64,000 nt of DNA, taken from positions 11,295 to 75,294 of the forward strand of contig MGVE01000009.1 of NCBI GenBank assembly GCA_001800315.1, in the 5' to 3' direction. Shown here piece by piece: positions 1 through 64,000 of the stretch. How positions within the stretch are numbered: position 1 is the stretch's first letter; every line of letters starts with the position of its first letter. The DNA comes from Elusimicrobia bacterium RIFOXYA2_FULL_47_53 (GTDB lineage Bacteria; Elusimicrobiota; Endomicrobiia; Endomicrobiales; XYA2-FULL-47-53). The position numbers and the translations under genes are program-made. The notes under the pieces were generated by a model. That model had not been told where the DNA came from. It saw only the letters and a list, made by a program, of their open reading frames with translations, and ran no database searches.

Positions 1-533
1 ACAAAGTTGCCGGCCGCCTCGTAAAGCTGAACCGGATGAAGGCTTATGCCAGTCGGAGCAAGCGCCGCGGAGCTTGTATATTCCACCGCCCAGGGAAGAT
101 GGCATTCCCTTCCGTAGCAGCAGCCCGCGAAAAAACAACCCAGCCTGCCGAACACATGCCCAAGCGCCACGGCAGGGGCGAAAATATCGGTTAGTTTCCA
201 GATATTTATTTTGCGGCGGGCGGCAAAAACAAATATGGCGCCGGCCGCGAAAACAAAACCGCCGTAGTAAACCAGCCCGCCCTGCCAGACTTTGAAAATG
301 TCAATTAAATTACCGGCGTATAAGTCCCATTCTACTACCACATAATTGAGGCGGGCGCCGATAATTCCGAATAGCACCGCGAACAGCACCGCGTCGTAGA
401 CGCTGTCTTTTGTGATGGAGAATCTGTTTGCCCGGCTCAGCATGTAGCGCAGGCCAAAAAACAAGCCTGCCGCCACGAGAAGCCCGTAGGTTCTTAAAGT
501 TACCGGCCCGAATTCAAAAATTGTTGGAAACAT
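1..533 (-). CDS. lgt: Prolipoprotein diacylglyceryl transferase, N-terminal part (the C-terminus runs off the window start)
   Basis: Absent from the ORF track because it is truncated. Translating from the ATG at complement(531..533) gives MFPTIFEFGPVTLRTYGLLVAAGLFFG...GRLGCFFAGCCYGRE...HPVQLYEAAGNF, which is Lgt-like. It lies next to lspA. Confidence 0.85.
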   Translation of the reverse strand, partial: MFPTIFEFGPVTLRTYGLLVAAGLFFGLRYMLSRANRFSITKDSVYDAVLFAVLFGIIGARLNYVVVEWDLYAGNLIDIFKVWQGGLVYYGGFVFAAGAIFVFAARRKINIWKLTDIFAPAVALGHVFGRLGCFFAGCCYGRECHLPWAVEYTSSAALAPTGISLHPVQLYEAAGNF

Positions 534-587
534 TATGCTGTCCGATACGCCGGCGAATAGCTTTGGCTCAGTAACGGCGCCGCCGCG

Positions 588-755
588 TTTAACCCGAATT
601 TTGCATTAGGCGCGAGAACCGAGGCGAACAAGGCAGAGGCTTTTTTGACTAAAAAAGAGGAAGCGTAGCGGTGACTACGGTTGAGCTTTTTTAGGATGAA
701 AAAGTCCCACAGGGTTTGACGAATTCCGTGTCCTGATGCAAAATTTGGGTTTAAA
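588..755. repeat. 168-bp long-palindrome intergenic element, copy 1 (copy 2 at 29078..29245)
   Basis: Terminal inverted repeats TTTAACCCGAATTTTGCATTAGG (588-610) and CCTGATGCAAAATTTGGGTTTAAA (732-755). The interior aligns by hand with 29078..29245. It ends flush with the lspA stop codon at 756. Confidence 0.8.
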
Positions 756-1217
756 TCACCGGGCTTCATTTTTCGGTTTGCCTGAAATCATAAAATCTAT
801 TATGAGGAGCACCGCGCCGATGGTTATACAGGAGTCAGCCACATTGAAAGCCGGCCAGTGGTATGAGCCGATACTAAAATCAATAAAATCAACGACGCCG
901 CCTCTCGCTATCCTGTCAATGAGATTGCCGACGGCTCCCGAAAATACAAGCAGAAGCGGAAGCTTAAGATACTGCGGCACCCGGCGCCTGTTTTTCAGAT
1001 ACCAAAGCAAGGCTACGGAAACAGCTGTAAACGAGAACAGGGTAAAGACTGTGTTTGAGCCGCTAAAACCTCTGAACATGCTGAAAGCCACGCCGGTATT
1101 GACTACATAAACCAGGTTTAAAAAAGGCGCGAGCGTCAGGCTTTCTCCCTGGAACAAATTAGCCGTAACCAGGTATTTTGTCAGCTGATCTAAACCGATC
1201 AACGCGCCTGAATACAA
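756..1217 (-). CDS. lspA: Lipoprotein signal peptidase II
   Basis: LspA motifs VVNTGVAFSMF and WPAFNVADS plus 4 hydrophobic segments. The track start is TTG, not ATG, so the exact start is uncertain. Confidence 0.9.
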   Translation of the reverse strand: MYSGALIGLDQLTKYLVTANLFQGESLTLAPFLNLVYVVNTGVAFSMFRGFSGSNTVFTLFSFTAVSVALLWYLKNRRRVPQYLKLPLLLVFSGAVGNLIDRIARGGVVDFIDFSIGSYHWPAFNVADSCITIGAVLLIIDFMISGKPKNEAR

Positions 1218-1233
1218 AATAAATTTTTTCAGT

Positions 1234-4020
1234 TTATTCCCCCTTGGGAGCGGACTTTTCCAGCTCGCTTACGCAGCGCGGGCAGAGGTTTTCTGAGAAT
1301 TTATTATTTTTACTGACATCTTCTTTATGGCGCCAGCATCTCTGGCATTTTTCACGGGTGGATTTTGAGGCGGAAACATCCTGAGTTTCGCCTTCCTTTA
1401 TAGCCGCGTCCCAGGTGCCGATTGAAAGTGAAACCGTCTCGGCGTCAACATTATATTTTGAGGCAAAACCTTTTTCCAGAACAACCTCGGCGCGGGCTTC
1501 AAGGTTTGAACCGATCTCCTTGTTTTTTCGCAGAGCCTCAAAAGCCGTCATGGCTTTTTCCCTCAGTTCAAAAAGCTTCGCCCATTTCTCCAGATCCGCA
1601 GCTGAGATTTTAAGCGATTCATCGTATTTCGGGAATTCCGCAAGAAAAACCGAGTCCGGCAGGCGGTTGTCGGAACTTCTCATTTCCTGCCAGGCCTCTT
1701 CCGCGGTAAAGGAAAGTATCGGAGCGACGAGCCTTATGATAACAGAGCTTATCTCGTAAAGCGCGCTCTGGGCGCTTCTTCTGTTAAGCGAGTCCGTTCC
1801 GTCGCAGTAAAGCGTGTCTTTGAGTGCGTCAAGGTAAAATCCGCTCAAAAATACCGTGCAGAAATTGTTTATGGAACCCGCCGCTTTGTGAAACTCATAG
1901 GTTTCATAGGCTGCCGAGACTTCCTTTATGAGGTCCTGCAGGCGGCTCAAGGCGAAGCGGTCAATCTGTCGCATTTGAGCGAGCGGAAGACGGGTTTGGT
2001 CATTTAGGCCGTAGATATTTCCCATCAGAAAACGCAGGGTATTGCGGATTTTGCGGTACGAATCAATTAAGCCTTTAAGTATTTCCTGCGATATTCTTAT
2101 ATCCTCGCGGTAATCGCTGGTGGAAACCCAGAGCCTGAGAATGTCGGCTCCGTATTTCTCTATTATCTCGCCGGGCAGAATAACATTCCCGACTGACTTG
2201 GACATTTTCTTGCCTTCTCCGTCCACCACGAAACCGTGGGTCAGAACAGTCTTATACGGAGCCTGGCCTCTTAGAGCGACAGCCGGCATGAGCGAGGTCT
2301 GGAACCAGCCTCTATGCTGGTCGCTTCCCTCAAGGTACATGTCCGCGGGAAGCCTCAGCGAATCAAAGTTTCCGCTGGCCAGCACCGCCTCGGAAGATAC
2401 GCCGGAATCAAACCAGACATCAAGGATATCTTCCTCTTTTCTGAAAGTTTTTCCGGAACATTTAGAACATTGAGGATTGTGCCCCGCAAGAAGTTCTTCC
2501 GCGGTTTTCTCAAACCATATATCGGCGCCTTTTTCGGAGAAAAGCGAAGCGATATGAGAGATTATTTTATCGTCAACAACTGGCTCGCCGCACTCGGTAC
2601 AGTAAAAAATCGGTATCGGCACGCCCCAGAGCCGCTGGCGGCTTAAGCACCAGTCGGGCCTGGTCTCCAGCATGCCCGTCATGCGGTTTTGGCCGTAAGC
2701 CGGAACCCAACTGACTTTGCCCGCGGCCTCAAGCAGCCGGGCGCGAAGGTTATTATGCTCAACGCTCATAAACCACTGCGGCGTGGCCCTGAATATCACG
2801 GCCTTTTTGCAGCGCCAGCAGTGCGGATAGGAGTGCTCAAATTTTTCGTCAAATAAAAGCGCGCCAAGGCCTTTAAGTTTTTCCACAATAAGCGGATTGG
2901 CGGCGAAAACCTTATGCCCTTTAAATTCCGGCACCTCGTCGGTGAAAATTCCGCGGTCGTTAACCGGAGAAATAATATCAAGCTTGTACTTAAGGCCCAC
3001 GGCATAGTCTTCCTGGCCGTGGCCCGGGGCGATATGCACCACGCCCGTGCCGTCCTCAAGGGTTACATAATCGGCGAGAACTCCCTTTGATTCGCGTTCA
3101 ACCAGAGGGTTTTTGCAAATTATCCCTTCAAGGTCCTTGCCGCCGAAACCGCTGAGAATTTTATATTCCGAAGCTCCAATTTTTTCGGCTACGACCGGCA
3201 GAAGCTTTTTTGAAAGCACAAGCAGTTCCCTGGAGCCGTCGCTGCCTTTAAGTTCGGCATTCACATAATCGGACTCGGGATGGAAAGCCAGGGCGACATT
3301 GGCGGGCAGGGTCCACGGGGTAGTCGTCCAGATTAAAACGCTGGTATCTTTTTCAAGCTTTACCGGAGAAGAAACTACTTTAAACTTAACATAAACCGAA
3401 TGGGAAATATGGTTGGCGTATTCCACTTCGGCGTCGGCGAGGGCGGTTTCGCAGGTCGGGCACCAGTAAACCGGTTTTTTCTGCCTGAATATGTAGCCTT
3501 CTTTGGCGAGCCTGCCGAAAACTCCGGCTATCGCCCCTTCATATTTCGGGTCCAGCGTCAGGTACGGCTTTTCCCAGTCGCCGAGCACCCCGAGGCGTTT
3601 GAATTCGTTTCTCTGAATGTCTATAAATTTTTTCGCGAAAGCCGCGGCCTGTTTGCGGAAGGCCACTCTTTCCACCTTGTGCTTGTCAAGTTTCATGTCC
3701 TTGAGGCACTGCTGTTCAATGGGCAGGCCGTGGCAGTCCCAACCGGGAGTATAAGGAGCGTCAAAACCCGACATTGCCTTGTGTTTTATTATTATGTCTT
3801 TAAGAATTTTATTTAGAGAGGTCCCGAGGTGTATGTGGCCGTTGGCGTAGGGCGGGCCGTCATGAAGCACAAACACGGGCCTGCCGGAATTTTTTTCCCG
3901 CATCTTATGATAGATTTTTTTATCATCCCACTCTTTCTGAAAAACGGGCTCGCGGGCGGGAAGGTTCGCCTTCATCTGGAAATTAGTCTGCGGGAGATTT
4001 ACTGTTTTTGAATAATCCAT
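1234..4020 (-). CDS. ileS: Isoleucyl-tRNA synthetase
   Basis: 928 aa. HIGH-type motif [16 protein letters not shown] motif, and C-terminal Cys pairs (CQRCW...CPRC) typical of the IleS zinc finger. Confidence 0.97.
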
Positions 4021-4027
4021 GATAGTT

Positions 4028-5056
4028 TTATTTTTGCCTCAATGCTTTTTTTATTTCTCCGGGCTTAAAAACCCCGTTCTCGGTTATTATGGCCGTTATC
4101 AGCCCGGCGGGCGTGACATCAAAAGCCGGGTGGCAGGCTATCGTGCCCTTGGGAGCTATGAGCCTGTCGTTTACATAAAGCACTTCCTTTACCGAACGCT
4201 CTTCTATGACTATCCTGCCGCCGTTTGAGGTTTTTGGGTCAATCGTTGAAACCGGCGCGGCCACATAAAATGGGACTTTATGGTATCTGGCAAGTATTGA
4301 CAGAGAGTAGGTGCCTATCTTGTTGGCGGCGTCGCCGTTGGCGGCTATGCGGTCGGCTCCGACTATAACAGCTCCAATCCCGCAGGTTTTCATAATGTGG
4401 CCCGCCATATTGTCGGTCAAAAGCCTGTAAGGAATCTTCTCCTGTTTCATTTCCCACGCGGTGAGCCTGGCTCCCTGAAGATAGGGGCGGGTTTCATCAA
4501 CATATACCAATTTAATTTTGCCCTGGCTGTAGGCGGAGCGGATAACTCCAAGAGCGGTGCCGTAACCGGCCGTCGCGAGAGCGCCCGCGTTGCAGTGGGT
4601 AATAACCATGGAATTTTTCTTAAGAAGCGCGGCGCCGTAGCTCCCGATCCTTTTGTTTACAGAAATATCTTCGTCGTAGACCTCAAGAGCCTCCCTGACA
4701 AGCCGGGACTTGAGCCCCTCGGGAGTTCCCGAGAAACCGTCCACGATATCTTCAATTCTCTTAAGGGCCCAGAAAAGATTAACGGCTGTCGGCCGGCTTG
4801 AGGCAAGCCTTCCGGCGGCTTTCAAAAGATAGGATTTCATGGCCGAAAGAGACTTAAAATCTTTTTCAAGCGCCGCGAGCGCCATGCCAAACGCCGCCGC
4901 CACGCCAATAGCGGGCGCGCCGCGGATAATCATATCCTTAATGGCACGGTAAACGGATTCATAATTCCCGCATTCCACATAGCGTATCCTGGAAGGCAGG
5001 AGCAGCTGGTTTAATATGTATACTCTGTTGTTTTTCCAATAAAGCGTTCTTATCAT
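4028..5056 (-). CDS. mtnA: Methylthioribose-1-phosphate isomerase (eIF-2B alpha/beta/delta-like family)
   Basis: 342 aa with full-length MtnA-like sequence ([13 protein letters not shown]..., [18 protein letters not shown]). Confidence 0.88.
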
Positions 5057-6131
5057 AAATCGCCTCTATCCGCTGTGATTACCCTAAACTTTTTTTGAAC
5101 GGCTGAAAAATTTAATGACTTCTTGAAATGGAATGACTACATTTTTTACAACGAGATTCTTCGCCCGCCACAGCGGACTCAGAACGACGGCGTTTTGTGG
5201 ATTCCGGACAAAACATTTTAAGCTATAAGTTTTAAGTTGTAAGTTATAAGTGAACGACGCTTCTGTGTCGTCATCCCAGAGGCAGTAATCTGGGATCCAC
5301 TTCCTTGAGTCATTAACAAAATGCCATTGTTCTGGATTCCGGACGGAAACTCTCCGGAATGACGGCGTGTAGCGCTTCTGTGTCGTCATCCCAGAGGCAG
5401 TAGTCTGGGATCCAGCCTTTACAGACTGTGTGGCAATGTCATCCTGAGCGTTAGCGAAGGATCGCGAAGTTATTGTTACCATAGAGATGCTTCACTGCGT
5501 TCAGCATGACAGCAACTCAAAGTCCTCGTTAATGGCAGTTATGACACAGTCTGTTAGTCTTACTTCTGGATTCCGGAGTGGCGGCCCAATGCTTTGAATA
5601 AAATCAGCCGGCCTCCCAGGCGAATGCGAAGCATTCTTCACCCGTCCAAAGACGGGTGATTTTTCGCCGCGGGACAGAAACTCTCCGGAATGACGGCACA
5701 GTTGTGACTTAAGCCTTTAAGGGGCTTTTGGGTTGCGTACCCCTTCCGAGCCGATTATGAGCAAAAGAATTTTTGGAGGCCTTCAGTCTTGCCTGTTTGA
5801 CCTGCCGACAAGGCAGGGAGTTTGCAAGACTGCCAAAATACTTTTGCGAATGGCTCGCGGGTGGCGAGTTTCTTTATTATCGTTCTTTGCTCGCCCAAAG
5901 AAAGTTAAAATCAGGTGTCGGGAATGACGACACTTTACGGAACGCGCGGCAAGCTGCGCAGCTACGGAATCATTTTTACTACGGGATTGCTTCTCTCCCT
6001 GCGGGAGATCGCAATGACGCGGCCTTATTAAGGCTCTTGGACAGCCGTGCCAAAACTATCTTTAAAATAAAAACGCAAAACGCGAATAAAATCTATCCGC
6101 ATCTTGCCGTCAAACCGCCAGCCGAAATGCT
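5057..6131. repeat. Coding-free mosaic of nested stem-loop repeat modules (locus A of six)
   Basis: 1075 bp with no credible ORF. It is built from modules that recur at 20410-20624, 25904-26274, 40410-40761, 45985-46593 and 54520-54810. See findings for module coordinates. Confidence 0.9.
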
Positions 6132-6395
6132 CTAAGGGATGGTTTCCAGGACTTCCTCAAGCTCTTCTTCCGAACGGCCGCATATCTCTATTGTTTTTTC
6201 GCGGCCCCGCTCGCCTTTTCTCAGCAGGACCATGCTTTTCTTCACTTCAAAAAACTCGGCAAGAAACTCGCAGAGCTCGCAGTTCGCCTTTCCTTCAACC
6301 GCGGGCGCCGATACTTTTACCCTTAAGATGGAGCCAATTCTTCCGACAACCTCGTTTTTCTTTGCGTTAGGGATTACTCTGACTTTTATTATCAT
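6132..6395 (-). CDS. DUF167 / YggU family protein
   Basis: 87 aa. VRVIPNAKKNEV...LRVKVSAPAVEGKAN resembles the YggU family, and it sits in the conserved yggS-proC neighbourhood. Confidence 0.75.
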   Translation of the reverse strand: MIIKVRVIPNAKKNEVVGRIGSILRVKVSAPAVEGKANCELCEFLAEFFEVKKSMVLLRKGERGREKTIEICGRSEEELEEVLETIP

Positions 6396-6415
6396 TAAAT
6401 AAATACCCCTTTTGC

Positions 6416-7222
6416 TTACCTGGCTAGTTCGCCGGCTCTTTTTTTAGCTTTTTTCATCGCGTTTTTAAATATCCCGGGAAGTTTGTTTTCCTGCATATAT
6501 TTTACCGCGGCCTCGGTCGTTCCGCCAGGAGAAGTTACCTTCATCCGCAGCTCGCGCGCGGAGACGCCGTCGCCCCGGAGCATCGCGGCCGCGCCAGCGA
6601 TCGTCTGCCTGGCAAGCTCCGAAGCCGTTTTGCCGTCCAGACCCATTTCTAAGCCGGCCTCTTCCATTAACTGAGCGACATAAAAAATATACGCGGGCCC
6701 CGAACCCGAAAGAGCGGTAACGGCGTTAAGTTTTGATTCGGGAACAATGACGGCAAGCCCCGCGGAGGCAAATATTCCCCGGGCGGCGCTTAAGGCTTTT
6801 TTGCCGGCGGATTTCCCTTTTGAAATTCCGGCCGCGCCCATTGAAACCAGCGCGGGAGTATTAGGCATGACCCTGACAACAGCGGTTCCTTCAGGCAAAT
6901 AGTTTTCAATGAACTTAGTGGTTATGCCTGCCGCTATTGAAATAACCAGGCTGTCTTTGTTTATGAACCGGCCGCAATAGCTCAGAAGTTCTTCCATCTG
7001 CTGAGGCTTGACGGCCAGCAGAACAATTTTGCCCTCGGCGCAGGCCCTGGCCGGATCAGGCTCAACCGCGACACCGTATTTTTTGCGGATATAAGCGAGC
7101 CTTTTGCCGTTAATATCCGAAGCTAATATTTCGGATCTTTTATATTTAGCGTTACTTAAAAGCGCGTTTATTACGGCCTCAGCCATATTTCCTGCGCCTA
7201 TAAAAACTATTTTCTTACCCAT
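6416..7222 (-). CDS. proC: Pyrroline-5-carboxylate reductase
   Basis: 268 aa. N-terminal Rossmann motif FIGAGNMAEA and C-terminal P5CR dimerisation region (SPGGTTEAA). Confidence 0.93.
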   Translation of the reverse strand: MGKKIVFIGAGNMAEAVINALLSNAKYKRSEILASDINGKRLAYIRKKYGVAVEPDPARACAEGKIVLLAVKPQQMEELLSYCGRFINKDSLVISIAAGITTKFIENYLPEGTAVVRVMPNTPALVSMGAAGISKGKSAGKKALSAARGIFASAGLAVIVPESKLNAVTALSGSGPAYIFYVAQLMEEAGLEMGLDGKTASELARQTIAGAAAMLRGDGVSARELRMKVTSPGGTTEAAVKYMQENKLPGIFKNAMKKAKKRAGELAR

Positions 7223-7907
7223 TGTATTTCCGCTCTCCGAAAATCGCGCTGCCTACCCTGACCATCGTGGAGCCTTCCTCTATGGCTGACTCAAAATCTC
7301 CCGACATCCCCATGGATAATATCTCAAAACTTTCAAAATCCCGCTTACATGAATCAAAAATTGATTTTAACCGCGCGAAATACGGCCTAGCATTTTCTCT
7401 GTCATCAAAATACGGGGCCATACCCATTATTCCGCGCAACCTTATGTTGGATAAATTCCGGGCCTGAGCGATAAAATCCCGCACTGCTTCCGGAGCCAGC
7501 CCGAACTTTGTGTTTTCAGCTGAAACCTTGACCTCAATAAGGCAGTCCTGAACTTTGCCCGAGGCGGCCGCGCACGAATTTATCTCCGTTGCAAGCCTAA
7601 GGCTGTCAACCGACTGTATTAAATCAAAGAGCTCAACGGCTTTTTTCGCCTTATTTGTCTGAAGATGCCCGATAAAATGTTTTCTGACTTCTATATTTCC
7701 GGCTGAGATCAGGCTGAATTTTACCTGGGCTTCCTGTATTTTATTCTCGCCGATGTCTTTAATGCCGAGAGATATAGCTTCGCTGACCGTAACCGCCGGA
7801 ACGGTCTTCGTAACTCCGATCAGGGTTACTGAACCGGGCTCCCTGCCCGCTTTTTGGCAAGCGGCAGCTATCCTGCCGATAACTGAATTGATATTATCTT
7901 TTAGCAT
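7215..7907 (-). CDS. yggS: PLP-binding YggS/PROSC family protein
   Basis: Alanine-racemase-N-like barrel with the PLP lysine context LIGVTKTVP. The start is moved to the ATG at 7907 (MLKDNINS...) because the track start at 7958 is TTG and would overlap the groEL terminator. Confidence 0.85.
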   Translation of the reverse strand: MLKDNINSVIGRIAAACQKAGREPGSVTLIGVTKTVPAVTVSEAISLGIKDIGENKIQEAQVKFSLISAGNIEVRKHFIGHLQTNKAKKAVELFDLIQSVDSLRLATEINSCAAASGKVQDCLIEVKVSAENTKFGLAPEAVRDFIAQARNLSNIRLRGIMGMAPYFDDRENARPYFARLKSIFDSCKRDFESFEILSMGMSGDFESAIEEGSTMVRVGSAIFGERKYNG

Positions 7908-7920
7908 TTCTGGATTCGTA

Positions 7921-7929
7921 ATTATAGCA
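7921..7929 (-). promoter_or_regulatory. Candidate extended -10 promoter (TGCTATAAT) for yggS-proC
   Basis: The minus strand reads TGCTATAAT, 13 nt upstream of the ATG at 7907. No good -35 and no SD, so the leader would be very short. Confidence 0.35.
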
Positions 7930-7952
7930 TATTTTTCAATATAAATAAAGAA

Positions 7953-7983
7953 CCCCAAACAGCCGGTTTACGGCTATTTGGGG
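7953..7983 (-). terminator. Intrinsic terminator after groEL
   Basis: The minus strand reads CCCCAAATAGCCGTAAACCGGCTGTTTGGGG (long GC-rich hairpin) followed by TTCTTTATTTAT. Confidence 0.7.
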
Positions 7984-8024
7984 CCCATTTTATCTGTTAT
8001 TTGCTGTTCGTTTTATCCCTGATT

Positions 8025-9653
<1,629 letters not shown>

Positions 9654-9668
9654 TCACCTCAGGTAATT

Positions 9669-9956
9669 TTATTCTATTATTCCAAGGATATCGTCCTGAT
9701 GCATAATCAGGTGTTCAACATCCTCTATCTTAACTTCCGTGCCGGAATACTTTCCGTAAAGCACTTTGTCGCCGACCTTTAAATCCATGGGGATAAGCTT
9801 GCCGTCGTCTCCGATTTTTCCCTTTCCTACCGCAACCACTTCTCCTTCCTGCGGCTTTTCTTTGGCCGTGTCAGGAATAATAATTCCGCCTTTTTTGACT
9901 TCTTTCTGCTCCAGCGGTTTTACAAGAACCCTGTCTCCTAACGGTCTCATTTTCAT
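9669..9956 (-). CDS. groES: Co-chaperonin GroES
   Basis: Starts [14 protein letters not shown] at the ATG at 9956, preceded by GGAGGTGA. The track ORF has a spurious TTG-initiated extension. Confidence 0.97.
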
Positions 9957-10043
9957 ACCGTTCACCTCCTGTTGGATTTTATAAACTGCTAAAAGTGCCG
10001 TATTGACGCCTCCATTTTCACGGAACAGCGGGCGCAAATTAAA

Positions 10044-10070
10044 TTAGCACTCGCTTTTAGCAAGTGCTAA
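10044..10070. promoter_or_regulatory. CIRCE operator (HrcA binding site)
   Basis: TTAGCACTC-GCTTTTAGC-AAGTGCTAA matches the CIRCE consensus TTAGCACTC-N9-GAGTGCTAA with one mismatch. It sits between the promoter and groES. Confidence 0.9.
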
Positions 10071-10099
10071 TTATAACAAAATCTATAAAATTTTGTCAA
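10070..10099 (-). promoter_or_regulatory. Sigma-70-type promoter of groES-groEL
   Basis: The minus strand reads TTGACA (10099-10094), N18, TATAAT (10075-10070), with TGT immediately upstream of the -10 (extended -10). It abuts CIRCE. Confidence 0.8.
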
Positions 10100-10200
10100 G
10101 CGGCTGAAAAAATATTTTTTCAGCGCCCCTGCCGCGAAAAATCCCGACGGAAAAATAAATATTTTAAAAAACTGCCCGCGTTTCGCGCAACCCGGCTATT

Positions 10201-10941
10201 TCAAAATTTTATGCCAAGCCCCATATTGTACCCCATGCCGCCGTTCACAAAACCGCCGCCAATATGCAGGTATGTGAAAGGAACCAGGCTTAAATTTATT
10301 CCCGCTTCGGCCCTGACGCCGCTGGCGCTGCCCGTAAGGCTCGTAATGGAAGAATCGGGAGTAATCGTGGTGGAATCCATGCCGACAAGCACATATGGAT
10401 CAACGATCGGTATGTTAAATGAAATTACACCGGCCGCGCTGATTGTCGCGGCTTTAAATTTGTTGGCATCCGACTTTACATCCAGGTTATTATACAGGAC
10501 CTGAACGGAAATGGAAGGAAAAAGCGGTATATTTTCCTTAAGAAGGCCGTATCTTATTCCCAAGCCAGTCATATTCGCGCCTGAATATGCCACATATCTG
10601 CCTATAAGGTCCAGCTTGCCCGGCAGGCCTATTTCAGCCTGCAGCATCGGCAAAGCTATAGCGTCAAGACCTGCGGCCTTGACTATCTTATTGTCATCTG
10701 AAACCGATTTGCCGGATATATGAATTCCTACATCAAACCCCGGAAACCCGAGCGCCTTGCCCTGATGGCAGGCCGCGCCGCCGATAACCGCCCCGAGGTC
10801 AGCGGCGAAACTGTCCAGATTCTTCTGAATAAGGCTTGTTGCTCCTGTTAAATTGCTTGTGAATTCATCAAAAAATGACGCTGAAAACCCTCTTCCGGCT
10901 ACAAAAAACATTAAAATTACCATCAACATGAGCTTTTTCAT
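10201..10941 (-). CDS. Predicted outer-membrane beta-barrel protein (uncharacterised)
   Basis: AGGAGG then ATG at 10941. Signal peptide MKKLMLMVILMFFVAGRGFSA, Gly/Ala-rich alternating pattern, C-terminal ...GLGIKF (aromatic terminus). Confidence 0.6.
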   Translation of the reverse strand: MKKLMLMVILMFFVAGRGFSASFFDEFTSNLTGATSLIQKNLDSFAADLGAVIGGAACHQGKALGFPGFDVGIHISGKSVSDDNKIVKAAGLDAIALPMLQAEIGLPGKLDLIGRYVAYSGANMTGLGIRYGLLKENIPLFPSISVQVLYNNLDVKSDANKFKAATISAAGVISFNIPIVDPYVLVGMDSTTITPDSSITSLTGSASGVRAEAGINLSLVPFTYLHIGGGFVNGGMGYNMGLGIKF

Positions 10942-11060
10942 ATTTTGCCTCCTGTATTTAATAAACATATTGAAAATTCAACACTATCTAAACAATGTGT
11001 CCCATGGACAATAATTATTAGCGGGAGATATCAACATCTTTATCCACAAAACTCACCACC

Positions 11061-11846
11061 CTAAGCTCTTCCTTTTTCCCAGATAAGCCTTATCCCCTCA
11101 AGAGTGAGTTCATTTACTATGTGTTTCACCTCTCTGATCTCGGGTATAATAAGCTGCGCAAGCCCTCCGGTTGCTATTACTTTTGGCTTACCCCCCATCT
11201 CGGCCGATATATTGCTCAAAAGCTCCTTAATCAGCCCTACATACCCATGGTATATGCCCGACTGAATGCTGGCGGCGGTGGTTTTGCCGATGGCTTTCAG
11301 GGGCTTTGCTATGCTGACAAGCGGAAGTTTTGCCGTCCTTTTTGCCAGCGATTCCGCGGATATCATCGGACCCGGAGCTATAGCTCCGCCCATATACTCG
11401 CCTTTTTTGTTTATGCAGTCAAAAGTTGTGGCTGTGCCAAAATCAATAATAATAAGGTTAGCGCCGAAAAACTCCTTGCCGGCCACCGCGTTGGCTATCC
11501 TGTCGGCGCCCACATCGGCCGGATTTGTATAAAGCACATTCATGGGAAGTTTTTCTTTACAGCAGACGAAGAATGCCTTCTGTTTTAAATATTCCCTGGA
11601 AACCTCGGCAAAGACGCTGTCCAGAACGGGCACGACGCTGGCAACCGCGACGGCCCTGATATCGGAAACATTTATGGCGGCGTAATGGAAAAAATCCAGA
11701 ATCTGGGTTCCGTATTCATCGGAGGTATTGGACTTAACCGTGGAAAGCCTCCAGATTTTTGACGGTCCCCGTTTGCTGCGGCCGCCGTCAAATTCAAAAA
11801 GACCGAGCGTAATATTAGTATTGCCTATATCTATGGCTAAAAACAT
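11061..11846 (-). CDS. coaX: Type III pantothenate kinase
   Basis: MFLAIDIGNTNITLG, DVGADRIANAV and IIIDFGTATT are CoaX motifs. Confidence 0.92.
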   Translation of the reverse strand: MFLAIDIGNTNITLGLFEFDGGRSKRGPSKIWRLSTVKSNTSDEYGTQILDFFHYAAINVSDIRAVAVASVVPVLDSVFAEVSREYLKQKAFFVCCKEKLPMNVLYTNPADVGADRIANAVAGKEFFGANLIIIDFGTATTFDCINKKGEYMGGAIAPGPMISAESLAKRTAKLPLVSIAKPLKAIGKTTAASIQSGIYHGYVGLIKELLSNISAEMGGKPKVIATGGLAQLIIPEIREVKHIVNELTLEGIRLIWEKGRA

Positions 11847-12374
11847 TTATGCGTTCCTCCGGAATAAATCCCCGCCGGCCGCGTCGTTCGCGACTATGAC
11901 GGGAAAATCAACGACTTCAAATTTATAAACCGCTTCGGGGCCCAGGTCCTCAAAAGCCACCACCTCGGATTTTTTGACTTTTGAAGACAACAAAGCCGCC
12001 ACGCCGCCAGTCGCGGCAAGATACACGGCGCCGAACTCTTTTAAGGCGTCTCTTACTTCCTGCGCTCTCGGTCCCTTGCCAATTGAAGCTTTAAGCCCCA
12101 TTGACAAAAGTTTTGGCGTAAACTTATCCATCCGCGAAGAGGTGGTGGGGCCGCAGGGGCCGGCGGCACTTCCGGGCTTTGCCGGAGCGGGGCCGCAATA
12201 ATATATTATGGATTTCTCCATGTCAACGGGAAGAGGCCTGCCGCTTTCAATAAGCCCCATGAAGCGCTTGTGAGCGGCGTCACGGGCGGTATAGATGATA
12301 CCGCTTAATAAAATTTTATCTCCGGCTTTTAACTGCGCGGCTTTTGATATTAACTGTTCGGTTGTCAGGTTCAT
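11847..12374 (-). CDS. Class I (Fe-S) fumarate hydratase / tartrate dehydratase, beta subunit
   Basis: 175 aa. GPTTSSRMD and ATGGVAALL are typical of the FumA C-terminal/TtdB family. Confidence 0.88.
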   Translation of the reverse strand: MNLTTEQLISKAAQLKAGDKILLSGIIYTARDAAHKRFMGLIESGRPLPVDMEKSIIYYCGPAPAKPGSAAGPCGPTTSSRMDKFTPKLLSMGLKASIGKGPRAQEVRDALKEFGAVYLAATGGVAALLSSKVKKSEVVAFEDLGPEAVYKFEVVDFPVIVANDAAGGDLFRRNA

Positions 12375-12510
12375 GATAGTATTAAATTAACTCTTTGTGT
12401 ACTCCCTTGACAAAAACATAAAATTCTGCTAATTTCATATTGACGAGTAAGTCCTTGTGCGTGGGGTTCCGTATGGTTCCTCGTAAATAGCGCTCAAGGC
12501 TTTGTCATTT

Positions 12511-13149
12511 TCAGGCAAACAGCGATTTTTCTTCCCTCACCTTGTCGGAAATAATTTTGTAATACGAATCATCTTTTTTTTCAATCTTCCTGAATACAGC
12601 CCAGCAAACGAAATCCACTATCTGTAGGCATTTTTCCTGCGAAGGAGTCCGTATTTCAATTGAAATCATACGCTGATGATTTGAATTTATCTGTTTGTTC
12701 AGATACTCCTTAAAATTCTCATTAAGAAATTTGTTTGTTTCTCTTTTTGACGCTATCAGGGTAATATTATCCAGAGGTATTAGTTTTTTCGTGTAAATCC
12801 TGTCCAACAAGATATTTACAACATAATTGTAAAAAACATGCTTCTCATTATGAAACCTTGTGTATACCTTTTTTTTGTCAAGATAAATTGAAATTATTGA
12901 CACATCTTTTTGAGCCAGCAAAGAAAGCAATCGTTCTCTTGTTTTTGGGTGTTCCTTAACACAATGCAACACTCCGCTGTGATGTCTTATCTCTTTATTG
13001 CTTAAAATAGAAAATACTTTTTTAACTATTTTCTCAACAGGCCTTTTATCATTAACAAAGAGACAGGAAACAACAAAATAATGCGATGTTTTAACCTTAT
13101 CAAAATCAAAGCCCAAATCACCACTTTCATCCAGAAAAATATACGACAA
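12511..13149 (-). CDS. DUF3800-like protein (uncharacterised), AT-rich insertion between the fumarase subunits
   Basis: 212 aa. N-terminal YIFLDESGDLGF (DUF3800-type DE motif). TTG start with GGGGGGA 5 nt upstream. Sample lines give ~30-40% GC versus ~50% in the flanks. Confidence 0.65.
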   Translation of the reverse strand: MSYIFLDESGDLGFDFDKVKTSHYFVVSCLFVNDKRPVEKIVKKVFSILSNKEIRHHSGVLHCVKEHPKTRERLLSLLAQKDVSIISIYLDKKKVYTRFHNEKHVFYNYVVNILLDRIYTKKLIPLDNITLIASKRETNKFLNENFKEYLNKQINSNHQRMISIEIRTPSQEKCLQIVDFVCWAVFRKIEKKDDSYYKIISDKVREEKSLFA

Positions 13150-13167
13150 GCTATCCCCCCAACGCTG

Positions 13168-14007
13168 TCAAATTATTCCCGTTATCCTTCTGCAGGAGTG
13201 GCACTGCATGCTTACCGCGACCGGCAGAGAGGCTATGTGGCAGGGAGCCGGCTCTATGTGCACGGCCAGGGCCGTTGTCCTGCCGCCCAGGCCCATGGGG
13301 CCGATACCCAGTTCGTTAATATCTTTTAGAAGTTCTTTTTCTTTTGCCTCGTAGCCAGCGTTTTTGGCTCCGGAACCGATTTCGCGCAGGAGGGCTTTCT
13401 TTGCCAGCTTCGCCACACCGGAAAAACTTCCTCCGATACCAACACCGACTACAAGCGGCGGACAGGAGTTGACTCCCTTTTCCCTGATCAGCTCAAGAAT
13501 AAAATCCTTTATGTCCTGCCAGGAAGCCGAGGGCGTGAACATTTTAAGGGCGCTGGCATTTTCACTGCCGCCGCCCTTTGGCAGAATGGTTATCTCTATT
13601 TTTTCGCCAGGCGCGGAATCAATATACAACTGGACCGGAGTGTTGTTCAAAGTGTTTTTTCTCTCAAAGGGGTCATTGACTATTGATGTCCTGAGATAGC
13701 CGCCGGTGTACCCCTGCGCGACGCCATTATTGACAGCCTCTTCCAAAGTGCCGCCGGTTACCGCGACGCCGCCCCCAAGCTTAATAAAAACCTCCGCGAT
13801 ACCGGTGTCCTGGCAAAGAGCGATCTCATTTTTCGTGGCGCTCCGGGCGTTTTGCAGAATTTCGCCTAAAATGTCGCGGGCCGATCCGTTTTCTTTCTGA
13901 TAGGCGGCCTCTATTGAGCGCCAGACATCCCCGGGCAGAAAATAATTCGCCTGCTGGCAAAGTTTCGCCACGGCTTCGGATATTTTTTTAGCTTCCACCT
14001 GCCTCAT
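13168..14007 (-). CDS. Class I (Fe-S) fumarate hydratase / tartrate dehydratase, alpha subunit
   Basis: 279 aa. ALCQDTGIAEVF and cluster cysteines are consistent with the FumA N-terminal/TtdA family. Confidence 0.88.
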   Translation of the reverse strand: MRQVEAKKISEAVAKLCQQANYFLPGDVWRSIEAAYQKENGSARDILGEILQNARSATKNEIALCQDTGIAEVFIKLGGGVAVTGGTLEEAVNNGVAQGYTGGYLRTSIVNDPFERKNTLNNTPVQLYIDSAPGEKIEITILPKGGGSENASALKMFTPSASWQDIKDFILELIREKGVNSCPPLVVGVGIGGSFSGVAKLAKKALLREIGSGAKNAGYEAKEKELLKDINELGIGPMGLGGRTTALAVHIEPAPCHIASLPVAVSMQCHSCRRITGII

Positions 14008-14018
14008 ACTTTTCCTTC

Positions 14019-15344
14019 TTACGGTTTAATAAAACCTTTTTTCATCATGTTCTGGGTTATCGCGCGGCTGCGGGTAATCATCGCCTTTGCCTGGCTGTAT
14101 ATTTTTGAGCGCGAAAGTTTTATATCAGCTATCTGCTGTTCAATGGCCTTCATTCCTACGGCAGCCGCGACCCTCGGATAGACATCCCAGTCATCCATCG
14201 TGGGAAGTATCTGAGTGGGTTTAAGCCTGCTTTCTTTAATGCAGGCAGCGAGTTCTAACGCGGCCGTAATGCACATCTCGTCGGTTATCGTGGAGGCTCT
14301 GACATCAAGCGTCCCGCGGAAAACGCCCGGGAAACCCAGCGAGTTATTCACCTGGTTTGGAAAATCGCTTCTGCCGGTGGCCACGATAAAAGCTCCCGCC
14401 TCTTTGGCTTCCCAGGGCCATATTTCGGGCACGGGATTAGCGCAAACGAAGACGATGGGATTCGGCGCCATCTTTTTTATCCATTCTTTTTTTATAACTC
14501 CGGGCCCGGGCGCCGAAAGAGCTATTACGGCATCGGCATTCTCAAGCGCCTCGGCCGTGCCGCCGACAATATTCTGGCCATTTGTTATGCGGCACATCTC
14601 CCATTTTTCATGATACCCCGATTTTAATTCTGTCCTGCCGCGGTGAAGAGTGCCTTCGGAATCCGTCATCACTATTTTCAGCGGGTCGGCGCCGAATTTC
14701 ATCAGCAAACTCGCTATCCTGATATTCGCCGCGCCGGCTCCGACAAGAGTTATCTTTACCGATGATATTTTTTTCTTAGCCAGCTTAAGTGCATTGATAA
14801 ATCCCGCGAGGGTCACAAGCGCGGTTCCCTGCTGGTCATCGTGCCACACCGGTATGCGGCATTCTTTTCTGAGCCTGTTTAATATGGGGAAGCACTTGGG
14901 CTGTTCTATATCCTCTAAATTAATCCCGCCGAAGGAAGGCTGCAGGATTTTAACGGTCTCAATGATTTTATCCTGGTCTTTAGTGTCAAGACAAATGGGA
15001 AAAGCGTCCACCGCACCGAGATACTTAAACAACAGCGCCTTGCCTTCCATAACCGGCAGGCCGGCCTCAGGGCCTATGTTGCCAAGCCCCAGCACCCTTG
15101 TTCCGTCAGAAACTATCGCTATAGTGTTCCATTTATTCGTGAACTCGTACACAAGCTCCGGATTGGCGTAAATGTCTTTGCAGACCGCGGCCACCCCCGG
15201 GCTGTACCATACGGCGAAATCGTCAAAGCTCTTCACGCGGCACTTTGGCAGAATTTCTATTTTACCTTTATAATATGGGTGCAGTTTCCTGGCCAGTTTA
15301 GACGGTTTTTCAGCCGCCTTAAGCAGTTTGTTCACATTTTTCAT
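14019..15344 (-). CDS. NAD(P)-dependent malic enzyme (short form)
   Basis: 441 aa. YSPGVA, VSDGTRVLGLGNIG and the LVGAGAANI Rossmann motif. Confidence 0.92.
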   Translation of the reverse strand: MKNVNKLLKAAEKPSKLARKLHPYYKGKIEILPKCRVKSFDDFAVWYSPGVAAVCKDIYANPELVYEFTNKWNTIAIVSDGTRVLGLGNIGPEAGLPVMEGKALLFKYLGAVDAFPICLDTKDQDKIIETVKILQPSFGGINLEDIEQPKCFPILNRLRKECRIPVWHDDQQGTALVTLAGFINALKLAKKKISSVKITLVGAGAANIRIASLLMKFGADPLKIVMTDSEGTLHRGRTELKSGYHEKWEMCRITNGQNIVGGTAEALENADAVIALSAPGPGVIKKEWIKKMAPNPIVFVCANPVPEIWPWEAKEAGAFIVATGRSDFPNQVNNSLGFPGVFRGTLDVRASTITDEMCITAALELAACIKESRLKPTQILPTMDDWDVYPRVAAAVGMKAIEQQIADIKLSRSKIYSQAKAMITRSRAITQNMMKKGFIKP

Positions 15345-15372
15345 TAATTATCCCTTTCCCTAAAAAATATAA

Positions 15373-15396
15373 CGAACGGGGGATTTTTCCCGTTCG
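15373..15396 (-). terminator. Intrinsic terminator after the GAF/HD-GYP gene
   Basis: The minus strand reads CGAACGGG-AAAAATCC-CCCGTTCG followed by TTATATTTTTTA. Confidence 0.65.
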
Positions 15397-15417
15397 CAGG
15401 CACTGATAAAACTCTAT

Positions 15418-16494
15418 TTATACGGCTGCTTCAAAAAATTCTTTCAGAAACAGACCGACTATCTCCGGATCAAACCTGGTTTCCTGCCCCAGTTTGAGCA
15501 TCGCTCTTACCTTCTCTTCAGCCAGGCCGCTCATCCTCATTTCATCAACCGCTTCCGCCACAGCCACTATCCTGGCGCCAAGCGGGATCGCCTCGCCTTT
15601 TATCCCGTCGGGATATCCGGTGCCGTCAAAATTTTCGTGATGATGCCGCACTATGGCAACCGCGCCTTTGAGGAGATTTATGTTTTTAATCATTTCCGAA
15701 CCAAGTTTGGGATGGTTTGTCTCGGCGTCGCGGCCGCGGACAGTCACTATGCCTTCGTTTATGGAAAGATCATCGTGGATATTTATAATTCCGATATCGT
15801 GCAAAAGCGCGCCGTAGTATATGTCTTTATAAACTTTCTCTGAAATCTTCATCTGCTTGGCAAGCGAAGTGGAAAGCTGGGCGACCCGCCAGGAATGGCC
15901 GGAGAGATTTTTGTTTTTAGACTCAATGGCCTGGGTGAGAATTTCAATTATATTAACAAAAAAGTTTCTCTGATCCTCGGAAGTCCTGGCGTTATTAATA
16001 CTGACCGCGGCGAGTGAAGCGACGCTTTCAAGCGCCGAGGTGTCATTGTCGTCAAATTCTCCGCCGCTGTTTTTATTGAGAACCTCAACAATACCGATAA
16101 GCTCTTTTTCTATCATCATGGGAACGCAGATTATTGACCTTGTAACGAAACCCGATGTTTTATCCATCAGGGCATTGAACCTGGGGTCCTTTGACACATC
16201 GTTTACTATCAAGGGCTTCTGTTCTTTAGCGACCAGCCCGGCTATTCCCTGGCCGACCTTAACTTTCATTTTCTGGACCACTCCGCCCTTTTCGCCGGTA
16301 GCGACCTTAAAGGAAAGCGTCTCCTTGTCGTCGTCAAGAAGCATTATGGATGACGCCTCGGCATCCAGCATTCTCTCAGCGACGCCGCCGATACGCTTGA
16401 GCAGGGCGTCCACATCAAGAATAGACGATATGCCTTTGGCTATATCAAATATTTCTTTTAAGCATTCAATTTTGGTTTTTGATTCTTTCGCCAT
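15418..16494 (-). CDS. GAF domain + HD-GYP c-di-GMP phosphodiesterase
   Basis: 358 aa. N-terminal GAF-like region, then LLHDIG and HHENFDGTGYPDG motifs. Confidence 0.88.
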   Translation of the reverse strand: MAKESKTKIECLKEIFDIAKGISSILDVDALLKRIGGVAERMLDAEASSIMLLDDDKETLSFKVATGEKGGVVQKMKVKVGQGIAGLVAKEQKPLIVNDVSKDPRFNALMDKTSGFVTRSIICVPMMIEKELIGIVEVLNKNSGGEFDDNDTSALESVASLAAVSINNARTSEDQRNFFVNIIEILTQAIESKNKNLSGHSWRVAQLSTSLAKQMKISEKVYKDIYYGALLHDIGIINIHDDLSINEGIVTVRGRDAETNHPKLGSEMIKNINLLKGAVAIVRHHHENFDGTGYPDGIKGEAIPLGARIVAVAEAVDEMRMSGLAEEKVRAMLKLGQETRFDPEIVGLFLKEFFEAAV

Positions 16495-16508
16495 TTTATT
16501 CTCCCGGC

Positions 16509-18233
16509 CTATTGCGCGACAGCCAGTATTTCCTCTACGGTAGTAAGTCCCATTGTAACTTTGACAAGGCCGTCTTCAAGCAGAGTCCTCATTCCGTTTT
16601 TGCGGGCAAGTTCTCTCACGGGGCCCGCCGCGATTTCCTTAAGCAGGAGCGCGCGGATCTGGTCGTCCATCACAAGCAGTTCGTGAATGCCGGCACGCCC
16701 TTTGTACCCGCCGTGGTTGCAGACATCGCAGCCGCGCCCTCTGTAAAATACCGCCTTGGAGGTGTCTATATTATTTTTGTGCAGATAGTCTATGTATTCC
16801 TTCTCCAGTTCAACCTTTTCCTTGCATTCGGGGCATATCCTTCTGACAAGCCTCTGGGCCAGTATGCACTCTATGGACGAGGAAATAAGAAAGCTCGGTA
16901 TGCCCATTTCGTGAAGTCGAGCCACGGCCGAGGGCGCGTCATTCGTATGTATGGTGGAAAACACAAGATGTCCAGTCATGGCGGCTTCCATAGCTATCTG
17001 GGCGGTTTCCTTATCTCTTATTTCTCCGACCATTATAACATCTGGGTCCTGCCTGAGGAAGGAACGCAGGGCCGCGGCAAAATCAAAACCAATTTCCTGC
17101 ACAACATTTACCTGAATAATTCCGGGCAGATTGTATTCCACGGGGTTTTCGGCCGTAAGAATTTTTGTGTCGGGAGAATTGATGGAGTTTAAAGCCGCGT
17201 AGAGAGTCGTGGATTTACCCGAACCGGTCGGGCCGCAGACCAATATCAGACCGTAAGGCTTTGAAAGCGAGGCCCTGAATTTTTCTATCGTATCCGGCAG
17301 AAAGCCCATCTTGTCCATATCCACCCTGACCGAGGCGCGGTCTAACACACGCATCACGCAGGATTCTCCGAAAACCGTGGGAACAATATTTACGCGGAAC
17401 TCAATGGGGTTGCCTTTCGCCATTACCTGAATGCGGCCGTCCTGGGGGCGGCGGCGTTCGGTTATATCCATCTGCTCCGTCATGATTTTTAGTTTTGCTA
17501 TTATGGCGTTTCTGTACGAGTACGGAACCTGGAACGGGGCCTCTCTGAGCGCTCCGTCCACCCTGTATCTTACCATAAAAGTTTTCTCAAACGGCTCTAT
17601 GTGAATATCGGAAGCCTTCTGCTGAAGCGCCCCGAGAATTATGGCGTTTACAAGCCTTTCAACTTCGGGAGCCGAGGCGTCAACTTCAGTAACTTCAACT
17701 TTCTGATCTTCTTTCTCGGCAAGCTTAATGTCATCGCTTGATTCTTCTTTCAGGGTTCCTATTATCTGGTCAAGCTTAACCGCTCCTGCAAGGCCGTAGG
17801 CCTTATCCAGGACTTTACTAATGTCTTCAGGCAGAGCAAGGTAAGGCTGAACCTCAAAATTAGTACGCAGCTGTATGTCTTCAATTACAAAAAAATCTTT
17901 GGGATCCGACATGGCCACAAAGAGGATATTATCTTCTTTGACAAAAGGGACGGCCCTGTGCCTTCTGGCGGCAGCCTCCGGTATTACTTTTACGGTCTCG
18001 GGGTCTATCTCAATCTCGTCAAGGTTCACGGCTTTCACGCCCCATTCCTGGGAAAGCGTGCGCAAGAGGTCCACGCGGCTCATCAAATTGATGCGGACCA
18101 CGACCGACTGCAGGGGTTCGTTTGTTTTTTTGGATTCTTCTGCTGCCAGGTTTAATTGTTCTTCGGTGAGAATTTTATTGTCAAAGAGTATTTCTTTGAC
18201 TGTTTTTCTGCGGACAGCACTTTTTGAGCTCAT
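16509..18233 (-). CDS. GspE/PilB-family secretion ATPase (type II secretion / type IV pilus)
   Basis: T2SSE_N-type N-domain, Walker A GPTGSGKST, tetracysteine CPECK...CDVC. The start is moved to the ATG at 18233 (MSSKSAV...). Confidence 0.9.
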   Translation of the reverse strand: MSSKSAVRRKTVKEILFDNKILTEEQLNLAAEESKKTNEPLQSVVVRINLMSRVDLLRTLSQEWGVKAVNLDEIEIDPETVKVIPEAAARRHRAVPFVKEDNILFVAMSDPKDFFVIEDIQLRTNFEVQPYLALPEDISKVLDKAYGLAGAVKLDQIIGTLKEESSDDIKLAEKEDQKVEVTEVDASAPEVERLVNAIILGALQQKASDIHIEPFEKTFMVRYRVDGALREAPFQVPYSYRNAIIAKLKIMTEQMDITERRRPQDGRIQVMAKGNPIEFRVNIVPTVFGESCVMRVLDRASVRVDMDKMGFLPDTIEKFRASLSKPYGLILVCGPTGSGKSTTLYAALNSINSPDTKILTAENPVEYNLPGIIQVNVVQEIGFDFAAALRSFLRQDPDVIMVGEIRDKETAQIAMEAAMTGHLVFSTIHTNDAPSAVARLHEMGIPSFLISSSIECILAQRLVRRICPECKEKVELEKEYIDYLHKNNIDTSKAVFYRGRGCDVCNHGGYKGRAGIHELLVMDDQIRALLLKEIAAGPVRELARKNGMRTLLEDGLVKVTMGLTTVEEILAVAQ

Positions 18234-18388
18234 AAGATACCCATCCCTAGGATAGATGCTGTTTAATAAACTCTTGACGGAAGCCCGGCCTCGGGCCTCA
18301 ACATGGATTATATATGAATTTGCCGCAAAAATCAACAAAAATATTGCTTAATTTTTGCCAACAAATAAGGAGCGAGTGGGTAAGCCGG

Positions 18389-19612
18389 TCAGTAGCTGTA
18401 GTTAAAGCTTATGCCGAAGGAATGTCCGTCGTAGTTGTAAGGCAGGTATTTTTCAAATTTCATGTTTGAAGTCTGGGACTGATAGCCGTAGTAGAATACC
18501 GTTCTTGTCACTTCATTGGGCTTTAAGGTAAAACCGGTGGAAACGATCATAAGGCTGTTGCCCTGAGTGCCGTCAACAAAATTGTTTTCCATGTCTCTGG
18601 GCGGACGGGCGGAGTAGAATCTCCAGTCCCATTCAGTATTAAAGAAATATTCCCATCTGGATCCGAGCATTACTGAAACCGGTATTACTATGCTCAACTC
18701 CTGGTAATCGTAGTATTTGCCGATATACTTCACCGGAACCGTTGATGTAGCCACCGTGAAATGCTGGTAATTCTGGTTTGATGTCTTTATTTTGTAGCCC
18801 AAAGACGGGGTCAGTACCAGCAGGTCCCATAATTTGCGCGTATAATCCGCTGAAAAAGCTATCGTCATATCTTTCTGCAGTTCGGCCGAATAATAGGTTC
18901 CGTCGGCTTGAATTGAATCTGTAATAACCTTCTGTTTCTGGTAATTGAGCATTGAAACATCAAGCCCGCCGTTAATATCCTTGTATGTGGCCTTCAGCCC
19001 CGCCTGAATAATGCCATGGTTCTGCTTGCCGGTAGAGGCCTCGGCGTCCTCGCCTCCCGTCTGAAATTCGGAGAGAAGGTCGGTATAGTTCGGGAATGAA
19101 AGAAAATGATACTGCAACTGAGCCGTGGCTTTTAAATCGGCGTTTATTTTCCTTTCCAGGCCAAGAGATCCCCCGGCGCGGTTGAAATCGTAAAGGCCGC
19201 TGCCCCACACCTCGTTTGTGCCGGTTCTTTTATACTCCGTCATGTAGTCAAACTGTGTTTTAAGCGTATACTCCGGCATGAAATTATAGTGGTGGCGCAA
19301 AACCATTATGTGATCCATGGCCCGGTCGGAGAATTTCTCCCCTTCCTGCTTGCGAAACCCGGGACCCGTATACTTTAATTCATAAAATCCTATTATCCGG
19401 TGTTTTTCGCTCGGCTGGACTATCAGTCCGAGATCGTTGACGAGATTTGCCGAAAACATCCAGTTGCCCTTATTGGGAACCGTTATGCCTTCGGTAAATG
19501 AAAGCGAGTAATAGGGGGCTATCTTCAGATCGGCCGCGACGGCGGAGGCGGACGCGAAAATAACCGCGGAAAGAAGTGATAATTTAATCAGCGTTCTCAT
19601 AGTTTTTTTCAT
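18389..19612 (-). CDS. Predicted outer-membrane beta-barrel protein (uncharacterised)
   Basis: 407 aa. Signal peptide ...ASASAVA, alternating beta-strand pattern, C-terminal FGISFNYSY. Confidence 0.6.
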   Translation of the reverse strand: MKKTMRTLIKLSLLSAVIFASASAVAADLKIAPYYSLSFTEGITVPNKGNWMFSANLVNDLGLIVQPSEKHRIIGFYELKYTGPGFRKQEGEKFSDRAMDHIMVLRHHYNFMPEYTLKTQFDYMTEYKRTGTNEVWGSGLYDFNRAGGSLGLERKINADLKATAQLQYHFLSFPNYTDLLSEFQTGGEDAEASTGKQNHGIIQAGLKATYKDINGGLDVSMLNYQKQKVITDSIQADGTYYSAELQKDMTIAFSADYTRKLWDLLVLTPSLGYKIKTSNQNYQHFTVATSTVPVKYIGKYYDYQELSIVIPVSVMLGSRWEYFFNTEWDWRFYSARPPRDMENNFVDGTQGNSLMIVSTGFTLKPNEVTRTVFYYGYQSQTSNMKFEKYLPYNYDGHSFGISFNYSY

Positions 19613-19614
19613 GA

Positions 19615-20367
19615 TCAGAAGTACCAGTGCCAGGCCAGGAACGGATGGAAGACAAACAGTCCTTCAGGGAAAATATCCATGCCGAGTTCCAGGTGTTTGT
19701 GAGACATCATTATTCTTGACACTATTTTTTTGTACTTAAACCCGTAAGCCGCCTGAGCCACAACGAAGGAATCTTTTCCCACCTCATGGCTGATACCGGT
19801 AAAAAAGAAGGTGTCGGCCACCTGGAAGCCCAAGGATGACATCTGGAAGGCTCCCATGACAACCGGGGTTGAAAGCTGGACATTCATGCTTATGGCGGAA
19901 TACTTGCCTCCGCCGAAAATCTTAGTTTTCTCTGTCGCGGCCCTGCTTATTATAAGCCCCACCGAATAATCGTTAAAAACCGGCTTAACGCTATTCCCGT
20001 CGTCAGAAGAAGGAATCGCCCTTAAGGCCAGCATATCTCCGTACATGCCCGAGATGTCCACCTGGGGTATATTCCCGTCAGCGTTAAGAAGTTTAACTTT
20101 TAAATTGAGGCTTCCCCAGGTCAGGGGAAAGAATGTCGGAAAGAAATTGAAACGAATCGCCCCGCGGCGTTTGGTGGGAACCGGAGAAAAATCCTCGTTG
20201 TCCGAGTGCAGGTTGAAGAAAAAGTCTCCCGGGTCGTCCAAAAATTTTAAACCGAGGTCTATCACTTCCTGAGGGACACCGGCGCCTGAATCAGCGGCGC
20301 GGGCCGGAGACAGAAAGGAAGCCGATATAAGAATAGAGAGCAGCAACGCCGTCTTTTTCATTGTCAT
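19615..20367 (-). CDS. Predicted secreted/outer-membrane protein (uncharacterised)
   Basis: The start is moved to the ATG at 20367 (MTMKKTALLLSILISASFLSPARA). C-terminal ...LAWHWYF. Confidence 0.55.
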   Translation of the reverse strand: MTMKKTALLLSILISASFLSPARAADSGAGVPQEVIDLGLKFLDDPGDFFFNLHSDNEDFSPVPTKRRGAIRFNFFPTFFPLTWGSLNLKVKLLNADGNIPQVDISGMYGDMLALRAIPSSDDGNSVKPVFNDYSVGLIISRAATEKTKIFGGGKYSAISMNVQLSTPVVMGAFQMSSLGFQVADTFFFTGISHEVGKDSFVVAQAAYGFKYKKIVSRIMMSHKHLELGMDIFPEGLFVFHPFLAWHWYF

Positions 20368-20409
20368 TATTCTACCAAAGGAAAATGTGCGTGTCAACCG
20401 ACTTTTCAA

Positions 20410-20624
20410 TCCTCAGCTGCTTCACGGGGTTTGACGGTTAAGACCTCACCGGATATGAAAGTCACCCTGAACGAAGTGAAGGGTCTCGTTTTTCATCCAA
20501 CGACGAGATTGCTTCTCTCCCTGCGGGAGATCGCAAGGACGGCGTTTGTGGATTCCGGACAGAACACTTCCGGAATGACGGCCTGTCCGAGATGGTGAGG
20601 CGCATCCTTAACGGAGGATTAGGA
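20410..20624. repeat. Stem-loop module mosaic, locus B
   Basis: Modules at 20461-20507 (GTCACCCTGAACGAAGTGAAGGGTCTCG...ACGACGAG), 20505-20540 (GAGATTGCTTCTCTCCCTGCGGGAGATCGCAAGGAC) and 20547-20580 (TGTGGATTCCGGACAGAACACTTCCGGAATGACG). Confidence 0.9.
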
Positions 20625-21080
20625 TCAATCCTTGTAAATCAACTTATTTATTATGCCGGCCAGAGGCACAAGCAGATAATCCGTCTGCCTGACAGAAATC
20701 CTTCTACCGTCGGGTTTAGACATAATTTCAAGCGCCTCCCTGGTGATGCGCAGAAGCGGAAGCACTATCTCATGAAGCATAAGATATAATATCGTGACGC
20801 TCAGCGACAGCATTATAACTATGTTTACCGCGGCTATAACGGCATAGGTGGAAATAAAACGGGAAACATCGCTGGATACGCCGGCGGGATTTAAACCGTA
20901 ATTCCCGAAACTGGCCTTTGTCATCAGGAACTTAATACCAAGAAGCAGGACCGCCGAGCTCAACAGTATCGCGGCGCTTATCGGCACAAGGGCCTTCACG
21001 AAAAGGCTGCGCAGAACTTTCTTGTCGCTCTCGGTTAGAGCTCTTTTTTTTCTTTTTTCCACGGTGTTTCTGTGGTTCAT
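20625..21080 (-). CDS. Small membrane protein, two TM segments plus a HAMP-like tail (uncharacterised)
   Basis: 151 aa. Basic N-terminus, two hydrophobic helices, then LPLLRITREALEIM..., which resembles the start of a HAMP linker. Confidence 0.45.
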   Translation of the reverse strand: MNHRNTVEKRKKRALTESDKKVLRSLFVKALVPISAAILLSSAVLLLGIKFLMTKASFGNYGLNPAGVSSDVSRFISTYAVIAAVNIVIMLSLSVTILYLMLHEIVLPLLRITREALEIMSKPDGRRISVRQTDYLLVPLAGIINKLIYKD

Positions 21081-21114
21081 TAGTGGCCTATCCTTATAAA
21101 ACGGGTTGCTAAAC

Positions 21115-21969
21115 TTAAATATTGACCAGATAAGTCAGGCCCGCGATAATTCTGTAGTCATAGGAGCGGAACTTCTCTTCACCCAGAGAAAGCCCGAATC
21201 CGAATTTAGTTTTAAGGCTTCCCCTGTTGTACCTGGCCCCTAAATCTAATTCCATCCTTGAACCCGAAGAACCGCTCTGAGCGGTTCCCGCAATGGAGGA
21301 CTGCCCTATACTTGAATATAAAAACTCAGCCAGCAGGCTGACGCTTTCTATTTTTTTGCAGGCAAATTCAGCTCCAATGCCCAGGGAAAGCACATCGCCC
21401 GGGTTTAACTTAACCTGCGAGGAGTCATCCGTGTATTCGGCCGTCAAATCGTATGAAAGGTTGGCATTTACGACGGCCGCCCCGAGATCTCTGCTTAAGG
21501 CCATCAACGGCGTTATATCATAACCCGCCCGGTATTTTTTCTCGCCGAACGGCAAAGCCAGGCTCAGGCCCGCGCCGAATTTATAATCGCCGTCCAGCAG
21601 GCTGATTTTGCCGCCAATTACCTGGTCGGCCAGGTATGCTTTTGAATCGGTGGACGAGGAGCCGCCGGCTTCGCTTTTTGTCGCGGCCGAAACATAGGGC
21701 ATCTGAAGAAATGCCTCAATTCTGTCGGTTACTCCGTACCTGCAGAAAAGCGGAGCGGACAACGAGGAGCTCGTGAGTTTGCTTAACTCGTTTCCGGCAT
21801 CATCAACAAAAATCGTATAGTCATGTCTGTAATTAATGTCCGTGAGTCCCAATTCAATGACATTGGCTCCTATCGTACTGCCGGCCTTTTCTAAAACCAG
21901 CGGCTCTGCCGATATAAACGAAGCTGCGCCGGATAAGAGAACTGCTGTTAACGCTAAAAATTTCTTCAT
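21115..21969 (-). CDS. Predicted outer-membrane beta-barrel protein (uncharacterised)
   Basis: 284 aa. Signal peptide MKKFLALTAVLLSGAASFISA and alternating beta pattern. Confidence 0.55.
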   Translation of the reverse strand: MKKFLALTAVLLSGAASFISAEPLVLEKAGSTIGANVIELGLTDINYRHDYTIFVDDAGNELSKLTSSSLSAPLFCRYGVTDRIEAFLQMPYVSAATKSEAGGSSSTDSKAYLADQVIGGKISLLDGDYKFGAGLSLALPFGEKKYRAGYDITPLMALSRDLGAAVVNANLSYDLTAEYTDDSSQVKLNPGDVLSLGIGAEFACKKIESVSLLAEFLYSSIGQSSIAGTAQSGSSGSRMELDLGARYNRGSLKTKFGFGLSLGEEKFRSYDYRIIAGLTYLVNI

Positions 21970-21986
21970 GCGATTATGCTCCTGAA

Positions 21987-22817
21987 TTACTGTATCTCAT
22001 GCCGCTCGCCTGCCGCGTCAAGATAATAACCCGTATAGTTGCCGACGGAAGCGTTAAATGTAAGGTAAACTCTCGCCACGATCTGGCTCTGGTAGAGAAT
22101 GTCGCCTTCGTGTTTATAAACGCCGCTCGCGTCCTTTGTGTAAGTAAATGTTCCTGAGTAGCCGCCTCCGGTGGAAACGAGCGAAGAGGTGCCCGATTTC
22201 GGAATTCCTATTTGTTGTCCGGCTATGATTGTCTGATCCATGGTAATGCCGGCGAGAGTCTCGGTAAACGATCCGCCCACAGGATCGGCAGAGGTTATGG
22301 TGCCAGACATCGTCTCGGCGCCCGCGGCGTCGCGGACAACATCAAACTCGCCGGACCAGCCGCCGTAAGTATAAGTTGTTGATATCCTGACCCTTATTCT
22401 TCTTATAGCCGTGCCCATAAATATCTGGGAGTCGGAAAGAACGCTGCCCGCGGCGTCCATAAGCTGAATTTTAATGGTTGATGTCACGCCGGTGTACTCT
22501 CTCCAGCCGTCGCCGTCGGTGTCGGCCGGCAATCCGCCCGCGGGGACTCTTGAAATGGATTCCAAAACGGGGGCAGGTATTCCTATCCCGCTTCCCATGG
22601 CGCCCGCCGCCGGGGCTATATTAGCCGACTGCAGCACAAAGGCCGCGGATTGAGCGGCTGCCGTGCTGCTGTCGCCGCTGGTTGTGGCCGCGCCCGCCGA
22701 TGATCCCGAAACCACGCTCGTGCCGACAAGCTTTTCCTTCGTCTTATTGTCACCGCAGGAAACCACCGCGAAAAGAAGCGGGAGAAGCGCAATGAGTGCC
22801 CGGTATTTTTGAAACAT
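21987..22817 (-). CDS. Predicted lipoprotein (uncharacterised)
   Basis: AGGAGG then ATG at 22817. Lipobox LLFAVVSC. Contains a DTDGDGW calcium-binding-like motif. Confidence 0.6.
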   Translation of the reverse strand: MFQKYRALIALLPLLFAVVSCGDNKTKEKLVGTSVVSGSSAGAATTSGDSSTAAAQSAAFVLQSANIAPAAGAMGSGIGIPAPVLESISRVPAGGLPADTDGDGWREYTGVTSTIKIQLMDAAGSVLSDSQIFMGTAIRRIRVRISTTYTYGGWSGEFDVVRDAAGAETMSGTITSADPVGGSFTETLAGITMDQTIIAGQQIGIPKSGTSSLVSTGGGYSGTFTYTKDASGVYKHEGDILYQSQIVARVYLTFNASVGNYTGYYLDAAGERHEIQ

Positions 22818-22912
22818 TATTTTTCCTCCTGCTGCCGTAACATGCAAAACAAAAACCAAACCGCTTTAACGGAATTTCTTAAGCGTTTTGGTTGTTGTCA
22901 TATGGTATTCAT

Positions 22913-24529
22913 TTAATTGTTAACATTATCCGCTGTATCGTTGTTTGAGTTGTCGTCCGATGAAGAGCTGCTGCCGAACTCTCCCATCTGGGTGGCCAGC
23001 TTTTGGGCGACGGCCAGAGCGAGATCCGGAGTAACTACAAGGTCAAGGTTGCCCTTTGCGAGGAAATCAGAACCGTCAAGTTTCCTGCAAAATGTTATCT
23101 CTTCGGCCGCGACCTGCTTCATTATGGTGAAGGGATTGTCTGACGAGGAAAGGAAGCCGCCGAGCGTCAGGATTCCGCCGTTATTGTTTATCGCGTAGGC
23201 CTCGGTGTAAAGCCTTACAAAATTCGTGCTCCCGTCCTTGGTAATTTTCAACTGGGGTGATATGGCCCAGACCCACATCTCGTCTTTATCGTTTCCGTCG
23301 CCGTCGGATCCTTCCTTAAACAGCGCGTTCGCGTCCTCCTGGGCGTCGTAAGCGGCATCAACCTTCCAGCCGTTAATATAGGTATTCATGACAAGCCCGT
23401 CTTCTTCAAGCGCTTTGCCATCCTCTTTAAGGCTGCCCTTTGGTTTCCAGTCTCCGGTAACCTTAAACTCGTCTTCCTGATTGGTCATTCTTACCTCAAC
23501 CATCTGAGGGTGAAGGTCTTTGTCCTTTGAGGCAATAAAACCAGGCCACTCCGTTATCTGCTCGGGAAGGGCCATATTCATTTTAATCTTTATATCCAGA
23601 ATATCCAGGCGCGCCGTGTTGGGAACCGCAAAACCCCAGCCCTGCCTGTTTGAATATACATAATCGCTTCTCTTTGTCAGGTTTAATATCTGAATCGTGC
23701 TGTTGTCCGGCCTTAAAAGGTGCTGTTCAACCCTGACAATGTTCCCGTGCACATCGCGCAGAGTCCTGCCGGAAGAGATATCGGATTCTTTTATTTCATT
23801 TGTTATTTCCCTTGTCACTTCTATGTCGGAACGCATATCGCCGACTATATCGCGCAGCTCCATGCGCAAATCGTTGAGTTCATCTTTTAAATTTTCTTTC
23901 TTCGCCTCTTTTTCTTTGTCCTTTTCCTGCCCCTGGTTTTCCGTGCCGTTGTCTTCCGCCCCTTCGTAACCCTGCCACTCCTGCTCTTCGGCGGCAACTT
24001 CTTCGGCGGTCATGGCCCTGGGCTCGGAGGGTTTGCCTGTGTCATCGGCACTGCTTAACTGCCCCTGGACTACATCAAGATTATTGCTAAAATTAAGGTC
24101 GCTGAAATTAACCTTGCCCTCTATAACGGCAAGAATACCTTCCCATGAAATTATGAACTCCGTTCCGCGCACCGAACAGACCGCCACCGGCGTCTTGACC
24201 TGGAATTTTTTGCCGGCAAGAAGTTTTACTCTGGCTCTTATCTTTCCCGCCAGCATGCTCAGGACGCTGCCGTCGCTGCCGGTAGAAATCTCCATCTCTG
24301 TGTTCTGCCTGACCCATACTCTCGTGTGTTCGTCCACTCTGAGTATGGCCTTGCTGTCCTGCATCGTCTTGATTTTATCTTTTTCCGATAAAAGCATGCC
24401 CTGTTTCGCTTCAGACCATTTCTGGTCGTGAAAAACGGCGGCAGAGCCCGAAAGGTACGAAAGCTTGACCTCCGAGAACGCCATGACCGGCAAAAGCAGC
24501 GCCGCAACTGTTATAAGTATTTTTTTCAT
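22913..24529 (-). CDS. FecR-domain secreted protein with acidic coiled region and large unknown C-terminal domain
   Basis: 538 aa. Signal peptide, FecR-like beta region (KTPVAVCSVRGTEF), an E/K/D-rich stretch, and a Ser/Asp/Asn-rich tail. Confidence 0.6.
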   Translation of the reverse strand: MKKILITVAALLLPVMAFSEVKLSYLSGSAAVFHDQKWSEAKQGMLLSEKDKIKTMQDSKAILRVDEHTRVWVRQNTEMEISTGSDGSVLSMLAGKIRARVKLLAGKKFQVKTPVAVCSVRGTEFIISWEGILAVIEGKVNFSDLNFSNNLDVVQGQLSSADDTGKPSEPRAMTAEEVAAEEQEWQGYEGAEDNGTENQGQEKDKEKEAKKENLKDELNDLRMELRDIVGDMRSDIEVTREITNEIKESDISSGRTLRDVHGNIVRVEQHLLRPDNSTIQILNLTKRSDYVYSNRQGWGFAVPNTARLDILDIKIKMNMALPEQITEWPGFIASKDKDLHPQMVEVRMTNQEDEFKVTGDWKPKGSLKEDGKALEEDGLVMNTYINGWKVDAAYDAQEDANALFKEGSDGDGNDKDEMWVWAISPQLKITKDGSTNFVRLYTEAYAINNNGGILTLGGFLSSSDNPFTIMKQVAAEEITFCRKLDGSDFLAKGNLDLVVTPDLALAVAQKLATQMGEFGSSSSSDDNSNNDTADNVNN

Positions 24530-24567
24530 ATTATTCCTCCGCCTGCTAAGTCTCTTTCCTCAGCCAA

Positions 24568-24596
24568 ATTATAATATATAGGTATAGAGGTGTCAA
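24568..24596 (-). promoter_or_regulatory. Consensus sigma-70 promoter for the FecR-domain operon
   Basis: The minus strand reads TTGACA (24596-24591), N17, TATAAT (24573-24568), about 38 nt upstream of the ATG at 24529. Confidence 0.8.
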
Positions 24597-24663
24597 TAAC
24601 CCGCTGATGTGCTTTTTGACACAGCAAAAACGAACAACCCGCCCGGGAGGTTTCCCGCGCGCC

Positions 24664-25767
24664 TCAGACTATTGATTCGCCGGTAGCTATGTCAAAAATG
24701 TGGATTTTATTGAGGTTTATGACCAGTTCCATAAGCTGGTTTGATTTTGCCTGGTTGTGAGCGTCAACTTTGCATACAATTGTATTTTTTCCGGTATTTA
24801 AATGCAGGAATATCTCGCTGCCCAGCGGTTCAACCACATCAACCGTCGCGCTGATAACATTGCCGTCCTTGTGTCCCAGTGTGTAAAAAAGCTTGTCATA
24901 CATATCTTCGGGCCTTATTCCCAGAAGAACCCTCTGCCCGATGTGGCGGACTATTCTTTCCCTGAACCCTTCCGGCAGTTTAATTTCAAATGTGCCTTCA
25001 TTGAGAAAAATGCTCTCGTCCCTTTTTACCACCTCGGCTTCAACGAAATTCATGGGCGGGCTTCCTACAAAGCCTGCCACAAACTTGTTGCGCGGGTTGT
25101 CGTAGAGTTTCAGGGGGCCGTCCACCTGCTGAATAGCTCCGTCTTTCATTATGCAGATTTTGTCTCCCATAGTCATGGCTTCCGTCTGGTCGTGCGTAAC
25201 ATATATAATGGTGCTCTGAAGGCGCTCATGCAGCTTCTTGAGTTCGGCCCTCATCTGCACCCTTAATTTCGCGTCTAAGTTTGAGAGGGGCTCGTCAAAT
25301 AAAAACACCTTGGGTTTGCGTACTATGGCCCGGCCTACCGCGACCCTCTGGCGCTGGCCGCCCGAAAGCTGTTTGGGCTTTCTCTCAAGCAGGTGCTGAA
25401 TGTTGAGGATCTCCGCCGCCTCTTTTACCCTTGAATCAATTTCATTTTTGCTGTAACCGCGCAGTTTCAGGCCAAAACCCATATTGTCGTAAACCGTCAT
25501 ATGGGGGTAAAGGGCATAATTCTGGAATACCATGGCGATATCCCTGTCTTTGGGAGGCAGGTCGTTGACTTTTCTGTCGCCAATATACACATCCCCGCTG
25601 GTAATCTCTTCAAGTCCCGCGACCATGCGCAGTGTCGTGGTCTTTCCGCAGCCCGAGGGCCCCACCAGTATACAGAACTCCCTGTCAGCTATTTCCATGG
25701 AGAAATCTTTTACAACTTCAATATCTCCGAACTTTTTGCAGATCTTGCTTAACATTACCCGAGCCAT
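24664..25767 (-). CDS. Sugar-type ABC transporter ATP-binding protein (MalK/UgpC/MsmK family), orphan
   Basis: 367 aa. GPSGCGKTT, LSGGQRQRVA and a C-terminal TOBE-like regulatory domain. No permease or binding-protein gene is nearby. Confidence 0.9.
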   Translation of the reverse strand: MARVMLSKICKKFGDIEVVKDFSMEIADREFCILVGPSGCGKTTTLRMVAGLEEITSGDVYIGDRKVNDLPPKDRDIAMVFQNYALYPHMTVYDNMGFGLKLRGYSKNEIDSRVKEAAEILNIQHLLERKPKQLSGGQRQRVAVGRAIVRKPKVFLFDEPLSNLDAKLRVQMRAELKKLHERLQSTIIYVTHDQTEAMTMGDKICIMKDGAIQQVDGPLKLYDNPRNKFVAGFVGSPPMNFVEAEVVKRDESIFLNEGTFEIKLPEGFRERIVRHIGQRVLLGIRPEDMYDKLFYTLGHKDGNVISATVDVVEPLGSEIFLHLNTGKNTIVCKVDAHNQAKSNQLMELVINLNKIHIFDIATGESIV

Positions 25768-25819
25768 GTTTATTATCTCCGGTGAAAAATCAATCAGAAT
25801 TAAAGAAAATGCTTACTGG

Positions 25820-25848
25820 ATTATATACTTTTTGTATGCCTTAGTCAA
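25820..25848 (-). promoter_or_regulatory. Near-consensus sigma-70 promoter for the orphan ABC ATPase
   Basis: The minus strand reads TTGACT (25848-25843), N17, TATAAT (25825-25820). Confidence 0.75.
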
Positions 25849-25903
25849 ACAACGCAGCGGGGCTTTAAGCCGGCCCAAATTGAACCAATTTAAAAAGCCT
25901 TAA

Positions 25904-26274
25904 TAATATCCTGCGAACCCGGAGGATGAGGCAATCTCGTAGTCAAAACGATTCCGTAGTTGCGGAGCTTGCCCTGCGTTTAAGGTAGTAGCGCGGCTTG
26001 TCGCGCGTTCCGTCGGATGCCGCCGTTCCGACACCTGATTTTAACTTTCTTTGGATGCGCAAAGAAAGTTAATAAAGAAACGCACCCCTAAGGCTATTCG
26101 TTTGAAATATTTCGGCACCTGCGGAACTCGCCCGCCAAAAGACCGGCGGACTCAGACAGTCCTCGCTGAAATCCCCGAAATATTTCTCACTCATGGACAG
26201 CCTTAAAGGGGAGCAGAAGGACAAATACTTGAATTATTTGTTTTGCTGCGAAAGCCAGTCTGAATGCGACAACG
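25904..26274. repeat. Stem-loop module mosaic, locus C (mostly inverted relative to locus A)
   Basis: 26031-26081 is the reverse complement of 5868-5918 (AACTTTCTTTG..GCGCAAAGAAAGTTA palindrome). 25950-25985 matches 5933-5970 inverted. Long hairpin at 26104-26186. Confidence 0.85.
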
Positions 26275-27642
26275 CTATTTTGGTTTTTCGCTCAATGATT
26301 TTGAGTATTCCTTTACGCCGTTGCGTCCGTTCGCCTTAACCCAGTAAAGCGCCTGATCGGCGGCCGACAACAGCTCCTCCATTGAAGGGCCGTCGTCAGG
26401 AAAATGGCTTACTCCTATGCTGATAGTGGCTTTGAAAATATCGCTCCCGCGCGAGAATTCCGCTTTTGCCACGGCCGCCCTGATGCTTTCGGCAAGAGCC
26501 AGGGTTTCCCTGGGCGTTATCATATGAAGCAGAATCATGAATTCCTCGCCGCCGTAACGGCCGACAAGGTCGCCGGGCCTCGCTTTGGCGGTAAACAGTT
26601 TAGCGAGAGACGCGAGCACCTCGTCTCCCACCACATGGCCGTAGGTATCGTTGATCTTCTTAAAATGGTCAATATCAAGCATTATTATGGAAAATTTGGT
26701 TTTATACCTTTCGGCCCTCTTTACCTCGGCGTCAAGCCTCTCTAAGAAGTATTCCCTGCGGTGCAGCCCGGTCAGGCCGTCAACGCGCGAGCGGTCTTTG
26801 ACCTCGGCGAAAAGCCTGGTGCGCACTATTCCCAGCGCGATGAGCGGAATAAATATAGCCCCCTCTTCAAGGTAGCGCGAGGAGTAATCCTGTTCAACGG
26901 TAAGAAATATCGCGGCAAGGAATTTTCTGTCCATTTTGACGGGCCAGAAAACCACCGCGTCTTTATCTATCCATTCCGGAGGGACAAGCACCTTAGGTTC
27001 GCTTTCTTTGAAAAATTTGGATTCCTCAACAAACTCCAGCCACTGATTCTTCTGCTCCGGATTTGAGAAAAGCAGCGGCTTCCAGCGGCTTTTTTCCCAG
27101 GAAAATATCGTAATGGTTTTTATGCCGGGCCTGTCAAGCAGTATCCTCTGCAAATGCTCTATGACCTCGCTTGTTTCCATGTGTTCCACCAGTTCCCTGC
27201 CGAGCACATAGAGTTTGTTAATTTTTTCAATCTCTCTTTCAAATTCCTTCCTCTCGCTTTTCAGCCTCGTGACATCGGACTGTAGCTGGGTGAGCCGTTC
27301 AAGAGCGGGGAAATAGCGCCTTCTGAAATCCTGTTCTTCAAGCGTTTTAACCCTCTTGAAATAAAACGGTATCACAACGGTGCCTATCAGAAACACGCAA
27401 AGCGAGGCACTTGTAAGGTTCAAAATAAAACCGCGATCCAGCAACAGCAGGGCCAGGGCGGCGCCGTTTAGAATGACAGCCGCCGACGGCAGGGCGAAAG
27501 AAGCAAACAGGCTGGCCAGAATAAGAAAGTATACCCAGACCTGCCTGAATTCACTTGAAGGCAGAACAAAGTATACCGCTCCGAAAAGCACGGTTATTAA
27601 AAAAACTTTAATGTACCTTAATATTTTATCTTTTGATCCCAT
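26275..27642 (-). CDS. Membrane-bound diguanylate cyclase (GGDEF)
   Basis: 455 aa. Multiple N-terminal TM helices. RPGDLVGRYGGEEF gives GGEEF plus an RxxD I-site at canonical spacing. Confidence 0.9.
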   Translation of the reverse strand: MGSKDKILRYIKVFLITVLFGAVYFVLPSSEFRQVWVYFLILASLFASFALPSAAVILNGAALALLLLDRGFILNLTSASLCVFLIGTVVIPFYFKRVKTLEEQDFRRRYFPALERLTQLQSDVTRLKSERKEFEREIEKINKLYVLGRELVEHMETSEVIEHLQRILLDRPGIKTITIFSWEKSRWKPLLFSNPEQKNQWLEFVEESKFFKESEPKVLVPPEWIDKDAVVFWPVKMDRKFLAAIFLTVEQDYSSRYLEEGAIFIPLIALGIVRTRLFAEVKDRSRVDGLTGLHRREYFLERLDAEVKRAERYKTKFSIIMLDIDHFKKINDTYGHVVGDEVLASLAKLFTAKARPGDLVGRYGGEEFMILLHMITPRETLALAESIRAAVAKAEFSRGSDIFKATISIGVSHFPDDGPSMEELLSAADQALYWVKANGRNGVKEYSKSLSEKPK

Positions 27643-27644
27643 AA

Positions 27645-29021
27645 TTACGCCGATATCACGACTTTGTTTCTTCCGTCGGACTTTGCCCTGTAGAGCGCCT
27701 CGTCCGAAAGGCTCAGAAGTTCTTTGTTGCCCTCTATTTTCTCGGCCAGTTTCGCCACTCCCACGCTGACGGTGATGCGCGCCTGCACGGGCTTAAAGCT
27801 CTCCACGGGCAGGAAAAACTTTTCGGTTTCCACCGCTTTTCTTATTGACTCGCAGACTTTAAAAGCCTCTCTTATGTCGGTCTGCATCATCATCACGGCG
27901 AACTCTTCTCCGCCGTAGCGGCACAGAAAATCGGTTTCTCTGAAGCGGTGCCTCAAAAGGTCCGAGAGCTGCCGCAAAACCGCGTCTCCCGCCATATGGC
28001 CGTAGGTATCGTTGATATCCTTAAAATGGTCTATGTCTATCAGGGCGACGCTCAACTGCAGCTGGTGCCTGTTGGACCTCTGGATTTCTTCGTCTAAGCG
28101 TTCCTTGAAATAGCGCTGGACATAAAGCCCGGTCAACCCGTCGGTTATCGCCAGCTCCTGGGTGCGTTTATACAGAAATACATTGTTAAGCGCCAGAGAG
28201 GCTATGCCGCCCAATATGGAAAGCAGGCGCAGGTCGGCTTCCGAAAATATCTCCGGCTGAGGAGAGGTTCCCTCAAGCATCCCCCACATATCATTTTCTA
28301 TTTCAAGCGGGATGGCGATCATTGACTGAAATTTGGGTTTTTCTATGCTGAACCTGGTGTCTTTGGAAAGATCGCTTATCATAAGCGGCAGTTTCTGCCG
28401 TTTGATATATTTCGCGAAAAGATCCCCCTGCATATTTCTCCTGATTTTCCACGAGCCCCTGCCGATAAACCTTGCCGCGGATTCGGTCAGAAGCGGCAGA
28501 ATTTTTTCTTCCTGAAGCGTTGTGCAGAATATCTGCACCATCTGGCCGAGAGATTTGTAGTCCGATATCTGTTTGGAAAGCCCGATTCTTTTATTCTTTA
28601 TGTCGGACATCTCCGAGACGAAATAAGACAACTTTGTCTCCAGCACCTCCTCCTGCTCGCGCATATTGTTCTGCTTATCCACATATTCCTGCTGATAATT
28701 CTTTATCGCGAAAAATACGCCCCAAAGCCAGACGACTTCCAGAAAATAGATGAGCGGATAGTAGCTCGTATGTGTCAGGACAACGCACATCATGCCTATC
28801 AGCGTCGCCAGGCCGAGCAGGATACTGCCGTAGAGCAGGCCGGAAAAGAGAAACAAAACGGTGAGAATAATCGCGCTAAGCGGAAAAATCAGAATGCCGG
28901 GCTGGGAAGATTTGATGAGGTTGTAAATCCAGACAAGAAAAGCAAAGCCGGAAAGTATGGGAACCGCGAGGCTTTGAATTATTTCAGAAACTACCTGTTC
29001 TTTTATCTCTTTAGAATCCAT
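27645..29021 (-). CDS. Membrane-bound GAF + diguanylate cyclase (GGDEF)
   Basis: N-terminal TM helices, a GAF-like region, and RETDFLCRYGGEEF (GGEEF plus I-site). The first ATG is at 29021; the track start at 29033 is TTG. Confidence 0.88.
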   Translation of the reverse strand: MDSKEIKEQVVSEIIQSLAVPILSGFAFLVWIYNLIKSSQPGILIFPLSAIILTVLFLFSGLLYGSILLGLATLIGMMCVVLTHTSYYPLIYFLEVVWLWGVFFAIKNYQQEYVDKQNNMREQEEVLETKLSYFVSEMSDIKNKRIGLSKQISDYKSLGQMVQIFCTTLQEEKILPLLTESAARFIGRGSWKIRRNMQGDLFAKYIKRQKLPLMISDLSKDTRFSIEKPKFQSMIAIPLEIENDMWGMLEGTSPQPEIFSEADLRLLSILGGIASLALNNVFLYKRTQELAITDGLTGLYVQRYFKERLDEEIQRSNRHQLQLSVALIDIDHFKDINDTYGHMAGDAVLRQLSDLLRHRFRETDFLCRYGGEEFAVMMMQTDIREAFKVCESIRKAVETEKFFLPVESFKPVQARITVSVGVAKLAEKIEGNKELLSLSDEALYRAKSDGRNKVVISA

Positions 29022-29077
29022 ATTTTGAATCAATTAAAAAACATTTTCCGGACTGAGAATTTCGGTTAAACAGGTTC

Positions 29078-29245
29078 TTTAAACCCGAATTTTGCAATAG
29101 AAGCGAGTACCGAGGCGAGCGAGGCCGAGGCTTTTGTGACGGAAAAAGTGAAAGCGATGCAGGGACATCGGTTGAGCTTTTTGCGGATACAAAAGTCCGA
29201 CATCGCTCGACGAATACCGCTCTCTATTGCAAAATTCGGGTTAAA
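29078..29245. repeat. 168-bp long-palindrome intergenic element, copy 2
   Basis: TIRs TTTAAACCCGAATTTTGCAATAG (29078-29100) and CTATTGCAAAATTCGGGTTAAA (29224-29245). Aligns with 588..755. Confidence 0.8.
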
Positions 29246-29299
29246 CTGACTCTATTCTAATCAATAAATATTATATTATCAAGGCATTTCTAAATGTTT

Positions 29300-30643
29300 T
29301 TACGCTCTTTTAAGGTAAACGACTGTCTCTACATGAAAGGTCTGGGGGAACATGTCCACCGGGACAATTTTGACGACCTCGTACCTGCCGCCAAGACAGA
29401 TAGCTTTGAGGTCTCTGGCAAGGGTGGACGGATTGCATGAAACATATACTATCTTGGCGGGCGCCTCAGCCGTTATAAACTCAATAATTTTGGGGGTCAA
29501 TCCGCTCCTGGGCGGATCAACCACCAGCGAATCAAACTCCAGCTCTTTGTTCAGCTTTACCCAGTTTTCAACGCTCCCTTCAACAAACTCAATATTTTCA
29601 ATTTTATTTAAAAGGCTGTTCTCGCGGGCGTTTTTTACGGCATCGGGAATTTGTTCCACGCCGTAGACGCGGCCGGTGCAGGGAGCCAGGACAAGTCCGA
29701 TTGTCCCCGTTCCGCAATAGAGGTCCAGCACCCGGTCGGTTTTTGCCCACGGCGCGATGTCAACAACCGTTTCATATAATTTTTCGCAGGCGTATGTGTT
29801 TGTCTGAAAAAATGAGAAGGGCGAAATATTAAATCCGTATTCTCTGTTTTTTACTATCAGCTTTTCATGGATTACCGGAGCGCCGGAGAGAAGCGTCAGC
29901 TCATCGGCGTAAACCGCGTCTGAGGGCCTGGAATTAACGGTCCAATAAACGCTGGCCGCCTTGTTCCCGAGCTCTTTAACCAGTGGAGCGAAGAATTCCG
30001 CGGAAACGGCGCCATCTTTATTTGTGACGATATTTACAAGAACCTCGGAACTTCTTTTTGCTTTCCGCAAAACGAGATGGCGGTAGAAACCCGACTGCAG
30101 CTTCTTATCGTAAACCGGTTTGCCGGAATTTTGGGCGAAGTCCATAACCGTATCAAATACGGACATCGTGTCTTTGTCGGCTATAAAACAGGGCGGAACC
30201 GGCACATAGCGGTTGAATTCTTTTTTAACATGCAGGCCCGCGAGGAGCCGACCGTCCTGGGCGAAAAAGCTGAACTCCATTTTATTCCTGTAGCCGAGCT
30301 CTTCCGGGCTCGGCACCGTGGCGCCTATCAGGGGCTCGTACTCTTTGAGCTGTTCGCATACATAGCTCCGCTTTATTTCAAGCTGGTTGGCATACCCCGT
30401 ATGCTGAAACGAACAGCCTCCGCAGAACCCGAACGAGGGGCAGACCGGGGCCCGCCTTATGGGCGAAGCGCTTAAAACCGAAAGCAGGATTGCTTCCTTG
30501 AAAGACTTCTTACTTTTAATAATTTTTACTTCCGCGGTTTCTCCCGGCAGGGCGCCGTCAAAGAAAACAGCCGTGCCGTCTTCTCCGCGCGCGAGCGCTT
30601 TACCCGGGTAAACAATTTTTTCCACTTTAACGGTTGATTTCAT
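29300..30643 (-). CDS. rlmD: 23S rRNA (uracil-C5)-methyltransferase RlmD/RumA family
   Basis: 447 aa. TRAM-like N-terminus, Fe-S cysteines CPSFGFCGGCSFQH, SAM motif DLYCGTGTIG, catalytic VSCNP. Confidence 0.88.
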   Translation of the reverse strand: MKSTVKVEKIVYPGKALARGEDGTAVFFDGALPGETAEVKIIKSKKSFKEAILLSVLSASPIRRAPVCPSFGFCGGCSFQHTGYANQLEIKRSYVCEQLKEYEPLIGATVPSPEELGYRNKMEFSFFAQDGRLLAGLHVKKEFNRYVPVPPCFIADKDTMSVFDTVMDFAQNSGKPVYDKKLQSGFYRHLVLRKAKRSSEVLVNIVTNKDGAVSAEFFAPLVKELGNKAASVYWTVNSRPSDAVYADELTLLSGAPVIHEKLIVKNREYGFNISPFSFFQTNTYACEKLYETVVDIAPWAKTDRVLDLYCGTGTIGLVLAPCTGRVYGVEQIPDAVKNARENSLLNKIENIEFVEGSVENWVKLNKELEFDSLVVDPPRSGLTPKIIEFITAEAPAKIVYVSCNPSTLARDLKAICLGGRYEVVKIVPVDMFPQTFHVETVVYLKRA

Positions 30644-30659
30644 TTATTTTTCCGGAAGG

Positions 30660-32942
30660 TTACTCAAAATTGAAGTTGCCGCCCGCCAAAACCTTGAGGC
30701 AGGCGTCCACCACTAAGGTATCGTAATACGAACCCCTGCGGGCGGTAATTTCTTCTATGGCCTTTTCCATGCCGAGGTTAGCCCTGTAAGGCCTGTGAAA
30801 CGCCATGGCTTCAACGACATCCGCCACGCCGATAATACGCGCTTCAAGCAAAATATCGTCTCCGGAAAGGCCCAGCGGGTATCCGGTGCCGTCTATCCGT
30901 TCGTGATGCTGAAGGACTATCTGCGCGACAGGCCAGGTGAAGGGAATTGTTTTAAGAATGTCATAACCCACTTTGGGGTGAATTTTTATAAGGCCCATTT
31001 CCAGATCCATGAGCTTTCCTGGCTTATTTAAAATTTCGGCGGGCACATATATCTTGCCGATATCGTGGAGCGTCGCGGAGACGCGTATTCCGTCAATCTT
31101 ATCCTGGGGCAGTTTCATTTCCCTTGCTATCGCGCAGGCCAGAAGCATCACCCTGTGCTGATGCCCCGCCGTGTAGGAATCCCTTTTCTCGGCTGTGGAG
31201 GCGAGGGCGTTTACGGTTTCCTCAAGAGTAATCTGCAGTTTTTTAAAACTTTTCTCAAGCTCTTCCTCAGCTTTTTTGTGCTCGGTTATATCCTTCATGG
31301 TTTCTATTGAGGCTATAAGCTCGCCCCTGGTGTTGTAAACGGGCGCCGCGTCAAAAACGATATACCTTTCCCTGCCGCCGAGATTTTTGAACCACTCCTC
31401 GCTATGAAGCCCCTCGGCCAGCACATCCGATCTTTCATAGCTCATATGGTAGCCGTCGGCGTCGCCGCTTTTTCCGTCAATGATAAGGTCCGCCAGCAGC
31501 GGCCTCTTCTGCGGATAAAATGCCTTCCAGTGCAGGTCGGTATTTACCATGCCGTGGTCGCCGGAACCGGTAAGTTTTTCGCAGGCCTTGTTCCATATTA
31601 TTACTTTATGGTTCGCGTCCAGCACGAAGGCCGGAGTAGTGGAGCTCTGGATAAGTTTCGCGGAGAACTCCTTCTGTTCCAGGATGTCCTCTTCGGATTT
31701 TACGCGCTCGGTCATATCCACCATCGTTGTTCTGATACCCACGACCTCGCCTTTTATGTCGCGGTCAAGGGCGTCGTCTATGGAAACATATATTTTTGTG
31801 CCGTCTTTCTTAATGTAAACCCTGTTTTCCGACTTGCCGAACTGCCTGCCGGTGAGCTTCATCTGGAACCGCTCCCTGGCTTTTTCGCGCTGTTCAGGGA
31901 GAATAAAATCAAAAATATGTTTTCCCACCATCTCTTCGGGTTTATAGCCCAGCAATTTGCTCTCGGTCTGATTAACCCTGGTGATAACACCGTTTGAGTC
32001 AAGCGTATGGTAGGCGATAGGAGCGTTATCCCACAATTCTTTTAATCGTTCCTCGCTCTCCAGCAGAGCCCTGGATGTTGAATTCCGCTCAGTTATGTCT
32101 ATCAGCGAAACAAGGCTTCTTTTCGTGCCGGGTATCATGGTAACCGTAAGAAAAGTGTCGCGGACCGCTCCGTTTTTTGCCACAAAATGAGTTTCGTAAT
32201 TCCTCGGAGCGCTGCCAGGGTCCGTCCTCCTGGCCGCGTGGAAGCCCTTCATTTTTTCCAGATCGTCTTTGTGTATTATAGCGGTCCAGCTGATTTTACC
32301 TTCTATCTCGTTTTTCGTGTACCCGGAAAACTTCTCAAACTCGGCGTTTATAAGCGAGATTGTCGTGTCTTCTTCCACTATGGCCATCGCCGTTCCGGTA
32401 CTCTCAAAAAACGCCCTGTATTTCGCTTCGGAATCCTTTATGGTTTTCTCGGCGAGTTTTTGAAAAGTTATGTCTTCTCCGGAACTCAGGGTGCCGGCCG
32501 GCTGTCCGTTTTTGTCCTTGAGCAGGGAGACATACCAGGCGATATTCTTGCGCTCTCCGTTTTTACACAGCACGGGAAACTCAACATACTCGTTCGGCTT
32601 AAGGTCGCCGGAAATTATCATACGGAAAACCGACCTCGCCTCGGGCCTGACATCTTCCGGTATAAATGTTTCAAACCAGTTTTTGCCCAGGATTTCTTTT
32701 TCGCCGAGCCCTAATATTTCACTGCCTTTGCGGTTAATAAGGCTGACCGCCTCGTTTTTATCTATGGCAAGCAGAATCACGCTCGCGACATCAAGGTATC
32801 TCTGCGTTCTGTCTCTTTCCTGGCGCAGTTCTTCCTCAACGCGCTCGTGCCTGCCCTCAAGCTCTTCAAGCTCGGCAACGCGGGCCTTAAGCCGTTTGAT
32901 CTCTTCCTGCTGTTTGTCCTTTGCGGGTTTTTCGTTTTTCAT
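30660..32942 (-). CDS. Multi-PAS sensor with C-terminal HD-GYP phosphodiesterase
   Basis: 760 aa. N-terminal coiled coil, several PAS/PAC-like repeats, then TLHDIGK and QHHERIDGTGYPLG. Confidence 0.88.
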   Translation of the reverse strand: MKNEKPAKDKQQEEIKRLKARVAELEELEGRHERVEEELRQERDRTQRYLDVASVILLAIDKNEAVSLINRKGSEILGLGEKEILGKNWFETFIPEDVRPEARSVFRMIISGDLKPNEYVEFPVLCKNGERKNIAWYVSLLKDKNGQPAGTLSSGEDITFQKLAEKTIKDSEAKYRAFFESTGTAMAIVEEDTTISLINAEFEKFSGYTKNEIEGKISWTAIIHKDDLEKMKGFHAARRTDPGSAPRNYETHFVAKNGAVRDTFLTVTMIPGTKRSLVSLIDITERNSTSRALLESEERLKELWDNAPIAYHTLDSNGVITRVNQTESKLLGYKPEEMVGKHIFDFILPEQREKARERFQMKLTGRQFGKSENRVYIKKDGTKIYVSIDDALDRDIKGEVVGIRTTMVDMTERVKSEEDILEQKEFSAKLIQSSTTPAFVLDANHKVIIWNKACEKLTGSGDHGMVNTDLHWKAFYPQKRPLLADLIIDGKSGDADGYHMSYERSDVLAEGLHSEEWFKNLGGRERYIVFDAAPVYNTRGELIASIETMKDITEHKKAEEELEKSFKKLQITLEETVNALASTAEKRDSYTAGHQHRVMLLACAIAREMKLPQDKIDGIRVSATLHDIGKIYVPAEILNKPGKLMDLEMGLIKIHPKVGYDILKTIPFTWPVAQIVLQHHERIDGTGYPLGLSGDDILLEARIIGVADVVEAMAFHRPYRANLGMEKAIEEITARRGSYYDTLVVDACLKVLAGGNFNFE

Positions 32943-33140
32943 GTTTTTGTTCCGTCACTGATTATACGAAAATAATCTCATAACCTCAAGCCGCGCGCTA
33001 TGAATCAGCGGGATGTCCCACCTAAGCACTGTTTAATAAAAAACTGCATAACAGCAAGAATTATTTAAATGGCCGCCAAAATCATATAAACAGAACTGCT
33101 CTAATGCAATTTCCAGTAAATATGCCTTATTATTCAAGCC

Positions 33141-35858
33141 CTATTTTATTATAGCGATTTTCCCTATTTTCTTCTGGGCGCGGTTGTCCGGGTTGACTAT
33201 ATAATAAATATATACACCGGAGGCGACCTTCTCCCCACTATTATTTTGTGCGTTCCAGACTACAAGGCCGTCGCCGTCAGCTTCGCTGAATTCCGCGACA
33301 AGTTCGCCGGCGATATTGAATATATTTATATCGGCTTTTGCGGTTAGGTCCTTAAATACTATTCCGGCGCCATATGAGGTCCTGTCAAATTCTCCCCCGC
33401 TGCCAGGCTTGTAAGGGTTCGGAAAGACCTTAACATTATCCAGATCGGAGGAAGGCGCAATTACGCTTACAAGAGCGAACATTGAAAAATGGTTTATCTG
33501 CACCGAAACAGTCTTTGCGGCTTTGTCCAACGCGTATTCGGGTGATACTTGTACCCATTCCTGGCTTGCTTCATCAAAATTTAATATCCTTAAACCCTCT
33601 GCGCGCACGGGTGGTGCGGTATTGTCTATAATCTCATTATTGTCTGTGTCAGGATAGGCAAGCGTAAGCGTCATAGGTTTGTTGAATACAGAGACAGTTG
33701 AGCCGCCGATGTCGTAGTACTTCAGGTCAACGATGGAATCTTCCATCAAAATCTTATTCTTCAGCTTTAACTTATCAGCGCCAACTACAAGCTTTGCTCT
33801 CATTGCGGGTGCCGCGCTGTTTTTGGCATTTGCGTCAATTATTATATAGCCGTCGCAGGGAACCGCCCCTTCCGGAAGCAATACCTTAACCTCGCCAAAT
33901 GAAAGGTTGTCGGCTTTCTGTTCCTGCTGGCCTGATGTATTCGCGTGAATGAGCGTTATACCTGCAGGCAGCGGCTGGGTCCCGGCAGTTGCATATACAT
34001 TGCCGGTATCAATCCCGCTGATATTATAGGCGCAAATTGAATACTGATAAGTCGTGGCAAGCGATAACCCCGAATTACAATAAGTGTTAACATCCTGTTC
34101 TAAATCTGCCACAGCTGACCAAGTTGAGCCATCCATAGTTCGCTTTATCTTATAACCAGCAGCCGCACTTTTATCCCAGCTTAAAACAACACAGTGCCTG
34201 CCGTCAGTTGAGGTTTTGAAATTCGCAGGCGCTTGAGCCAGCGTAACAGCTTCCATCTGCGCTGCTGTTCCCTGTCCGTAATCGTTGTAAGGCTTAATAT
34301 ATCGCTGGTATTTTGTGTTTGGCGTAAGGCCGGACTCAAGCCAGGAAGTAGTGGCCTTATCCAGCTCCTGAAGCAGTGTATTGTCAGCTTTTGAGAATAT
34401 GCGGTATCCGCTAACCACGGCGGCATCGGTACTGTTCCATACCCAGGTTACGCTTGCGTCAGTCGCAAGCACAGCAGAAGCGCCGGATATCTCAGGAAAT
34501 GGTATGGGCGAAGTTACATCAAGCGATGCAGATGTGTTTGATGGCAGGTAATAGTAGCCGTCGCCGGCATATTCTACGGAAATATTGAATATATTCTGGT
34601 CAAGGTGTATCTCGGGATAAACTGTTGCTGTGCCGCTGCTGTTTGTTATGGCGGTATAGGATGTGTTGTTTATGGTAAATACTATTACCTGGTTGGCAAG
34701 TTCAGCTGAATCAAGCTTGGTAAGCGTTGCCTTAAATATCGCGGTTTCATGCTGCGGTACGGTAGTATCACCGGAATAGACAAGTTGTGTCTGGTTTGGC
34801 ACTACAGATACAATAGAGTTGGTTCTCGTTTCTTCCGGTACGCTTGGAAAATATACGGTTGCGTAATTTGTAATAGACGCTCCTGAAGCCATGCTCCCCT
34901 TTGCCGAAACAGTAATATCAAATTTTCCGCCTTGCCTTGAGCCGACCTCGCCTTCGTTATCCATATATACCGTTAAAAGCCGGGTATCGTCATCGTACTC
35001 ATACTCAAAAGTCGCGGCAGTTTCGGAACTTGTAAGGTAGTTTATGCGTTTGCAGTTGGAAACGATAACAGAAGAATCATCAATGTCCGTATCCAAAATA
35101 TCCGCAACATACACGCCATAGGCGATGCCTTCCCCTTCGTTTTCAAATTCCACGGTATAGGTGAGCGTCTGACCTGCAGAAATGCTGCCGTCAGGGCCGT
35201 ACATTATGTTAGGGTCGTGGGCAACACCAATAATACCAAGTATTTTTTTCCATATTTCGTCTTTCCCGTCACATTCATCTTTATTTTTATCTCTATTACT
35301 AAATATCTTTTCAAGATCCACTTCTTCACCATTATGGGTTACATGTATATCCAAATGAGAACCATCGCCATGTTCCGAGTACACACTTCCCGTATTTCCC
35401 ATCTCTGCAATTTGTGCGCCGCCAACAACCTCACTATCCCTCGATGGCAAGATACTATTATATTTTAAATGCCTGTATGATGATTTCCAGCCTCCGCCAT
35501 GATTAATATCAATATAATTCCCTTGCGCACGTTTTTTTGCATCATTTACTCCAGCATAGTTCGGATTAGTATACACGGTAGATTTATCCTCATCATTATC
35601 TAAATCATTTACAACCTCTTCCACAATACCATCTCCAAGAGAATATACTGGATCAGTAATAATACCATCAATATCCGTTGACCCATGTATTTTATTCTCA
35701 TGATTTACCCTTGGTTCATTAAAGCCACTTGTTATTTGATGATTAGAACCCCTATCTGTAGGCCAAAACACTTCAAAATCAGGCTGTGGAATATTCCCAG
35801 CAAAAAGAATTGAAGCTGGAATAATCATTAGAACAAAAAGCACTATTTTGTTTTTCAT
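33141..35858 (-). CDS. Secreted M23 peptidase with CARDB/DUF11-like, Ig-like and two FN3 domains and a T9SS-type (FlgD-Ig-like) C-terminal domain
   Basis: 905 aa. Signal peptide; M23 motifs HGSTDID (HxxxD) and SHLDIHV (HxH); FN3-like WVWNS...GYRIF and LSWDKS...GYKIKR; C-terminus VFPNPYKPG...INIFNIAGELV...ASGVYIYYIV...GKIAIIK. Confidence 0.8.
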   Translation of the reverse strand: MKNKIVLFVLMIIPASILFAGNIPQPDFEVFWPTDRGSNHQITSGFNEPRVNHENKIHGSTDIDGIITDPVYSLGDGIVEEVVNDLDNDEDKSTVYTNPNYAGVNDAKKRAQGNYIDINHGGGWKSSYRHLKYNSILPSRDSEVVGGAQIAEMGNTGSVYSEHGDGSHLDIHVTHNGEEVDLEKIFSNRDKNKDECDGKDEIWKKILGIIGVAHDPNIMYGPDGSISAGQTLTYTVEFENEGEGIAYGVYVADILDTDIDDSSVIVSNCKRINYLTSSETAATFEYEYDDDTRLLTVYMDNEGEVGSRQGGKFDITVSAKGSMASGASITNYATVYFPSVPEETRTNSIVSVVPNQTQLVYSGDTTVPQHETAIFKATLTKLDSAELANQVIVFTINNTSYTAITNSSGTATVYPEIHLDQNIFNISVEYAGDGYYYLPSNTSASLDVTSPIPFPEISGASAVLATDASVTWVWNSTDAAVVSGYRIFSKADNTLLQELDKATTSWLESGLTPNTKYQRYIKPYNDYGQGTAAQMEAVTLAQAPANFKTSTDGRHCVVLSWDKSAAAGYKIKRTMDGSTWSAVADLEQDVNTYCNSGLSLATTYQYSICAYNISGIDTGNVYATAGTQPLPAGITLIHANTSGQQEQKADNLSFGEVKVLLPEGAVPCDGYIIIDANAKNSAAPAMRAKLVVGADKLKLKNKILMEDSIVDLKYYDIGGSTVSVFNKPMTLTLAYPDTDNNEIIDNTAPPVRAEGLRILNFDEASQEWVQVSPEYALDKAAKTVSVQINHFSMFALVSVIAPSSDLDNVKVFPNPYKPGSGGEFDRTSYGAGIVFKDLTAKADINIFNIAGELVAEFSEADGDGLVVWNAQNNSGEKVASGVYIYYIVNPDNRAQKKIGKIAIIK

Positions 35859-35874
35859 AAGACCTATTTACTTA

Positions 35875-37179
35875 TTAATAAGCTCCATTAATATAAAACA
35901 ATTTACTCCTATTTTGATTAAAAGCGGTCTCGTAAGTAATAATTGAAGAACCATTGTCTGATGATTGAAAAACGCTACACAATCCAGCAAGATTTACCGA
36001 CCATATTTCCTCTCCACTTATATCGTACATTTCAATAACACTGCCTACGCTCTTAGATTTTACTGGATACTTTAACACAACAACATTTTTATCTTCTAAT
36101 GTTAAGAGATAATTGCCATTTATTTCATACCTAAAATCATTGTTATCAATTTTAGTCAAAATGCTTTCATTTTTATTTAGAATCAATATCTTCTCATTTA
36201 CCCCTCTTTTATCAATATTTTTATTTGCTTCAAATGATGTAAGATAATGTTTTCCCAGTCTATAACGAGTTTCATCAATCGGAGAAATAAAAGTTTCTCC
36301 TTTAAAATATGTCTTCTTTTTTTTCGATGTTTTTTCAACCAATATTCTCTTTTTGCCAATTTCGTATACTCTAAACACCCATTCCCGAGAATGCAGTTTT
36401 GGGGAGTCAAATATTGAACTGTCTATACTTGACAGATAGTTACCATTTACTTCGGAAATAATTCCAGCAACACTCATCACAACGCTTTTATCAATTGCAT
36501 ACAAATCACTATCTTTGATTATATATCGCCCATCTTTTGACATCCATGCCTGACTCTTAACATCTTTCCTATTTATTTTCCATAAAATATCACCTTTTGA
36601 ATTTAATAAATAATAATCGTCTTTCGGATCGCCAGATTCAGCAAGAACAGGGCTAATAAATATGTGTTTTCCATCCGGCGAAATAGCAGGATTACCCATT
36701 AAATCCAAAGACCACAACAAATCACCTTTTTCAGTAAAGAATAGTACTTTCCTTACATATCTTTCATCAAATATTTTCATTGACTTTTCTTCAACACTTC
36801 CAACCATTCTTGATTCTTGGACAATCTCACTCACTGTACATGCAACATATGCACCGTTTTTACTTATGACTGCATTGCTAATTACATAAACACCAGTCGA
36901 GTTTTTGTACTCAAATTCCCAAAGAACATTGCGATGACTATCCATTGCAATCAATTTACTACCGAAATAAGTGTTTTTCGTGCCACTATAATACATATCA
37001 TCTTTTATTGAATTAAATTGAGGTTCTATTGACACAAGGATCTTTGTTCCATCGCCACTAATTCCCATGGCATTAATTCGCGAAGGAAATTCTTTTTCCC
37101 ACAATATCCTCTCCGCAGAAAAAGCGCAAAAAGGCATACCAAAAATAAACACAAACAGTAAAAACGATTTCATTTTCAT
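35875..37179 (-). CDS. Secreted beta-propeller-like repeat protein (PQQ/BamB- or TolB-like repeats), uncharacterised
   Basis: 434 aa. Signal peptide ...FCAFSA and repeated S.DG..I / GD.LW motifs (ISGDGTKILVS, ISKNGAYVAC, ISPDGKHIFIS, MSKDGRYIIK). SD AGAGGAG. Very AT-rich. Confidence 0.55.
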   Translation of the reverse strand: MKMKSFLLFVFIFGMPFCAFSAERILWEKEFPSRINAMGISGDGTKILVSIEPQFNSIKDDMYYSGTKNTYFGSKLIAMDSHRNVLWEFEYKNSTGVYVISNAVISKNGAYVACTVSEIVQESRMVGSVEEKSMKIFDERYVRKVLFFTEKGDLLWSLDLMGNPAISPDGKHIFISPVLAESGDPKDDYYLLNSKGDILWKINRKDVKSQAWMSKDGRYIIKDSDLYAIDKSVVMSVAGIISEVNGNYLSSIDSSIFDSPKLHSREWVFRVYEIGKKRILVEKTSKKKKTYFKGETFISPIDETRYRLGKHYLTSFEANKNIDKRGVNEKILILNKNESILTKIDNNDFRYEINGNYLLTLEDKNVVVLKYPVKSKSVGSVIEMYDISGEEIWSVNLAGLCSVFQSSDNGSSIITYETAFNQNRSKLFYINGAY

Positions 37180-37191
37180 TAAAAACTCCTC

Positions 37192-40100
37192 TTAATCATG
37201 ATCTCCATCTGGATTATATGTTGGGAAAATGCCATCAGCAGCATCATTATCAAGCAGATATAAATCTGCGCTCAAAGGAGTTCCTTGAGGCAGACCCCAT
37301 AAGATTTTAAATTTTCCATTCAATTTTTTAACAGACTTTGCATCTATTAAGGATATATTCCACCGAACTACAGGACTAGAATAATAGTTATCATTTTCAT
37401 CCCAACAAGACAGATCATATTTTTTATGCTCACCTGAAGCTGCAATATAGGTACATTTTACTGGTGGGAATAGAACTATACTTTTGTTTGTTGCGGCAGC
37501 CAATCCATTATTCTTCACCTCAATAGTATAGGTAACTGTCTGTCCGGGGCTTGCGGCGCCGGGTCCAAACAGTTCAACTTCTATATCAGGTTGAGGCGAT
37601 TCGCCTATATCCAGTTTAGTCACGACAAACCACATGGATTTGGTTGTGCTGTTTTTCAATAATCCTGAAGCTGTGCCGAACATGGGGTTGTCCAGCATCA
37701 GCTTTAGCGTTATCTCTTCAGCGCTTATGGCATCGGCAAAGCCCCAACCCATGCCCGATAATCCGCCCCACTGGTAAGACAAAATAGTGAAGCCGTCCTT
37801 ATCGTATATATTGCCGGTATCGTTTATATAAACATTGGTCAGGATAGTTTTAATATTGCCCGTATATCCTCCGGCAAGCGTGCCCTGCGCCGATGTCTGC
37901 AGGAAGTTTAGTCCTGTATTTGCATATTCCTGCTGGCTATCATAGGTTAAGGAACCAACGAGGCGCAGCCTCCCGCTTGAAATGCTTCCGCCGCCCGTTG
38001 TATTAACACGGAACGACCATGTGGCAGCCAGTGTGTCGTAGGTGTTGCTGTTTGCTAAAGATTCCAAGAGGCAGCCGTCAAACGAACCGTCCACAACGCC
38101 TTCCATAACGCCTTTCAAATAGAGTTTTCTTTCAGTTGTGTTCAGATACGCCATACCATAGATTTGGCCCTGATAATTTACCCCGTCTAAAGTCCCGCTC
38201 CACGCGCCTTTATAGAAGCCCTTGTCCTTGTAGCCGCCGGTATTTATGGTAACTATAGCTATTGTGGATATATTTATACTCCCTGATAAAGTGCCACTTG
38301 CGGTAAGCGAGCCTTTTGCGGTTTTCACCAATATGGTTTCGGTAAGCTGTGATGTTGAAACATGTCCTACGGCTGAATTAGATATGCCGCTTGGCGAATC
38401 GGCTGAAACTGTAGGTACCATCTTCGTGCCAGCTTCGGCCTCAGGGTTGCCGCCGGTGCCTGCGGTAGTATTGATTGAACCTGAATAGGTTGAATTGTTA
38501 TAAAACACAGCTATCCTGCCGCCTGCACCACCTCCGGCAGAACTACCGGTATCGCCGTTGCCGCCGTTCGCGTTTATTACCCCGCTTCCAGCAAACTGAT
38601 CCGCAATAATATATATGCTTCCACCGCTTCCTCCACCACCGCCATTAGAACCTGAATGATAACCGCTAAAACCATTGGCGTTTATTGCGCCATCGTTTGT
38701 AAGAGTACCGTCAACTGTAAGTTTTACCTTGCCACCACCGGCGCCACCTAAAGCAAGACCGTTGCCGACACCGCCGCCTGAACCGAGATAGCTCGGACTC
38801 ATCATACTTCCGTAAGAGAGGCCGCCTGCTCCGCTTGATGTGCCTCCGTTTCCGCCGTAACCGCCGCCCGCACCGTCTATACCGGCTGTACCGCCACCTG
38901 CGCCTTCGCCGTTAGAATATGTAACACCGTCGCCGCCATGATATCCCATGCCGTTCACATTTATCTGGCCGCCGGAATTTATTGTAAGGTTACCGTTGAC
39001 TGTAATATCAAATTCCGGGTCTGCTGCTGAGTGGCTCACAAGACCGCCGGAATATACAGTCATATTATTCACCGTTAGCCCCGAGTTAACATAAAGCACC
39101 CCTGATGAGTTTATGCTTGCCGCGCCGGTTATATTGAACTGACCTGCGCCTATATATATAGTCGCACCGTTTGAAAGGTTCAGGTCTGCTATGGATGAAG
39201 TGCCGGAACTGTAAAATATGCCGTTGTTGTCAAGGTTAAGCGCCGACGCGGTAAGCGTTGAAGTGGATTGGAGCACGCATTTATTTTCAGCGATAATATT
39301 GTCAAATTGGCCGCAAAGATAAGTGATGCCGCCTATTTTGTTGTTATTATTTACAAACACATCGCCGTAGGATTGTGATGTGCTTTTTTTGTATATCGTA
39401 CCCGCGCCGCCGCGGTTGGCATCGTTATTACCGCTGTATGCTGAAATAGCATAAGCTGAATTGTCCGTCGTGTAATACAGCGCTATCCTGCCGCCAGCTC
39501 CGCCGCCATTGTAAGTATCTCCACCAGGCCCGCCGTTAGCTTTGATACTACCATCCCCGCTTAGAGTGTTAGCTAAAATATATACGCAGCCGCCAGAACC
39601 GCCACCGCCATAACCGGGGAAGTTTGCTCCGCCGTTTGCACCGTTTGCGGTAATTATTCCACTATTAAATATTTCGCCAGTTGCAACTATCTTTATTCTG
39701 CCGCCGCCTGCTCCCCCGCCGGCATTACCGCTTCCAACACCGCCACCGGATCCAAAATCAGTTGGATTTGCAATACTTCCATAAGATATTCCACCATAGC
39801 CGTAGGCTTCCCATGAGCGGTAAATACCTATACCTCCGACACCTCCATAACCTGCCCCACCGGCACAAGTTGCTGCAGTTCCACCGCCAGAGCCTTCACC
39901 ATTAATTATTGAAGACCCGTTGCCGCCCCGATACCCTGCGCCGTCAGCACTTATTTTACCAGTTGCACTTATTGTTATTGAGGAGCATATGAGTTCAAGC
40001 CAGCCGCTTGTGCCAGAACCGATATAAGAACGGACATTTAAGGTGCCGTCAATCTGTACAAAGCTCGCATAGGTATGGGTTCCGCTTGAAGTGTAGGTTT

Positions 40101-40302
40101 CGCCGACAGGTATGATAAGATAGTTTGTGGTATCAGTAATTACAGAGAAGCCGCTTTGCGGAAAAATCACCTGAAAGAATAGAACCGTTGAAAATAAAAA
40201 AAATCCGTAAAGCTTTTTAGCGTGCTTTACAGGATAAAACAATGCTTTGAATTTCTTATGGAAACTTGCCAACGCCTTGCACCCCACGCTCTTATCCCCC
40301 AC
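37192..40302 (-). CDS. Large secreted glycine-rich beta-helix-like protein with an internal ~190-aa duplication and a C-terminal CARDB/DUF11-like domain
   Basis: 1036 aa. Hydrophobic signal-like segment KKLYGFFLFSTVLFFQVIFPQSG. Two modules with GGAGGGRI(K/A), GGGGSGG and ANGG.G motifs. C-terminal PGQTVTYTIEVKNNG. The start codon is uncertain (GTG at 40302, no early ATG). Confidence 0.65.
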   Translation of the reverse strand: MGDKSVGCKALASFHKKFKALFYPVKHAKKLYGFFLFSTVLFFQVIFPQSGFSVITDTTNYLIIPVGETYTSSGTHTYASFVQIDGTLNVRSYIGSGTSGWLELICSSITISATGKISADGAGYRGGNGSSIINGEGSGGGTAATCAGGAGYGGVGGIGIYRSWEAYGYGGISYGSIANPTDFGSGGGVGSGNAGGGAGGGRIKIVATGEIFNSGIITANGANGGANFPGYGGGGSGGCVYILANTLSGDGSIKANGGPGGDTYNGGGAGGRIALYYTTDNSAYAISAYSGNNDANRGGAGTIYKKSTSQSYGDVFVNNNNKIGGITYLCGQFDNIIAENKCVLQSTSTLTASALNLDNNGIFYSSGTSSIADLNLSNGATIYIGAGQFNITGAASINSSGVLYVNSGLTVNNMTVYSGGLVSHSAADPEFDITVNGNLTINSGGQINVNGMGYHGGDGVTYSNGEGAGGGTAGIDGAGGGYGGNGGTSSGAGGLSYGSMMSPSYLGSGGGVGNGLALGGAGGGKVKLTVDGTLTNDGAINANGFSGYHSGSNGGGGGSGGSIYIIADQFAGSGVINANGGNGDTGSSAGGGAGGRIAVFYNNSTYSGSINTTAGTGGNPEAEAGTKMVPTVSADSPSGISNSAVGHVSTSQLTETILVKTAKGSLTASGTLSGSINISTIAIVTINTGGYKDKGFYKGAWSGTLDGVNYQGQIYGMAYLNTTERKLYLKGVMEGVVDGSFDGCLLESLANSNTYDTLAATWSFRVNTTGGGSISSGRLRLVGSLTYDSQQEYANTGLNFLQTSAQGTLAGGYTGNIKTILTNVYINDTGNIYDKDGFTILSYQWGGLSGMGWGFADAISAEEITLKLMLDNPMFGTASGLLKNSTTKSMWFVVTKLDIGESPQPDIEVELFGPGAASPGQTVTYTIEVKNNGLAAATNKSIVLFPPVKCTYIAASGEHKKYDLSCWDENDNYYSSPVVRWNISLIDAKSVKKLNGKFKILWGLPQGTPLSADLYLLDNDAADGIFPTYNPDGDHD

Positions 40303-40320
40303 ACATTTTAGACACTTAGC

Positions 40321-40349
40321 TATATATAATAATCGCGTTTCATTGTCAA
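40321..40349 (-). promoter_or_regulatory. Sigma-70-type promoter for the three-gene secreted-protein operon
   Basis: The minus strand reads TTGACA (40349-40344), N17, TATATA (40326-40321). Confidence 0.65.
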
Positions 40350-40409
40350 ATATTTGTGCGCCCCCTAACCCTCAGACAGCACCTGAGGCGTGACGGCGAA
40401 GATTTTACC

Positions 40410-40761
40410 GTACCTGTAAAGTCACACTGAACGAAGTGAAGGGTCTCGTTTTTTATCCAACGACGAGATTCTTCTCTCCCTGCGGGAGATCAGAACAACG
40501 ACAACGACACAACGAGATTGCTTCGTTCCTCGCAATGACATCCTTTTGTGGATTCCGGACAGAACAATTCCGGAATGACAGCGTGTGGCGCTTTTGTGTC
40601 GTCATACCAGCGGACAGACTGTGTGGCAATGTCATCCTGCATGACAACAACTCAAAGCCCTCGTTAATGGCAGTTATGACACAGTCTGGGAAGCTGGTAT
40701 CCAGTGGTTTTTCTGGATCCCAGACTGGACATTTCCGGGATGACAGACTGGCTTTGTGATA
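40410..40761. repeat. Stem-loop module mosaic, locus D
   Basis: Modules at 40421-40467, 40465-40500 and 40547-40580. The arms ATACCAGC (40604-40611) and GCTGGTAT (40693-40700) enclose a 75-nt palindromic unit at 40614-40688. Confidence 0.9.
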
Positions 40762-41628
40762 TTAAGCCTTTAAAGGGCTTTTTTGCTTTCTCCACTTTTT
40801 AAGTTTTGAAAGATTTTCAAGATCCGCGGTTTCGGAATCCTTCGGCGTTTCAAGAATGCCCGCCTCGGCAATATCCTTGACGCGTTCAATAAAATACTTG
40901 AAACCTTCCGCCCCTATATAACCTTTCGCTATGTGTTCGTGCCTGTCTCTCCGCGAGGAAAGCGGAGCCATTGAATCGTTGAAATGAACGCACTTTAAAT
41001 ATTTAAGCCCTATCAGGGAATCAAATTCCGAGAGAGCCTTGTCTATGCCTTTCGCGCAGGATATATCGTAACCGGCGGCGAAAGCGTGCGCGGTGTCAAA
41101 ACAGACCCCGATTCGTTTCTTATTTTTTATGCCGTCAATCATTGCGGCAATCTCTTGAAAGGCGCTCCCCATTCTTCTGCCGCCTCCGGCCGTGTTTTCC
41201 AAAAGCAGGGAGACATCGCCGGCTGACTCTTCAAAAGCCTTATTGACGGCATCCACGACTTTTTTGATGCCGGTTTCGCGGGTCGCGGTTTCGGAATACG
41301 CGCCGGGATGAATTACAAGGTAATCGGCACGCAAAATATCGGAAACGGTAAGGTCGTCAATAAGCGCCTTTAAGGACATTGCGTAGAGTTTTTGCTTTGA
41401 GGTCGCAATATTTGGCAGGTAAGGAGTATGCACGACAAGCGGAGCTATCCCGCTCCGGTTCCGGGAAGCCTTAAATTCCCTGATATCTCCCTCGGGCGGC
41501 ATTGTCATGCGCCACATGCGAGGGCTTCTGGTAAATATCTGCATGGCTTCGCATTCAATATTTTTGGCTTCCTCAAGCGCGCCCGGCAGGCCTTTCCTTA
41601 ACGAACAGTGAACTCCGAATCTGATCAT
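40762..41628 (-). CDS. nfo: Endonuclease IV (AP endonuclease family 2)
   Basis: 288 aa TIM-barrel with VVHTPYLPN, LVIHPG, LLENTAG, CFDTAH and HFNDS. Confidence 0.9.
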   Translation of the reverse strand: MIRFGVHCSLRKGLPGALEEAKNIECEAMQIFTRSPRMWRMTMPPEGDIREFKASRNRSGIAPLVVHTPYLPNIATSKQKLYAMSLKALIDDLTVSDILRADYLVIHPGAYSETATRETGIKKVVDAVNKAFEESAGDVSLLLENTAGGGRRMGSAFQEIAAMIDGIKNKKRIGVCFDTAHAFAAGYDISCAKGIDKALSEFDSLIGLKYLKCVHFNDSMAPLSSRRDRHEHIAKGYIGAEGFKYFIERVKDIAEAGILETPKDSETADLENLSKLKKWRKQKSPLKA

Positions 41629-41852
41629 TTCGTATTATCCTTAAGCGGTTTCAGCATGTTTTCCAGTCCGCCCTCTTTTAATTCAAGTATTTCTTTCATC
41701 AGCGCGCCCAGCCGGCCCTTGGGAAACCCTTTTCTCGCAAACCAGATAAAATAATGCTCAGGCACATCAATAAGCCGCCAGTTGGAATATTTTCCAAAAG
41801 GCATACGCGCGTTGGCGAGATCAATGAGGTGCTTTTTGTCCATATCAACCAT
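41625..41852 (-). CDS. DUF3820 family protein
   Basis: 75 aa. MPFGKYSNWRLIDVPEHYFIWFARKGFPKGRLG matches the DUF3820 pattern. ATGA overlap with nfo. Confidence 0.7.
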   Translation of the reverse strand: MVDMDKKHLIDLANARMPFGKYSNWRLIDVPEHYFIWFARKGFPKGRLGALMKEILELKEGGLENMLKPLKDNTK

Positions 41853-42267
41853 ATTGCCGTATATGATACTCTTTTATGAGCATAAGATAAAGGCTGGCAA
41901 CTGACGGGCATGAAGGTTGTGAGGCAGGATATACCGGGGGAGGCGTAAAAGCTGGCGGACTGCTTTATACTATCGTAATAGGGTTAACCGTGTGAGAATA
42001 AAATATAATCTGGAGTAAGGAGTGTTTATAATTTGGGCGAGTTTTCTAAAACATTAAAAATATCGGGATTATTTAATGCCTCGGTCAAATCTTTTTTTGT
42101 CATAAAACCATTGTTTTTAAAGTAAGAAAGTTGTTTGTATTTTTGTTGGCTACTATGGTTCGACTTATCAATCACTCGCCTTAGCTTCTTTCCCCATAGG
42201 TTCCTATTATGTCTTTGTTTGGCGATTAGCCAATAATGAGCCCTTTGTTAGCCGTATTAGCCGATTA

Positions 42268-43629
42268 TTAGCCCTTTAGCTTGTATATAGTTCCCCGACC
42301 GGTTACCCCTACCCTGACAAGAACTTGCTTGCTAACCATATCTTTTAGGTCAATAGTAGCCATAGGTTTTGAAATATCCGTCAATTCTTGATATTGCTTA
42401 TTCGTTATCTTTCCTTTTTCTTTAACATAGGCGACAGCTTTTATCTGTCTTTCGTTAAGGCCAAGCTTTTGCAAGTTCTCTTCAGTATGGGTGTCCTTTG
42501 AGAATGTTATCTGAAAGCCTTTTTGGCGTTCTTTTATGGCCGGGATAGGAACTTCTGCATCGTTGCATAGATGAACCATTTTACCTATACCGCTCCCCCA
42601 CTGTTCAATGAATTCAATGTCAAAGAAGACCTTTGCAATTCCCTTGTTTCGTGTATCGGAATCATGCGTCTTAAATAAATCTTCTACGGAAACATTAGGT
42701 GCTAATCCTCCGGGATTCCATATCTCAAGCCGGTCATCGTGTATTCGTACGCTTATATTGGAAGAAACGAGATAATCTCTGTGACATACGGCATTGATAA
42801 GAGCTTCCCTAATAGCGTCAAGCGGATAATCCCAAACATTTTTACGCCGCGGCTCGCCAGTCATTACAAATTTAACGCTTATGTTCTTTTTGATAAAATC
42901 CATCGCCAAATCTACCTGGTCAATTAATGTTCCCTCAACCATGTCATCATCAATTACAAGCGACTCATTCTTGAATCTTCCGCAATGGATTACTGCCTGT
43001 TGTACATACCTCATCGGACGCTTGCCAAAAAGAAGCAGGGCGGCCCAGGCAGGAACACCATCTTTGATAAACTCAAGTTTTTTCAATATCTCTAAGACAG
43101 TTTCATCTTTGGGGATTTTTCGGCGGCCGGTTTCATTGGCAGTATCTCTATATGCAAACACTTTTTTTTCATCTATGTCTTTTAAGGAATATCCTGCGGC
43201 TTGAGTTAAATCCCAGCTCATATCAAGCGACTTATAGTGCATATCGGCGATTTCTTGCGGGGTCATCAAGCGGTTGCTGTTCTTAACCCTTCTAAAGCAC
43301 TTACCCTTAATAGCTACGGGCTTAATGGGGCATTCTTTAATAGTGATAACTGCGATGATTTTATTGTCAACGGTAAGTTGCTCTACATCGGGGATTACGC
43401 GGGGATTGCTTGCTTGGGTGATCTGGTTTATCCAATCGTTTATGGTTTCTTTGCCAATCTGAATTCCTTTTATTGTGCCATTGTCTGAGACACCTACTAT
43501 AATGGTACCGCCTTTGGAATTAGAAAACGCCCCGGCAGTTTCTACGGCCTCTCTGTCGAAGCTTTCTTTGAAGTCCAATGTCTCGGACTCACCCTTGCTA
43601 ATGATTACTTTAAGTTCTTCCGGTGTCAT
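42268..43629 (-). CDS. AlbA_2 (Schlafen-like) + HATPase_c_4 + wHTH protein (often annotated RecG-like putative DNA-binding protein)
   Basis: 453 aa. GESETLDFKESF...AFSNSKGGTIIVGV (AlbA_2), REALINAVCHRDY...RLEIWNPGGL (HATPase_c_4-like), and a C-terminal wHTH. The sampled line gives ~38% GC. Confidence 0.75.
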   Translation of the reverse strand: MTPEELKVIISKGESETLDFKESFDREAVETAGAFSNSKGGTIIVGVSDNGTIKGIQIGKETINDWINQITQASNPRVIPDVEQLTVDNKIIAVITIKECPIKPVAIKGKCFRRVKNSNRLMTPQEIADMHYKSLDMSWDLTQAAGYSLKDIDEKKVFAYRDTANETGRRKIPKDETVLEILKKLEFIKDGVPAWAALLLFGKRPMRYVQQAVIHCGRFKNESLVIDDDMVEGTLIDQVDLAMDFIKKNISVKFVMTGEPRRKNVWDYPLDAIREALINAVCHRDYLVSSNISVRIHDDRLEIWNPGGLAPNVSVEDLFKTHDSDTRNKGIAKVFFDIEFIEQWGSGIGKMVHLCNDAEVPIPAIKERQKGFQITFSKDTHTEENLQKLGLNERQIKAVAYVKEKGKITNKQYQELTDISKPMATIDLKDMVSKQVLVRVGVTGRGTIYKLKG

Positions 43630-43781
43630 AGTTACCCTACGAATATGATTTTACATTTTTTATATGTCTTTGGCAACAAAACGCAAAATACGGATAGACT
43701 AATTCTCAGACAGAGCCGGGGCTAAGACTGGGCTTAAAATCGGGCTTTTTCAATTGACTCAAATATTGTATAATCTGCCCT

Positions 43782-45614
43782 ATGAACACAAGAATACTGT
43801 TTCTGGCCTATGTTTTACTATCCCATTTTGCCGCGACTGCGTGTTTCGCGTCGGAAGGCACGGCTGACGAAAAGGCGTTGCCGGCAACAAAGAGCTACGC
43901 CGGCGCGGGTATTCCGTTTAATATAGCCCATCCGAAAGAAGGCCAGCAGCTGCCATACCTGAAATCTTCCTTTGTTTTCGGTTCCGCCGATCCGCGCGGC
44001 AAACTCTACATTAACGGCGCGGAGACTCCAATCTTTGAAAGCGGCGGATTTCTTGCCATGGTTCCATATTCAACCGGAACTTTCTCAATAATCGCCGAAC
44101 TGAAAATATTTGAGAGCTCCAAAACAATTACAAGAACTATATTTGTGGCTCCCCCCGCGGAAACACCTCCCGCCTCGCCCTTAACCCTTATTTCGTCTAA
44201 ACCGGAAATGGACTTATCTCTCAGGACGGGAGAAACATTTATTATTGAATGCAGGGGCAGCCCCGGGGCTAATGCATTGGCCAAAATTAAAGGCTCCAAA
44301 GGAGTAATTAATTTAAGCGAAACGGCACCAGGCTCCGGGATTTACCGTTTTCTTTACAGGATTAAGCCGGGCGATAATTTCAAGGACTCCGAGATCTCCG
44401 TAACGCTTGAGAATAAAAAGGGCAGAAAATCCATTGTCGCCTCCGGAAAAATATCTAAACTTGAACCGGATTCGTTCTGGCAGGCGGAGGTTTCAGCCGA
44501 TAACGCTGTTGTCCGTTCCGGTTACGCTTTAACGCCTGCGGATAAGGCGGGATATGTTTTATTTCCTCCCCAGGGAACAAAGTTTCTTGTCACGGGCAGG
44601 CGCGGCCAGGAACTGGAAGTGCGTTTAAATCAGGCCCGCAGCGGCTGGATCGGAGAAACCGAGGTCAGGCCCGCCGGCCATAGCACCCCCAGGATAACCA
44701 GCGGCAATTTAATTGTCAGCTACCAAAAACCGAATTCGCTGCTGCGCTTATATCTTGGCGCGAAGCCGCCCTTTGAAGTTACGGCTTCTCCCGCGGAGGA
44801 CAAGATTGACATAAGGTTTTTCGGAGTGGTTTCAAACACGGACTGGATAAATTACGAGTCCACTTCTTCCATAATAAGTTTTGTTGAGTGGTTTCAGGAT
44901 GACACGGAGACATTCCGAGTGACACTGCACTTAAAAGAGACTAACTGGTGGGGCTACGACGCGAGGTTTGAAAACGGAAGTTTTGTTTTTGAGATCCGCC
45001 GGCCCGAAAAAATCCCGGCCGCTGATTCAACCCTAAAAGGCATTATGGTAGCCATTGACGCGGGACACGGGCCCGAAACAGGGGCCGTGGGCCCAACGGG
45101 CCTTGAAGAAAAAAATGTAAACCTTAGTATCGCGCTTTCGCTTGAAAAAATGCTTTTAGCACAGGGGGCGGAAGTAACTATGATTCGCAGAGGGAATGAA
45201 CCGGTAAGCCTTTACGATAGAATAAGAAAAGCCCAGAACATCAAAGCCGATATGCTGATAAGCATCCACAACAACGCGCTTCCCGAGGGGCAGAACCCGC
45301 TGGTAAAAAACGGGTTCGGCGCGTATTATTACTACCCGCAAAGTTTCGCGCTTGCCCAGGAGATTCATGATTCTCTGGCAAAAGCATTTTCTTCTTCATA
45401 TTCAAAGTACCCGCTGAGAGACGACGGACTTTACTACGGCAACCTCGCTCTCGCCAGGGTTCCGCAGATGCCTGCGGTGCTTGTTGAGTGCGCTTACATA
45501 ATCGTGCCGCGCGAGGAATCGCTGCTTAGAAACGCGGGATTTCAAAATGCCTGCGCGCAGGCTATAACTTCCGGTATAAAAAAGTTTGTCGCGGCTAAGA
45601 AAAAGCGGAAGTAA
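43782..45614 (+). CDS. N-acetylmuramoyl-L-alanine amidase (Amidase_3) with a long N-terminal domain
   Basis: 610 aa. Signal peptide and a C-terminal IMVAIDAGHGPETGAVGP...ADMLISIHNNA amidase_3 core. Confidence 0.88.
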   Translation: MNTRILFLAYVLLSHFAATACFASEGTADEKALPATKSYAGAGIPFNIAHPKEGQQLPYLKSSFVFGSADPRGKLYINGAETPIFESGGFLAMVPYSTGTFSIIAELKIFESSKTITRTIFVAPPAETPPASPLTLISSKPEMDLSLRTGETFIIECRGSPGANALAKIKGSKGVINLSETAPGSGIYRFLYRIKPGDNFKDSEISVTLENKKGRKSIVASGKISKLEPDSFWQAEVSADNAVVRSGYALTPADKAGYVLFPPQGTKFLVTGRRGQELEVRLNQARSGWIGETEVRPAGHSTPRITSGNLIVSYQKPNSLLRLYLGAKPPFEVTASPAEDKIDIRFFGVVSNTDWINYESTSSIISFVEWFQDDTETFRVTLHLKETNWWGYDARFENGSFVFEIRRPEKIPAADSTLKGIMVAIDAGHGPETGAVGPTGLEEKNVNLSIALSLEKMLLAQGAEVTMIRRGNEPVSLYDRIRKAQNIKADMLISIHNNALPEGQNPLVKNGFGAYYYYPQSFALAQEIHDSLAKAFSSSYSKYPLRDDGLYYGNLALARVPQMPAVLVECAYIIVPREESLLRNAGFQNACAQAITSGIKKFVAAKKKRK

Positions 45615-45696
45615 AAATAATTCGGATCACTCTGAAGGGTTTGGAAGGTTATATTTAAGGGACTTCCCTTTTTAGAAAGTCCCCAAAATACAAATT

Positions 45697-45741
45697 TTAT
45701 TTCTTTTTCGCTTTCTTTTTTGCTTTTTTCTTTGCAGCCAT
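45697..45741 (-). CDS. Candidate 14-codon micro-ORF MAAKKKAKKKAKKK
   Basis: ATG at complement(45739..45741), preceded by GGAGGTGAT with 8 nt between GGAGG and the ATG. Stop TAA at 45697-45699. Too short for the ORF track. Confidence 0.35.
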   Translation of the reverse strand: MAAKKKAKKKAKKK

Positions 45742-45775
45742 CCCGATCACCTCCCTGTTGTGACACTTATCGGAA

Positions 45776-45880
45776 ATAAAAAAGCCACGCAATAAAACTG
45801 CGCGGCCAATGCTATCGGGTTATTTTCGTCGTAATTATTTCTATTCGAAAAATTGTCATTCATGCCCCTTTCAAGTTTCT
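45776..45880 (-). ncRNA. Candidate ~105-nt small RNA (promoter-to-terminator unit)
   Basis: Promoter TTGTTA (45915-45910), N17, TATAAT (45892-45887), with a predicted start near 45880. Internal 6-bp stem 45846-45851/45823-45828. Terminator GCCGCGCA-GTTTTAT-TGCGTGGC (45806-45784) plus TTTTTTATTT. Confidence 0.45.
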
Positions 45881-45886
45881 GAAATA

Positions 45887-45915
45887 ATTATACATCATAT
45901 TTTTTAATATAACAA
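45887..45915 (-). promoter_or_regulatory. Sigma-70-type promoter of the candidate sRNA
   Basis: The minus strand reads TTGTTA-N17-TATAAT inside a very AT-rich stretch (45840-45960). Confidence 0.55.
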
Positions 45916-45984
45916 TAATTTATTTTAAATTTTTTATTTATTTTTTGTGTTTGCGCGCGAACCTGGGCAGTTCTCCGGTAAGAA

Positions 45985-46593
45985 GGCGGGGTTATTCTGA
46001 TTATAACTTTCTTTGAACGCGCAAAGATAGTAAGTAAAGAAACTTGCGACGCCTCACCATCTCGGACCGGCCGTCATTCCAGAAATGTTCTGTCTGGAAT
46101 CCAGAACAATGGCATTTTATTAATGACTCAAAGAAGTGGATCCCAGACTACTACCTCTGGGATGACGACACAAACTAGTCTGTCATCCCTACCCCCGATT
46201 GCGGCACTTGAGGGCAAACTCCAGCAGGGATCCAGAAAAACCTCTGGATACCAGCTTCTGCTGGTATGACGACACGAAGAAGTTCGCCGTTCACTTATAA
46301 CTTGAGTCAATTGAAAAAGTGTTTCAGGCCGTCTTTGCGAGGAGCGCAACGACGCGGCAATCTCGTCGTTCCCGACGGAAAAGCGAGATTGCTTCACCCT
46401 GCGGGCTCGCAATGACAGGGTCTAATTAAGGGTTTTTCAATTGACTCAACTTACAACTTACATCTTAAAACTTATTACTTAAAATATTCTGTCCGGAATC
46501 CACAAACGCCGTCATTGTGATCTTCCGCAGGGAGATAATATTCTCGTCGTTTGAGGAAAAACGAGACCCTTCACTTCGCTCAGGGTGACTTTA
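45985..46593. repeat. Stem-loop module mosaic, locus E (mostly inverted copies)
   Basis: 46071-46172 is the reverse complement of 5263-5365 (10 mismatches in ~101 nt by hand). 46228-46273, 46511-46551 and 46543-46589 are inverted copies of modules seen at loci B, D and F. Confidence 0.9.
46302..46449. mobile_element. 148-bp MITE-like unit bounded by 18-20-bp TIRs (TTGAGTCAATTGAAAAAG / GGGTTTTTCAATTGACTCAA)
   Basis: Left TIR 46302-46319, right TIR 46430-46449 (reverse complement, 1-2 mismatches). The interior carries hairpin modules and has no coding capacity. Confidence 0.6.
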
Positions 46594-46660
46594 TATGTCT
46601 GATGAAATCTTCACCGGCAGGCATGGGCTCTATCCGAGGATTAGGGGATCTGGAGTATGC

Positions 46661-46689
46661 TTGACTAAAACCTGCTATTTATATAGAAT
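46661..46689 (+). promoter_or_regulatory. Sigma-70-type promoter ~345 nt upstream of tRNA-Leu
   Basis: TTGACT (46661-46666), N17, TAGAAT (46684-46689). Confidence 0.55.
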
Positions 46690-46808
46690 CTCACAGTCAA
46701 GCCGAATTGAAAACTATAACAATATATGTATGCCGAGGTGTCCGCCACTACTGCGGGCGGATTTGCTTCACCAACTGCTTCCGCAGTTGGTTCCTTGAAT
46801 ATTATAGA

Positions 46809-46976
46809 TTGAGTCAATTGAAAAAGCCTGTTTCAGGAGCGAAATTTTGGGCTTTGTGCCGAGGCAAGGCGGCCGAAGCGAGCATATGCTCCACGGAGTA
46901 TATGTAAACTGAGGACAACGAAGCCGCAGGCCAAAGGCCGAAATTGCAGCCCGAAAGAGGTTTTTCAACTGACTCA
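46809..46976. mobile_element. 168-bp MITE-like unit with the same TIR family
   Basis: Left TIR TTGAGTCAATTGAAAAAGCC (46809-46828), right TIR GAGGTTTTTCAACTGACTCA (46957-46976). The first ~30 nt match unit 46302-46449. Confidence 0.6.
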
Positions 46977-47032
46977 GAGAAGTTACAGTGTGCGGTTATC
47001 TGACAAGCTAATCAAACAAAAAATAGTTTATT

Positions 47033-47119
47033 GCCGAGGTGGCGGAACTGGCAGACGCGTCAGACTCAAAATCTGAAGTCACTTTGGGTGGCGTGTGGGT
47101 TCAACTCCCACCCTCGGCA
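47033..47119 (+). tRNA. tRNA-Leu (anticodon CAA)
   Basis: Hand-folded cloverleaf: acceptor GCCGAGG/CCTCGGC plus A; anticodon stem TCAGA/TCTGA with loop CTCAAAA; long variable arm; T arm GTGGG-TTCAACT-CCCAC. No encoded CCA. Followed by T7. Confidence 0.92.
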
Positions 47120-47141
47120 TTTTTTTAATCTATAGTTTTTA

Positions 47142-47825
47142 CTAAATACCAAGAAGTTCCCCGACAGGAATAATTTCATATCCTCTTTTTTTGAGCTCTT
47201 CAATAATCAGCGGCAGCGCTTCAACAGTGCTCTCTCTTTTCACTCCTCCGTCATGCATAAGAAAAATCGCGCCGGGCTTGATGTTTTTAATATATTCCGC
47301 GGCCAGCTCGCTGCCGGTCATTTTCTTCCAGTCGCAGCCGAAACTCCAGTTTACAAGAACCATGTCATGCCTTCCGGCGACTTCCCGCACCCAGGGTTTC
47401 ACGAATCCATAGGGCATACGCATCAGCCGCGGCTTAAGGCCCGATATTTTTTCCAAAGCGGCATTGGCCCGGGCTATCTCCCCGGACAAAAGCTCTTCCT
47501 TGTCATCTTTTTTATACGAGTAGAAATTAGGATGCGTGTACGAGTGAGCGCCCACCTCGTGGCCGTCATTATAGACGCTTTTTACAATTTCGGACCTCGC
47601 GGCGGCCAGCTGGCCTTCCATAAAAAAAGTGGCTTTGATATTGCCGGCTTTTAGAATTTCCAAAATTTTGGGCGTAAATTTTCCCGGGCCATCATCAAAA
47701 GTCAGAGCTACGGCTTTTCTGTCTTTGTTCCCCTGGGCGAAAAACGGCGCCATTTTCTGTTCCGAGTTTACTTCCGCGGAAATAACCGCGGCTAAAACAA
47801 ACAATAAAAACACAGTTTTTTTCAT
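47142..47825 (-). CDS. Polysaccharide deacetylase (NodB homology domain), secreted
   Basis: The start is moved to the ATG at 47825 (MKKTVFLLFVLAAVISA), giving an ATGA overlap with the upstream permease. Motifs ALTFDDGP and GAHSYTHP. Confidence 0.88.
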   Translation of the reverse strand: MKKTVFLLFVLAAVISAEVNSEQKMAPFFAQGNKDRKAVALTFDDGPGKFTPKILEILKAGNIKATFFMEGQLAAARSEIVKSVYNDGHEVGAHSYTHPNFYSYKKDDKEELLSGEIARANAALEKISGLKPRLMRMPYGFVKPWVREVAGRHDMVLVNWSFGCDWKKMTGSELAAEYIKNIKPGAIFLMHDGGVKRESTVEALPLIIEELKKRGYEIIPVGELLGI

Positions 47826-49468
47826 CTTTGCCCCGATTCTAAAGATTTCAGGCCGAAGCGGAGCGGCAGGACTACCGCAATGAGATTGACCGCTAACAGC
47901 CCGCCGGCAACCCACGGAAGTCCGTACGAAAGATTCCGCGCGCTGTAATAATTCTGTATGGGTATCGCCCATAAGCCCATATTCACAAGAAGATAAAAAA
48001 GAGCGGAGACCATAAAAAGCAGGCCGCCCGGCGAAGACTCTATCTCGGAAACATTCGTGGAATCATATTTTGGGAAAATTGAACCCAGCCCCACCGCCAT
48101 GGAACACAGGCCAAGGCCCATAATTGTGACAGCAAGCGCGAATATGGCCGTAAGGGCCATGTCTGCTTTTAGAATGAAGCCGGAAAAAATTACGAGCGAG
48201 GAGCCGAAAATCACCATAGGGAGCGAACCATAAACAAGTTTTTCAAAAATAAATTTTGCCGGAGAAAACGGGAAAGAACGGACAAGCCAGAGGCTCTCGC
48301 CTTCAAGGCTGACCGAAGGAAATACGAACCTCAGAGCGACCGCCGAGAGCATGAAACCTATAAGGCCGAGGTTAAAATATGTCACGAGGTTTTGAATATA
48401 TAAGGTTTCAAGCGGAAGCTTGTAGAGGCTGAAAAGATAAACCACAATCAGCGCGCCCAGCAAAACCAGCTGAGACCATTGGCTGGCGTCCCTGAAGAAA
48501 ATCGTGAGATCTTTTCTGAAGAACGCCTGCAAAGGCATTCTTTTTACATAGGAGTTCGTTCGTCTTTGTCCGGATCCCCCAAAAATCTGAGCCGAAGCCC
48601 AGCCTTCAAAATAATATTTTCTGGCAAATAAAATAAGCGTGGCAAATAACAACGCCGCGCAGCCGTACAGAAGCGCCGAATTCAAAGCAACACCTTTAAG
48701 CGATCCCGCGGAGGAAGCAAGAATGCCCGCGGTAAGCCACCAGGAGGGAAGATAAGGCGCGGTCGGAGCATCCAGATAACGAAGGTATTGCGATACCAGC
48801 TCCAGAGCGTCGGGCCTTAAAAGCCGTTCCGGCTGAAGAAATCTCAGCAGAATATATATGCCAGTCACAAACATTACTCCCGAGAAAAGCAAAATATCCC
48901 TCGTCTTTCTTCTGGGAAGCAGTTTCATAAGTATCAGGCACAAAAAAATTCCCAGGCTCCCTGATATAACCAGGAACGGAACTGTCAGGACAAACCCGGA
49001 GACATAAAACCAAAACGAGAGATGCTTTACGGACCCGAGCGCCCCCACAAACGGGATTAGCAAAAGCAGTACCATCCAGGAAGAATAAAATATCGTTTCA
49101 AACGCTTTGTAAACAAATATCCCGCGTACCCCCAAAGGTTTTGTCATAAGCCACGGAAGGTCCCTGCTGGAAAATAGCGTATTAAACGAAGCTATAAGGC
49201 TTGAAATAATTACCATGGAAAACGATGTCAGAAAAACGAGCGCGAGGAGTTTATTGGTCAGCAGAGGGCCAATCAACTGAACAGAATTGAGCTCCTTTAA
49301 CAGGCGCCAGGCTCCGGCGTAAATACCCAGAATAAAAGCGCAGGCGGTTATCAGCATCAAGGCCGCCTTTATCTCCCCGCCGAGGCTCATGCGGACAATC
49401 TTGTTCCTGATGCTTTTTAATTTAATTGAAAGAATGATTTTCATATTTTGAGCAATTTTAAAAACCAA
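47822..49468 (-). CDS. Polytopic membrane protein, putative ABC exporter permease
   Basis: 548 aa with ~12 hydrophobic segments. Lies directly downstream of an ABC ATPase. Confidence 0.6.
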   Translation of the reverse strand: MVFKIAQNMKIILSIKLKSIRNKIVRMSLGGEIKAALMLITACAFILGIYAGAWRLLKELNSVQLIGPLLTNKLLALVFLTSFSMVIISSLIASFNTLFSSRDLPWLMTKPLGVRGIFVYKAFETIFYSSWMVLLLLIPFVGALGSVKHLSFWFYVSGFVLTVPFLVISGSLGIFLCLILMKLLPRRKTRDILLFSGVMFVTGIYILLRFLQPERLLRPDALELVSQYLRYLDAPTAPYLPSWWLTAGILASSAGSLKGVALNSALLYGCAALLFATLILFARKYYFEGWASAQIFGGSGQRRTNSYVKRMPLQAFFRKDLTIFFRDASQWSQLVLLGALIVVYLFSLYKLPLETLYIQNLVTYFNLGLIGFMLSAVALRFVFPSVSLEGESLWLVRSFPFSPAKFIFEKLVYGSLPMVIFGSSLVIFSGFILKADMALTAIFALAVTIMGLGLCSMAVGLGSIFPKYDSTNVSEIESSPGGLLFMVSALFYLLVNMGLWAIPIQNYYSARNLSYGLPWVAGGLLAVNLIAVVLPLRFGLKSLESGQR

Positions 49469-49532
49469 TTTGAGTCCGCTGGGAAACCTCTTTCGGGCCG
49501 TTTTTGCGGAGAGTTAGAACAGCGCCGGCCGG

Positions 49533-50282
49533 CTACAGCAACTCAAGCAGTTCGCTGTACCGGCTTCCGCCCGTGAGATGCAGGAACAGCTCTTCAAGGG
49601 TGCCTTCCTGCCGCGCCCTTTTTTTGAGTTCCTCAACGGTGCCAAGAGCTATTATTCTTCCATTTTGAATAATTCCTATCCTGTGGGCAAGCCTCTCGGC
49701 GATTTCAAGCACATGCGTGCACATAAACACAGCTACACCTTTGGCTGAAAGGCGCGTAATAATTTCTTTGACCATTTTCGCGCTCTTGGGATCAAGGCCC
49801 ACCAGCGGCTCGTCAAGAAAAATAACCTTGGGCTGGTGAAGCAAAACGCTCGCGAGAACTAGTTTCTGTTTCATGCCGTGCGAGTAGGCCTCTATCATCT
49901 CTCCGGCCCAGGGTGAAAGTTCAAACATGGACAGCAGTTCAGGGATCCGCTGCTTTTGTTCGTCTATTCCCACCTTATATATGTCTCCGACAAGCCTCAT
50001 GAACTCAAAACCCGTAAGATGAGGGTAAACATAAGGCTGATCCGAAACAAAACCGGTTATTGACTTTGCTTCAATCGGGTTTTTTCGCAAATCAAAATTA
50101 CCGATAACCGCCGACCCGGCCGTCGGCTGAAGTATGCCGGTAAACAGCTTGACCGTAGTGGTCTTTCCGGCTCCGTTAGGGCCGAGAAAAGCGAATATCT
50201 CGCCGGGCGGTATCTCAATGTTTAAATTGTCCACCGCCGTAAGGCTTCCGAATTTCCTGGTAAGGTTAACGGCTTTAATCAT
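49533..50282 (-). CDS. ABC transporter ATP-binding protein (ABC-2/DrrA-like)
   Basis: GPNGAGKTT, a signature-like YSHGMKQKL, and FLDEP. Confidence 0.9.
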   Translation of the reverse strand: MIKAVNLTRKFGSLTAVDNLNIEIPPGEIFAFLGPNGAGKTTTVKLFTGILQPTAGSAVIGNFDLRKNPIEAKSITGFVSDQPYVYPHLTGFEFMRLVGDIYKVGIDEQKQRIPELLSMFELSPWAGEMIEAYSHGMKQKLVLASVLLHQPKVIFLDEPLVGLDPKSAKMVKEIITRLSAKGVAVFMCTHVLEIAERLAHRIGIIQNGRIIALGTVEELKKRARQEGTLEELFLHLTGGSRYSELLELL

Positions 50283-50866
50283 GATAAAAAGGCCTTCGCG
50301 AATGAAGTCAGCACCATAGCGGAGGTGAGAGGCATCCAGAAATTATCGTTTAGCGGCCACGGCATGACCTCTATGGATGTCGCCACGAGCGCTCCCCAGA
50401 ACGCAAGCGGCCAGTCAAGGAAGAACATTCCGATCCCGAAACAAACCGCGAAACAGGCTATACTGCCTTCAATGGTTTTTTCGTTGAGTATTTTATTTTT
50501 GCCGTGCCGGCGCCCGACAAGCGCCGCCACCGCGTCGCCGAAAGCCAGGTAAAGCAGGCTTGCGGTTACTATATTTTTGTCCTGGAAAATTAGCATGGTA
50601 AAAAACGAACCGGAGAAAGTCCAAAGCAGGCCGCTGATCTGCGTCTCTTCCTCCTTTCTATGCACGCCTCCGAGGACATTGAGTATCCATTTGTTCAGCC
50701 TTGAGTTATTGAGGCGGAGCGCCTCCGTGACCGCTATCGCGAAAATCAAAATTCCCATAGCCTGCAGAACCAGAATCCTGGGAAGGAACCAATAGGCCGC
50801 GATATACAATAAGATAAGAAAATGGAACAGTTTTCTTTTTACTTCATCCTGGCTAAAAAATCCCAT
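50279..50866 (-). CDS. CTP_transf_1-superfamily membrane protein (dolichol/phytol-kinase-like), tentative
   Basis: About 195 aa with 5-6 TM helices. GDAVAALVGRRHGK resembles the polyprenol kinase / CDS family. First plausible ATG at 50866. Confidence 0.4.
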   Translation of the reverse strand: MGFFSQDEVKRKLFHFLILLYIAAYWFLPRILVLQAMGILIFAIAVTEALRLNNSRLNKWILNVLGGVHRKEEETQISGLLWTFSGSFFTMLIFQDKNIVTASLLYLAFGDAVAALVGRRHGKNKILNEKTIEGSIACFAVCFGIGMFFLDWPLAFWGALVATSIEVMPWPLNDNFWMPLTSAMVLTSFAKAFLS

Positions 50867-51549
50867 AGCAAAACCGCCTTTGCATAAAGCATACTGCAAA
50901 TCAACAGAGTGGTGTTGTAACTGCCGGCAAAAAAGCTTTTGAGAGCAACCGAACCCGGAAAAACTAACTTTAAAAGAACCGGAAGCATAATGAAGTTAAC
51001 AGTTGCTATAAAAATTGAGGAAAAAAATATTCCGTAGAGCTTCAGGTCGCTTTGTCCCTGCTTTAGGGCAAAATGAGTCAGGCTGAAATGAAACGCCAGG
51101 CTAAAACCCATGGCGAAAATAAAATACGGCTGGTAATCCCCCAGTTTCCAGAATTTGGCTCCGACAGCGTACACTATCATCAGGACAACGCTGTAGAACG
51201 GAACAAAATAGGGAGCCAGCGAAATCAAAACATTGGTTTTTGAAAGAATTACGCTTCCCCCGGAAGATGAAACCTTAAAACTCTTGAGCTTCGCTCCGCT
51301 GATAATTCCGGCCAGCGCGTGAGTAAGCTCATGGGCGAAAACATAAAGCCTCACGGGCTTGGGGAAAAATGCCTGGAAAATAAAATAGGAGCCCAGCCCG
51401 CCCCAGAAGGGCAGGGTGCTGTAATCGGCCTTTCCGGCGAAATCCGCCACCAACCCGGTAAAACGCCAGACCAGAGCGGCCGCGACCGGCAGCATAAATA
51501 CAGCTATGATAAACCGCGCTAAAGCAGGCGCTCTTTTGCTGAATTTCAT
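50839..51549 (-). CDS. Membrane zincin-like protein with HExxH (DUF3267/M50-like), tentative
   Basis: 236 aa with several TM helices and FAHELTHALAG (HExxH). Confidence 0.45.
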   Translation of the reverse strand: MKFSKRAPALARFIIAVFMLPVAAALVWRFTGLVADFAGKADYSTLPFWGGLGSYFIFQAFFPKPVRLYVFAHELTHALAGIISGAKLKSFKVSSSGGSVILSKTNVLISLAPYFVPFYSVVLMIVYAVGAKFWKLGDYQPYFIFAMGFSLAFHFSLTHFALKQGQSDLKLYGIFFSSIFIATVNFIMLPVLLKLVFPGSVALKSFFAGSYNTTLLICSMLYAKAVLLWDFLARMK

Positions 51550-51622
51550 ATATAAAATAGACTGAATTTTTGCTTATTTTATTGATTTTTTAGTTTAGCA
51601 ACTTTGCGTGGCAAAGTCAATA

Positions 51623-51651
51623 TTGACACGAGGTTTCCAATTGCATATAAT
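51623..51651 (+). promoter_or_regulatory. Consensus sigma-70 promoter for the PAS-GGDEF-HD-GYP gene
   Basis: TTGACA (51623-51628), N17, TATAAT (51646-51651). The perfect palindrome ACTTTGC-GTG-GCAAAGT (51601-51617) lies just upstream. Confidence 0.8.
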
Positions 51652-51706
51652 ATTTACGCTAAGCCGAAGCTGAGCCGTCCTGCGGCAACGGACAAACTTA
51701 ATTATC

Positions 51707-53314
51707 ATGAAAAAATCTCCCGCAAAAAGCGCTTCTTCTGCCGAAACTCTTCATAAATCAATTTTTGAAAACCTTCCGGACATGTCCATTATTATTGATC
51801 CTGCCGATTATAGCATCGTTGACGCTAACAAAAACTACTTAAACAAAGAAGGCCTGAGCCGCGAGGATATAGCAGGAAAGAAGTGTTATGACATTACCCA
51901 TAAAAGAACCTCCCCCTGCCGCGGCCCTTCCGATAAATGCCCCATGAAAGCGACGCTAAAAAACGGGGAGATTTCCTCCACGCGACACATTCACTTTGAT
52001 AAAAAATACAATCCATATTATGTTGAAGTCGTCACGACTCCCGTCAAAGACCCGATACGCGGCAAAAACTATATTTTGCACATTTCAAGGAACCTTCCGG
52101 CCACCGAGAATGCGGGAGGCAGGCACGACAAATCATACCTTGACCGCCTGAAATCGCTTATAGTAAAAGATCCCCTGACCGGGGCCTTCAATTACCGCTA
52201 TCTCATGGAACGCCTGCCCATAGAGATCAGCCGCGCGCGCCGCTACGAACACCCGTTTTCGGTAGCGATAATTGATATAGACTTTTTCAAGTCTATCAAC
52301 GACGCTTACGGGCATCTCGCCGGTGACAGGGTAATAGAAGAATTTGCCGGTTTTCTTTCCGGCATTCTCAGGAACAGCGATGTGCTCACCCGCATGGGAG
52401 GTGAGGAGTTTACGGTTCTCATGCCTCATTCCGACGAAGCGGCCTCTCAAAGGATGGCAAACAGGATACTTGAGGCTCTCGGCACGCATGTCTTTGACAA
52501 ATCGGAAAATTCCATAAAAGTAAAAGCCAGCATCGGCATAGCCTGCCTTTCGGATAAAATTTTTGACAAGCTCGGAAAGAAAATGCTTGAAGCGGCCGAC
52601 AACGCCCTGAGACGGGCAAAAAACGCCGGAGGCAACACCGTTGTCCTTTCCAGCGAATACTACGCCGGAGACGAAGAAGCAGGCGCGGCAAAAACACCCG
52701 AGCTGGAAGTTGATAAGCTGAAGAAAAAAATACAGAAGATGACCGAACGCGTGGACAGAGTGGTGCTGGAGTCTATTTACGCGTTTTCAAAATCGCTTAA
52801 AAGCCGCGATTACTACGCCCCTAACAATTCCGAGGAGATGGTCAGCCTGGCCATGCGCATAGGCAGAAGGCTCGGCCTGGACCAGGCGACACTCAACAAC
52901 CTGGAAATGGGTGCGATGCTGCACGATATAGGCAAAATCGGAATAAGCGAGCAGATTCTCGGCAAAAAAGGAAGGCTGACGCCGCAGGAATTCAACGCCA
53001 TAAAAGTTCACCCCAAGGTTGGCGCCGAAATTATAAAGGCGATTCAGTTTCTTAAAGATGTCGTGCCCATGGTTCTTTATCACCATGAGCGCTTTGACGG
53101 CAAAGGATACCCCTACGGCCTTAAGGGAGACGAGATACTTACGGCGGCAAGAATAATCGGAGTTCTGGACGCGTACCAGTCACTGATATCCGATAGGCCG
53201 TTTAGAAAGGCCTACTCCAGCAGAAAAGCCCTGGAAATAATTAAAAAAGAAAGCGGAACCCGTTTTGACAAAGAAATAGTGAATATTCTTTTGGAGTTAT
53301 TGAAGCAAAAATAA
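51707..53314 (+). CDS. PAS + GGDEF + HD-GYP tandem c-di-GMP turnover protein
   Basis: 535 aa. RNSDVLTRMGGEEF (GGEEF plus I-site), MLHDIGK, YHHERFDGKGYPYG. Confidence 0.9.
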   Translation: MKKSPAKSASSAETLHKSIFENLPDMSIIIDPADYSIVDANKNYLNKEGLSREDIAGKKCYDITHKRTSPCRGPSDKCPMKATLKNGEISSTRHIHFDKKYNPYYVEVVTTPVKDPIRGKNYILHISRNLPATENAGGRHDKSYLDRLKSLIVKDPLTGAFNYRYLMERLPIEISRARRYEHPFSVAIIDIDFFKSINDAYGHLAGDRVIEEFAGFLSGILRNSDVLTRMGGEEFTVLMPHSDEAASQRMANRILEALGTHVFDKSENSIKVKASIGIACLSDKIFDKLGKKMLEAADNALRRAKNAGGNTVVLSSEYYAGDEEAGAAKTPELEVDKLKKKIQKMTERVDRVVLESIYAFSKSLKSRDYYAPNNSEEMVSLAMRIGRRLGLDQATLNNLEMGAMLHDIGKIGISEQILGKKGRLTPQEFNAIKVHPKVGAEIIKAIQFLKDVVPMVLYHHERFDGKGYPYGLKGDEILTAARIIGVLDAYQSLISDRPFRKAYSSRKALEIIKKESGTRFDKEIVNILLELLKQK

Positions 53315-53327
53315 ATATTTAAGGGGT

Positions 53328-54482
53328 ATGCGCATGAGGTCAGGAATTGTTTTTTGTTTCGCTGTGTTCGCGGCACTTTTGTCGGGGCTTTCGGAAAATC
53401 TCCGGGCCGATGAAGGCTGGGGTTCCACTCCGGGCCTTTACGCCGTATTCAGCACGACAAAGGGAGAAATCGTCTGCAAACTTTACGAGAAAGAAACGCC
53501 AAAAACCGTGGCGAACTTCACCGAACTAGCCGAGGGCAGGAGAGAATTCATTGACCCTAAAACCGGCCAGAAAACCACAGGAAAGTTTTACGACGGCCTG
53601 ATTTTTCACAGGGTAATACCGAATTTTATGATACAGGGAGGCTGCCCGCTCGGTAACGGAATGGGCGGCCCGGGGTACCGGTTTGAGGATGAATTTGTGC
53701 CCGGCCTAAATTTTGACATTCCGGGCAGGCTTGCCATGGCAAACTCCGGCCCAAACACAAACGGGTCGCAGTTTTTTATAACCGAAGTCGCGACTCCATG
53801 GCTTAATTCGCGCCACACGATTTTCGGCCAGGTAGTCGCCGGCCAGAGTATCGTAAATCTCATCGCCAGGGTTAAGAGAGGCCAGGCCGACAGGCCGGTT
53901 GAACCGGTGGTATTGAAAAAATTAACTATCAAAAGAATCGGCGGAACACAGGAAACGAACGCTCCGGTAAAAACAGGGCCCACGGCATTGCTTATAGTAG
54001 CTCCGGAAATGTATAACGAAGAAGAATATGACAAAACCAGGCAGGCGCTTGTAAATGCCGGTGTAACGGTTGTAACGGCAAGCCTTAAAAAAGGCGCTCT
54101 TTCCGGAATGTCCGGAGGCACCGCGGAAAGCGAGCTGTTAATAACCGATGTTAAAACCAACGAGTACGACGCGGTTGTCTTCATAGGCGGTGAAGGCTCG
54201 CAGGTTTACTGGGCCAACCAGCAGGCGCATCAGATAGCCAAAGACTCGTATGCCCGGAACAAAATAGTCGCTGCTATTTGCCTGGCGCCCGGAACGCTCT
54301 CAAACGCGGGGCTTCTGAAGGGTAAAAGGGTCACGGGCTTCATGAGCCTTCAGGCCGAGTTTCAAAAAGCCGGAGCCCAGTACAGCGACAAACCGGTGGA
54401 GAAGGACGGAAATATAATCACGGGTTCCGGCCCGGAAGCTTCCGAGGCTTTCGGCAGCGCCGTAGCCGAAGCTCTTAAATAA
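53328..54482 (+). CDS. Secreted cyclophilin-type peptidyl-prolyl isomerase fused to a DJ-1/PfpI domain
   Basis: 384 aa. Signal peptide. FHRVIPNFMIQGG...MANSGPNTNGSQFFIT (cyclophilin), then VVFIGGEG...IVAAICLAPGTL...ITGSGP (DJ-1/PfpI-like). Confidence 0.8.
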   Translation: MRMRSGIVFCFAVFAALLSGLSENLRADEGWGSTPGLYAVFSTTKGEIVCKLYEKETPKTVANFTELAEGRREFIDPKTGQKTTGKFYDGLIFHRVIPNFMIQGGCPLGNGMGGPGYRFEDEFVPGLNFDIPGRLAMANSGPNTNGSQFFITEVATPWLNSRHTIFGQVVAGQSIVNLIARVKRGQADRPVEPVVLKKLTIKRIGGTQETNAPVKTGPTALLIVAPEMYNEEEYDKTRQALVNAGVTVVTASLKKGALSGMSGGTAESELLITDVKTNEYDAVVFIGGEGSQVYWANQQAHQIAKDSYARNKIVAAICLAPGTLSNAGLLKGKRVTGFMSLQAEFQKAGAQYSDKPVEKDGNIITGSGPEASEAFGSAVAEALK

Positions 54483-54519
54483 AAAAAGTCCATGCGGGAA
54501 CGAAGCAACAGTTCTTTTC

Positions 54520-54810
54520 ACGCATGGGACTCGTCATACCAGCGGAAGCCGGTAACCAGTGGTTTTTCTGGATCCCTGTGTGTGCTCACATCTCGCACCC
54601 GTTGCAAGCTTGTGCGGCTTATTCGCCGCACTGCAGCTACAGGGATGACAAACTTTACGGAACGCGCAGCAAGCTGCGCAACTACAAAACCAACTAACCG
54701 CGAGCCTGCTTCTCTCCCTGCGGGAGATCGCAATGACAGGGCCTTATTAGGGGTTTTTCAATTGACTCAACCGATAACTAATAACTTATATCTTATAACT
54801 TCAAACTTAT
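54520..54810. repeat. Stem-loop module mosaic, locus F
   Basis: Modules at 54533-54576, 54653-54684, 54705-54736, TIR-type module at 54750-54770, and an AT-rich ATAACTTATA tract at 54771-54815 that runs into the stop of the next gene. Confidence 0.88.
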
Positions 54811-56187
54811 TCAATACTTATAAGAGCTTCCCCCGATAAATTCCCTTACCAGAGAATTTTTAGGTATCGCGGAGAAATCTTCCAGCCCCAGCACTCCCTC
54901 CAGCAGGCCGTAAACGCGTTTTGCCCTTATATAGGCGTCAAGTTTTTTGGGGTCTTTTTCGTATTTACCTATTATCCCGGGAAAACCGTCAAAAAGATAT
55001 TTCTTGTACACGGGCAGTTCGTAAGGCATGGCTCCGTTAAAAACATAGTCGGCTTTGTTTATAAACGGCACGATGTATTTTTTCTCGCTTCTCCTAACAT
55101 AATGCCAGTGTCCGACCGTGCGCTCCGGATCGTATGAACGGTGCAGGGAATCGCGCACCATGCGCCGCAGCATTCTTAAGTCGGCCCAGCGCACAAACTC
55201 GTTATTGGAATCTCTTATCTGGCAAAGCGCCTCAATATAAAATTTAAATTTCATCTCATGAGGCACGCTTGAAGTCATTTCCGGGAAAAGGCCGTGCAGG
55301 CTGTCTATAAGAAGTATCTCGTTTTCTTTAAGCTTGAACTCGCGGGCATCCAGAGTCCGCCTGCCGGTTTTAAAATTATATTCGGGCATCAGGACTTTTT
55401 TGCCCTGGAGGAGAGCAAAGAGGTGCTCGTTGACAAGGCCCAGGTCCAACGCCTGCGGGCTTTCAAAATCATAATCTCCGTACTCGTCTTTTGGATGCTG
55501 GTCCAGGTTCTTGAAATAATTATCCAGGTTTAAGGCGACAAACTTCAGGCCTTTTTCACGCAGTTTTTCTCCGATTTTGGCGGTAGTCGTGGTTTTGCCC
55601 GAAGAAGAGGGTCCGGCCACTATAACCATCCTGATGCCATGCCTGCCGCTTATTATTCTATCCGCGACTTTACCGATCTCGTCATGGTAGGATTTTTCGG
55701 AATCTTTCACAAGTTTGGCGAATTTACCGTCAATTATGGTTTTGTTGAGTTTTTCAACGCTATCGCAGCCGTGGTCCACATTCCAGGTAAAAACCTTCCA
55801 CAAAACCTTGTAGGGCACATTGTCCTCAGCAGCGATTCTGGAAGACTTTTCTTCGCGGAGTTTCGCGTGCTCGGCTCTGTAAAGTATATAAGCCTTAGCG
55901 GTTTTATAATGGCCGTTTTCAACCAGCACTTTCTCAATAAGGTCCTGTATCTCCTCAACACTGGGAACGGAACCGGAGGGATAAGCCCTGTTAATCAGCG
56001 CTATAACCTGTTTGGTAAGTTTTTCCGCAAGTTCTCTGTTAGATCCGCCCACATCAACCGCGGCGCGGAAAATAGAGTCGGATATTTTGTGCGCGTCAAA
56101 GGCAACGAGGCGGCCGTCGCGTTTTATAACGCTTTCAATTTTGAGCCTGCTGATTTCCTTTTCGGGAAAAAGATATTCTAAGTTCAT
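54811..56187 (-). CDS. ATP-cone domain fused to a uridine-kinase/phosphoribulokinase-type P-loop kinase
   Basis: ATP-cone (VIKRDGRLVAFDAHKISDSI...YILYRAEH), then Walker A VAGPSSSGKTTT and a PRK/UDK-like fold. The ATG at 56187 is preferred over the TTG at 56220. Confidence 0.75.
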   Translation of the reverse strand: MNLEYLFPEKEISRLKIESVIKRDGRLVAFDAHKISDSIFRAAVDVGGSNRELAEKLTKQVIALINRAYPSGSVPSVEEIQDLIEKVLVENGHYKTAKAYILYRAEHAKLREEKSSRIAAEDNVPYKVLWKVFTWNVDHGCDSVEKLNKTIIDGKFAKLVKDSEKSYHDEIGKVADRIISGRHGIRMVIVAGPSSSGKTTTTAKIGEKLREKGLKFVALNLDNYFKNLDQHPKDEYGDYDFESPQALDLGLVNEHLFALLQGKKVLMPEYNFKTGRRTLDAREFKLKENEILLIDSLHGLFPEMTSSVPHEMKFKFYIEALCQIRDSNNEFVRWADLRMLRRMVRDSLHRSYDPERTVGHWHYVRRSEKKYIVPFINKADYVFNGAMPYELPVYKKYLFDGFPGIIGKYEKDPKKLDAYIRAKRVYGLLEGVLGLEDFSAIPKNSLVREFIGGSSYKY

Positions 56188-56197
56188 TATAGGCGGG

Positions 56198-56671
56198 TTA
56201 TTCCAGCATGTAATCTTCAAACGGTATATTTTTACTCTTTAATTCCTGTTTCCATAATTCGCGGGCTTTAGGCATTTTCTCGCGCGACAGCTTCACCCAC
56301 TTTGATTCCGGCGGAGAAAAAAGCTCAACCGCGGTCTGGTACCAAACATACGCGTATTTTATGGAGCTGTCGGACATTTTCTGCTTGAGGTCAAATTCCA
56401 TTATCTCCAGCTCGCGGGCATAATCTTCTTTTGAAAGCTTGCCCGACGCGAGTTTTTTGCTTAGCTTCTCTTTCTTGGCTTCAAATTCCGCCTTAAGCGC
56501 TGTTTCTTTCGCTTTTGGGTTTTCATGCCAGCCCCAGAACTTTTCCCCTTCCAGGTATGCCGAACGGGCGCGCAAAACCACATCCGTGTAAATCATCGCG
56601 TACACCGCGGCAACGCAGAACAGCGCGGCCGCCGAAATCCTGAACCATTTTTTTTGAAGCAACTCTTTCAT
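56198..56671 (-). CDS. N-terminally membrane-anchored protein, uncharacterised
   Basis: GGAGAG then ATG at 56671 (MKELLQKKWFRISAAALFCVAAVYAMIY), followed by a Lys/Glu-rich helical region. Confidence 0.5.
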   Translation of the reverse strand: MKELLQKKWFRISAAALFCVAAVYAMIYTDVVLRARSAYLEGEKFWGWHENPKAKETALKAEFEAKKEKLSKKLASGKLSKEDYARELEIMEFDLKQKMSDSSIKYAYVWYQTAVELFSPPESKWVKLSREKMPKARELWKQELKSKNIPFEDYMLE

Positions 56672-56694
56672 TTTACTCTCCAGCGGCCAAAGGC

Positions 56695-57765
56695 CTATTT
56701 TACCGACAGCTTCCACAAAAGGAAAGTGTCTATTATTGACCAGACCAGCGAAAGGAAAAATATAATATCCAGCAGGATAAAGAAATTGTTTGATAAAAAC
56801 TCCCGCGCCGAGTTATAGGACTGCTCTATCCGCTCAATTTTTACCTCAACGGTTTTGTGAAGCTCTTCGGTGTTAAAAACCTTGTTCACATTCTGGAATA
56901 CCGTGCGCAGGTGCCAGTCCGATTCCACCTTGGGTATGCTGGTAATGACATTGTACAGGGAATCAACGATGCTTATTTTATCCTTGTCAAAACCCAGCGC
57001 CTCTTCGGAAAATGTCTGGTAGGCCTGCAGAATCTGCCAGAATTTATAATACGGGGGAAGGTTTTCCAGAAGCTGCTGGCTTACATCCATCTCATGGTCA
57101 AGAATAAAGTTGTAGGAGCGCATGGACCAGTACTGGGCATAGGCGAGCTTTATCATTTCAAGGATGGACGAAGCCTCCCTTGAGTAGACCAAAGCGCCGA
57201 ACCGTTTAATAAGTATTATTTCTTTTTCGTAGTAGCCGTAATTAACGAGTTTTTCTTTCTCCAGAACATAGTTGGAAAGAGAGTCGTAATCCGGCTCGCC
57301 GGCCAGAAAGCCGAACAGGGCCTTGTGATTTTTCCAGATATATGTCTCGGCATCCTCCGTCACCTGCTCTTTGAGCTCAACAATGGGGAATATCTCGCCT
57401 TCGGTCAGGCGTTTTTCGTAACTGTGTATGGAATATTTCAGGGCCCGCTGAATCAGGCCGTCAACCAGCGACTGACAATATGTAATAATCCCGGTTTTTC
57501 CGGCTCGTATTTTTTCAATATTGCACGAGAGAGAGGCAAGATATTTTAAATCCTCTTCCACCTCAAAAGATATCTGTATTATACCGACGCCGAACTTGTA
57601 AACCTGGGTGGAAAACTCGGCCTGGGGAAAAATCCTGCCTTCAAAGGATATTGTGCCCATCTTGCGGGCTGAAATCTCTTTAAAAAATTCAGTCGTGTCC
57701 TTGCCGGTAAAATCCAGCTCAAGGCCCATATCAAACGGGAAAAGAAGGCAGACCTTTGAACTCAT
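56695..57765 (-). CDS. Uncharacterised protein with a single C-terminal TM helix (possibly DUF155/RMD1- or CorA-N-like)
   Basis: 356 aa. The only hydrophobic segment is at the C-terminus (FFILLDIIFFLSLVWSIIDTFLLW). ATGA overlap with the upstream gene. Confidence 0.4.
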   Translation of the reverse strand: MSSKVCLLFPFDMGLELDFTGKDTTEFFKEISARKMGTISFEGRIFPQAEFSTQVYKFGVGIIQISFEVEEDLKYLASLSCNIEKIRAGKTGIITYCQSLVDGLIQRALKYSIHSYEKRLTEGEIFPIVELKEQVTEDAETYIWKNHKALFGFLAGEPDYDSLSNYVLEKEKLVNYGYYEKEIILIKRFGALVYSREASSILEMIKLAYAQYWSMRSYNFILDHEMDVSQQLLENLPPYYKFWQILQAYQTFSEEALGFDKDKISIVDSLYNVITSIPKVESDWHLRTVFQNVNKVFNTEELHKTVEVKIERIEQSYNSAREFLSNNFFILLDIIFFLSLVWSIIDTFLLWKLSVK

Positions 57766-59003
57766 TTGCTTTCCTCCGGAGCCCTGCTCTTAAAGGAAAT
57801 TGTAAAGATTTTCTCCCTGCCTTTTGCCTCAAAGGTAACCGTGCCTCCCAGAAGCTCCGCCAGGTGGCGGGACTGCGACAGTATCATATTCCTATAACCG
57901 CTCCTGGTATCCCAGACGGGGAGGAACAGGCTCTCAATCTCTTCAGGCTTTATCGCGGGCGCGTTATCTTTAAAGGAACACGATAAAACATCGCCCTGCC
58001 TGGCCACAGTTATATCAAGTTTAGTCGCGGGCCCTGAAACTTCCAGGTAATTATCAACCAGGCATGAAAGGGCCTCATAGGCTATTTTTGGATCCAGCGA
58101 GAGTTCGGCAATGCTTTTTGTTTCCGGCCAGATTATCCTTGTTTTTTTTCTGCTCTGCTGTTCCGCAAAACGGGCCTTGAGCTTCTCAAAAACAGCGGAG
58201 AGGTCAACTTTCTCGTATTTTGGTTCCACTTCTTTCAGCATCCCCAGGTAGAGTTCAAGCACTTTGGTGATTTCCCTGCTGGTGGTGCAGGCGTTTTCAA
58301 TATCGGCCTTGTTTTCAATGTTTTCGTGCCCGGCAACGCGGGATTTCTCTATGCGCTCAAGACAGAGCTGGGCGTTGACGCTTATTATACTCGCCATGGC
58401 ATGGACCCGCGAGATCACATTCTTGTATTCCCTGACAAACTCCGTTCTGCCCTCTTTTTTTCCTCTCGCGACAGACTGCTCCAGCTCAAGGCGTTTTTTC
58501 TCAAGCAGAGCTATCTGCTCGGAGTGCTTTTTATCAAACTCGGAAAGTTTATCCGTAATACTCTTAATGTCGGATTCGTGCCGCTTTCTCTCTTTTTCTC
58601 TTGCCATAAGCGACGATTCAAAATCCTGCCTTAATTTTTCTTTTTCAACGCTCAGATCGTCAACTTTACGCAAAGCCGAGTCAAGGCCTTGTTTCACCGC
58701 CAGAAGCTGGTCGCGCAGAAACTTGTTCTCGGCGGCTTTCTCAAGAAGCTTCGCCTCCACTCCGACCGGCCCGACGCCAGAAATGCTCCTGAGAGTCTCG
58801 TTTTCATCCCGCAGAGACTCCGACTTATTGTTTTCCCTCTCGAGGGCTTCTCTCAGCGCGGAATCGTACTCCTCAAGCGCCGATATAAAAGCCTTAACGG
58901 CATCCTCTCCAAGCGCGGGAGTGGCCCTCTTAATCAAATAATTTTTAAGGCCTTCAAATTCTTTTTTCATCTTATCCAGGCTGTTCATAGTATTGGTTAT
59001 CAT
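57762..59003 (-). CDS. Soluble coiled-coil histidine-kinase-like protein (HATPase_c), no TM and no receiver
   Basis: 413 aa. Long coiled-coil N-half, candidate H-box ISRVHAMASII, N-box-like LVDNYLEV, G-box-like FKDNAPAI and LLGGTVTFE. ATGA overlaps on both sides. Confidence 0.6.
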   Translation of the reverse strand: MITNTMNSLDKMKKEFEGLKNYLIKRATPALGEDAVKAFISALEEYDSALREALERENNKSESLRDENETLRSISGVGPVGVEAKLLEKAAENKFLRDQLLAVKQGLDSALRKVDDLSVEKEKLRQDFESSLMAREKERKRHESDIKSITDKLSEFDKKHSEQIALLEKKRLELEQSVARGKKEGRTEFVREYKNVISRVHAMASIISVNAQLCLERIEKSRVAGHENIENKADIENACTTSREITKVLELYLGMLKEVEPKYEKVDLSAVFEKLKARFAEQQSRKKTRIIWPETKSIAELSLDPKIAYEALSCLVDNYLEVSGPATKLDITVARQGDVLSCSFKDNAPAIKPEEIESLFLPVWDTRSGYRNMILSQSRHLAELLGGTVTFEAKGREKIFTISFKSRAPEESK

Positions 59004-61036
59004 ATTTTCCCCGTCAGGCTGTTCCCCACCGATGAAATATAGGAGTTTATTCTTTTGAAATTGTCTATGAGGTCTAAGTGTACGCTTGAGGTTTCAAGGC
59101 TCTCTGCCAGCCCCGAGTGCAGCCTGCTTATGTGTTTTTTTCTGAGCGATGATTCGTATACATTTATATTCGCCTTGGTTTCGGCGACAAGCTTGGCAAG
59201 CTCAAGGTTGTTGTCTTTTAGCGCGGTTATGGCTTTTTCAAGATTATCCGTAATCTTCGCGTGTATAGCCACGATGTCCTGCCAGCCCTCGTCGGAGAAC
59301 CAGAGGTTATTTTCAAGCTTTTTTCGCGCGAGCGCGAGCACATTTTTATCAATTATATCGCCGATGGTCTCAATGTCGGCGGTGATATACAGAAGCATTA
59401 TCTCCTGAGCGGACTGCTCTTCGTTCATCAGCCCGCCCTGGCCAATTTTTGTAAGATATTTTACAATGGCGTTCCTGAGCATATCAACCCTGAAATCCAT
59501 AAGAGAAACCGTTTCGCGGAGCTTCAGGTCCCGCTCGTCAAACACCTTAAGGGACTCCCTGAGCATCACAAGGACAATCTCGGCTTCCCTGATAACTTCC
59601 TTTCTCGCCTGTTCAAGCGCCAGAGACGGCGTCTCAAGCAGTATATCGTCAAGATATTTGGGGCCGAAGGGTTTTTCCTCCTCTCCCGAGGGAAAGGCTT
59701 TCAGCAAAAGGTCCCTGGCCGCGGGCAGAAAAGGCAGGAAAATAAGGGCGTTAATTACCGCGCTTAAAGTGTGGGCCATGGCTATCTGGCGGGCCACATC
59801 AAAGGTCGCGAAAAATGTGGAAGTAAACCATTTCACGAAATAGACCCAGGCCGGCTCACCGTGAAAGGTTACGAACGAAAGGAATGGATAAATCAGCAGC
59901 ACTCCCGCGCTCTGATGCAAAACATGCCACAGCGCGGCCCGTTTGCCTTCGCGGCCGCGGCCTATGGAGGCGAGCGCCGCGGTAAAACAGGTTCCTATCT
60001 GGGCGCCGAGATTTATAGGTATGGCCTGGCGCAGATCAATGGCTCCCGCGAGCGCCAGGGCTATGACTATTACGGCAGTCGCTCCGCTGGAGTGAATAAG
60101 CATGGTAAATACCAGCCCGATGAAAATTCCAAACAACGGATTGGATACGCTCTCCATGGCCTGCATAAACGGAGCATATTCTCTCAGAGGAGCGAGCATA
60201 TCGGCTATCACCCGCATGCTAAGGAAAATTATCCCGAGGCCTAAAATAACATGGCCTGCCTGAATCCATTTTTTTGTCTTTGAAAAAAATGAAATATAGA
60301 AACCAAGGCCGGCTATCAGCACGGCGTAGTCTGTCAGCTTGAAAGCCACCAGCTGGGCGGTTATGGTAGAGCCTATTTCAGCGCCCATGGTCACGGCCAT
60401 GGTCTGATAAAATGTCAGAAGGCCGGCGCTGACCAGGCTCACTTCCAGAAGAATCGTGGCGGTGCTTGACTGGTTAAACATAGTTACAAGCAGGCCCGTC
60501 CCCATTCCCCTTAAGGGATTTTTCGTCAGATATATCAGCAGTTCCCTGAGCTTAGTGCCGGCTATTTTTGTAAGGGCGTCGTTTATATAGAACATCCCAA
60601 AAAGGAAAAGCCCGAGCCCGCCCACAAGTTCAAGAAAAAGAATCATGAGCCAATTTTTGTTTCGGGAGGAAGCCTTGAAGATGACGGGGCTGGGAAAAGC
60701 CTCTTTCGTGGAAGCCCTGATGAGTATGTCTCCGTAAAACCCCCGCGCAATATTGAGCCTGGTTGCGGCGAGGCCGAGCGAATCGGTTATGGCGACGGGA
60801 CTGGAAAAACTGAAGTTGTCGGCATGCTTATCATCAATAACCGAAAACACCACCGGCACCCCGGCAAGCGGCGCGCCCTTTTCCGAGACAATCTTAACGC
60901 AAAAATCCTCCGGCAGGGGATACCCGGCAATTCCTATCTGATTGTTCCCGGAAACAACCTCTATTTTCTGGGAGGCATCGGCGGAAAACGCGAACAGCAG
61001 CGCGCAAAGCAGGGATAGAAATATTTTTATTTTCAT
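59000..61036 (-). CDS. Na/Pi cotransporter (NaPi-II family) with C-terminal PhoU-like repeats and an N-terminal Ig-like periplasmic domain
   Basis: 678 aa. Signal peptide plus a Big-like segment (IEVVSGNNQIG...VVFSV), NaPi repeats (LFLFGMFYINDALTKIAG...), and PhoU-type ITADIETIGDIIDKN. Confidence 0.82.
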   Translation of the reverse strand: MKIKIFLSLLCALLFAFSADASQKIEVVSGNNQIGIAGYPLPEDFCVKIVSEKGAPLAGVPVVFSVIDDKHADNFSFSSPVAITDSLGLAATRLNIARGFYGDILIRASTKEAFPSPVIFKASSRNKNWLMILFLELVGGLGLFLFGMFYINDALTKIAGTKLRELLIYLTKNPLRGMGTGLLVTMFNQSSTATILLEVSLVSAGLLTFYQTMAVTMGAEIGSTITAQLVAFKLTDYAVLIAGLGFYISFFSKTKKWIQAGHVILGLGIIFLSMRVIADMLAPLREYAPFMQAMESVSNPLFGIFIGLVFTMLIHSSGATAVIVIALALAGAIDLRQAIPINLGAQIGTCFTAALASIGRGREGKRAALWHVLHQSAGVLLIYPFLSFVTFHGEPAWVYFVKWFTSTFFATFDVARQIAMAHTLSAVINALIFLPFLPAARDLLLKAFPSGEEEKPFGPKYLDDILLETPSLALEQARKEVIREAEIVLVMLRESLKVFDERDLKLRETVSLMDFRVDMLRNAIVKYLTKIGQGGLMNEEQSAQEIMLLYITADIETIGDIIDKNVLALARKKLENNLWFSDEGWQDIVAIHAKITDNLEKAITALKDNNLELAKLVAETKANINVYESSLRKKHISRLHSGLAESLETSSVHLDLIDNFKRINSYISSVGNSLTGKI

Positions 61037-61422
61037 TTTATTTTAAAAGGCTTCGGCAGAAACGAGCTGAGGCGGCTTATTCTGATTTCACCGTTTCCGG
61101 AGGCGGAAATAACCGGAATATCGCCTTTCGCGAACTCCTGCAGCACCTGGAGGCACGCGCCGCAGGGGACAGGTTCGTGTTTTCCGGAAATAAAAAGCGC
61201 GACGGCTTCTATTTTACGGTTTCCCGACGAGACAGCCGAGGCTACGGCGTTTCGTTCGGCGCAGGCCGTCAAGCCGTAAGAGGCGTTTTCCACATTTGCG
61301 GCTGAAAAGATTTTGCCGCCGGCATAAACCGCCGCTCCGACCTTAATCCCGGAATAGGGGCTGTAAGAATTTTTTGCCGCGTTTTTCGCGGCCGAAAGCA
61401 ATTTCGCTCTGTTAACAGGCAT
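61033..61422 (-). CDS. cdd: Cytidine deaminase
   Basis: 129 aa. CAERNAV and PCGACLQVL zinc-binding motifs. Confidence 0.92.
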   Translation of the reverse strand: MPVNRAKLLSAAKNAAKNSYSPYSGIKVGAAVYAGGKIFSAANVENASYGLTACAERNAVASAVSSGNRKIEAVALFISGKHEPVPCGACLQVLQEFAKGDIPVISASGNGEIRISRLSSFLPKPFKIK

Positions 61423-61450
61423 TATGCCTCCATAGCAAAGGTGTTGCCGC

Positions 61451-62362
61451 TTATTTCAGCACTTCAAAATGAGTCAGTTTCTTAAACTGGTGAAATCTAT
61501 CGGTTATCTTCTCCCAGTCAAGCGAGCGCAGCTTGTTGAGGCTGAAATCCTCAACATTGAAAGAAGCCATCACGCTTCCGAATACAATGGCCCTTCTTAA
61601 ATCGTGATCCTCCAGGCTCCTGCATTTCGCGAGATAGCCCATAAAACCGCCGGCAAACGAGTCGCCCGCTCCGGTGGGGTCAAACACCTTTTCAAGAGGA
61701 TAGGCGGGCGCGGAAAAAATATGGTTACGGCCGACGAAAAGCGCGCCGTACTCGCCCCTTTTAATCACCAGAGCCTTCGGGCCCCAGGAAAATATTTTCT
61801 TTGAGGCTTTTACCAGATTAGATTCCCCGGCGAGCTCTCTGACCTCGGCCTCATTTATAACAAGAATATCAACTTTTTTCAGCGTCTTAATAAGCTGCGG
61901 CTTTTTTGAAGATATCCAGTAATTCATGGTGTCGCAGGCTACAAGTTTAGGATTTTTTACCTGTTTTAAAACCTCCAGCTGAAGCTCCGGGTCTATATTG
62001 CCAAGGAACACATATTCGCTTTTCTTGTACTGCTCAGGTATATTCGGTGAGAAATGAGCGAAAACATTAAGCTGGGTATCAAGGGTTTCGGCCTGGTTTA
62101 AATCATAGGTGTACTGCCCCTTCCAGCGGAAAGTTTTCCCCTTCACCTTTTGAAGCCCGCTTAAGTCAATGTCGTGTTTTTTCAGCACATCCAGATATTT
62201 TTTCGGGAAATCCTCTCCTATGACCGCCACCAGCTTGACGGGGCTGAAGTAGGACGCGGAAACCGAAAAATATGTCGCCGAACCGCCCAAAGCGTTATCA
62301 ATTTTTCCAAAAGGCGTTTTGACCGAATCCATCGCCACCGAACCGACAACAAGAATGCTCAT
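61451..62362 (-). CDS. PfkB-family carbohydrate/nucleoside kinase
   Basis: 303 aa. DPTGAGDSFAGGF and the N-terminal GSVAMD motif. Confidence 0.85.
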   Translation of the reverse strand: MSILVVGSVAMDSVKTPFGKIDNALGGSATYFSVSASYFSPVKLVAVIGEDFPKKYLDVLKKHDIDLSGLQKVKGKTFRWKGQYTYDLNQAETLDTQLNVFAHFSPNIPEQYKKSEYVFLGNIDPELQLEVLKQVKNPKLVACDTMNYWISSKKPQLIKTLKKVDILVINEAEVRELAGESNLVKASKKIFSWGPKALVIKRGEYGALFVGRNHIFSAPAYPLEKVFDPTGAGDSFAGGFMGYLAKCRSLEDHDLRRAIVFGSVMASFNVEDFSLNKLRSLDWEKITDRFHQFKKLTHFEVLK

Positions 62363-62391
62363 CTAACTCTCCCTGTATATGATTTTGCTGC

Positions 62392-62422
62392 TTATACCAT
62401 GTTTATGGTATATTTATACCAT
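62392..62422. promoter_or_regulatory. Candidate operator: TTATACCAT direct repeat with a central inverted ATGGTATA
   Basis: TTATACCAT (62392-62400), ATGGTAT (62405-62411), TTATACCAT (62414-62422), 30-60 nt upstream of the pfkB ATG. Confidence 0.45.
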
Positions 62423-62531
62423 AACACATATTATTTTGAAGTTTCACAGCCCCGAACAGAATAGATGTAAATACATTCGCGCATCGGCAAACTTCGCCTA
62501 TTAACCCATTTATCCAGGATGAGCAATCGCG

Positions 62532-62717
62532 CTAAAAGCCTTTTTCCTTTAATTTAAACCATGCCTTCCTGCTCTTTTCCGGCATAGTATTAAAAAGAAA
62601 ATCATTAAGTTTCTGCATTTCAGCTAACCGTTGCTCCGGAGTCAACGATAAACAGCGTTTAATATATTCCTTATCAACGAGTTGTCCGCCTCTATTATTT
62701 GCCTTTTTTGCTGGCAT
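62532..62717 (-). CDS. Small helical protein, partner of the nucleotidyltransferase (uncharacterised)
   Basis: About 61 aa from the ATG at 62717 (MPAKKANNRGG...TPEQRLAEMQKLNDFL...). Overlaps the NTase stop by 23 nt. Confidence 0.45.
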   Translation of the reverse strand: MPAKKANNRGGQLVDKEYIKRCLSLTPEQRLAEMQKLNDFLFNTMPEKSRKAWFKLKEKGF

Positions 62718-63195
62718 TGATAATCTCCTTAAGCGCCTCAACATCCGAGAGGTCACGGACACGGCCGGCATGAACCTTTAACCTGATAAGGTCTTCTATT
62801 GAAACAACGGGAACTTTTACACCCTGGTTCATCAGAGTAACTCGCTTTTCATATGCTTTATTGAAATCAATGAACTCTTCTATCATTATATCAATGCCTT
62901 CCATTTCGTTCTTGGGATTATACACGGAAAACACAATCATCCCTTTCTCTTTAATCCATTTGCCTCGTTTACTTTTATCGGCAAAATCATGGATATTAAC
63001 CGGAACTCTGGGCTTAAAACCAAGCTCCTGAAACAGTTGCATTAATTTGCCGACATTCTCATCGCTCATACGGAGCATAATATCAAGATCTGATGTCGCG
63101 CGAACGAAACCATATAAATTGACCGCTATCCCGCCGGCAACGAGGTATTTTATATCTCTTTTGTTAAGTTCGCTAAATATTCTTTTAAAGTCCAT
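62695..63195 (-). CDS. Pol-beta-superfamily nucleotidyltransferase (DUF2204/DUF6036/AbiEii-like minimal NTase)
   Basis: From the ATG at 63195: MDFKRIFSELNKRDIKYLVAGGIAVNLYGFVRATSDLDIML, which gives a GG...G..R.T.D.D NTase motif. The sampled line gives ~33% GC. Confidence 0.6.
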   Translation of the reverse strand: MDFKRIFSELNKRDIKYLVAGGIAVNLYGFVRATSDLDIMLRMSDENVGKLMQLFQELGFKPRVPVNIHDFADKSKRGKWIKEKGMIVFSVYNPKNEMEGIDIMIEEFIDFNKAYEKRVTLMNQGVKVPVVSIEDLIRLKVHAGRVRDLSDVEALKEIINASKKGK

Positions 63196-63297
63196 ATACC
63201 CGACCTGTTTCGTGACTACATACTTTATTAACAGCTCGCCAGTTTTCCACCTCCGAGGAATCCATTCGGCTGCCTCGGAGGTGTTCGGCGGCAAACT

Positions 63298-64000
63298 TTA
63301 TTTATAATACTTGCCCAGTATAGGCTCAAGCTTGGCGAGCGTTTCTTTGTTGATGGCTTCTTTTGAAGTCATAACCGCGAACTCAAGAGCCTTGCGGCAG
63401 GCACAGCTTTCGGCGCGTTTTATAAGACGGGGCAGAGCGTGTTTAATGAGCTTCTTTGAATTGGAAACATTCGCGTGCATATTCGCGAGCACCACATCCA
63501 CGGTAACTTCCTCGCCCTCTTTCCACACATCATAATCCGTCACAAGCCCTACCGTGGAATAGCATATCTCGGCTTCGCGCGCGAGTTTGGCCTCCGGCAC
63601 GGCCGTCATTCCGACTATGCTGAAACCGTGCTTGCGGTTGACCTCGGACTCGGCTCTGGTTGAAAACTGGGGGCCTTCAATGCAGACATAGGTTCCGCCG
63701 AAATGATGGTTAATGCCGAGCTCCTTGACCGACTGATGAAGAATGTCTCTCATTCCGTTGCAGAACGGCTCCGCTACTCCCACATGGCCGACTATTCCAT
63801 CGCCGAAGAAAGTAGACGGCCTGTTTCTCGTGCGGTCAAAAATCTGGTCGGGAATAAGGAAATCGCGGGGCTTTACATCCTCCCTGAGCGAGCCGCAGGC
63901 CGATATGGATATTATCTGCTCCACTCCAAGAGTTTTAAGCGCGTAAATATTGGCTCTGGCGTTCAGCTCCGAGGGCAGTATTCTGTGGCCGCGCCCGTGC
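63298..64000 (-). CDS. mtnP: S-methyl-5'-thioadenosine phosphorylase, C-terminal ~233 aa (the N-terminus runs off the window end)
   Basis: The frame is open to the window edge: HGRGHRILPSELNARANIYALKTLGVEQIISISACGSL...VGMTAVPEAKLAREAE, which is MTAP/PNP family. Confidence 0.88.
   Translation of the reverse strand, partial: HGRGHRILPSELNARANIYALKTLGVEQIISISACGSLREDVKPRDFLIPDQIFDRTRNRPSTFFGDGIVGHVGVAEPFCNGMRDILHQSVKELGINHHFGGTYVCIEGPQFSTRAESEVNRKHGFSIVGMTAVPEAKLAREAEICYSTVGLVTDYDVWKEGEEVTVDVVLANMHANVSNSKKLIKHALPRLIKRAESCACRKALEFAVMTSKEAINKETLAKLEPILGKYYK

Follow-up and report, generated by a model that had tools for sequence, protein, structure and literature searches.

Seven adjoining genes on the minus strand of an Elusimicrobia contig (Table 1) probably constitute a clade-specific mosaic of three older blocks, held in one transcription unit, and not a dedicated seven-part machine; we put the probability of this reading at about 0.62. 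We regard the string as an ordinary salvage operon that carries uncharacterised passengers. It lies in a window (the whole stretch of DNA analysed) of 64,000 nucleotides from Elusimicrobia bacterium RIFOXYA2_FULL_47_53, an Endomicrobiales-type MAG.

Block A would be a salvage operon in which genes for a PNP-family phosphorylase, a pyrimidine-nucleoside phosphorylase (PYNP), RecJ and MTAP lead into the PfkB kinase, cdd, and a YjbB-like transporter gene (NaPi) coupled to cdd. Block B would be what remains of an Elusimicrobia module whose genes were tightly coupled; only a degenerate histidine-kinase-like protein (HK-like) and p356 have been kept here. Block C would be p157, which in most Elusimicrobia follows a lone receiver gene and heads a string encoding two membrane proteins and an ABC transporter. 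Deletions between the blocks may then have produced the compact ATGA junctions, although the direction of these steps is our reconstruction, and the junctions would couple translation locally and not reflect a conserved complex.

The gene string, its junctions and its flanks

Table 1. Features of the seven-gene string and of associated regions (positions in the window)
Feature	Position	Strand	Length	Basis or remark
Two-membrane-protein/ABC string (K2-K5-K3-K6): M50B-like membrane protein, 206-aa membrane protein, ABC ATPase, ABC_tran_2	47822..51549	-		tblastn, Pfam labels
Probable terminator; structured 3' region, dispersed intergenic repeat	54483..54810	-	328 nt	fold z = -3.1
ATP-cone + PRK/uridine-kinase-family kinase (UK)	54811..56187	-	458 aa	closes the string
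p157, N-terminally anchored all-helical protein	56198..56671	-	157 aa	conserved across Elusimicrobiota
p356, tail-anchored membrane protein, PF27233 (MJ0711_N)	56695..57765	-		homology, hhalign, AF2
HK-like, soluble coiled-coil protein with degenerate HATPase domain, pseudo-histidine kinase	57762..59003	-	413 aa	
NaPi, Na/Pi-cotransporter with signal peptide and Ig-like domain at the N-terminus, two PhoU domains at the C-terminus	59000..61036	-	678 aa	
Cytidine deaminase (cdd), tetrameric type	61033..61422	-	129 aa	TIGR01354
PfkB-family kinase, probable nucleoside kinase	61451..62362	-	303 aa	opens the string here; PF00294
Predicted promoter region	62363..62531	-		palindrome ATGGTATA-AA-TATACCAT (62405-62422) and a third half-site

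The first-pass annotation had described a compact, co-directional operon, and its gene models and junctions hold. All seven open reading frames are intact and adjoin one another on the same strand, each beginning at an ATG and free of stops within the frame, and ATGA overlaps join cdd to NaPi (61033-61036), NaPi to HK-like (59000-59003), and HK-like to p356 (57762-57765). The other spacings, read from the sequence, are 28 nt between pfkB and cdd, 23 nt (containing GGAGAG) between p356 and p157, and 10 nt between p157 and the kinase. Judged by this spacing, the seven genes are probably co-transcribed as one unit. The starts chosen for p157 (ATG 56671) and the kinase (ATG 56187) give lengths that match those of homologues; the longest-ORF versions (172 and 469 aa) are over-extended by the same measure and were rejected. 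NaPi is annotated at NCBI in a 548-aa form, and the 678-aa form is kept in four relatives (L001, L002, L058 and L080), which indicates that the cdd/NaPi overlap is real.

A Shine-Dalgarno sequence (GGGAGAG) lies ahead of pfkB. The NaPi start, which overlaps the cdd stop, has none, and nor does the ATP-cone kinase, so translation may be coupled locally at these two genes. A 4-bp overlap is possible in 4 of the 42 same-strand neighbour pairs of the window, and because three of those four fall within the string, the run of ATGA junctions is locally unusual. Within the string we found no terminator above background and no Rfam element or riboswitch, and a comparison with PADLOC anti-phage models matched no component, apart from a similarity between the kinase and mad8 at the level of the P-loop (E 3e-4).

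The region 3' of the string ends in a hairpin, GTCCCATGCG...CGCATGGAC, followed by U7, which is probably a terminator that also serves the convergent PPIase gene. The region carries a dispersed intergenic repeat, segments of which reappear at 5921-6033, 20504-20540, 40471-40721 and 46225-46484; relatives have 4–10 nt in place of the region. Upstream, the perfect palindrome matches once in the window against 0.08 matches expected. It is absent upstream of pfkB in the relatives, where MTAP abuts pfkB.

Salvage genes, transporter and kinases

The domain calls made earlier were borne out by profile searches, which gave PfkB, tetrameric cdd, Na_Pi_cotrans with two PhoU domains, HATPase_c only, and ATP-cone with PRK. 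The PfkB protein scores 96.7 bits against PF00294 (gathering score 25.8), and its best PDB matches are 3kd6 ("Carbohydrate kinase, PfkB family", E 1.8e-109) and then MJ0406 (2c49). Against the NCBIfam equivalogs for ribokinase, nucleoside kinase and ribose-1-phosphate kinase it reaches at most 65 bits, with cut-offs of 300–450; its similarity to 3kd6 and MJ0406, together with its gene context, suggests that it is probably a nucleoside kinase. Cytidine deaminase is recognised by TIGR01354 (126.3 bits, cut-off 113.65), and its translation contains both zinc motifs, TACAERNAV (CAE) and PVPCGACLQ (PCxxC). The terminal kinase combines an ATP-cone at residues 19-108 (PF03477, 82.2 bits, gathering 25.8) with a PRK domain (PF00485, 75.9 bits against 22). 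Its best PDB matches are a Thermus uridine kinase (E 1.5e-12) and the ATP-cones of RNR, and it falls under the cut-offs of the udk equivalogs TIGR00235 and NF004018 (82–83 bits against 220 and 180).

NaPi matches PF02690 (189.7 bits), PF01895 (59 bits, in two stretches) and NF037997 (195 bits, cut-off 50), and falls just under the 210-bit cut-off of TIGR00704 (191 bits). It shares with E. coli YjbB-type proteins (TIGR00704/NF037997) the Na_Pi_cotrans core followed by two PhoU domains, but it has an additional N-terminus of about 130 aa, consisting of a signal peptide and an Ig-like domain, of which residues 44-113 are MG4-like (E 5e-4). A role in phosphate export has been proposed for YjbB. 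Of the earlier description of NaPi as a phosphate importer, the Na/Pi-PhoU family assignment stands (NF037997, PF02690, PF01895), but a family match of this kind does not give the direction of transport.

A nucleoside and phosphate theme had been proposed for the annotated genes, and it is strengthened by the PNP-family phosphorylase, PYNP, RecJ and MTAP genes that lie directly upstream of the string, as well as by the 3kd6 and MJ0406 matches of the PfkB kinase. Bacterial nucleoside salvage and catabolism operons include E. coli deoCABD, with the cdd and udk regulons, and B. subtilis dra-nupC-pdp. Like the string with its upstream genes, they cluster nucleoside phosphorylases, cdd and nucleoside or uridine-type kinases co-directionally. 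In contrast to them, the string has no nucleoside permease and instead has a Na/Pi-PhoU transporter translationally coupled to cdd; its kinase carries an ATP-cone, and three genes unrelated to salvage are embedded in it. No CytR/DeoR-type regulator was seen with the string. NaPi could plausibly balance the phosphate that is used by the phosphorylases and bound by the kinases.

The three middle proteins and their usual partners

HK-like had been labelled a histidine-kinase-like ATPase. It does have a HATPase_c domain (40.6 bits against 26.4), but its family lacks the H-box histidine and the ATP-lid motifs of the window copy are degenerate. The family profile matches ZraS/NtrB-type kinases over the DHp and CA regions (E 1e-31). 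There is no Pfam match to HisKA, and an eight-member alignment contains no conserved H-box histidine, the position being occupied by K/E or another residue. Where orthologues have DNGxG (G1) and GHxGLGL (G2), the window copy has DNAPA and GYRNMIL, and it would therefore no longer bind ATP. Both boxes are intact in seven loci (L001, L002, L013, L015, L018, L020 and L046). In sister genomes the gene is truncated (L050) or lost (L031 and L005). Kinases that lack the phospho-acceptor histidine are represented by the DivL-like pseudo-histidine kinases, with which HK-like shares DHp-like helices, an NtrB/ZraS-derived CA domain and the absence of the H-box histidine. It differs from them in being soluble, in its long N-terminal coiled coil and family-specific ENxxLRSxxG motif, and, in the window genome, in the additional degeneration of its G1 and G2 boxes.

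Neither p356 nor p157 matches a local Pfam or NCBIfam model, the Pfam copy used being without PF27233. However, p356 is a member of PF27233 (MJ0711_N) by sequence comparison: the precomputed PF27233 label is "weak" on the window protein and unmarked on its relatives, and hhalign aligns p356 over its full length (337 columns, 99.8 %, E 5.5e-29) with PF27233-labelled proteins of archaea and PVC bacteria. More than 1000 proteins of archaea, PVC bacteria and Elusimicrobia belong to the family, on which we found no paper. p356 resembles the uncharacterised M. jannaschii MJ0711 family in size (about 360 aa) and in its C-terminal TM helix. The Elusimicrobia/Methylacidiphilaceae subfamily is far more conserved than the rest (48–78 % identity), with the invariant motifs PFDxGLELDF, NxGYY, RFGA and DWHL. 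The 164 close homologues are all about 356 aa long, and 63 columns are invariant among 22 aligned sequences. DUF155 (RMND1/Sif2-Sif3/Mrx10, PF02582) matches 1 of 30 distant MJ0711-like relatives (E 0.0017) and none of the core family.

The AF2 model of p356 (pLDDT 86, pTM 0.81) predicts an alpha/beta domain at the N-terminus, then long helices, and a TM helix at the C-terminus. The modelled architecture resembles that of CorA/Mrs2, which tops the Foldseek PDB ranking with weak scores (E 0.01–0.1, TM 0.16–0.24), but p356 has a single TM helix where those proteins have two, lacks the GMN motif and shows no sequence similarity to them, and we take the likeness of the model as resemblance, not membership. 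Three invariant polar or acidic residues (N327, D346 and T347) lie within the single TM helix, and distant relatives have a nearly invariant TM glutamate.

At most of its 47 loci, p356 adjoins none of the six other genes of the string, and in archaea, Planctomycetota and Verrucomicrobiota it is solitary. Genes of the C4, HK-like, C5 or C27 families lie within five genes upstream at 15 or more of the 47 loci, often with -4 or -8 overlaps, and at 11 loci, where p356 is 49–78 % identical, the distance from p356 up to an HK-like orthologue is three genes or less. The HK-like/p356 pair is the sole middle-gene link that reaches past the clade, and there it belongs to a different, five-gene Elusimicrobia module: an OM-barrel/coiled-coil/LysM protein, a His-less HK-like protein, a receiver-like/TM/beta-propeller protein, a PilZ protein and p356. 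The PilZ motifs RxxxR and D/NxSxxG are present in four of five C27 proteins.

p157 has 487 homologues (52–71 % identity). Its AF2 model (pLDDT 92.7) consists of a TM helix and a helical bundle, and a fold search with this model gave no match. Of 24 informative loci, about 14 have a stand-alone receiver gene immediately upstream of p157; K2-K5-K3-K6 lies downstream at 7 loci. The window has its own K2-K5-K3-K6 on the same strand, 3–8 kb downstream of p157, with the ATP-cone kinase, a repeat element and two genes of the opposite strand in between; by tblastn the K2-K5-K3-K6 genes are 37–60 % identical to the cluster representatives of those that follow p157 in six loci (L086, L095, L099, L117, L120 and L121).

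A mosaic or a single system

We compared about 120 related loci, which were gathered by pattern scans of at most 80 loci each and are not an unbiased sample. Their ORFs come from a simple longest-ORF picker, so that errors are possible in small genes and in the exact length of gaps, and among the MAG contigs several are short or carry frameshifts (L004). The seven-gene order, whose conservation the first-pass annotation had set as the test of its proposal, does recur beyond the window genome, but in the same clade only, at about 10 loci and with insertions and deletions. The same test asked whether the middle genes occur elsewhere in unrelated contexts only; this turned out to be largely so. 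No clade locus that extends over their positions lacks pfkB, NaPi or p356. L002 has the order pfkB-cdd-NaPi-C71-C4-HK-C5-C27-p356-p157-UK; L058 and L080 have an MBL gene after NaPi and a C36 gene before UK; and L005, L031 and L050 lack cdd, HK-like, p157 and/or UK (cdd in L005 and L050, the ATP-cone kinase in all three).

The earlier proposal that the three ATGA junctions imply obligatory co-translation and fixed stoichiometry finds no support in these loci, in which the only conserved overlap is that of cdd and NaPi (five of seven clade loci, the relatives being L001, L004, L058 and L080). The NaPi/HK-like overlap is unique to the window genome, its place being taken in relatives by a 36-nt gap (L001), an MBL gene (L058, L080 and L005) or four extra genes (L002), and the HK-like/p356 overlap occurs in two of six clade loci, the window genome and L001. 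Whether sequence was deleted here or inserted in L002 is argued from distribution, not phylogeny.

These comparisons bear on the proposal that all seven products form one nucleotide/phosphate-economy system, in which HK-like, p356 and p157 act as a membrane sensor or regulator of the transporter and kinases in a stoichiometry fixed by coupling. Three consecutive overlaps, when only one other occurs among the 42 same-strand pairs, salvage genes on both sides of the middle genes, and a pfkB-NaPi-p356 linkage kept throughout the clade all speak for such a system. We nevertheless consider it distinctly improbable: only one of the three overlaps is conserved, sister genomes can do without any one of HK-like, p157, cdd and UK, p356 and p157 occupy unrelated contexts at most of their loci, and the HK-like copy has degenerate ATP-binding motifs. 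Nor did the suggested complex of the three middle proteins find support, as p356 mostly has no other string gene nearby and p157 normally links a receiver gene to an ABC-transporter string. The pfkB-NaPi-p356 linkage, which extends down to about 64 % p356 identity, speaks against the mosaic in so far as it could reflect selection for a clade-specific functional link and not inheritance.

A smaller unit is conceivable, in which HK-like, as a GHKL ATPase, acts on or switches the CorA-like tail-anchored p356 without the PilZ, receiver-propeller and OM partners, its position in a salvage operon being incidental. The proximity of the two genes in 11 loci, often with overlapping junctions, and their ATGA overlap here and in L001 are consistent with this unit. 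We think it rather unlikely, however, since a HATPase neighbour is missing from the majority of p356 loci and from every distant MJ0711-like locus examined. Moreover, HK-like decays within the clade (truncated in L050, lost in L031 and L005, motif-degenerate in the window) while p356 stays 64–78 % identical, and therefore p356 does not need HK-like. Highly improbable, in our view, is that p356 is a CorA-type ion channel or cytosolic cation sensor whose link to NaPi coordinates divalent-cation and phosphate homeostasis: the top Foldseek ranks of CorA/Mrs2, the conserved acidic and polar residues of the TM helix and the NaPi-p356 linkage within the clade point that way, but the fold match is weak (E at least 0.01, TM-score at most 0.24), the GMN motif and second TM helix are missing, and p356 has no NaPi neighbours outside the clade.

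A more speculative and unlikely reading makes p356 the membrane output or sensor subunit of an undescribed envelope-spanning, c-di-GMP-linked Elusimicrobia module, whose reduced HK-like/p356 version was captured by a salvage/phosphate operon in the Endomicrobiales-type clade, tying salvage or phosphate flux to the signal. The module would run from an outer-membrane barrel/LysM protein through a His-less GHKL ATPase, a receiver/TM/beta-propeller protein and a PilZ protein to the tail-anchored CorA-like protein.

A literature search found no published description of the arrangement, in line with the earlier impression. The operon itself matters little, being a group of salvage genes to which a phosphate transporter and passengers are added, and its ATGA overlaps are poor evidence for a stable complex because such overlaps can arise quickly after deletions. 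The main interest that is left lies in two strongly conserved, uncharacterised membrane proteins, p356 and p157. The MJ0711_N family offers a model of high confidence, and the charged residues in its single membrane helix are conserved; it is open to experiments because cultured Methylacidiphilum and Fontisphaera strains carry relatives of p356. p157 is a very strongly conserved signature protein of the Elusimicrobia that is paired with a stand-alone receiver. A third target is the five-gene module, with its pseudo-kinase, pseudo-receiver, PilZ protein and outer-membrane LysM protein.

Gene models, junctions, and flanks of the string

We read the minus-strand string pfkB, cdd, NaPi (a Na/Pi-PhoU transporter), HK-like, p356, p157, and ATP-cone kinase as one transcription unit and a clade-specific mosaic of three older blocks, with a probability of about 0.6. 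Read directly, the sequence holds seven intact open reading frames, whose coordinates and six junctions are exactly those of the first-pass annotation: 28 nt lie between pfkB and cdd, ATGA overlaps join cdd to NaPi, NaPi to HK-like, and HK-like to p356, 23 nt containing GGAGAG precede p157, and 10 nt separate p157 from the kinase gene. By exact sequence match, the window belongs to the Elusimicrobia MAG GCA_001800455.1 and to several JGI contigs. A 4 bp overlap is possible in 4 of the 42 same-strand neighbor pairs in the window, three of them in the string. The starts chosen for p157 and the kinase are upheld by homologs of 157 and 458 aa, and that of the transporter by a 678 aa form kept in four related loci (L001, L002, L058, and L080). 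NCBI annotates the transporter of the source genome as 548 aa, without the signal peptide and Ig-like N terminus, which is conserved here and unusual in the Na/Pi-PhoU family.

Five genes (pfkB, cdd, HK-like, p356, and p157) have a Shine-Dalgarno-like motif before the start. None was found 5' of the transporter or the ATP-cone kinase gene, and so translation of these two genes probably depends on coupling to the preceding gene. In a promoter and terminator scan, neither kind of site rose above the shuffled background, and on the operon strand the gaps between genes held no terminator-like site. A riboswitch was ruled out, with no Rfam (permissive threshold) or tRNA-scan match over 53-64 kb.

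Pfam and NCBIfam searches identified PfkB, a Na/Pi-cotransporter core with two PhoU domains, and a PRK/uridine-kinase-family domain with a fused ATP-cone. PfkB is most similar to PDB entry 3kd6 (E 1.8e-109) and next to MJ0406, both nucleoside kinases; it reaches no NCBIfam equivalog cut-off and is a putative nucleoside kinase. The cytidine deaminase is of the tetrameric, housekeeping type and exceeds the TIGR01354 cut-off. The kinase domain of the last protein is nearest to Thermus uridine kinase (E 1.5e-12), at scores well under the udk cut-offs, and a literature search on the ATP-cone and uridine kinase combination found nothing relevant. Because genes for a PNP-family phosphorylase, pyrimidine-nucleoside phosphorylase, RecJ, and MTAP lie upstream on the same strand, the salvage theme proposed in the first-pass annotation is genuine and larger than was reported. 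We infer that a phosphate transporter among phosphorylases and kinases is physiologically sensible. A nucleotide-depletion defense system was also considered and was rejected, as PADLOC gave no meaningful match to any of the seven proteins.

The DUF6036/AbiEii-like pair interrupts the MTAP-pfkB interval in the window genome only; in relatives, MTAP abuts pfkB (gaps of 15-140 nt). The pair looks like a toxin-antitoxin-type insertion that split a longer salvage operon. The neighboring palindrome occurs once in the window, against 0.08 expected, and was rejected as a shared operator because it is confined to the window genome and does not lie 5' of pfkB in relatives. Two TGGTATAAA/G extended -10-like motifs within it make it a candidate promoter or operator, one that the adjacent insertion may have created. 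Beyond the other end of the string, the spacer of 328 nt (4-10 nt in relatives) is more stably folded than its shuffles (z -3.1), and the hairpin and U7 at its end are likely a bidirectional terminator. It has no Rfam match, and the segments that it shares with other intergenic sites place it, by sequence, in a dispersed MITE/REP-like repeat family.

Positions of features in the window and in related loci (L handles)
Locus	Positions	Strand	Feature
Window	54811-62362	minus	Seven-gene string
Window	62532-63294		DUF6036/AbiEii-like nucleotidyltransferase (199 aa) and overlapping small ORF (61-79 aa), between MTAP and pfkB
Window	62390-62422		Perfect palindrome ATGGTATA-AA-TATACCAT and third half-site CATGGTATAAG, 30-60 nt 5' of pfkB start
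Window	60640-61036		Transporter N terminus: signal peptide and Ig-like (MG4-like, E 5e-4) extracytoplasmic domain
Window	54483-54810		Spacer between convergent kinase and PPIase-DJ1 genes
Window	5921-6033, 46225-46484, 40471-40721, 20504-20540		Intergenic segments 80-92% identical to the spacer
Window	51549→47822	same as p157	K2-K5-K3-K6: M50B-like membrane protein, 206-aa membrane protein, ABC ATPase, ABC_tran_2
L001	11573-13384		~600-aa protein: tandem DnaJ-type CxxCxGxG zinc-finger repeats, C-terminal TM helices
L058	8621-10438		Same protein
L080			Same protein
L002	4239-11068		Module C71/C4/HK-like/C5/PilZ/p356
L015	5685-11068		Same module
L018	~6200-11080		Same module
L046	~200-7260		Same module
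L028	8208-12992		Dimer-type cytidine deaminase (285 aa) and EF-hand protein, upstream of p356 (48% identical)
L086	6453-11257		Receiver and p157, usually translationally coupled, then M50B-like, 206-aa membrane protein, ABC ATPase, and ABC_tran_2 genes
L095, L117, L120, L129-L134			Same arrangement

Gene order and gene modules in related loci

Among the matches listed by pattern scans, we compared 57 genome loci found through p356 and 65 metagenome loci found through p157, together with several exact-match contexts, and placed the proteins of the window, along with de novo protein clusters, on all of them. The reading frames of fetched loci came from a simple longest-ORF picker, and many contigs are short. 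The seven-gene order recurs beyond the window genome, but it is confined to an Endomicrobiales-type clade (L001, L002, L003, L004, L005, L031, L050, L058, L073, and L080 among the loci compared) and is fluid within it. In L002, the stretch from NaPi to p356 holds four additional genes; a metallo-beta-lactamase gene follows NaPi in L058, L080, and L005; and the gene for the 600-aa zinc-ribbon membrane protein, which is not in the window, precedes the kinase gene in L001, L004, L058, and L080, lying between p157 and the kinase in several clade members. HK-like, p157, and the kinase are missing from both L005 and L031, as is cdd from L005; L050 has neither cdd nor the kinase; and L003 and L073 end short upstream. 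Only pfkB, NaPi, and p356 are never missing from a clade locus that extends over their positions. The ATGA overlaps had been taken to imply obligatory co-translation and a probably fixed stoichiometry. The cdd/NaPi overlap is kept in 5 of 7 clade loci, the HK-like/p356 overlap in 2 of 6, and the NaPi/HK-like overlap in the window genome only; since they are mostly unconserved, the overlaps are no mark of a conserved stoichiometric complex, and among the predicted couplings only that of cdd to NaPi combines tightness with conservation.

HATPase_c is the sole domain of the HK-like protein (Pfam, NCBIfam). NtrB/ZraS-type kinases are the source of its family (E 1e-31), which has neither an H-box histidine nor a conserved histidine anywhere. 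In divergent Elusimicrobia, the HK-like gene is tightly coupled, repeatedly upstream of p356, to genes for three de novo clusters: C4 (a coiled-coil and LysM protein resembling an outer-membrane barrel), C5 (beta-propeller-like repeats, a TM helix, and a receiver-like domain whose acceptor site is D or E), and C27 (PilZ proteins, 4 of 5 with the canonical c-di-GMP motifs RxxxR and D/NxSxxG). In at least 15 of 47 loci, p356 has at least one of these four within five genes, and in L002 the whole set sits inside the salvage string. Some loci add C71, a secreted protein of ~500 aa. A search of the window for C4, C5, C27, C71, and the receiver K1 found none. The window HK-like protein (G1, DNAPA; G2, GYRNMIL) is 24-29% identical to its clade orthologs, versus 64-78% for p356. 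The second G1 glycine is lost in L058 and L004, only a 166-aa coiled-coil stub remains in L050, and L031 and L005 have no copy. The simplest reading of these sequences is that the window HK-like protein would be a decaying remnant of the C4-HK-C5-PilZ-p356 module.

The p157 family has 487 homologs (52-71% identity) across Elusimicrobiota. Its confident model (pLDDT 93) comprises a TM helix and a helical bundle, and a fold search returned only generic helical bundles (E ~1 or worse). In Endomicrobiales-type loci only, p356 lies directly upstream of p157. The gene before p157 elsewhere is a stand-alone response-regulator receiver (~14 of 24 informative loci), often with overlapping starts, and in seven loci the K2-K5-K3-K6 string follows it. 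In the window, the ATP-cone kinase gene, opposite-strand PPIase-DJ1 and GGDEF/HD-GYP genes, and the repeat-bearing spacer part p157 from that string. GGDEF proteins also lie between p157 and the ABC string in L099 and L117, one of them a fusion with GAF domains and a PD-(D/E)XK/Cas4-like nuclease.

Origin of the string

In the mosaic that we favor, block A would comprise nucleoside salvage and the Na/Pi-PhoU transporter, block B the tail of the C4-HK-C5-PilZ-p356 module, and block C the head of the receiver-p157-ABC string together with the ATP-cone kinase. The blocks would have been joined in one clade, and later deletions would have compacted the string and produced the ATGA junctions. That HK-like and p356 act as a genuine functional pair in the window is unlikely: their recurrent proximity in divergent loci speaks for a pair, and the erosion or loss of HK-like beside a well-kept p356 speaks against it. 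The integrated seven-gene system first proposed, to which the salvage theme and tight junctions point, is quite improbable given the fluid gene order; outside the clade, p356 adjoins none of the other six genes, and in four distant taxa it is solitary amid unrelated neighbors.

We think it very improbable that p356 has a CorA-like cation function tied to phosphate. Its confident AF2 model (pLDDT 86, pTM 0.81) has an N-terminal alpha/beta domain, very long helices, and one C-terminal membrane helix, and CorA/Mrs2 channels are its best Foldseek matches in the PDB. These matches score weakly, and p356 lacks both the GMN motif and the second TM helix of CorA/Mrs2. The TM helix carries conserved polar and acidic residues, from which we infer only that it could fit an oligomeric pore. 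The seven-gene arrangement, although undescribed, is an ordinary salvage operon in variant form. The receiver-p157 pairing and the module of five genes, which lie mostly outside the window, also appear undescribed.

The p356 family

The 164 close homologs of p356 are all ~356 aa and highly conserved; an alignment of 22 sequences has 63 invariant columns. Full-length distant relatives form the tail of an exhaustive profile search and were confirmed as homologs by hhalign (99.8%, E 5.5e-29). They carry the precomputed label PF27233 MJ0711_N (>1000 members) and occur in Bathyarchaeia, Thermoplasmatota, Phycisphaerae, Pedosphaera, and Fontisphaera; to this catalogued family, p356 is a new addition. 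A literature search on MJ0711 found nothing relevant published on the family, and profiles of p356 and of the distant family had zero matches among PDB sequences. One distant member gave a marginal match to DUF155/RMND1 (E 0.0017).

An enrichment of nucleotide metabolism around p356 outside the clade was rejected: the cases (cdd in L028, NDK and purD in L062, and MTAP in L042/L047) amount to ~4 independent ones in ~240 neighboring genes, the chance expectation. In L028, a divergent lineage, the genes are loosely spaced (250-290 nt), a pattern compatible with chance, and a gene for an MBL+HHH (ComEC/ComEA-like) protein lies downstream of p356.

Besides those of Elusimicrobiota, the close homologs unexpectedly include some from cultured Methylacidiphilaceae. 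Those of Methylacidiphilum and Methylacidimicrobium (Verrucomicrobiota; L035, L037, L041, L045, L051, and L054) have the same length and 44-46% identity. As these genera are the sole non-Elusimicrobia group in the core family, their p356 points to lateral transfer or to an old link between PVC bacteria and Elusimicrobia, and they offer a culturable host for experiments on p356.
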